Program-made: the position numbers and the translations under genes
Part shown: piece by piece, positions 1 to 24,000 of the stretch
How the letters are laid out: each line of letters starts with the position of its first letter
Position numbering within the stretch: position 1 is the first letter of the stretch
The notes under the pieces: generated by a model
Told to the model about the DNA's origin: nothing
Databases searched by the model: none
The model's input: only the letters and a program-made list of their open reading frames with translations
Assembly: GCF_032104385.1 (NCBI RefSeq)
Contig: NZ_DAMCHJ010000012.1
Coordinates: forward strand, 37,751 to 61,750
DNA from: Tissierella sp.
Lineage (GTDB): Bacteria > Bacillota > Clostridia > Tissierellales > Tissierellaceae
Direction: 5' to 3'
DNA length: 24,000 bases

Positions 1-65
1 TTCATTATATTTCAATATTGATCCTCCGTTCTTCTTTATATATATAAATATCTCTTAAATAAATA

Positions 66-977
66 TTATTTACCTTTTTCATATGGAACTCCGCTGGCTT
101 TAGGTCCTACAGAACGACCAACAAATAGTACTAGTACAATAATAGTAAGTACATAAGGCAACATGGCTACAATTTGACTAGATAGCATAGCTCCGCCTCC
201 TAATTGAATAACAATTGCTTGAGCCAACCCAAAGAATAAACAGGATAGGTAAACACTTAAAGGTTTCCATTTACCAAATATAACAGCTGTTAATGCAATA
301 AATCCATGTCCACTAATAGCTGTAGGTACAAAGTTAGATAGAACAGATAGAGTCATAGAAGCACCACCAAGCCCTGCTAGAAACCCTGAAATAATTACAC
401 AAATATATCTAATCTTATATACATTTAACCCAAGACTATCAGCAACTATAGGGTGTTCCCCTACAGAGCTAATTCTAAGACCCCATTTAGTTTTCGCAAA
501 TATGAACCAAGTAAGCAGCATTATCAACAAAGCTATTACAGCGGTTACCTCAAAATTCAATCTACTAAATGCTCCTAATATACTACTATCACTAAATAAT
601 TTAGGTAATTTCTTAGGTACAGGCGGAGTATTTAATGATCCAAATATTATCCTTACTAGAAAAAGGGAAGCACCAGAACCTAATAAGTTAATAGCGATCC
701 CTGATACACTTTGGTCAGCTCTTAAAGATATGGAAGCAATAGCATGCAATAAAGCAATCAATCCTCCTGCAATACCTGCACATAAAAATCCTATCCAAGG
801 ATTTCCAGTTATGTAAGCTATACTAACTCCCGTTGCCGCTCCTATTGTCATCATACCTTCAAGACCAATATTGATTACTCCACTTCGTTCACTCATTAGC
901 CCCCCTAATGCTCCAAAGGCTAGAGGAGTGGAATACATTATTGTATTACTAATTAGCAGTAATAACTTATCTAACAT
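66..977 (-). CDS. ABC transporter permease, BMP/nucleoside-uptake family (YufQ/NupQ-like)
   Basis: 303-aa polytopic membrane ORF. It overlaps the upstream permease gene by 7 nt and is the last gene of a lipoprotein-ATPase-permease-permease operon. Confidence 0.85.
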   Translation of the reverse strand: MLDKLLLLISNTIMYSTPLAFGALGGLMSERSGVINIGLEGMMTIGAATGVSIAYITGNPWIGFLCAGIAGGLIALLHAIASISLRADQSVSGIAINLLGSGASLFLVRIIFGSLNTPPVPKKLPKLFSDSSILGAFSRLNFEVTAVIALLIMLLTWFIFAKTKWGLRISSVGEHPIVADSLGLNVYKIRYICVIISGFLAGLGGASMTLSVLSNFVPTAISGHGFIALTAVIFGKWKPLSVYLSCLFFGLAQAIVIQLGGGAMLSSQIVAMLPYVLTIIVLVLFVGRSVGPKASGVPYEKGK

Positions 978-2092
978 TGTTTGTTGCCTCCTCTTTGACT
1001 AATTTTGTTAATTAATAGGGGAATAATTGTCACTAAGGCCATGCAAAATACAATAGTACCAATTAAAATATCTATAATTTCAGAAGGTGCACCAATTTCC
1101 AACTGAATAGTACCTCCTCCATAGGTTAATCCTGCAAATAACAGTCCTGCAAAAATACATCCTATAGGAGATCCACCAGCCATCAATGCCACTGAAAGTC
1201 CGTTAAATCCATAATTCTCAAGAGCCATAAGTTCATATAGTCTTTGGTATACTCCTGTAATAGACAAAGCTCCAGCTAAACCTGCAATAGCCCCTGCAAT
1301 AAGTAAAGTTTCCATAGTATTTTTTTGTACGTTAATGCCTGATGCCTCTGATGCATATTTATTCAGACCAACAGCCCTTAATTCATATCCTTTAGTAGTC
1401 TTTTTTAATATAAAAGTAATTAATAAAGCCACAATAATGGCTATAATAATCCCTATATTTGCACTAGTTCTTCCAAGGACTTCCCTTAGAAAAGCACTCT
1501 GTTGAAGAATCTCTTGCCCTACACTAGACATTTTCCAATTATAGATGGGATCTAGTCCAGAAGCATTTATAAGATAAGTTGTTGTTGTTCCTGGATCATG
1601 AAATCTTTCAAGGGATACAATATAATTCCCTGCATAAAACGCAATCCAATTAAACATAATACCAGTGATTACTTCATGTATGCCACCTTTAGCTTTTAGA
1701 TATCCAGCTATAGCACCATATAATCCCCCTGCTAAGGTTCCACCTATAAGTATTAGGGGAAATTGAATAAAGGAAGGAAAATCAAATATAATCCCTACTA
1801 CAGTTGCAACAATTGTACCTACAATATATTGCCCTTCGACACCTATATTAAATAATCCAACCCTTAAGGCAAAGGCAACGCTAATACCAGTTAATATAAT
1901 AGGGGAGGCTTTTATAATAATATTCATTATATATCTAGGTTTAGAGAACATTCCTTTAAATAATATACTATATACCTCTAAAGGATTATATCCTGAAATT
2001 CCCAATACCATGGCTGCCACTATAAAGCCAATGAAAATAGCAATCATTATAAATGTAAACTGATGTTTTAATATTTTAGATATTTTGTTCAC
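971..2092 (-). CDS. ABC transporter permease, BMP/nucleoside-uptake family (YufP/NupP-like)
   Basis: 373-aa multi-TM ORF that overlaps both neighbouring genes. This position in the operon is typical of the first permease of BMP-type importers. Confidence 0.85.
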   Translation of the reverse strand: MNKISKILKHQFTFIMIAIFIGFIVAAMVLGISGYNPLEVYSILFKGMFSKPRYIMNIIIKASPIILTGISVAFALRVGLFNIGVEGQYIVGTIVATVVGIIFDFPSFIQFPLILIGGTLAGGLYGAIAGYLKAKGGIHEVITGIMFNWIAFYAGNYIVSLERFHDPGTTTTYLINASGLDPIYNWKMSSVGQEILQQSAFLREVLGRTSANIGIIIAIIVALLITFILKKTTKGYELRAVGLNKYASEASGINVQKNTMETLLIAGAIAGLAGALSITGVYQRLYELMALENYGFNGLSVALMAGGSPIGCIFAGLLFAGLTYGGGTIQLEIGAPSEIIDILIGTIVFCMALVTIIPLLINKISQRGGNKQC

Positions 2093-3617
2093 TGACTTTC
2101 CCTCCTGCCATTAATAAACCAATGGTATTTTCATCTATAGTACCTTGCTTAAAGGTGTTAACGATGTCCCCATCGTATATAACTGCCAAGGTATCTGATA
2201 GATTCATAACTTCATCTAATTCATATGAAATCAATAAAATTGCCTTGCCTTTATCTCTTTCTTCAATTAGAGTCTTATGTATAAATTCTATTGCTCCCAC
2301 ATCTAATCCTCTAGTAGGTTGTACGGCAATTAACAAATCTGGATTATTTTCCACTTCACGGGCTATAATAACCTTTTGTTGATTTCCTCCTGATAAACCT
2401 TTAACAGCTAGTTCTTCACTATCGCTAGGTCTAATATCGAATTTATTTATTAACTCCTTAGCTTTATTAATTATTTTATCCTTTAGTATAATCCCATTCT
2501 TAGAATATTTAGGACTCTTAAAATTCTCGAGTATGATGTTTTCAGCAACTGTGAAATCCAGTACCAATCCTACCTTCTGTCTGTCCTCATGAATTGTTGC
2601 TACTCTATTTTTGATAACATTATTTGGAGAAGTATTTTGTATTTCTACACCATTAATAATTATCTGTCCTTTTTCTGCAAGTTTTAAATTTGTAATAGCC
2701 TCTACTAGTTCTTTTTGTCCATTTCCATCAATACCTGCAATACCCATTATCTCGCCTTTTCGTATTTCCAAAGATAAATCCTTTACAGCATAAAGCCCCT
2801 TTTCATTTTTCACAAAAAGGTTCTTAATCTCAAATATAACATCGCCTACTTGAGCAGGAGATTTATCTGCCACCAAGTTAACTGAGCGACCAACCATCTT
2901 ATTAGCTAATTCCTCTTCATTGACATCTGCCACATTTACAGTATCAATATATTTTCCTCTACGAAGTATAGTGCACTCTTCTGCAGATTGCTTGATCTCC
3001 TTAAGCTTATGGGTAATAATTATGATGGTCTTCCCATCCTCAATTAATTTATTCATGATATTAAGAAGTTCAACAATTTCTTGAGGAGTAAGTACCGCTG
3101 TAGGTTCGTCCAATATTAAAATATCTGCCCCTCTATATAGTGCCTTAATTATTTCAACCTTTTGCTGCATCCCTACTGATACATCTTCTATCAATTCATT
3201 TGGTTCTACTTCTAGCCCATATTTTTCTATAATTTCCAATATCTTTTTATTAGCCTTGTCTATATCTATAACTCCTAAACCCTTAGTCTCTTCTTTTCCT
3301 AGAATTATATTTTGAGCTATGGTGAAATTTTCCACTAACATAAAATGTTGGTGAACCATTCCTATTCCATTTTCTATGGCTACATTAGGATTTTTAATAT
3401 CTACCTTTTTCCCATTAAGAAAAATTTCCCCTTCATCAGCTTTACATAGCCCATAAAGTATGTTCATTAAAGTAGTTTTGCCAGCACCATTCTCTCCCAA
3501 TATGGAGTGAATGGTGCCTTTCTTTATATTTATATCGACATGAGCTAATGCAGTGAATGAACCAAATCTTTTTGTAATGCCTCTCATCTGTACTGCATAA
3601 TCTTCTTGAATATTCAT
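2076..3617 (-). CDS. ABC transporter ATP-binding protein with duplicated ATPase domains
   Basis: Walker A GENGAGKTT, Walker B ILILDEPT, and an LSGGNQQK signature in the second domain. The start is placed at MNIQEDY (ATG at 3617) because GGATGGAG lies just upstream; the ORF-track extension to 3710 overlaps the lipoprotein gene. Confidence 0.9.
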   Translation of the reverse strand: MNIQEDYAVQMRGITKRFGSFTALAHVDINIKKGTIHSILGENGAGKTTLMNILYGLCKADEGEIFLNGKKVDIKNPNVAIENGIGMVHQHFMLVENFTIAQNIILGKEETKGLGVIDIDKANKKILEIIEKYGLEVEPNELIEDVSVGMQQKVEIIKALYRGADILILDEPTAVLTPQEIVELLNIMNKLIEDGKTIIIITHKLKEIKQSAEECTILRRGKYIDTVNVADVNEEELANKMVGRSVNLVADKSPAQVGDVIFEIKNLFVKNEKGLYAVKDLSLEIRKGEIMGIAGIDGNGQKELVEAITNLKLAEKGQIIINGVEIQNTSPNNVIKNRVATIHEDRQKVGLVLDFTVAENIILENFKSPKYSKNGIILKDKIINKAKELINKFDIRPSDSEELAVKGLSGGNQQKVIIAREVENNPDLLIAVQPTRGLDVGAIEFIHKTLIEERDKGKAILLISYELDEVMNLSDTLAVIYDGDIVNTFKQGTIDENTIGLLMAGGKVSEQNI

Positions 3618-3654
3618 AACTCGCTCCATCCTTTTATCATGTCTGACTAAAAAT

Positions 3655-4698
3655 TTATTTACTAAAATTTTTATAAGTATCTTCACTATAAGGTGGATCA
3701 ATCTCACCATTTATAATCATATCTTGTATTTTTAAAGCCTTTTCATATACTTCTGGATCCATATTTGGATTGTTCTCTGGAATACCTACCCCACCATTTT
3801 CCAATCCATATTTAATAATTTGTCCACCAAGCTTTTCACCATCTATAATCCTTTTAGAAAGATCATTAGTTACTACTCCTACATGTTTTAGAGCAGAAGT
3901 TAGTACATTTTTGGGAGCAAGGTAGGATTGATCACGGTCTACACCTATAACCCATTTATTCTCTTCTATTGCTTGTTCAATAACACCACTGCCTGTAGCA
4001 CCTGCAGCAACAAATATTATATCACTACCATCACTATATAAAGATGCAGCAATTGCCTTTCCCTTTGCAGCATCTGAAAAACTTTCTGCAATTTGTACCT
4101 CCACTTTAATTTCCTTATTTAATTCCTTAGCAGCATGGTCTACTCCTGCTTTAAAACCATATTCAAAAAGATCCATAGTAGGACTTCTCATTCCACCAAT
4201 ATAAGCAACCTTATCAGTCTTTGTAGTCAAGCCTGCTATGTACCCTACAAGGTAAGATGCTTCCTCTACATTAAACATTGCACTGGTAACATTATCTAAA
4301 GTAGCTTCACCAAAATCATGATCCACTATGGCATAGGATAACTCCGGATTCATTTTTGCACTAGCTTCAAGAGGATCAGCTGTATTAAAACCAATTCCCC
4401 AAATTAAATTATGTTCCCCATCTACAGCCTTATCAAAGTTAGTAGCCAAATCAGACATCTGCACTGTTTCAATAAAAGAAGCTTTAACTCCAGTTTCCTT
4501 TTGAAATGCTTGCAGTCCTTCCCATGCACCTTGATTATAACTTTGGTCATTAACACCTCCAACATCAGCTACCATTATAACAGAATTACTACTATTTTTA
4601 TTTTCTTCTACTACCTTTCCAGTGTCTGATGTCCCACATCCCGTTACTACAATAGTCATCAGACTAATAACCAATAATAAAGCAATAATTTTTTTCAT
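3655..4698 (-). CDS. BMP-family ABC substrate-binding lipoprotein (PnrA/Med/TmpC-like)
   Basis: Signal peptide with lipobox (LMTIVVTGCG). The mature domain resembles basic membrane protein family nucleoside binders. It is the first gene of the ABC operon. Confidence 0.85.
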   Translation of the reverse strand: MKKIIALLLVISLMTIVVTGCGTSDTGKVVEENKNSSNSVIMVADVGGVNDQSYNQGAWEGLQAFQKETGVKASFIETVQMSDLATNFDKAVDGEHNLIWGIGFNTADPLEASAKMNPELSYAIVDHDFGEATLDNVTSAMFNVEEASYLVGYIAGLTTKTDKVAYIGGMRSPTMDLFEYGFKAGVDHAAKELNKEIKVEVQIAESFSDAAKGKAIAASLYSDGSDIIFVAAGATGSGVIEQAIEENKWVIGVDRDQSYLAPKNVLTSALKHVGVVTNDLSKRIIDGEKLGGQIIKYGLENGGVGIPENNPNMDPEVYEKALKIQDMIINGEIDPPYSEDTYKNFSK

Positions 4699-4730
4699 TA
4701 TAATACTCTCCTCTCTTTAAATATAGTTTT

Positions 4731-5447
4731 TTAATTTTTTATAACCCTAAAGCCCATTTCCAATGCCTTGCCTTTTAAACTGCTCATATATTCCTCAGAT
4801 GGGCTGCTAGTGTTTTTAAGTCTTCCTATAACACCATGATTTCTAAATTTAATCAATCTTAGATTAACATTTCTGATTTTATTTCCAATAGTAGCTTTAA
4901 CTCCTTTTAGAATGTCTTCAGTATCTACTTCTTCTGGAATACATACAATTCTTATTTCTTCTAATTTATTAATATCTGCTAGAAACTTTAAATTTTTCTT
5001 TACAATTTCATTGTCTTCACCAGTAAGTCTTTGAAACTTTTCCTTATCCCAAGCTTTTACATCTAACATAACTCCATCACATACCTCCATAAGCTCTGGA
5101 TATAAAGAAAGATCAATAGCTCCATTAGTATCAATCAGACAGGACAATCCAGCCTTTTGACCTAGAACAAATAACTCTTGTAGGAATTCTGGATATAAGG
5201 TGCATTCTCCTCCTGAAAGTGTAATTCCTCTTATAAATGGAATATCCTTCTCTACTTCATAAAATACTTCATTTGCTGTCATCCATTTGACTTCTAGCGA
5301 AGTAGTATCAGTGCATATTTTTTGCGTTTCAGGATTATGACAATATGCACAACTAAGATTGCATCCCTGAAGAAATATTGAAGTACGATTTCCAGGTCCA
5401 TCTACTAAACTATGATGGATTATTTTATGAATGGGAGCCTTTTTCAT
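4731..5447 (-). CDS. yjjW: Glycyl-radical enzyme activating protein, YjjW-like radical SAM
   Basis: N-terminal CNLSCAYCHNPE (CxxxCxxC radical-SAM cluster). ATGA overlap with the upstream YjjI-like gene at 5444-5447. Confidence 0.8.
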   Translation of the reverse strand: MKKAPIHKIIHHSLVDGPGNRTSIFLQGCNLSCAYCHNPETQKICTDTTSLEVKWMTANEVFYEVEKDIPFIRGITLSGGECTLYPEFLQELFVLGQKAGLSCLIDTNGAIDLSLYPELMEVCDGVMLDVKAWDKEKFQRLTGEDNEIVKKNLKFLADINKLEEIRIVCIPEEVDTEDILKGVKATIGNKIRNVNLRLIKFRNHGVIGRLKNTSSPSEEYMSSLKGKALEMGFRVIKN

Positions 5448-6940
5448 ACTCCTCGCACCTTTCTATCTTTCAAATTATTGTTTTCATAATTTGGTGCTCC
5501 TAGATGAGTAGTATTTTGCAGAACTGCTTCATCATTTCTAAACTTCTCCATCTCACTTTTCTTTACTAAATATCCTGTTATTCTAACTAAATCTCCATTC
5601 TCTTCATAGAAACTTATATACTTAACTCCAAGGGAAAATGCTCCTTTTACTATATCCAGCATTGCAGAAGGATTATTCCTTGCTGTAGTTTCCATAGCAA
5701 ATATGTCACTACATCCTGTAGGTATTAATTTATGAAATCTAGCACTATGTCGAAGGTGATCCGACATATTCTCTGGCTCATCCCCCACAGGGATTCTTAC
5801 TCCTGCTGTAACTCCCTTATCATAATCCATACCTACCTGTGCATGAAGCATAAAATGTCCATTAGAAATAGGAGAGTATTCTGCTGGAAAACTTGTGACA
5901 AATTCAGATATAGTATTCATAATTTTATCTGCCAGATCATCTGCTTCTCCATCATGTCCATAACGTTTTCCTTTTTCCCTTAGTAAGATATTCGTACAAT
6001 CAGCCAAACCTACAATACCAAACATTCCAATAAATCTATCCTTATGAATTAGCCCTTCTTTAACTAAAAAAGAACTCTCAAAGAAACCTGACTTTTCTAC
6101 TAAAAAGCGAACTCTTTCATTCATATAATCTCCCATTGCTTGAAGACACTCAGGGAGTATAGTATTAAAGAAATCATCTATATCCTTTGATAGTTGGGCT
6201 ACCTTAGGTAATACTAATCTTGAAAGGGTATAAGCTCCTCCACCTATAGGTAAAATATTATAACAGCTTGCAATCCCATAATCACTAGAATAAGTATCTT
6301 TAACTAGATTGTGATTACATATTGCAGGATTAGCACAGAACATACTGGTATAAAGAGCTAATTCAGCTATCTCGTCAGATGTAACTTCTGGATCATATTT
6401 GAAAGTAAAATTTGGCACTGCATTTTGCAATTCTTTTTCCACTTCTAAAATAAGTCTTCCAGCACGGGTATCCTCAGGTCCCAAGTTTGCATGACAAAAA
6501 CTATCAGTAATAGTCCTATCTAAATAATTCAAAAATAATTTTAACTTTTTCTTTATATCTTCATCACTATATCCTTCAAGAAAAGGCTCTATCATCTTGT
6601 CCAAGTTTCCTAAATAAACTGGAAAGCTTGTAATAGATGGAACATGACGGTAGAGAATCATCAAAGAATTTAACAACTCTTCTAAATCCTTTGGAGGATC
6701 TAATTGTAAAAATTTGCTCCCTTGTTTAATAAATTTATCATAGTCCAGCAATATATATCGTGGACGATAAGGAGCATTTCCTTCAAACAAATTATCAATT
6801 GCATTCTGTTCAAAATAATTTTTCGTCTTTTCTGGTACATGAAGTACATCTAAGATATCCTCTGCAGCATGGGCTAAGGAAAATACTTTCTGTTCATAAG
6901 TAAGCTTTTGAGATCTTACTATTTCTAAGATATCAGTCAT
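5444..6940 (-). CDS. yjjI: YjjI-family (DUF3029) glycine radical enzyme
   Basis: 498 aa, the size of the YjjI family. C-terminal GDLVRITGYLV matches the glycyl-radical RVxG[FWY]-type motif. Coupled to an activase. Confidence 0.75.
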   Translation of the reverse strand: MTDILEIVRSQKLTYEQKVFSLAHAAEDILDVLHVPEKTKNYFEQNAIDNLFEGNAPYRPRYILLDYDKFIKQGSKFLQLDPPKDLEELLNSLMILYRHVPSITSFPVYLGNLDKMIEPFLEGYSDEDIKKKLKLFLNYLDRTITDSFCHANLGPEDTRAGRLILEVEKELQNAVPNFTFKYDPEVTSDEIAELALYTSMFCANPAICNHNLVKDTYSSDYGIASCYNILPIGGGAYTLSRLVLPKVAQLSKDIDDFFNTILPECLQAMGDYMNERVRFLVEKSGFFESSFLVKEGLIHKDRFIGMFGIVGLADCTNILLREKGKRYGHDGEADDLADKIMNTISEFVTSFPAEYSPISNGHFMLHAQVGMDYDKGVTAGVRIPVGDEPENMSDHLRHSARFHKLIPTGCSDIFAMETTARNNPSAMLDIVKGAFSLGVKYISFYEENGDLVRITGYLVKKSEMEKFRNDEAVLQNTTHLGAPNYENNNLKDRKVRGV

Positions 6941-6971
6941 TTCGCACCATCCTTTTATATAAAATATAATT

Positions 6972-7682
6972 TTAATAATTCACATAATTCTCAACACTTT
7001 TAAACATTTTTTCATATTGTATCTCTGTGATTATTATCCTTTGACCTTCAATCTTTAATAAATTTTGTTCTTCTAATTTCTTTATTACACGATTTACAGT
7101 TTTAACGGCATATCCTGTTTCCTCAGCAATTTGTTGCCTTGTAATTCTTAAGATGCAAATATGGTCTTTAGCATATAACTGATAATACTGTATAAGATAT
7201 ATTTTTATTCGGTCTATTGATTTAATCATAAGAAACATTCGCATATGTTTTTGTTCATCTAAAACACGCTTTAAAATAATATTGGTTCTTCTATAGAGGT
7301 ATTGGGAATTATTTTTTAAAAATTCTTGATAAATATCTACTGGAATATTTAAAAACACACATTGCGACTCTGTAATCAGAGTGGCTCTAAACTTAGTAAT
7401 ATCAGCCAAAGCCTCCATTTCTCCAAATACTTCTGGAGCAGAAAACTTCTTAAAGGTGTAGGTTTCTCCCGTGGAATATTCTTCCAAAGCTTTAACTTGT
7501 CCCGATAAAAGTATCCATATTGTATTTATGACTTCATCAACAGCAACAAATCTCACTCCAGCCTCTACTGTAACAACCTGACAGTGATCCAAAGTTTCAT
7601 AAAAATCCTTCTGGAATAATTCTTCAAAATCACTAATTCTTGTATTGGAAATTTCTGAAATTTCTCTTAAAATACTGTGCAT
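6972..7682 (-). CDS. Crp/Fnr-family transcriptional regulator
   Basis: N-terminal cNMP-binding-like beta-barrel region (FGEMEAL) and C-terminal HTH (TRQQIAEETGYAVKTVNRVIKKLEE). Start at MHSIL (ATG 7682) is preceded by GAGGTG. Confidence 0.7.
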   Translation of the reverse strand: MHSILREISEISNTRISDFEELFQKDFYETLDHCQVVTVEAGVRFVAVDEVINTIWILLSGQVKALEEYSTGETYTFKKFSAPEVFGEMEALADITKFRATLITESQCVFLNIPVDIYQEFLKNNSQYLYRRTNIILKRVLDEQKHMRMFLMIKSIDRIKIYLIQYYQLYAKDHICILRITRQQIAEETGYAVKTVNRVIKKLEEQNLLKIEGQRIIITEIQYEKMFKSVENYVNY

Positions 7683-7719
7683 AATCTTACACCTCAACAA
7701 CAATATAACATAATAGTCT

Positions 7720-7755
7720 TAACTCAAACAAGGACATATGTCCTTGTTTGAGTTA
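7720..7755. repeat. 36-bp perfect palindrome followed by a T-run on the + strand
   Basis: taactcaaacaaggacat|atgtccttgtttgagtta, with every base paired, then ttttattttatc. It lies 38 nt upstream of the Crp/Fnr start, in the divergent intergenic region. Confidence 0.8.
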
Positions 7756-8024
7756 TTTTATTTTATCTTATATTTTGAAACATTTATACTTAAAAATAAA
7801 GGAAAAAAGCATTACTACAAAATTTCAACTAACTATGGAAAGAACCCAAAAAATATTGACGTTTTCACACATTATTCTAAAAAGAAGTTGTTCCCTGAGC
7901 TCTTCATTTTGCTGAAAGGTATACAATAGAAAGCGTTACCAGTGTTTCGTTGAATAAAATATTGATTAACATTACCCTTATAGGGTATATTTAAGTTAAA
8001 GATATTTTAGGAGGTTCTTAACTA

Positions 8025-8396
8025 ATGGATAATATTGATTTATTAATTACTTTAACTCAGCATGAAAGAGATTCAAATAATGTTACAATTGCCTTTACTA
8101 TGGGGCTAAAAGCTGCACAAAAGGACCATGATGTAGAGCTAATTCTCTTATCAGATGCAGTTCATTTAGCATCTAAAGGATATGCAAACAAAATAGATAT
8201 AGGTGAACCCTTTGAGCCAATTTCAAAATTATTACCTGCCTTTTTAGAAGCTGGTGGAAGACTAAAGGTATGCTCATCATGCATGATACACAATGGAGTG
8301 GACAAAGACAATTTAGTAGAAGGTGCCGAAATTATTCAAGCAGATTATGTGGTAGATGCTATTATGGCAGCTAAAAAGTCTTTACAATTAAATTAG
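8025..8396 (+). CDS. DsrE/DsrF-like sulfur-relay family protein
   Basis: 123 aa with a GGAGG RBS upstream. The small alpha/beta protein pattern and a conserved Cys region (KVCSSCM) are typical of the DsrE family. Confidence 0.65.
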   Translation: MDNIDLLITLTQHERDSNNVTIAFTMGLKAAQKDHDVELILLSDAVHLASKGYANKIDIGEPFEPISKLLPAFLEAGGRLKVCSSCMIHNGVDKDNLVEGAEIIQADYVVDAIMAAKKSLQLN

Positions 8397-8565
8397 CAGA
8401 TATAAATTACCCTATAGGCTTTATATTAATTAGGCTTATGGGGTTTCTCCTATTTCCACCACAATTCATTTATCCACGAACATTCATTTTCTACAAAATC
8501 TATACTTATTAAGAACTCCTGCCATTTTTTATAATATAGTCTATAATATAGTCAATTTAATTAAT

Positions 8566-8959
8566 ATGTTCTTATTTGCACTATTAATGTTTTCAATAAG
8601 CCGAGGTGAATTTGGGTTTACTAATGAAATTAGAATCTTAAATATAATTTCTGGAATTATGATTATAGGAGTTATTATTTTACTCCCTATTCTATATATA
8701 AATAGGAAGCATTATTTTATTTACTGGAAAAACAGTTATTAAAAGGGAAGGATTTTTCATAAGGGTGTCTTCATATTTTGTACTAGGATTTATTATATTT
8801 TCAACTTCTTCTCTCATATATAATATTTGGTATGAAAAGAGAAATAAAGACTATTTAATAATTTTAGGTGCTGGACTTATGGGTGATAAAGTAACTCCTT
8901 TATTAGCTAGTAGAATTGATAAAGCTATAGAATTTTATAATAGTCAAAAAGAAAAATGA
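8566..8959 (+). pseudogene. DUF218 (YdcF/ElyC/SanA-like) membrane protein gene, frameshifted and 3'-truncated
   Basis: Frame A (8566-8739) encodes TM segments and ends in a stop. An overlapping frame, open from 8702, continues into IILGAGLMGDKVTPLLASRIDKAIEFY, the N-terminal part of a DUF218 fold. That frame stops at 8959, well before the expected domain end. Confidence 0.5.
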
Positions 8960-9115
8960 GTAAAACCTCCTATATACGAGAATATATTGCAATTATATAT
9001 TTAAATCTAAATAAAAATATATTGTTTGCAATTTTTATAGGAATATTTTATTTCTTAAATTTTATAAACTGGAGTTAAATTTTAATATATAAATATAATA
9101 TAATTTAATAGAAAA

Positions 9116-9156
9116 GAGCCAAATAGGAAGATAATAAATATCTTTTTATTTGACTC
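9116..9156. terminator. Stem-loop with flanking T/A runs; probable original bidirectional terminator downstream of guaA, displaced by the island
   Basis: gagccaaata..aagata-ataaa-tatctt..tatttgactc. The minus strand then reads ttttctatt. It lies just outside the left att repeat. Confidence 0.45.
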
Positions 9157-9186
9157 TGTTCTATTTTTCTTATAAATTAAAATACC

Positions 9187-9203
9187 TTTACCTACTCCCA
9201 CTC
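9187..9203. repeat. Island-distal att core (17-bp direct repeat tttacctactcccactc)
   Basis: Perfect 17/17 identity with 22940-22956. The bases flanking each copy differ on both sides. Confidence 0.75.
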
Positions 9204-9337
9204 TTCATTTTATATTATTAGATATATGCTAAAGCTTTTAATTTAGTCATTATTTAACAGTTCGTTCTCGTTCTGTTTGTATAATTTAACTATATTTGAA
9301 ACTTATTTTACCCGTCCCAGTACCAGTTCCGGTTTAA

Positions 9338-10522
9338 TTACCAGGGGAATGTTAGGAAAAATCTTATTATAAGTGCGAACAAAAATATAAAGAATACTAA
9401 CATTTGAGGTTTACCTATTTCTGGTTTCTTTATTATTGCTTCAAATTTGCTACTACCCTCTAAATCTGTTTTAAATAATATTTTATCCTCATATATTTCC
9501 TTAATTACCTTGTATGTTTCTCCTAATGACTTAATTTCTAACCTATAAGCATTAAAAATAAAAATTAAAGCAACAATAAACATTAACAAAACTATGCCTT
9601 TCTTAGCTCCGTCTGAAAATAAAAGATATGGGATTATATCTTCTCCTTTATAGTTAACTATTATATTGAAAAGCTCCAATCCTAAATAACCTAGCCAAGC
9701 AAAAAATGTAAGATTTAGTGTCCTAAGAGAGGTGTTTTCATTCTTTGATAAAATTAGAAAATCATCTTTTAGTTGGTTTAATTGTTCAAAATATTCATTG
9801 GTTTTTTGGGAAACTATTCGTTTGTAAGCTAATTTACTATCCTCAAGCACTCCTTTAACATCTTTAATGTCATTTTTATTAATTATCACTTGCCTGACAA
9901 CTTGAAGTTTTACATTATATGATTCCTCATATTCTTCTTCATTAAATATCCAATCATAAATAGGATACAAATGTAATGGCTTAGAATCAATAATATTTAG
10001 TTTAACCTTGTAATTTTTATCTTCAATTCTAAATTCTGTTTCTACTTCTTCTGCGTTATAATTACTTGCAGTTGCAAGAGCAAAAAGAATCAATATATCT
10101 ATAAATAGAGTGGATTTAAAATTGTTGTTATCGAGAGCCTCATTCAGTACATTTACAGAAATTGGAAAATTTCTAATATCAGCATCTATCTTGTTTTCTT
10201 TTATTATTTTTTCATAAACCTTCTTATCTTTCGCTGTAACTTCAATACCTCGAAAATCTTCAATGTTAGATATGTAAACTTGACTTAATTTATTATAATC
10301 CTTTTGTGAATATTTTGTAATTATCGTGGACAAATTTTTAGACTGATCAATGAATTTATCTTCTAATATATAGTAAGACTCTTGATTTTCTAATGTGTAT
10401 TCTGAACCGTCTTTCCGTAAAGGTATTTCTCTATTTTTTAAAATATGGATTAATGAAGCATTCTCATCAATTTTAGAATCTATTTTTAGCGAAGTATTCT
10501 TCCAGGATAATAAATCATTCAC
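9338..10522 (-). CDS. Hypothetical membrane-anchored protein (soluble N-terminal ~270 aa, about 3 C-terminal TM helices)
   Basis: 394 aa. Hydrophobic stretches: LTFFAWLGYLGLELFNIIV, IVLLMFIVALIFIFNAY and MLVFFIFLFALIIRFFLTF. Its ATG overlaps the stop of the upstream gene (10515-10522). I recognise no family. Confidence 0.6.
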   Translation of the reverse strand: MNDLLSWKNTSLKIDSKIDENASLIHILKNREIPLRKDGSEYTLENQESYYILEDKFIDQSKNLSTIITKYSQKDYNKLSQVYISNIEDFRGIEVTAKDKKVYEKIIKENKIDADIRNFPISVNVLNEALDNNNFKSTLFIDILILFALATASNYNAEEVETEFRIEDKNYKVKLNIIDSKPLHLYPIYDWIFNEEEYEESYNVKLQVVRQVIINKNDIKDVKGVLEDSKLAYKRIVSQKTNEYFEQLNQLKDDFLILSKNENTSLRTLNLTFFAWLGYLGLELFNIIVNYKGEDIIPYLLFSDGAKKGIVLLMFIVALIFIFNAYRLEIKSLGETYKVIKEIYEDKILFKTDLEGSSKFEAIIKKPEIGKPQMLVFFIFLFALIIRFFLTFPW

Positions 10523-11474
10523 CCCCTAGTTCCTCCTTTACTTTAGCTAAATAGTCATCATCTATCATAATCGTAATTTTTTTATTTTTTTCATCAAAAT
10601 TTAATTCATTATCTCTAAGACTCTCCAAGTAGTTTTTAGTTGTAATTGTTATTTCATCGGAAGTTGAGATTATCCTCTTATATTTATTATTTAGTGCTTT
10701 CTCAGAAATATCAAAATCCGCATCTATACCTTCTGATTCAGCTGAGAATAGTTCATCTTCTTTTTGCAATTCAATTAATCCACTGCTATTCAACTCATTG
10801 AATAAATCAGATTTGTCAAATTTTTTATTATCAAACATATAGTATTCTGTAAACCTTTTTATTTCATCGTAATTTTCTTTTTTAATAATTTCTCGTTGAA
10901 AAAATCTATCTTCCGATATAAGATTTACTACCTCTTTTGTACTATCTTCAGATGTTCGTTTTCTTGTAAGTCCTAAAAATTTTTGATACCAATACTTAGC
11001 AGCAGTCCTATTTTTATCAATTATTTTAATATCACTATAATCCCCTTTAAAAGTACAAACTTTAAAATAATCTTTTTCCTTCCCTAATTCGCTCTTAATT
11101 TCATAGGTATCTTTATCAATCACTGTTAATTTTTCTAATTTCATGATAGTAATGAAATTATTATTAACTTTTATAAATAACAACCCTTCTCTTATAGTAC
11201 TATTTCTTGTGTAATCTGCTTTACATTCTGCTTTTAACAAATCTTCTGCTATTCTCTTATAATCAAATTCCACCTTATCTAATGACTCATTAAAATAATG
11301 AATTGGACTATCAAGGTAAGTTTCTGACTCTAAATCTAAAAAACAGTTTGTTATTAAATGGGTTTCTTCGCTTAATTCATCAAATATCTTTAATATATTT
11401 TTTTGCTGGTTACCGTCAATCGAATTTGATTTCACTTCTGTACTAATATCAAATACTTTTACAACCAGTGACAT
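10515..11474 (-). CDS. Hypothetical protein with distant resemblance to NdpA/YejK nucleoid-associated protein family
   Basis: 319 aa with a strong RBS (AGGGAGGAAGGG). The by-eye layout resembles the NA37 family: REGLLFIKV..ITIMKLEKL block, KYWYQKFLGL block, and a C-terminal ITIMIDDDYLAKVKEEL block. The assignment is tentative. Confidence 0.55.
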   Translation of the reverse strand: MSLVVKVFDISTEVKSNSIDGNQQKNILKIFDELSEETHLITNCFLDLESETYLDSPIHYFNESLDKVEFDYKRIAEDLLKAECKADYTRNSTIREGLLFIKVNNNFITIMKLEKLTVIDKDTYEIKSELGKEKDYFKVCTFKGDYSDIKIIDKNRTAAKYWYQKFLGLTRKRTSEDSTKEVVNLISEDRFFQREIIKKENYDEIKRFTEYYMFDNKKFDKSDLFNELNSSGLIELQKEDELFSAESEGIDADFDISEKALNNKYKRIISTSDEITITTKNYLESLRDNELNFDEKNKKITIMIDDDYLAKVKEELGGE

Positions 11475-11528
11475 AAATCCCTTCCTCCCTTAATTAGATT
11501 TTTATAGCCACTCACATCTTGATTCCAG

Positions 11529-12137
11529 TTATCGTACTAAAATCAAATCTTGACTTTCAATAAACTCACTATAATAATCTATTATTTGGTACATTGATTT
11601 TATCTTCTCAATTGCAATATATTTATTCATAAAATCATAATCAGGTTTACCATCTTTAGCTGGTAACATAATTTTTTCTCTTTTTATTCTTCTATCGTTA
11701 ATTTCTCTATTAAAAGAATATTTAGTTTCTAAGTTTCTAAGTTTCGTAGCTAAAAATAGATATATGTTTTCTGTAGCTTTATCTATCTTTAAAGCAGTTA
11801 TATGGTCACTTCCTATAAATTCATACTTATGGTAAAAAGTAGAACCTACGGAACCACTATTAGCTATAGTTAAACAATCGTTAAAAACTCTAACTTTATC
11901 AGTATTGCCTATAAAATTATCTAGTCCATTATTAAGTCCTGTTGAAGAAATATATGGAATATCCCCTTCAAACTGTTCTCTTTTTGTAAGTCGTCTTCCT
12001 CTCTGTATTAGATTAAATACATCATCAAGATAAAATTCTTTCCAATCTATACTTTCTAAATTAAATTCTAATCCCTTACAAATGGCTAACTTATATATAT
12101 ATATATATATAGTCAAGCACTTTAGAGGCTGTTTCAT
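11529..12137 (-). CDS. Single-TRD HsdS-like specificity cassette (half S subunit), lacking a convincing independent start
   Basis: Contains the third copy of the TRD signature (DIPYISSTGLNNGLDNF, NSGSVGSTFYHKYEF) and a C-terminal conserved helix (IIDYYSEFIE). Its only ATG lies 47 nt inside the upstream S gene, without a good RBS. The frame is +1 relative to the upstream S gene across a (TA)10 tract. Confidence 0.55.
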   Translation of the reverse strand: MKQPLKCLTIYIYIYKLAICKGLEFNLESIDWKEFYLDDVFNLIQRGRRLTKREQFEGDIPYISSTGLNNGLDNFIGNTDKVRVFNDCLTIANSGSVGSTFYHKYEFIGSDHITALKIDKATENIYLFLATKLRNLETKYSFNREINDRRIKREKIMLPAKDGKPDYDFMNKYIAIEKIKSMYQIIDYYSEFIESQDLILVR

Positions 12138-13203
12138 GCTCTAAATTTTTAATAAAATCTGTCATGTATTTCCAGTTCGGATTACCATTTTCTTCTGATG
12201 GAAGAAGAATCTTTGCATTTTTTAGTCTATTTCCATTAAAATGTATTCCATAAGAGGCTTTTACTTTTGACACCTTTTCTATAGCACTACATAAAAATTT
12301 ACTATTATGATTATTTAAGTTATCATTATAAAGCAAATTTATTGAAGAGCCACTAAATCCTCTACCTACAAAGTCATAATCATGATAGAAAGTTGTCCCG
12401 CCTACAGGATCAACTGATATGGCACTTCTTTTACTTATATCTGATTCTATAGCATTTACAAAGTTGGTAATTCCATTATTTTCTGAAGATGTAGTTACAT
12501 AGGGAATATTGCCATTCTCATAATTATTGATTGGTTTGCCCTCTACTCTTTTTACATCAAAAATCTCATCAATTTGAAACAGATTCCATTCTACTTCTTT
12601 TAAATCTAATAATATACTAGCTTCATCAATAAGTTTTTGTTCATAATAATCTATAACTTTTTCAGCTTGAGATTTTAATTCTTGCTTGGCATAATCCTCC
12701 ATGAATCTCCAATTAGGCTCATTATTATCATTAATAGGGAGTAGGATTTTTGACCTTCTCATTCTTTTAGGACGCCATTTTTTACCATATTCATAAGATT
12801 TACCTGTTTTCTCTAGCATTACAATTAGAAAAAAGGCTATATACTTATTAAGTTCATAGTTTTTAAGATATACAGGAGTGATATCATGACTGCAAGTAAA
12901 TAAATCCTCTTGATAAAATGCATGACCCACCGACCCGTTGTTTGTTATTGCTATACAATTTCCAGAAAACAATCTTTCATCAATATTGTTATTTGTTTTA
13001 TTTCCAACCTTATCCCATGTTAGTATTGTATCTTTGGAATAAAATTCTGATACACCGTTGTTATAAGCAGTGGCACTAAGGAATGGGATCTTGCCATTCT
13101 TTTCTGCGGGAGGCTTTTTATTATAATATCCATCTACTATTTCAAAAATATCAATCATATTAAATTCTTTCCACCCAACGCTATTTAACTTTAACCTATT
13201 CAT
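12091..13203 (-). CDS. HsdS-like specificity subunit with two target-recognition domains (BcgI-B-like)
   Basis: Two paralogous TRDs (KIPFLSATAYNNGVSEF / NIPYVTTSSENNGITNF; NNGSVGHAFYQ / VGGTTFYHDYDF) are separated by a helical spacer. Start at MNRLKL (ATG 13203) overlaps the stop of the upstream gene (ATGAATAG). Confidence 0.8.
   Translation of the reverse strand: MNRLKLNSVGWKEFNMIDIFEIVDGYYNKKPPAEKNGKIPFLSATAYNNGVSEFYSKDTILTWDKVGNKTNNNIDERLFSGNCIAITNNGSVGHAFYQEDLFTCSHDITPVYLKNYELNKYIAFFLIVMLEKTGKSYEYGKKWRPKRMRRSKILLPINDNNEPNWRFMEDYAKQELKSQAEKVIDYYEQKLIDEASILLDLKEVEWNLFQIDEIFDVKRVEGKPINNYENGNIPYVTTSSENNGITNFVNAIESDISKRSAISVDPVGGTTFYHDYDFVGRGFSGSSINLLYNDNLNNHNSKFLCSAIEKVSKVKASYGIHFNGNRLKNAKILLPSEENGNPNWKYMTDFIKNLEHETASKVLDYIYIYI
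12092..12111. repeat. (TA)10 dinucleotide simple-sequence repeat at the junction of two S-subunit reading frames
   Basis: tatatatatatatatatata. It encodes YIYIYI-stop in the upstream S frame and IYIYIY in the downstream frame. Confidence 0.95.
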
Positions 13204-15172
13204 AACCTTCACCATCTTCAGCAGCATAAGGTTGATTAATATCTTGAATTATATCTTTCTCAATTTGGTCCTCCAGTCCAAATAAATATCCTCTACCATG
13301 AGTAATCATATTTACTTCAAAGGTTAGATAATCAGCTATAGTATTTTTAAAATCTTCTTCTGATGGTATCTCATCATTAAAATAATAGAATGAGTGTAGC
13401 CATTCATCGTCTGCTTCTATAGTAGTCTCTACACAAAATTTAGTTTGAGACTCTATTCTATTAAACCATACATCTAGTAGATGTTGCTTTTTATCCTTTG
13501 CTGAAGTAGTTTCTATTAGTCCAATATGCTTTGAAACTTTATAACCATCCTCTTCAAAGTTTATAAACTTACACAGTTTATCTTCTCTATGAGGTACTCC
13601 GGATGTAAAAATTGCTATACAGGGATTGACACCAACCCCATAAAAAGTATCTTTGTTTAAGGTTATAACTCCTTCCAAAGTATGTTTTTTTAATATATTT
13701 TCTTTTATTTCTTTTTCCACTTTTGTTTTGCCTGTTACAGAAGATTGAGGGATAATTACTGCAGCTCTTCCTCCTTCTACAAGTGAGTCTAAAAGATGTT
13801 CAGTAAAAGCTATCTCATATAAATCTTTATTCCTGGAAGATCCCTGAGAATATGGAGGGTTCATCATACCAACTGTACATTGTTTTAATTGAAGTTTATT
13901 AGGATTTTCTTTTAGAAAATCATGATTCTCTAGATTGCTTTTGCCGTCTCCACGGATAATCATATTAGTCGTCGCTATGGTGAACATGTATGATTGAATT
14001 TCATTTCCAAATAATCTATTCTTTCTGATATCTTCAATTTTTCTTTCATCATCTGTCTGCTTTATCATATGATGCATGGCAGAAATCAAAAATCCTGCCG
14101 TACCACAACACGGGTCTAGTACACGGTCATTTGGCTTAATGTCTACCAATTCACAAAATAAATCTGTGATGTGTCTTGGTGTTAAAACTATCCCCAATGT
14201 CTGTCCATCCCCGCCAGAATAGCTCATAAATTCCCCATAAAATCTGCCTAAATAATCTTCTGAACTTGATATTCTATTTATTGTTTTAAATATATTATTA
14301 TTTATAAATTCTGTATAATGTTTTATTGGAGTTTTTCCAAGTGTTGAATCAATTTCATTTATTTTTGTTGTATCCTTTATTACTAAAAACTGACTCAAAA
14401 GTTTGTCCCTCTTAACTTCAGGTGATACATTTACCCTTTTTAAATGATCATCTATAGCTTTATATATCTTATTACCATCTGTATTTATTTGATCTCCATT
14501 TAAAGTCTTTTCTACTGATATATTATTACGTTCGAATTCTCTTAGTGCTAAAAGTATTCCTGATACTATTAAAGGCTTATCTTTATCTTGTATTGACCCA
14601 TAGTTTCTTAAATCTTCATGAAGTTCTGCAGCATCTTTAAGTATTTCTTTAGTTTCTTTTTCTTCACTAGTTGGCTCTTTTAAGACCTCTCTTAGATAAT
14701 ATTCTTCTATATTTTCTTCATTAAATAAAATGAAACTTTCTATCTCATCTAGTTCAGTATAATTTTCTCTTTCATCTATAAATAAAGGAGTTATCCTATG
14801 TCTTTTTTCATTTCCTGATACCCCAATCGCTATTATTTTTTTATAAGAAGTATTTTTTGCAAGATGTTTTCCATAAAATAATGCTCCATTAACTGCATAG
14901 TTAATGTTTGAATCTACTGTTTCACATATTAGATTTTTATCATTTCTTTTCTCGTGAAAATATGTAGTAGCCTTATTTTCTATTACGATTAAAAAGTCTT
15001 TTACTACTCCTACATATTCAGGAAATCCAACTTTCCCAGTACCTCTTTTAGATGATGTTTGTAATGCTTTATGTACTTCTTTTATATTAGAACCTTGGGC
15101 TGAAAGTTTTATATCTGCTTCCTTTAACAAATCATAAACCCAAAGATCTGTATTTGCTTCTAACTTTGCCAT
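13196..15172 (-). CDS. Fused PD-(D/E)xK endonuclease / gamma-class N6-adenine DNA methyltransferase (BcgI-A-like type IIB R-M catalytic subunit)
   Basis: 658 aa. N-terminus has P51-E52-X12-E65-N-K67 (GFPEYVGVVKDFLIVIENK). SAM motif I VLDPCCGTAGFL lies at about residue 350, roughly 150 aa later than in a plain HsdM. Motif IV is MNPPYS. No hsdR gene lies within the island. Confidence 0.7.
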   Translation of the reverse strand: MAKLEANTDLWVYDLLKEADIKLSAQGSNIKEVHKALQTSSKRGTGKVGFPEYVGVVKDFLIVIENKATTYFHEKRNDKNLICETVDSNINYAVNGALFYGKHLAKNTSYKKIIAIGVSGNEKRHRITPLFIDERENYTELDEIESFILFNEENIEEYYLREVLKEPTSEEKETKEILKDAAELHEDLRNYGSIQDKDKPLIVSGILLALREFERNNISVEKTLNGDQINTDGNKIYKAIDDHLKRVNVSPEVKRDKLLSQFLVIKDTTKINEIDSTLGKTPIKHYTEFINNNIFKTINRISSSEDYLGRFYGEFMSYSGGDGQTLGIVLTPRHITDLFCELVDIKPNDRVLDPCCGTAGFLISAMHHMIKQTDDERKIEDIRKNRLFGNEIQSYMFTIATTNMIIRGDGKSNLENHDFLKENPNKLQLKQCTVGMMNPPYSQGSSRNKDLYEIAFTEHLLDSLVEGGRAAVIIPQSSVTGKTKVEKEIKENILKKHTLEGVITLNKDTFYGVGVNPCIAIFTSGVPHREDKLCKFINFEEDGYKVSKHIGLIETTSAKDKKQHLLDVWFNRIESQTKFCVETTIEADDEWLHSFYYFNDEIPSEEDFKNTIADYLTFEVNMITHGRGYLFGLEDQIEKDIIQDINQPYAAEDGEGYE

Positions 15173-15269
15173 TGCTTATACCTCTCTTTTTTTATTCTAT
15201 ACTTTAATTGAATTTCTGTCTTCTCTTCATTATTTCTTTAATATTACATCTTAAATATATTTAATTTAT

Positions 15270-15485
15270 CTATTTTACATATTCCATAATATCTTCTATA
15301 TCACAGCCTAAAACATAGCAAATTTTTGCTATGGTAGCTAAATCTAATCTCTTAACTTTATTGTTGCAATATGAATTGAGCTGAGTTCTCTGTAAATTGG
15401 CTTCCTTTTCTAATTTGTTTTTACTTATGTTTTTCTCTTCTAAAACCTGATCAATTTTAAAAATCACTCTTCCAAAATCTTGCAT
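15270..15485 (-). CDS. Small XRE/Cro-type HTH regulator, candidate R-M controller (C) protein
   Basis: 71 aa. HTH region ISKNKLEKEANLQRTQLNSYCNNK. RBS AAAGGAGA. It lies immediately upstream of the R-M catalytic gene, in the same orientation. Confidence 0.65.
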   Translation of the reverse strand: MQDFGRVIFKIDQVLEEKNISKNKLEKEANLQRTQLNSYCNNKVKRLDLATIAKICYVLGCDIEDIMEYVK

Positions 15486-15592
15486 CTTTTTATCTCCTTT
15501 TGATATTTAAAGATAAGTTTATTTCTCCCTATTTCAAAATCATTATTAAGACAATTATATCAGACTTGGTTTCTTTTTACACCTGTAAGAAG

Positions 15593-15937
15593 TTATTTTA
15601 TATATTTTCTTACCAAGATATTTTGTATATTCATTATCTCTTTCGATATATTATCATTCTCTTTTTTTAAATCCTCAATATCTTCTCTGTAAATTATTCC
15701 TGTAGTATTTACTCTTTTCGCAATCTGATTAATGTTGCCAGAGTTCTTCCCTATAAGAGTTTGTAGTCTTCTAAAAACATTCATATCTATTACAAATATA
15801 GGCGCCTCCATAACGCATTTCCTTATAAAGTGTCCCATGGATTTTGACTTGCTAAGTTCAAGTTTTTTCTTGAAAATTTCTTTTTCTTCTTTAGTCAACT
15901 TGATTTCAATTCTTTCATTCCTATATCTATTAGTCAT
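15593..15937 (-). CDS. MobC-family mobilisation (relaxosome accessory) protein, RHH-type
   Basis: 114 aa. N-terminal RIEIKLTKEEKEIFKKK RHH-like strand-helix, and a GNINQIAKRVN motif characteristic of the MobC family (NxNQIAr). RBS AAAGGAGAAG. Confidence 0.65.
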   Translation of the reverse strand: MTNRYRNERIEIKLTKEEKEIFKKKLELSKSKSMGHFIRKCVMEAPIFVIDMNVFRRLQTLIGKNSGNINQIAKRVNTTGIIYREDIEDLKKENDNISKEIMNIQNILVRKYIK

Positions 15938-15974
15938 ATTCTTCTCCTTTACTTTTATATTTTTAACTAGGGTC

Positions 15975-16086
15975 TTAGGGGTTTCCCCTAAATCTTTCTG
16001 ATAAGAACAAGTAGAAAATTGAGTAGAATAAAGCGAACCTTGAGGTCAGCTTTATTCTATTTTCTCGTAAGTGTCCGTACACTTAC
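15975..16086. promoter_or_regulatory. Cluster of three inverted repeats; candidate oriT/ori structural elements or terminator
   Basis: IR1 is ttagggg-ttt-cccctaa (15975-15991). IR2 is tagaataaagc-N14-gctttattcta (16024-16059). IR3 is gtaagtgt-ccgt-acacttac (16067-16086). All lie in the 375-bp noncoding gap between the helicase and MobC-like genes. Confidence 0.4.
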
Positions 16087-16295
16087 TGTGCTTGCTACTA
16101 AGGTTTTTAAATTTAAGCTAGAAATTCCCATTACTATACTTTTTTATGAAATATGCACAGAAAGAAAGTGTAACTGTAACCTACTATTTCAAAAGTCCTC
16201 AAATAAGGCATTGATTCTTATCTTGATTCCTACAAGCCTTGATATTACTAGACTTCCATTTCTACCAGCCTGATTCTAAAGGTTTTGAAAACTTG

Positions 16296-16325
16296 GTTAC
16301 AAGTTACAAGGTTACAAAATTACAA
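16296..16325. repeat. Four tandem (G/A)TTACAA heptamers (iteron-like) spanning the helicase stop codon
   Basis: gttacaa at 16296, 16303 and 16311, and attacaa at 16319 (spacing 7, 8, 8). Nearby, three TTGAT(T/A) repeats occur at 16211, 16223 and 16239. Confidence 0.6.
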
Positions 16326-17775
16326 TTTTATTATCTTTTGCATTCTCTCCTGTGTCCATTTCTATTTGCTCTGGTTCTTGCCATTCTTTTGGTAAATCAT
16401 TATTATTAACTTCCATAAAGTCATTTTCTTTCTTTTCTCCTCTTTCATAATAAAGTTTTACTGGTATAGATATTCCACTAGGAGCAATACGTTTAGTTTT
16501 TGATGAACGAACTGCCTTCCACTCCGGAAAATAATTATCCATGATTTCAGAAAAAGATTTTGATTTAATCCCATAGCCTTGCATAGATAATTCCTTAAAG
16601 CAAGTTATATTTGGTTCTTGTGTTTTTGCTTTATACTCTTCTAAAAAATACCTAATATCTTCAACATCTGGATTTAGATACTTAAACTTTTCTTGTTCTT
16701 GGTAGAGATCCTCAAGGAGGTTTTTTGGTATGGTCCAGGAATGTTTCTTCTCTTTATAAAGTTTATATCCATAGGCAAGGGCCTGGTTAAAATCTTCTCG
16801 AATAGAATCTAAATATTCTTTTTCTGATTCTTTACCTTGAAAATCCTTGTCGAGATAAATGGCCTTCTTCCTGTTTTCCTTGTGACATTCTATAGGTAAA
16901 TACCTTCTCTCTCCTGTGTGGTCATTTAAAAAAGTTCTTTCATTTAATGTTCCAATTAAAATACAAGTCCTAGGAACATCGGTTGAAAATTTCTCATAAG
17001 GGATTCTTATCCTATCGCTTAATTTAGATAAAAATGATTTTGCTTCATTGGCAGACTTTGCATTTCTTAAGGCTACAAATTCTTCAATTTCTACTACTGT
17101 CTTGCCCATTAGGTTCATTACTGCATCTTTACCTTGAATATTTTCTATAGTGCAAAACCAATCATCTTTTATGGCCAAGTATCTAGCAAAGGTAGATTTT
17201 CCTATTCCCTGACCACCTACTAAAACCATCATTTCATCAAACTTAGATCCTGGTTCAAAGACTCTTTTAACTAAACCTAAAATCATATGCTCCATAATCC
17301 AGGCATTTAATTCTGTATCATCAGCTCCTAGATAAATTGGTAGGAGTTTAGCTATTGCATTTGTGCCTCCCTTCCAAGTTAAGCTTTTTAGATATTGTTT
17401 TGGTGGACTTATTTCATACTGATGGGCAACAAAGCGAACTGCATCCCACATTTTATTGGCATTATAATTAAGTCCAAAATGCTTTTCTATTTCAAGTCCT
17501 AACCTGTTATTTAATGAATCATCCCATAGTCTTATTTGATTTGGCTTTATGCCTTTTTCCCCTATAATCTTACCTTGAAATTTAATCTCATTGGTAAATT
17601 TATCATAGAAGATTTGTCCTTCATATATTTTCTTAGCCTTACAATATTTTTGGTTAAGGAGTACTGTGACAATATTTCCTGTAATTTGCTTTACATTACC
17701 TTTTACTGTCTTCTGTAAATCGATTAAAGAATAGGACTGGTCTATTTCAGAAAAAGCTAGTTTAAACTCTTTCAT
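16312..17775 (-). CDS. VirE / D5-like P-loop replicative helicase family protein
   Basis: Walker A GGQGIGKST in the middle of a ~490-aa protein, immediately downstream of and overlapping a Prim-Pol gene. The preferred start is MKEFKL (ATG 17775); the ORF-track start at 17838 lies deep inside the upstream gene. Confidence 0.75.
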   Translation of the reverse strand: MKEFKLAFSEIDQSYSLIDLQKTVKGNVKQITGNIVTVLLNQKYCKAKKIYEGQIFYDKFTNEIKFQGKIIGEKGIKPNQIRLWDDSLNNRLGLEIEKHFGLNYNANKMWDAVRFVAHQYEISPPKQYLKSLTWKGGTNAIAKLLPIYLGADDTELNAWIMEHMILGLVKRVFEPGSKFDEMMVLVGGQGIGKSTFARYLAIKDDWFCTIENIQGKDAVMNLMGKTVVEIEEFVALRNAKSANEAKSFLSKLSDRIRIPYEKFSTDVPRTCILIGTLNERTFLNDHTGERRYLPIECHKENRKKAIYLDKDFQGKESEKEYLDSIREDFNQALAYGYKLYKEKKHSWTIPKNLLEDLYQEQEKFKYLNPDVEDIRYFLEEYKAKTQEPNITCFKELSMQGYGIKSKSFSEIMDNYFPEWKAVRSSKTKRIAPSGISIPVKLYYERGEKKENDFMEVNNNDLPKEWQEPEQIEMDTGENAKDNKIVIL

Positions 17776-18703
17776 AGGCCCTGGTCCTTTTCTTGTATTG
17801 AAAATGTCTACTCCAGTCAAAGGCCACAAATTTTCCAAGGCCCAAGACTTTTTCTATGGTCTTTTCTACATAGTCAAGATACTTTCTATCATCCCTTCTT
17901 TTCTTATTGCTGCCTAGGCGATTTAAAGGAGTCATTAAAAAGAGTTCTTTCATTAAGTTAGGATTTCCATCTGTATAGTTTCTAGCAAGTACTAGAAAAG
18001 TAAAGTCATCCCTGCTATGGTCACCTGTTAGACTAGCTCCTGATATAAGCATATTTGCCTTTCTATTAGTTCTTTCCAGGGTGGTTAGTATTTCCTCTAG
18101 GGTTAAGTCATCAAGTCTAGAAAACTTGTTTAAAGGCTCATACTTGTATTCTCTAATTTGTTTTAGGGTAGATGCTTTCTCCTGTGTCCATTTCTTATAA
18201 AGTATTTTTAATTCTCCTTCTTTTTCTAAAAGCTTATTATTTCTGGGGAAGAAGGATCCATCTCCTATATTTCCTGTAAGAGCTATATATCTATTTTTCT
18301 TGTATATCTCAATTCCTCTACTTGATAAATTAATATTATCTGGAATAGTCCCTTGGACAAAAATATGGATTCCCTTGCCTGATTGGGATAACTCCATATA
18401 TGTCCCTGTAAAACTCTCTATAATTTCTTTTGCCATAGGAGTTAGCTTACCACCTTGAATTGCATGGTCTAGGTCTATACAGATAACACTATCTTCCTCA
18501 ACTAAAACAAAGCCTAGAAGTTTATTCTTAGTCTTAGCTTCATTGAAATCTATACATCGTTCTGGATGATTCCAATCATTAGCTTTTCCATCAATTAGAG
18601 AAAAGGGGAGCTTGGCTACTTTGCCATTTAACTCTTCCTTTCTCCAACCTACAAATCTTTTCAAATTTTTCATTTCTTCTGGTAGATATTTATATTTTTC
18701 CAT
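17762..18703 (-). CDS. Bifunctional DNA primase/polymerase (Prim-Pol, AEP superfamily) N-terminal domain protein
   Basis: FVGWR..KLPF.., catalytic ICIDLDH (DxD) and SGKGIHIF motifs. RBS AAGGAGGT. Confidence 0.75.
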   Translation of the reverse strand: MEKYKYLPEEMKNLKRFVGWRKEELNGKVAKLPFSLIDGKANDWNHPERCIDFNEAKTKNKLLGFVLVEEDSVICIDLDHAIQGGKLTPMAKEIIESFTGTYMELSQSGKGIHIFVQGTIPDNINLSSRGIEIYKKNRYIALTGNIGDGSFFPRNNKLLEKEGELKILYKKWTQEKASTLKQIREYKYEPLNKFSRLDDLTLEEILTTLERTNRKANMLISGASLTGDHSRDDFTFLVLARNYTDGNPNLMKELFLMTPLNRLGSNKKRRDDRKYLDYVEKTIEKVLGLGKFVAFDWSRHFQYKKRTRAYERV

Positions 18704-18798
18704 TCTTTTTACCTCCTTATGCTGGTCAGAATAGAACCCATATGGTAAAATGAATTTGGTAGAAACATTCCATACGGGGTGTGCCTTTGGCCTTTGTG

Positions 18799-19119
18799 CT
18801 AAAGGCTTTTTTCTTTTTTGATTTCATAGTAAATTTCTATTAAGAATCTTAAAATCTCCTGGTCTTCCTCTTCTAATCTTCCATATTTCTTTATAACTTT
18901 TGCCAATCTAAATATTTCTAGAGCAAATTTATCTTCAAGTCTATAATCTGCTTTAATGGACACAGGAGGAGATGTTAATGACCTTATAATATAATCTTGC
19001 TTAGTAAGACCACTTATTTCTACCTTCCTATCTAATAACTCAGCTTCTTCCTCTGTTGCCCTAAAAGAAATTATCTTATTTCTCTTTCTTTTAACTTGTT
19101 TTTTTATTTCCCTACTCAT
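18799..19119 (-). CDS. Ribbon-helix-helix (MobC N-terminal-like) DNA-binding protein
   Basis: IISFRATEEEAELLDRKVEISGLTKQDYIIRSL is an RHH pattern. The MSREIKK start (ATG 19119) overlaps the integrase stop (ATGAGTAG). Confidence 0.5.
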   Translation of the reverse strand: MSREIKKQVKRKRNKIISFRATEEEAELLDRKVEISGLTKQDYIIRSLTSPPVSIKADYRLEDKFALEIFRLAKVIKKYGRLEEEDQEILRFLIEIYYEIKKEKSL

Positions 19120-20218
19120 ATTCATCCTCCAATAATTTTTTCCATTCATCTTCTAAGCTTTCTTTTCTTAAATTAGATAAGGAAATGGCCATATCATTTT
19201 GCTTGCTTGGGAATAAGTGAGCATACCTATAGGTTATATCTATAGATTCATGGCCTAGTCTATCTGCTATGGCTATTGCTGAATAACCTAATTCAATTAA
19301 CAAAGATACATGGGAATGTCTTAGATCATGTACTCTAATTCTCTTAACTCCAGCTTTTGTACTTCCCCTAGTCATTTCATGATGTAGATAGGACTTGGTA
19401 ATTGGAAATAATAATTGATCCCTCTTTAGCTTGTATATTCCAGCCATATATTTATCCATTTCTTCTGCCAAAAAGTCTGGCATAACAACTGTCCTGATAC
19501 TTTTCTTAGTCTTAGGTTCAGTTATAATATTTTCTCCACCTATTCTTTGTAGAGATTGATTTACTCTAATAGTATTGTTAGTAAAATCAAATTTCTCCTT
19601 TGTTAAAGCTAGTAATTCCCCTGTTCTTAATCCACACCAATATAAAATTTGAAAAGAATGGAAGGATAAGGGTTTATCCTTAACTTCTTCTATAAATTTG
19701 TCATACTCTTTTTTAGTCCAAAACTTCATTTCAGAAGCTTCCTTTTCTCCAATAGATCCAACATCCCTCGCTACATTGGATTTTAGATTATAATATTTAC
19801 AAGCATGATTTAGGATACTACTTAATTGTGCATGTATTGTTCTTAGATAGGTTTGAGAATATTTTTGGCCCTTACTATTCTCTTCTTTCATTAATTCATT
19901 CTGCCATTTTACTATTGCTGTTTTAGATATTTCATTAACTTTAAGACCTCCTATATAGGGAATAACCTTTGTGATTATTATTTGCTCTTTGGTATTCCAA
20001 GTGTTTTCCCTTAATCTAGGCCTCATATCTTTTTCGTATACTTGAAAAAAATCCTTAAATGTCATATCAAGATTTCCAGATTGTTCTCTTAAGAAATCTT
20101 CCTCCCATTTTAAAGCTTCTTTTTTTTGTTTTGAATCCTCTCTTCTTTTTGTTAATTTTCTCACCACGCCAATTGCTATAGGTAAATTTGGCAAACCATG
20201 TGCCATTTCCACTTTCAT
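19112..20218 (-). CDS. int: Tyrosine-type site-specific integrase
   Basis: C-terminal catalytic signature: GLRTGELLAL (Arg), HDLRHSHVSLL (His-x-x-Arg) and GHESIDITYRYAHL (His and the Tyr nucleophile). N-terminal SAM-like core-binding domain. Confidence 0.9.
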   Translation of the reverse strand: MKVEMAHGLPNLPIAIGVVRKLTKRREDSKQKKEALKWEEDFLREQSGNLDMTFKDFFQVYEKDMRPRLRENTWNTKEQIIITKVIPYIGGLKVNEISKTAIVKWQNELMKEENSKGQKYSQTYLRTIHAQLSSILNHACKYYNLKSNVARDVGSIGEKEASEMKFWTKKEYDKFIEEVKDKPLSFHSFQILYWCGLRTGELLALTKEKFDFTNNTIRVNQSLQRIGGENIITEPKTKKSIRTVVMPDFLAEEMDKYMAGIYKLKRDQLLFPITKSYLHHEMTRGSTKAGVKRIRVHDLRHSHVSLLIELGYSAIAIADRLGHESIDITYRYAHLFPSKQNDMAISLSNLRKESLEDEWKKLLEDEYE

Positions 20219-20236
20219 CTCTATAGGCTCCCACTC

Positions 20237-20425
20237 CTAGGCCTCCTTTCTTACTTGATAACAGTACTTGTCCAAGAAATATTGTCTATTGATTTTTCCC
20301 CTTTGAACCCTGTAGCCTAGTTCAACTAGTTCTTGATTCATTTCATTAATTACTTGATAGGCTGTAGTTCTACTAACTTCTAAAAAATCCTGTACTTCCT
20401 TTGCATTCATAAAAATCTTTTCCAT
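20237..20425 (-). CDS. Excisionase-like / MerR-type small HTH DNA-binding protein
   Basis: MNAKEVQDFLEVSRTTAYQVINEM is an HTH_17-type motif. The gene lies directly upstream of int. Start at MEKIF is preceded by AAGGGGGAG. Confidence 0.6.
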   Translation of the reverse strand: MEKIFMNAKEVQDFLEVSRTTAYQVINEMNQELVELGYRVQRGKINRQYFLDKYCYQVRKEA

Positions 20426-20476
20426 ACTTATCTCCCCCTTGGAATTCAACAACACACTTTCGTGCTATTAGGTTAT

Positions 20477-20505
20477 ATAATATCAGCACATTTCCGTGTT
20501 GTCAA
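20477..20505 (-). promoter_or_regulatory. Sigma-A-type promoter for the xis-int-replication operon
   Basis: On the minus strand, TTGACA (20505-20500), a 17-nt spacer, then TATTAT (20482-20477), about 50 nt upstream of the excisionase-like start. It is flanked and overlapped by two CAC-N6-GTG 12-mers (20453-20464 and 20487-20498, 10/12 identical). Confidence 0.5.
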
Positions 20506-20580
20506 GATTGATTTTAAATTATTTTTATTTATCTTTCCTATTACAAGGGATTTCATTGAATTTATAATCGTTCACTTCTG

Positions 20581-20609
20581 TTGCTATTAATGATATCTTG
20601 TGATAAAAT
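20581..20609 (+). promoter_or_regulatory. Sigma-A-type promoter for the XRE repressor gene
   Basis: TTGCTA, a 17-nt spacer ending in TGa (extended -10), then TAAAAT. It lies 30 nt upstream of the ATG at 20640. Confidence 0.4.
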
Positions 20610-20639
20610 AAATTATAATACTAGCGAAAGGGGTTTCCA

Positions 20640-21068
20640 ATGATTTCAGGTGAAAAGCTAAAAAAGTTAAGATTACTTAGAGAATTGACACAGAAAGAAT
20701 TAGCAATAAAATCAGGGCTTACAGATTCTGCTATAAGAAATTATGAATTAGGTTATAGATCTCCCAATAAAGAGCAATTAATAAAGATAGCAGAGGCTTT
20801 AGCTTGTGATGTTTCTTCCTTAATTGACCATACTCCCATTTCTAATTTTGAATTTATGCAAATTCTATTTGATTATGAAGAAGATTTAAAAATAAGACCA
20901 CTAGTAGAAGGTTCTACAATAGGGCTGCTTTCACACGATATGAATTTAAATGATTTTCTAGTAGAATGGGATGAAATGAGAAAAAAACACTATAACGGTG
21001 AAATTACAGATGAAGAGTTTGAGGATTGGAAGTTGTCATATCCTAAGAAGTCTAGATTTAACAAATAA
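20640..21068 (+). CDS. XRE/cI-type HTH repressor (island master-repressor candidate)
   Basis: N-terminal LKKLRLLRELTQKELAIKSGLTDSAIRNYELG HTH_3 motif plus a C-terminal extension. Divergent from the xis-int operon. RBS GAAAGGGG. Confidence 0.8.
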   Translation: MISGEKLKKLRLLRELTQKELAIKSGLTDSAIRNYELGYRSPNKEQLIKIAEALACDVSSLIDHTPISNFEFMQILFDYEEDLKIRPLVEGSTIGLLSHDMNLNDFLVEWDEMRKKHYNGEITDEEFEDWKLSYPKKSRFNK

Positions 21069-21100
21069 TTCTTATATTATAAATCTATAGCTTGATTTTT

Positions 21101-21123
21101 AACCTATCGATTTCGATAGGGTT
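21101..21123. repeat. Near-perfect palindrome with TCGATTTCGA core (copy 1)
   Basis: aacctatcga-tt-tcgatagggtt. Confidence 0.7.
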
Positions 21124-21180
21124 AATATATATATAATAAACCGTGTTGGATTGGACACGGTTAAATATGATTTAATTCTA

Positions 21181-21202
21181 AACTGGTCGATTTCGAACAG
21201 TT
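21181..21202. repeat. 22-bp palindrome with TCGATTTCGA core (copy 2)
   Basis: aactggtcgatttcgaacagtt, with 10 of 11 arm positions paired. The core lies exactly 80 bp from the copy-1 core. Confidence 0.7.
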
Positions 21203-21260
21203 ATAATACAAATCATTTAACAATTACCTGCTATTAAGTAGAGAATTTAATATTAGCTGT

Positions 21261-21305
21261 ATCAAAAAAGCCACCATAGAATCTTCTTCAGATCTTTATG
21301 GTGGC
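21261..21305 (-). terminator. Rho-independent terminator (paralogue of the one at 22775-22814)
   Basis: Stem gccaccata/tatggtggc, followed on the minus strand by TTTTTTGAT. It lies downstream of the 21406-21693 gene. Confidence 0.6.
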
Positions 21306-21405
21306 TCTATTTGCAGTTCCCTAGAATTGAGCCTATCCATATTATTAAAGTCTTCTAAGGAAATATCCATAATGTTTCAATTATTATAAATTCCTCCCTA
21401 TTGAC

Positions 21406-21693
21406 TCAAATAGAGCGTATCCACTCATCGTTAAAAATATCTCGGAATTCTTCCATTACATCTTCAAATCGTGTTAACCCTTCCACTTTCAATTTTTTTG
21501 AGAAAGCTATTGAGTTGTCTTGTGCCAGTGCAGACCAAAAATACTGTACCATTTTCTCTGCAGTAAGACGACTCATTCTCCCAATAGTTAAATTTACTCC
21601 ACTCTTAACATTAGCTGGTACCGTTTCTGATGATAAAATAGGATCAAATATCCTCTCATGTAAAAATCTCATTAATTCCTCTTCTTTAGTCAT
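21406..21693 (-). CDS. Hypothetical protein (95 aa)
   Basis: Strong RBS AGGAGGTGA. Tightly packed behind the upstream gene. The overlapping + strand ORF 21401-21721 has no RBS. Confidence 0.6.
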   Translation of the reverse strand: MTKEEELMRFLHERIFDPILSSETVPANVKSGVNLTIGRMSRLTAEKMVQYFWSALAQDNSIAFSKKLKVEGLTRFEDVMEEFRDIFNDEWIRSI

Positions 21694-21706
21694 AATATTT
21701 CACCTC

Positions 21707-22006
21707 CTATACCCAACTTAAAGATTTTGGCGTTATTGGTGAAATGCCTTTTGCAATTCTTAAATGCTCAATCCATGTTTTACAGCCTACCATATCTGCC
21801 CTGTCCAAATAGTAACCAACATTTGGCCTTGAGCTAATTGATTTCCTATGACTTCTTAAAACACGAATAGCCTCTCTTATTTGATTTTTTGTAGCTCCCA
21901 TTGGTACTATAATTTCTACAATATCATGAAACTTGATTGCATTGACTCTTCCTAAATGATTATTCATCACTTCAGCAACATATAAGTTTACATCTCTTTG
22001 TTTCAT
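21707..22006 (-). CDS. Hypothetical protein (99 aa), possible winged-helix DNA-binding
   Basis: RBS GAGGAGG. NQIREAIRVLRSHRKSISSRPNVGYYL resembles HTH_11/wHTH recognition helix-wing patterns. Confidence 0.5.
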   Translation of the reverse strand: MKQRDVNLYVAEVMNNHLGRVNAIKFHDIVEIIVPMGATKNQIREAIRVLRSHRKSISSRPNVGYYLDRADMVGCKTWIEHLRIAKGISPITPKSLSWV

Positions 22007-22077
22007 CTTCTAAACCTCCTCAATTTTTTATTTTAATCTTCCATATATTCTAATCAATCACAGTTAATGATTATACT

Positions 22078-22479
22078 TTAAAAAGATAATTTTGCTTCGG
22101 GAGTATATTCATTTCCTACAATATCAAGAGGAATACGATCAAGCCAATCTGCTCCCCATTTATCTCGTGTTTCCTCAACAACAAGTTTTCCTGTCTCCGT
22201 TAATACTCTTGCTTGTCGATCTGACGAGGCTGCCAATGATGGCTTATTTCCCGAATAATAACCTGCTGTTGAACTAGGACTTTTCCCGTATTTTCTTGCA
22301 AATTTAGATATTTCCTCTGGTGTAACAGTCCCTCCTTGTCTATAAATCTCTTCAAGTATGGCGATTTTTCTTACCTCACCAATAGTTGTGGTAATACTTG
22401 CATTTTTAGATTCTAGTCGATTAATAAGTGCTGATACCTTTGCCTCAATCTCTTTTAATTCACTTAAAATTGTTTTCAT
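22078..22479 (-). CDS. Hypothetical protein (133 aa), N-terminal coiled coil plus possible wHTH
   Basis: Start at MKTILSEL (ATG 22479) is preceded by AAAGGAG. The ORF-track extension to 22521 lacks an RBS. Confidence 0.55.
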   Translation of the reverse strand: MKTILSELKEIEAKVSALINRLESKNASITTTIGEVRKIAILEEIYRQGGTVTPEEISKFARKYGKSPSSTAGYYSGNKPSLAASSDRQARVLTETGKLVVEETRDKWGADWLDRIPLDIVGNEYTPEAKLSF

Positions 22480-22774
22480 ATTTCTATCTCCTTTCAAATC
22501 AAAGTCCATTACATAATTCATTCCTTGATATTGTTCATGATATCAAAAATATAAGTTTCTGTCAATCATTATATTTTTCATTGAATGATTCTTTTAATGG
22601 TTCTGTTCTATATTTCAATAATACTTAATGACCTATAACTCAATTCATCTTGTATTTTATTCCTTGGCTTTTTATTTTTCTTATACTACATTTCCTAATT
22701 TTACAATCTTCTTGGATTTCATAAATTATCTAATAATTGCTTGCTGTTAAACAGAAAACAATAAACACACACAC

Positions 22775-22814
22775 CAAAAAACACCATAGATTCTTATTCA
22801 GATCTCTATGGTGT
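22775..22814 (-). terminator. Rho-independent terminator downstream of guaA (island-borne)
   Basis: 10-bp stem acaccataga/tctatggtgt, followed on the minus strand by TTTTTG. It lies 130 nt after the guaA stop. Confidence 0.6.
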
Positions 22815-22939
22815 TTCTATTTGTAAGCCAGTCGGCATTATTTATTAAGTTATTCTAAAAAACTTTTTTACCCAATTTCGTTCCAGTCAAGGATTTTTAA
22901 CCTCTACAAGTATTGGTTTTATCAGTTTTTCTTTTTATT

Positions 22940-22956
22940 TTTACCTACTCCCACTC
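22940..22956. repeat. guaA-proximal att core (17-bp direct repeat)
   Basis: tttacctactcccactc, identical to 9187-9203. It covers guaA codons E-W-E plus the TAG stop and 5 nt beyond. Confidence 0.75.
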
Positions 22957-23895
22957 AATTGTAGCCGGTGGTTTGTTTGTTATATCATATACCACTCTGT
23001 TTACCTGTGGTACTTCATCTGTAATTCTTGTAGAAATCTTCTCTAATAATTCTAATGGCATTGGATACCATTTAGCTTCCATTGCATCCTTAGTAGTTAT
23101 AGCTCTTAGTCCAATTAAATGTTTATAGGTTCTTTCACCATCTATAACTCCTACTGATTGAATATTAGGTAATACTGCAAAGTATTGCCAAATTTCCTTG
23201 TCTAAGCCTGCTTTTTTGATTTCATCTCTATAGATATAGTCTGCATCTCTAAGGATATCTAGTTTCTCCTTAGTTAATTCTCCTAAACATCTAACACCTA
23301 ACCCTGGTCCTGGGAAAGGCTGCCTACTTACTAACTCTTCTGCAATTCCCAATCCCCTACCTACTTCCCTAACTTCATCTTTATAAAGTTCCTTAAGTGG
23401 TTCTATAAGCTCAAAGTTTACATCTTCTGGCAGTCCTCCAACATTATGATGAGATTTTACTGCTAACTTTCCTTCTTTATTCACAGATTCAACTATATCT
23501 GGGTAAATTGTCCCTTGGACTAAGAATTCAATACCTTCAAGTTTAGATTGCTCCTCTTCAAAGACTCTAATAAATTCTTCTCCAATTACTTTTCTCTTTT
23601 GTTCAGGATCAGTAACTCCCCTTAATTTTCCCAAGAACCTATCTTCAGCATCAACTACTATTAGATTCATATGGAATTTATCCCTAAATACTTTTTCTAC
23701 TTCTTGTCTTTCATTTTTTCTTAAAAGTCCATGGTCTACAAATACACAAACTAAATTATCTCCTATAGCCTTGTGAACTAATACTGCTGCTACGGAAGAA
23801 TCTACCCCACCAGATAAAGCGCATAGGGCCTTTTTATTTCCTACCTTATTTTTAATTTCTTCAATTTGTTTATTTATAAATTCTTCTACCTTCAA
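22945..23895 (-). CDS. guaA: GMP synthase, ATP-pyrophosphatase/dimerisation part only (GuaA subunit-B-like, no GATase domain)
   Basis: PP-loop SGGVDSS near the N-terminus and C-terminal KPPATIEWE, typical of GMP synthase. TTG start with AAAGGAGGT 8 nt upstream. Only 316 aa. Confidence 0.85.
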
Positions 23896-23909
23896 TATAT
23901 TACCTCCTT

Positions 23910-24000
23910 TTATCTTCTGCTATAGTTTGGTGACTCCTTTGTAATATGAATATCGTGTGGATGATTTTCTACTAATGATGCCGATGTAATCTTTATAAAT
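23910..24000 (-). CDS. guaB: IMP dehydrogenase, 3' end (partial, runs off the window)
   Basis: The minus-strand frame reads ..[23 protein letters not shown]-stop, matching the conserved IMPDH C-terminus (..H.H...ITKEAPNY..). Confidence 0.7.

Follow-up and report, generated by a model that had tools for sequence, protein, structure and literature searches.

Introduction

Escherichia coli YejK (NdpA, PDB 9be2) is a stand-alone, abundant and chromosomally encoded protein of Gram-negative bacteria, whose DNA-binding residues R173, R176 and K177 have been examined by mutagenesis (PMC11229321). Its structural theme is shared by KwaB of the Kiwa system and by the PANGU sensors. In PANGU type II, the YejK-like Pag2A is paired with the transmembrane protein Pag2B, and both genes are needed for protecting E. 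coli against T4 by abortive infection (bioRxiv 10.64898/2026.04.06.716658). Pag2A departs from the nucleoid upon infection, and Pag1A as well as Pag2A bind acidic DNA-mimic domains (bioRxiv 10.64898/2026.04.06.716658). The search defining these systems employed an NdpA-based HMM at E < 1e-10, a length of at least 300 aa and a gap to the partner gene of less than 40 bp (bioRxiv 10.64898/2026.04.06.716658). The operon 'D390', validated in E. coli with DefensePredictor, encodes the NA37 protein WP_000355468.1 and the 404-aa membrane protein WP_000150292.1 (PMC13092281). In Kiwa, KwaA tethers KwaB to the membrane; KwaB binds DNA non-specifically and also binds Gam. This system blocks phage replication instead of killing the cell.

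Here, two adjoining genes, A and B, are analyzed that lie within a 24,000-nt stretch of DNA from Tissierella sp. (contig NZ_DAMCHJ010000012.1), in the following referred to as the window. A and B are a probable defence module, with the function being predicted, and most likely represent an unannotated branch of a known idea, a YejK-like sensor combined with a membrane effector, and not a new kind of system. An earlier note on this DNA had recognized no named defence system with such a pairing, a view that is out of date as PANGU type II and the DefensePredictor operon have the same architecture.

Results

Coupled cargo genes at the end of an integrative island

The two open reading frames previously proposed for the minus strand are present at the expected positions (Table 1). 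They overlap by 8 nt (GTGAATGA, as read from the sequence), which bears out the claimed translational coupling. From the ATG/stop overlap described for positions 10515-10522, however, only the overlap itself stands, since B starts with GTG instead of ATG. A Shine-Dalgarno-like AAAGGAGGAA is located at 10539-10530, ahead of the B start, and the identical 8-nt overlap is found in many related loci. A and B are translated as one coupled unit. A convincing separate promoter for the pair was not found, with the promoter scan yielding no more sites than shuffled controls; in this AT-rich DNA, the scan for promoters and terminators was uninformative. Upstream of A lies the half-S gene (11529..12137), at precisely the distance that had been given for the last S cassette.

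Table 1. Position of genes, sites and protein segments of the A/B locus within the window.
Feature	Position	Strand	Size or residues	Remarks
Gene A	10515..11474	(-)	319 aa, ATG start	Distant member of the YejK/NA37 DNA-clamp superfamily, cytoplasmic, proposed sensor
Gene B	9338..10522	(-)	394 aa, GTG start	Membrane protein, proposed effector
A/B coupling site	10515..10539	(-)		A stop TGA at 10517-10515 and B start GTG at 10522, both within GTGAATGA
Transmembrane region of B	9347..9721	(-)	aa 268-392	Kyte-Doolittle hydropathy scan
Most conserved stretch of A	10993..11032	(-)	residues 148-160	Part of the 148-173 motif DIKIIDKNRTAAKYWYQKFLGLTRKR
Spacer between half-S gene and A	11475..11528	(-)	54 nt	Carries the ribosome-binding string GGGAGGAAGGG
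Adjoining restriction-modification (R-M) genes	11529..15172	(-)	658 aa, 378 aa, 202 aa	Methyltransferase, S subunit and half-S, respectively
Island-end att repeat	9187..9203	(.)	17 nt	135 nt downstream of the B stop

The methyltransferase of the adjoining R-M genes is HsdM-like, with a 300-aa N-terminus that is without family assignment. For the R-M genes on the window's own contig, the Pfam families N6_Mtase and Methylase_S are recorded, and their PDB sequence matches are type I M subunits. A perfect 17-nt direct repeat, TTTACCTACTCCCACTC, occurs at 9187-9203 and at 22940-22956, the latter copy spanning the final codons and the stop of guaA. Integrase and primase genes are also carried by this island. 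In line with the earlier description, A and B are the last genes before the att site and occupy the end of the integrative island where cargo is carried.

Relationship of protein A to YejK

When compared with Pfam, PADLOC, NCBIfam and PHROGs, protein A does not show a direct family match, and Pfam NA37 (PF04245) is not hit even at E ≤ 1, with the gathering score not being reached. The AlphaFold2 model of A (pLDDT 88) displays the two-domain fold of YejK, and E. coli YejK (9be2) is its best PDB match in Foldseek (E 1.5e-6, probability 1.0), with KwaB from Kiwa ranking second (9mtn; E about 1e-2; probability 0.5-0.77). TM-scores between A and YejK are low, at 0.38, which a different placement of the two domains in A would account for. 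A search with the A1 profile resulted in 208 representatives, and seven out of 60 distant hits of this profile match Pfam NA37; P0296 and the L046 protein score above the Pfam NA37 gathering cut-off. Comparing A1 with the distant set by hhalign gave a probability of 100%, and A together with its relatives aligns to canonical NA37 proteins, including YejK, at a probability of 96.5% (E 9e-10), thus connecting A to NA37 via intermediate sequences. When A1 or A3 was aligned by hhalign to the YejK sequence alone, the result was not significant, and significance for the relation between A and YejK was reached only with broader profiles on both sides. Sequence-profile searches of the PDB with A1, A2 and A3 did not yield matches, and a further homologue search starting from the distant alignment returned only eight proteins. 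Judged from profile comparison and the predicted fold, A is a highly diverged member of the YejK/NA37 superfamily. The distant resemblance to NdpA/YejK noticed earlier is accordingly corroborated by both Foldseek and the chain of profile searches.

The most conserved stretch of A (Table 1) aligns to the YejK segment holding the DNA-binding residues R173/R176/K177. Invariant in A are I152, D153, K154, N155, A159, Y161 and W162, and hhalign pairs K154/R156 of A with K171/R173 of YejK. In this remote alignment, the conserved K154, K/R156 and K160 fall on the R173/R176/K177 segment, and K264/K266 correspond, likewise remotely, to the YejK segment with R276/R280/K284. Both proteins are acidic overall (pI 4.8 in A, 4.9 in YejK) and have a basic central part. 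A thus resembles YejK in the two-domain fold and in combining overall acidity with a basic patch, and its conserved basic residues would lie within the DNA-binding segment of the latter. In contrast to YejK, A is carried on an island and always accompanied by B, and it scores below the threshold of the family HMM.

Protein B, the membrane partner

A family match for B was obtained neither from Pfam and PADLOC nor from NCBIfam and PHROGs. In the AlphaFold2 model (pLDDT 75), the N-terminal domain is good and the C-terminal part poor, and Foldseek comparison with PDB and BFVD gave nothing better than an E of about 1. The soluble domain of B, already described as novel, is thus without counterpart in these fold and family collections. 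It is predicted to be of the alpha/beta type, comprising about residues 1-220, and is followed by a long helix (222-289) and three hydrophobic helices. From the Kyte-Doolittle scan, TM1 is predicted at about 268-289, TM2 at about 306-327 and TM3 at about 373-392. In 19-aa windows, the hydrophobic stretches comprise residues 271-289, 300-331 and 368-394, in agreement with the about three C-terminal TM helices proposed before. Between TM2 and TM3, residues 328-372 form a conserved K-rich amphipathic segment, predicted to be cytoplasmic, and the positive charge of this loop fits a topology with the N-terminus inside. Invariant residues of B cluster in the TM region (F273, F274, W276, G278, K307, K308, E329, S332, L333, Y337, Y344, K347 and R387). 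Residues 1-220 have a net charge of -8, a pI of 5.0 and 17% D+E, the family median being the same; this acidity is mild and below that expected of a DNA mimic.

Distribution and co-divergence of the pair

Homologues of A (n = 101) and B (n = 182) were found at identities of 52-100%. Co-occurrence across genomes had been suggested as a check on the pairing, and in all 41 loci with recognizable copies of both genes, originating from Bacillota, Fusobacteriota and others, A is directly followed by B. Moreover, pairwise identities of A and B correlate (r = 0.92), showing co-divergence. The family is present in human-associated Bacillota, Fusobacterium, Dialister and Dolosigranulum, and a scan of genome contigs resulted in six loci; in metagenomes, relatives were searched for by a motif-based DNA pattern. 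Relatives were detected neither in E. coli genomes (blastn) nor in phages (tblastn), and none were found in IMG/VR viral contigs. More distant A-like genes, for example, on a Staphylococcus epidermidis plasmid and in the metagenomic 'g3' group, also have a partner consisting of a large soluble domain and three C-terminal TM helices. The hhalign comparison of B with these partners gave a probability of 85.5% (E 5.7e-6).

Genomic context

Type I-like R-M genes adjoin the pair in 16 of the 26 loci examined, and in ten loci it directly follows an S gene. In loci L018-L021, the stop of the half-S gene even overlaps the A start by 8 nt, and the pair is situated between the R-M genes and mreB, with no integrase or mobility gene left. 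R-M families are the commonest among 63 neighbouring ORFs (Methylase_S 8, N6_Mtase 6, ResIII 4). At other loci, the neighbours are GmrSD (Fusobacterium nucleatum), Hachiman (L027) plus an McrB-like gene, or Dcm/MutH/Vsr together with SIR2 and a Schlafen-type helicase. A type I-like enzyme is missing altogether in F. nucleatum with GmrSD, in Amedibacillus and at the Hachiman locus. The more distant relatives are found beside R-M genes as well (S. epidermidis plasmid, L068), and distant members of the NA37 superfamily occur as single genes on conjugative elements, that is, beside TrwC/TraG (L030) and on Pseudomonas megaplasmids. With known defence genes within 10 kb, a criterion of PANGU type II, the genomic surroundings of the pair are strongly of the defence type, also across unrelated genomes. 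Overall, A and B are inherited together and, carried as cargo of islands, move from phylum to phylum, in most cases next to restriction systems.

Two further assignments were rejected. A missing restriction subunit of the neighbouring R-M system is not in line with the pair being found also beside complete hsdMSR, beside GmrSD and without R-M genes. Structural cargo of a phage or satellite was dismissed due to the lack of phage homologues.

Discussion

Comparison with PANGU type II and the D390 operon

Like PANGU type II, A and B form a two-gene operon with the NAP gene first, encoding a YejK-fold homologue of nucleoid proteins; R-M, Hachiman and further defence genes accompany both systems, which have spread between phyla. 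Both Pag2B and B consist of a soluble domain at the N-terminus and a transmembrane domain at the C-terminus, and the likeness of A/B to Pag2A/Pag2B described here is one of architecture. B has the properties sought in a PANGU partner, with the 8-nt gene overlap, the soluble part (1-220) and three C-terminal hydrophobic helices. The 319 aa of A would suffice, but a protein that does not match Pfam NA37 at E ≤ 1 is outside the operational definition of PANGU. The D390 operon is similar in gene order, in the near-abutting genes and in the size of the products (391 and 404 aa versus 319 and 394 aa of A and B). Moreover, its membrane protein resembles B: a soluble N-terminal part precedes a TM hairpin, and a cytoplasmic helix of about 55 aa leads to the last TM helix. 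In contrast to A, the NAP of D390 clearly belongs to NA37 and has an additional zinc ribbon at its N-terminus. Neither R-M genes nor guaA adjoin the operon, which resides in a lambdoid prophage, flanked by the lysis genes and Q. Aligning B and A by hhalign with the D390 pair plus three plasmid relatives gave probabilities of 0.2 and 1.5%, respectively, in a test of low power where even canonical NA37 reached only 7% with the D390 NAP. Accessions of the A/B family are not among the entries of the accessible part of the DefensePredictor supplement.

Proposed mechanism

On balance, we lean towards A and B acting in abortive infection as a two-gene module of the same kind as PANGU type II. As predicted from homology and the conserved basic residues, A, a YejK-fold protein, would bind double-stranded DNA by dimerizing into a ring around it and would sit on the host nucleoid. 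When a phage degrades or displaces the host DNA, freed A might then bind the mildly acidic cytoplasmic N-terminal domain of B, by analogy with Pag2A/Pag2B. The three-helix membrane part of B would thereupon change state or oligomerize and damage the membrane, so that the infected cell may die or stop growing ahead of phage release. Counting against this PANGU-type reading, A is below the NA37 HMM, B does not have detectable similarity to the D390 partner (in the low-power test mentioned above) and the B N-terminal domain, in contrast to the DNA-mimicking effector domain of PANGU type II, is only mildly acidic and less so than expected of a DNA mimic. In addition, a free-standing sensor of genome damage does not explain why the pair is so often placed directly next to type I-like R-M genes.

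Alternative explanations

The pairing of a membrane protein with a DNA-binding protein is also found in Kiwa, and B could accordingly be a membrane sensor of stress from phage attachment or injection that releases or activates A, which would then clamp incoming phage DNA and block its replication, resulting in direct immunity, not suicide. KwaB being the second-best PDB fold match of A and the location of the most conserved B residues in and around the membrane helices, as in a sensor or scaffold, are consistent with such a function. However, A matches the fold of YejK far better than that of KwaB, models for KwaA, KwaB or DUF4868 are not matched by A or B in Pfam and PADLOC, and the gene order is reversed, with kwaA encoded upstream. 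Furthermore, B combines a 220-aa cytoplasmic domain with three TM helices, whereas KwaA is small, has four helices and lacks a large cytoplasmic domain. A Kiwa-like mode of action is therefore unlikely. The abundance of R-M neighbours would be better accounted for if A and B were a second line wired to the type I-like R-M system, resembling the coupling of PrrC to EcoprrI, and not a free-standing sensor of genome damage. Here, the A clamp would act as a decoy for phage anti-restriction proteins that mimic DNA (Ocr or ArdA type) or would sense restriction activity or its loss, thereby switching on B. This would explain why in most loci the pair stands directly behind an S gene, behind hsdR or ahead of hsdM, as well as the occasional translational coupling to the S gene, seen as the 8-nt overlap at L018-L021, and the R-M genes next to distant relatives point in the same direction. 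In addition, YejK-fold relatives do bind DNA mimics (KwaB and Gam; Pag1A/Pag2A and acidic domains). We nevertheless regard a wiring to restriction as improbable, because the pair also exists without a type I-like enzyme, the D390 operon of the same architecture lies far from R-M genes, and clustering in defence islands alone could result in the observed adjacency.

A role outside of defence would be conceivable if A were a NAP that is carried by mobile elements and organizes or silences their own DNA or that of the host, in the manner of the NdpA-type proteins of plasmids and ICEs, and B an unrelated membrane or exclusion protein that is simply co-transcribed. The single NA37-superfamily genes on conjugative elements and the location of the window's copy on an island that integrates and encodes an integrase and a primase are in line with this. 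In contrast, the strict and translationally coupled pairing, the co-divergence of both proteins and the persistence of the pair at loci that no longer have an integrase or mobility gene (L018-L021) count against it, the neighbours are consistently defence genes, and copies are absent from the phage collections. We thus give little weight to a non-defence role and prefer the reading as a PANGU type II-like module for abortive infection.

Should the pair indeed protect against phage, the nucleoid-protein-based immunity described for PANGU would extend to a family invisible to HMM catalogues, as matching models are not contained in Pfam, PADLOC 2.0, NCBIfam and PHROGs and A is too diverged for being captured by an NA37-based search. 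The combination of the YejK fold with a membrane effector would then be older and more widespread than suggested by sequence searches. Whether loss of host DNA or events at the restriction enzyme would be the trigger is the concrete question raised by the tight link of the pair to type I-like R-M systems and to the guaA integration hotspot, with at least nine of its loci adjoining this gene.

Gene layout and integrative island

The genes for the YejK-like protein A and its membrane-protein partner B constitute a real, conserved and mobile two-gene module, and their ORFs as well as the gap between the half-S gene and A are exactly as reported in the earlier note. The stop codon of A (TGA, 10517-10515) and the start of B both lie within GTGAATGA, hence, the genes overlap by 8 nt. 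The previously claimed overlap is therefore real, albeit with B starting at GTG and not at ATG; AAAGGAGGAA sits 9 nt 5' of this start. The distal copy of a perfect direct repeat comprises the last four codons plus stop of guaA, and the two copies thus delimit an integrative island of 13.8 kb at the 3' end of this gene. As proposed, A and B are its final genes before the att site, the repeat being 135 nt away. G+C content falls to its lowest level of the window between the ends of A and B (25-27% versus 31-35% in the flanks). The window is part of a 324-kb metagenome contig, and its protein A has the same sequence as a hypothetical protein from Tissierella sp.

Features of the window discussed in this section
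Feature	Position	Strand	Remark
64-aa ORF	8765-8959	+	just beyond the island; by eye like the N-terminus of a DUF218/YdcF-type protein
17-nt perfect direct repeat TTTACCTACTCCCACTC	9187-9203 and 22940-22956		island ends
Integrative island	9187-22956		
Gene B, 394 aa	9338..10522	-	ORF, GTG start at 10522
Gene A, 319 aa	10515..11474	-	ORF, ATG start
202-aa half-S gene	11529..12137	-	54 nt before A start
Full S gene	12091-13227	-	overlaps half-S gene by 47 nt
658-aa HsdM-like methyltransferase	13196-15172	-	methylase part at aa about 300-550
Two NikA/MobC-like small proteins	15593-15937 and 18799-19149	-	
Primase-polymerase-like protein and VapE-like helicase	16312-18703	-	

Genes for capsid or packaging functions are absent from the island, which suggests that it may be mobilisable and integrative without being a classical PICI. 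The 64-aa ORF beyond its end may be a truncated gene. HsdR is absent from the R-M system of the window; the unassigned 300-aa N-terminus of the methyltransferase holds, by eye, a PD-(D/E)xK-like string (KDFLIVIENK), suggesting from its sequence a putative fused nuclease-methylase in the style of BcgI/type IIB.

Protein A is a remote YejK/NA37 branch

No model of Pfam, PADLOC 2.0, NCBIfam or PHROGs matched A or B. The structure of A was modeled confidently (AlphaFold2, 38-sequence alignment, pLDDT 88), and its best fold match in the PDB is E. coli YejK (9be2, E 1.5e-6, probability 1.0; Foldseek), followed by crystal and cryo-EM structures of KwaB from the Kiwa system at E about 1e-2, with no other significant match in this database. 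Searching 1.84 billion proteins with the A-family profile resulted in 208 cluster representatives. Among 60 distant full-length relatives, to which the A family aligns at a probability of 100% (hhalign), 7 match Pfam NA37 (PF04245), and two proteins (the distant A-like P0296 and one from locus L046) pass its gathering cut-off. Moreover, A together with its nearer relatives aligns to canonical NA37 proteins including YejK (sequence identical to chain 9be2_A) over 212 columns at a probability of 96.5% (E 9e-10). In this remote alignment, the top-conserved motif of A, IIDKN[KR]TAAKYW..FLGL, falls on YejK residues 169-187, a stretch including R173, R176 and K177, mutants of which lose DNA binding (PMC11229321), while a second basic cluster (K264/K266) corresponds to YejK R276-K284. 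As in YejK (computed pI 4.9), the protein as a whole is acidic (pI 4.8), and its central third carries positive charge. Fold and profile evidence therefore bear out the NdpA resemblance previously noticed by eye; fold, superfamily and conserved basic patch are shown by these data, and A is a remote branch of the YejK/NA37 family overlooked by the family HMM.

Protein B is a predicted membrane protein with a mildly acidic soluble domain

For B, the AlphaFold2 model is good at residues 1-240 and poor in the helical C-terminus, and Foldseek found no match in PDB or BFVD. Three C-terminal hydrophobic segments (about 268-289, 306-327 and 373-392), as had been estimated for the transmembrane helices, are evident from hydropathy; a lysine-rich loop joins the second and third, and the sequence fits a predicted N-terminus-in topology. 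Across the family, the soluble domain shows mild acidity, with a median net charge of -8 and a pI of about 5. Many residues within and between the membrane helices are invariant, and the membrane part therefore exceeds the role of an anchor.

The pair is co-inherited and associated with defence genes

Homologues of A (n = 101) and B (n = 182) are almost all full length, with Amedibacillus, Xylanivirga, Dolosigranulum, Anaerococcus, Enterococcus faecalis, Alkalibaculum, Fusobacterium nucleatum and Dialister invisus among the named sources. The expected co-occurrence is strict: in all 41 loci with recognisable copies of both, B directly follows A, mostly with the same 8-nt overlap. When 26 loci are compared pairwise, the identities of A correlate with those of B (r = 0.92), with B diverging faster (mean identity 54% versus 67%). 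In three Sutterella-type loci (L017 10088-11977, L106 and L143), both genes are split into several ORFs and look like decaying pairs. Copies were found neither in 50,697 phage records nor in IMG/VR.

Across unrelated genomes, the neighbours of the pair are defence genes. In the window, Xylanivirga, Dialister and gut metagenome contigs, it lies beside a 624-658-aa HsdM-like methyltransferase and S subunits, in Dolosigranulum pigrum beside a complete hsdMSR system, in F. nucleatum beside GmrSD, in the locus L027 beside SMEK, Hachiman and Dcm/McrB-like genes, and on Amedibacillus-type contigs beside Dcm/MutH/Vsr, a PLD-SNF2 helicase, MazG, a Schlafen-type helicase and a SIR2 protein. Leading Pfam families in 63 neighbouring ORFs of 14 further loci are Methylase_S, N6_Mtase, ResIII and HsdR domains. 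Type I-like R-M genes adjoin the pair in 16 of 26 loci; in ten, it stands straight 3' of the S gene, and at least nine, including the island studied here, are guaA-adjacent, in several phyla and with or without an integrase. In the near-identical gut metagenome loci L018-L021, the integrase is gone and the half-S gene overlaps the start of A by 8 nt. The S genes there (8393-10008) exist either as one fusion of 537 aa or as separate parts of 362 and 175 aa, which suggests that the specificity subunit just 5' of A rearranges or phase-varies. In Amedibacillus-type loci (L005-L007, 3090-9624), a three-gene block not assigned to a named defence system precedes the pair, encoding a 918-aa protein (RNA polymerase alpha-CTD and sigma-70 region 4), a 403-aa domainless protein and an 853-aa PLD-SNF2 helicase.

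Adjoining a type III-like R-M system, one Staphylococcus epidermidis plasmid carries a distant pair, which consists of an A-like protein recognised by the A profile at E 3e-40 and a 404-aa partner of B-like layout without an HMM match to B. A DNA pattern of the conserved motif retrieved 120 metagenomic stretches, 98 with a superfamily member, falling into three groups: the A-B family with a partner of about 390 aa in every case; A-like proteins of 340-355 aa with partners of 415-525 aa likewise ending in three hydrophobic helices, often followed 3' by a canonical NA37 gene (E 8e-32); and stand-alone canonical NA37 genes (352 aa). As B aligns to the group-2 partners (probability 85.5%, E 5.7e-6, 290 columns; hhalign), it belongs to a wider, fast-evolving membrane-partner family. 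Three-gene relatives (L050, L068, L111, L113 and L116) combine a divergent A-like gene without Pfam match and the gene of a 510-525-aa partner, which ends in three transmembrane helices, with a canonical NA37 gene; this arrangement may be 'Cluster4' of the PANGU preprint. The flanking genes in L068 are a type I S gene and a Schlafen gene (AlbA_2/HATPase_c_4).

Relation to PANGU and other systems

The layout of B is a matter of observation, as are the translational coupling of the pair, its joint inheritance and its defence-gene surroundings; A-B is probably an anti-phage system. The earlier note knew of no named defence system with this pairing; PANGU, described in an April 2026 preprint, is such a combination of a YejK-like nucleoid protein and an effector (bioRxiv 10.64898/2026.04.06.716658). 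In type II, the partner of Pag2A is Pag2B, a protein with an acidic DNA-mimic domain at its N-terminus and a transmembrane domain at its C-terminus; both genes are needed, abortive infection shields E. coli from T4, and Pag2A departs from the nucleoid upon infection (bioRxiv 10.64898/2026.04.06.716658). PANGU nucleoid proteins were picked by an NdpA-based HMM at E < 1e-10 (bioRxiv 10.64898/2026.04.06.716658), a search that A would escape. A-B adds a new, sequence-invisible variant to a kind described in 2026 and is not categorically new.

By analogy, A would clamp onto DNA and be released when phage causes loss of intact host DNA; released A would bind the cytoplasmic domain of B, which might then harm the membrane with an abortive outcome. 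Such a PANGU type II-like working is the best-supported account, and we lean slightly towards it. It leaves unexplained the frequent placement beside type I-like R-M genes, sometimes with translational coupling, which would fit a restriction guard tied to these genes, an explanation we consider improbable. Kiwa resembles A-B in combining a membrane protein with a DNA binder, but the fold match to A is weak, and the two differ in family signatures, in gene order and in the membrane protein.

D390, a validated E. coli operon named by its DefensePredictor code, encodes WP_000355468.1 (391 aa, NA37) and WP_000150292.1 (404 aa) (PMC13092281), the latter ending like B in C-terminal hydrophobic helices. 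A and B showed no profile similarity to this pair and three plasmid relatives in a test of low power, which barely joined canonical NA37 to the D390 NAP. The D390 operon is placed between lysis genes and Q on lambdoid prophage-like plasmids of E. coli and Klebsiella (L152 5823-8208; L155 1823-4224). It is a moron, and the annotation of strain MS 69-1 splits its partner gene into two pieces.

Follow-up and report, generated by a model that had tools for sequence, protein, structure and literature searches.

A (TA)n tract as a candidate switch for a third target-recognition domain in the specificity gene of a BcgI-like Type IIB restriction-modification system

Introduction

Why should the specificity (S) gene of a restriction-modification (R-M) system end inside a run of TA dinucleotides, with a further target-recognition domain (TRD) lying open in another frame just beyond it? 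This arrangement occurs in a 24,000-nucleotide stretch of DNA from Tissierella sp., which we refer to as the window. The original prediction, made from the letters alone, was that slippage of the tract joins the third TRD to the S protein or uncouples it, and that the specificity of the R-M system switches as a result.

Simple sequence repeat (SSR)-switched S genes with three TRDs have been known since Atack et al. 2020 (FASEB J 34:1038, PMC7383803) described 'extended' hsdS genes in Mannheimia haemolytica, with a G[n] repeat, and Fusobacterium nucleatum, with AAGAC[n]; the gene in the window is a further example. In M. haemolytica, the motif methylated is CAACN4GT with two TRDs and CAACN5TC with three (PMC7383803), so TRD3 replaces TRD2 in that organism. 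The same authors asked how widespread extended S genes are (PMC7383803). Here we compare the locus with its relatives and argue, with a probability that we put at about 0.8, that the (TA)n tract is a slipped-strand contingency switch in the S gene of a BcgI-like Type IIB system.

Results

The S gene ends inside a (TA)10 tract that sets the number of TRDs

The perfect (TA)10 tract at the TRD2/TRD3 junction (Table 1) is the sole dinucleotide array that TRF finds in the 24-kb window; only 0.02 occurrences of a 16-nt TA pattern are expected from dinucleotide-preserving shuffles. All genes around the tract are carried on the minus strand. The tract falls on a conserved (V/I)(L/I)(D/E)YY motif. The S ORF terminates ..KVLDYIYIYI, and the final TA unit together with the A that follows it forms its TAA stop. 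The S protein matches the PADLOC model Specificity_II PDLC03591 (a 'Type II specificity subunit' model of 341 positions). The third TRD cassette opens with an AAG codon at 12090-12092, the first base of which is the tract's last A, and the 202-aa ORF at 11529..12137 reads straight across the repeat. These ORF and TRF coordinates agree with what had been proposed, namely that the two-TRD gene ends within the repeat and that the cassette is open through it in the +1 frame. The repeat thus lies within an ORF, its unit length is not divisible by three, and it has enough units for slippage, exceeding the five units that served Atack et al. 2020 as their criterion for dinucleotides (PMC7383803).

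Table 1 Features of the R-M locus and the island that carries it. Positions are those of the window.
Feature	Position	Strand	Description
Integrative island, ~13.8 kb, carrying the R-M system	9187..22956	.	Defined by 17-nt direct repeat and gene content
Third TRD cassette	11529..12092	-	TRD3 and CR3 helix (~11532-11651); +1 frame relative to S; one Methylase_S domain (Pfam)
S gene, two TRDs as read in the window	12091..13227	-	378-aa ORF; two Methylase_S domains (Pfam)
S gene, likely true start and stop	ATG 13203; TAA 12091-12093	-	MNRLKL..
S gene, TRD1	~12712-13203	-
S gene, CR1 helix	~12613-12711	-
S gene, TRD2	~12175-12612	-
S gene, C-terminal CR2 helix	~12094-12174	-
(TA)10 simple sequence repeat	12092..12111	.	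TRD2/TRD3 junction; encodes YIYIYI of CR2 helix
Sole in-frame ATG upstream of TRD3 cassette	12135..12137	-	Inside S gene
RM subunit, 658 aa	13196..15172	-	N-terminal PD-(D/E)xK-type nuclease region fused to gamma-class N6-adenine methyltransferase; BcgI A / Sau42I-like

We computed the frame states by rebuilding the region in silico with 6 to 14 TA units. With 8, 11 or 14 units, the frames join into a fusion of 564-568 aa (~558-562 aa when counted from the MNRL start) with the junction ..KVLDYIYIYIYKLAICKGLEFNLESIDWKEF... With 7, 10 or 13 units, the gene yields the two-TRD protein and the frame from the ATG at 12137 is open. With 6, 9 or 12 units, the two-TRD protein ends ..IS*, with the stop two codons past the tract, and the third TRD is closed off upstream. 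The out-of-frame tails that follow the tract are short, zero or one residue in the window and zero to six among the related loci described below. At n = 10, the window is caught in a two-TRD state. The rebuilt n = 11 and n = 8 alleles bear out the earlier frame arithmetic, by which the gain of one TA unit or the loss of two would cause fusion, and they reproduce exactly the junction that had been predicted for a protein of ~560 aa.

Structure models of the two-TRD and three-TRD products

We modeled the two kinds of product with AF2. In the 370-aa product of the window (pLDDT 88.4), residues 165-197 form the CR1 helix and residues 344-369 a C-terminal helix that includes YIYIYI, and Foldseek aligns the model along the full length of the solved S subunits 1ydx, 7bst_A and 1yf2 (TM 0.50-0.55). 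The (V/I)(L/I)(D/E)YY motif recurs in all three conserved helices, as KVIDYYEQK, KVLDYIYIY and QIIDYYSEF; because the tract sits on this recurring helix motif, truncation there leaves a C-terminus of roughly natural length. As modeled, the out-of-frame product is not a crippled protein but a whole S subunit of canonical fold.

For the long form, we used a fused homologue that is 91% identical (P0001; pLDDT 84.9, pTM 0.76). Its model contains three confident TRDs. The CR2 helix breaks at the YI run, residues 367-373, where pLDDT falls below 50; besides this run, only the N-terminal tail (residues 1-9) has values that low. Foldseek gave no global superposition of the P0001 model on solved two-TRD S subunits (TM 0.32 at most).

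The three-TRD protein is the native form of a family

Using the in-silico fused three-TRD protein as the query, we found dozens of homologues, 525-560 aa long and covering 94-99% of the query. Their hosts are Streptococcus gordonii, mitis and infantis (where they are named 'BcgI subunit beta'), Peptoniphilus, Porphyromonas and Bacteroidales. Intact three-TRD homologues are common in Streptococcus, Peptoniphilus, Finegoldia, Bacteroidales and Pasteurellaceae. When representatives of clusters at 50% identity were searched exhaustively, the best 150 clusters included at least 13 with proteins of 527-557 aa, and most of the others are ordinary S proteins of 335-385 aa. A search of plasmids returned distant single-TRD matches only.

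The homologues share the junction ..(D/E)YIYIY(K/R).., in which the number of YI pairs varies. The search with the fused protein also gave truncated proteins of 355-380 aa, and some homologues stop inside the repeat, as ..YIYI*, ..YIYIYIYI* or ..YIYIYIS*. The TRD3 cassette of the window aligns to the third TRD of intact 540-560-aa homologues; it is also 52% identical to the middle TRD of a streptococcal protein (P0017). As judged from these homologues, the fused frame is the native architecture of a protein family, and their abundance and shared junction uphold the earlier view that it looks designed rather than accidental.

The length of the tract varies among related loci

We collected 80 related loci from a scan of one genome per species, and more from a metagenome scan and look-ups of close relatives. 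A (TA)n tract of at least six units lies at the same TRD2/TRD3 junction in 29 related loci, with n ranging from 6 to 17 as counted in assemblies, of which short-read ones can err by one unit. The lengths are 6 (three loci), 7 (three), 8 (five), 9 (six), 10 (four), 11 (two), 12, 13, 14 (two), 16 and 17, and the hosts include Streptococcus, Gemella, Finegoldia, Anaerococcus, Mogibacterium, Leptotrichiaceae, Acholeplasmataceae and Bacteroidales. The fused state and both kinds of out-of-frame state are present; seven loci are fused and 22 split, close to the one third in frame that a random phase would give. Each of the 22 split loci keeps TRD3 open over 169-199 codons, an outcome with a chance of about 5e-7 per locus at the local stop-codon frequency.

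The closest comparison comes from copies of the same island with flanks 90-99% identical, which carry TA9 (L081), TA10 (the window, L082 and L083), TA13 (L098) and TA14 (L096 and L097). TA14 is common to two samples and TA10 to two others, so the tract does not change at every sampling. Close relatives thus differ in length in a way that changes the frame and keep an intact coding sequence downstream. Taken across these assemblies, the pattern is the comparative signature of a contingency locus and argues against simple decay. The original prediction had named an invariant tract among strains and a disabled cassette in relatives as findings that would count against it; among the 29 loci the tract varies and the TRD3 frame is open in every split copy, and the conserved position of the tract, its varied length and the intact TRD3 support the proposed toggling of a third TRD.

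Relatives carry other repeats at this junction

A general SSR scan of 42 three-TRD loci revealed that TA is one of several units used at this position. The homologous junction carries G7-16 in Porphyromonas, Bacteroidales, Glaesserella, Avibacterium, Haemophilus and Helicobacter, C10 in Fretibacterium, and AGCCG x4 or CACAG x3 in Moraxella. Only three of the 42 loci have no junction repeat (L042, L057 and L009, whose longest tract is five units). Poly-G is also present between TRD1 and TRD2 in many Bacteroidales genes, and one Helicobacter gene (L018) encodes four TRDs with G14, G16 and G14 at its three junctions. The AAGAC repeat of Fusobacterium was found in none of the 98 loci that we fetched.

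Alternative explanations of the tract

The alternative that survives best is that TRD3 is made as a separate half-subunit, either from the ATG at 12137 or by re-initiation after the S stop, and that a dimer of it reads a palindromic site, in which case the tract would tune the coupling of two cistrons and not their fusion. The frame from this ATG is indeed open into TRD3 when n is 7, 10 or 13, and an ATG directly follows the tract in Gemella (L007), where it overlaps the S stop as TAATG, and in Mogibacterium (L048). Precedents also exist, since dimerising half-S proteins are known for NgoAV and, in the form of TRD3 alone, for H. pylori (PMC3936762). The ATG at 12137 itself arises from His/Tyr-Glu codons in the S frame and lacks a Shine-Dalgarno sequence: the strongest anti-SD pairing in front of it reaches -2.1 kcal/mol, with a spacing of 0, as against -8.1 to -11.6 kcal/mol at three neighboring starts (those of the RM, 319-aa and 394-aa ORFs). 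The doubt that had been cast on this ATG, the only one available to the cassette, is thus borne out, and judged from its sequence context it is probably non-functional as a start. After the tract, there is no start codon for the cassette in the window, nor in most relatives, and the many intact fused proteins also speak against separate synthesis.

An independent promoter, terminator or start for TRD3 was likewise dropped as a candidate; promoter-like sites are no more frequent than in shuffles, no terminator was found between S and TRD3, and the ATG has no Shine-Dalgarno sequence. At n = 10, a half-subunit could be translated separately, but support for this in the window is poor, and the Gemella locus is a more plausible case; as an explanation of the tract in its own right, we consider it unlikely. 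It could coexist with the contingency switch as a third state.

Could (TA)10 instead be a consensus artifact of assembly or sequencing, the true tract being in frame as TA11 or TA8? Dinucleotide tracts are error-prone in PCR-based short-read libraries, and the close relatives are metagenome assemblies. However, out-of-frame lengths recur in isolate genomes and in independent samples, and the range of 6 to 17 units far exceeds a one-unit error. A miscount in the window would leave both the family-wide pattern and the switch mechanism intact. We regard an artifact as improbable.

A fixed frameshift would mean that a slip in a former three-TRD gene permanently cut off a decaying TRD3, leaving a tract with no role in switching. 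In its favor, the window and 22 of the 29 related loci are out of frame, and the interrupted tracts of a few relatives (..DYIYTYY.. in P0007, ..DYIHIYK.. in P0014) show that point mutation can lock a tract. Yet TRD3 is open in every split locus. The TRD3 flank of the window is 99% identical to that of the split TA13 copy (L098), and the TRD3 of a fused protein (P0004) differs from the TRD3 of the window at only a few residues. The tract is also pure and has been kept in hosts that are far apart, and in other branches its place is taken by repeats that are not homologous to it. These observations make permanent inactivation very improbable.

Finally, recoding by ribosomal frameshifting or transcriptional slippage on the TA run, which would make both S forms from one allele and for which one may cite the stop immediately after a repetitive run and the usefulness of having both products at once, is hardly credible, as alternating TA is not a known slippery heptamer or homopolymer slippage site and length polymorphism with all three frames is the signature of switching at the level of DNA.

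The partner of the S gene is a nuclease-methylase fusion

The S gene overlaps the 3' end of the RM gene, and this pairing is kept among relatives: a full-length RM gene, 42-76% identical, lies directly upstream of S in 78 of 80 related loci, and the remaining two loci begin at the S gene. The first 300 residues of the RM protein are a conserved nuclease region in which we read P51-E52...E65-N66-K67; further motifs are DPCCGTAGF and NPPY, and the Pfam N6_Mtase domain spans residues 304-586 only. PADLOC's REase_MTase_IIG model (PDLC03602) matches the protein with 554 bits over positions 5-631 of 637. The NCBIfam model MADS2 scores far below threshold (52 bits against a cut-off of 720) and was ignored. 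The protein is 45% identical across 95% of its length to the RM subunit of Sau42I from Staphylococcus phage phi-42, similarly close to a protein annotated 'bcgIA protein', and 72% identical to a homologue that JGI names 'restriction enzyme bgcI subunit alpha'; the partner in a Pasteurellaceae locus of the G[n] form (Glaesserella) is 73% identical.

Type I HsdM is a protein of ~500 aa without a nuclease domain, and HsdR is a separate motor-nuclease. We found no HsdR-like gene in the window or in the syntenic islands (L096-L098), and no ResIII or helicase domain among the large ORFs of the window. The locus thus has nuclease and methyltransferase in a single polypeptide, a separate adjoining S gene and no HsdR. 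Given this fusion and the absence of HsdR, the system is Type IIB and not Type I, and by its sequence it is a BcgI-like pair of restriction-methylase fusion and S. A classical Type I system was ruled out because there is no HsdR, the methylase carries a conserved nuclease region and the Type IIG/IIB model matches. The predicted toggling of a third TRD is supported, with the correction that the system is not a classical Type I one; the partner is a BcgI-like RM fusion.

Characterized enzymes of this kind offer a guide to how such a pair is organized. Type IIB enzymes like BcgI are distinguished by cutting to either side of a bipartite site. [quoted passage not shown] The Sau42I system of phi-42 is named as BcgI-like in a published reference list.

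The system rides on an integrative island

A perfect 17-nt direct repeat, TTTACCTACTCCCACTC, at 9187-9203 and 22940-22956 bounds the island. Its reverse complement, GAGTGGGAGTAG (..EWE*), is the 3' end of guaA, and the ORF at 22945-23895 encodes a GMP synthase C-terminus according to Pfam. Besides the R-M pair, the island encodes a tyrosine integrase, NikA-like, MobC, primase-like and VapE proteins, an HTH protein and two unknown proteins. The order of modules is the same in the three syntenic islands, and the cargo after S differs. We also considered shuffling of S cassettes by inversion or recombination, as in SpnD39III, and found no support for it: TRD3 is directly oriented, and the integrase belongs to the island and not to the S locus.

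Discussion

Our preferred explanation is that slipped-strand mispairing of the (TA)n tract shifts the reading frame of the S gene. At n = 8, 11 or 14, a single protein would be made, TRD1-CR1-TRD2-CR2-TRD3-CR3; both out-of-frame states would give an ordinary two-TRD S whose last helix reaches about as far as is usual in the family. If the Mannheimia enzyme is a guide, TRD1 of the long form probably pairs with TRD3 in place of TRD2. The two S forms should then send both methylation and cleavage to different bipartite sites, because S directs fused nuclease-methylase subunits. We infer switching within populations, assembly of both forms with RM and, again by analogy, a change of specificity between them.

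One consideration weighs against such a switch, namely that a Type IIB enzyme that changes its specificity risks cutting the cell's own unmethylated new sites. It also bears on a broader reading, tentative and, as a whole, doubtful in our estimation, in which the tract is a three-way switch on a mobile Type IIB enzyme. In the first state, with n = 0 mod 3, the two-TRD S would be made alone. In the second, n = 1 mod 3, the two-TRD S might be joined by a separate TRD3 half-subunit that reads a palindrome. In the third, n = 2 mod 3, the three-TRD S may have TRD3 displace TRD2, or may hold three RM subunits in an unseen arrangement. Since S steers a single polypeptide that is both nuclease and methylase, new sites that are not yet methylated would be exposed to the cell's own nuclease at each switch, which would imply an undescribed safeguard, for example de novo methylation that outruns two-site cleavage. 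If this reading were true, repeat-programmed TRD number would be a general design principle of BcgI-like systems, in which nearly every three-TRD gene has a junction repeat and some have one at every junction.

The closest relatives in design are the extended hsdS genes of Atack et al. As in those genes, an SSR lies between the second and third TRD, the in-frame state encodes three TRDs, the out-of-frame state encodes a complete two-TRD S, and each of the three TRD positions varies between alleles. Pasteurellaceae loci of the window's own S family share this architecture (Glaesserella L026, with G10). The window locus differs in its TA unit, in its hosts, which are low-GC Firmicutes and relatives, and in its location on a guaA-targeting island. 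It differs also in its partner, since the systems of Atack et al. were treated as Type I with an HsdM dimer, whereas the window has a BcgI-like nuclease-methylase fusion without HsdR. What is new here is thus the TA unit, the hosts, the BcgI-like RM fusion as partner and the location on a mobile island.

Other known systems share parts of this design. BcgI, Sau42I and BsaXI have the same kind of RM fusion, a PD-(D/E)xK nuclease joined to an N6-adenine methylase, with a separate S gene directly downstream; unlike in the window, the S of these characterized enzymes has two TRDs (337 aa in phi-42) and lacks a third one under the control of a repeat. In NgoAV of Neisseria gonorrhoeae, a poly-G repeat between the TRDs of hsdS likewise switches between longer and shorter S proteins of different specificity; that Type I system toggles two TRDs against one, as a dimerising half-S, whereas the window would toggle three against two. 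JHP1422 of H. pylori is, like the long form, a single three-TRD S, and it directs two recognition sites, using TRD1+TRD3 for one and TRD2+TRD3 or TRD3 alone for the other (Krebes et al. 2014, PMC3936762); it differs in that it belongs to Type I, has duplicated TRD2/3 and is not switched by a repeat. The BcgI-like S genes HP1471/JHP1364 of H. pylori carry poly-G and were noted as prone to phase variation, and the BcgI-like systems of that species were reported inactive (PMC3936762). Our full-text literature searches, which covered the main text of Atack et al., returned no other paper on extended S genes and none on a TA[n] version; nor did papers on Moraxella and Actinobacillus R-M systems contain anything on extended S genes.

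Our survey partly answers the question that Atack et al. raised. Extended S genes occur in many genera of Firmicutes and Bacteroidota, in Pasteurellaceae, Moraxella and Helicobacter; they almost always have a repeat at the TRD2/TRD3 junction, and their partners are BcgI-like nuclease-methylase fusions and not Type I HsdM/HsdR. If the switch works as we propose, both the restriction barrier and the methylation pattern that the mobile island confers on its host would change at high frequency. The host could in this way evade phages that bear the current methylation mark, and the changing pattern could affect gene expression as a phasevarion does.

The island carrying the R-M system

A perfect 17-nt direct repeat (TTTACCTACTCCCACTC), the reverse complement of which is the last codons of guaA (..EWE*), delimits a 13.8-kb element that includes the R-M system. 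This element is integrative and probably mobilisable; the order of its modules is identical in three syntenic islands with the same S family (L096, L097 and L098).

Features inside and outside the island (window positions)
Feature	Position	Strand	Remark
13.8-kb element	9187-22956		delimited by guaA-end repeat
17-nt direct repeat	9187-9203; 22940-22956		both ends of the element
394-aa ORF	9338-10522	minus	directly after S locus
319-aa ORF	10515-11474	minus	directly after S locus
8-nt repeat AGTTTCTA	11724-11745		in TRD3 coding sequence
MobC/NikA-like gene	15593-15937		island gene
Array of 8-nt unit GGTTACAA	16295-16325		3' end of VapE-like gene
VapE	16312-17838		island gene
Primase-like gene	17762-18703		island gene
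Integrase	19112-20218		island gene
NikA-like genes	within 9187-22956		in island
R-M system	within 9187-22956		in island
YjjI-like glycyl-radical enzyme, its radical-SAM activase and Crp/Fnr-type regulator	4731-6940 and 6972-7703	minus	outside island

The two ORFs that follow the S locus overlap, and both have strong SD sequences; neither has a match in Pfam, NCBIfam or PADLOC. L098 keeps the pair after S (319 and 392 aa), but the corresponding place in L096 and L097 is taken by different cargo, with lengths of 675 and 106 aa. These ORFs may be island cargo, perhaps another defence pair. Outside the island, we found weak PADLOC matches, pVip and TIR, to the radical-SAM activase and the Crp/Fnr-type regulator; these look like cross-matches to general folds rather than signs of defence genes.

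The window also contains two small repeats. Four tandem copies of GGTTACAA look like iterons, and the array could be an origin or binding site for the island replication module. Relatives do not preserve the perfect repeat AGTTTCTA (2.8 copies, encoding ..KLRNLETK..) in their protein sequences, and it probably arose by chance.

TRD order, TRD number and junction repeats in relatives

In Streptococcus oralis (L002, 4998-6017), a 339-aa ORF is inserted between RM and S, overlapping both at its ends; it is likewise present in the RM-S gap of ten other streptococcal loci (L001, L003, L005, L011, L015, L019, L029, L031, L033 and L073).

When the third TRD of the window (11532-12092) is compared with P0017, a streptococcal three-TRD protein, identity is 52% to the middle TRD and only 37% to the third. 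Judging by these identities, TRDs change position within the S family. Such movement was reportedly named 'domain movement' by Furuta and colleagues in 2011.

The S gene of an uncultured Helicobacter sp. (L018, 6001-8410) has four TRDs, with a poly-G tract at each of its three junctions (G14, G16 and G14); TRDs 1-3 share a frame of 652 aa, from which the fourth, in an ORF of 181 aa, is separated.

Nine three-TRD S genes from Bacteroidales, Prevotella, Alistipes and Lachnospiraceae (L022, L032, L034, L053, L061, L064, L069, L071 and L072) have poly-G at two junctions, TRD1/TRD2 (about nt 530-600) and TRD2/TRD3 (about nt 1065-1145). In principle, this arrangement allows a single gene to yield one-, two- and three-TRD products. 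At the TRD2/TRD3 junction, Moraxella spp. carry pentanucleotides, AGCCG x4 and CACAG x3 (L012, 3788; L017, about nt 1103 of S), and Fretibacterium carries C10 (L010, 7043). Because these repeats stand in place of TA or G, they suggest that a frameshift-prone repeat has been gained independently more than once at this junction.
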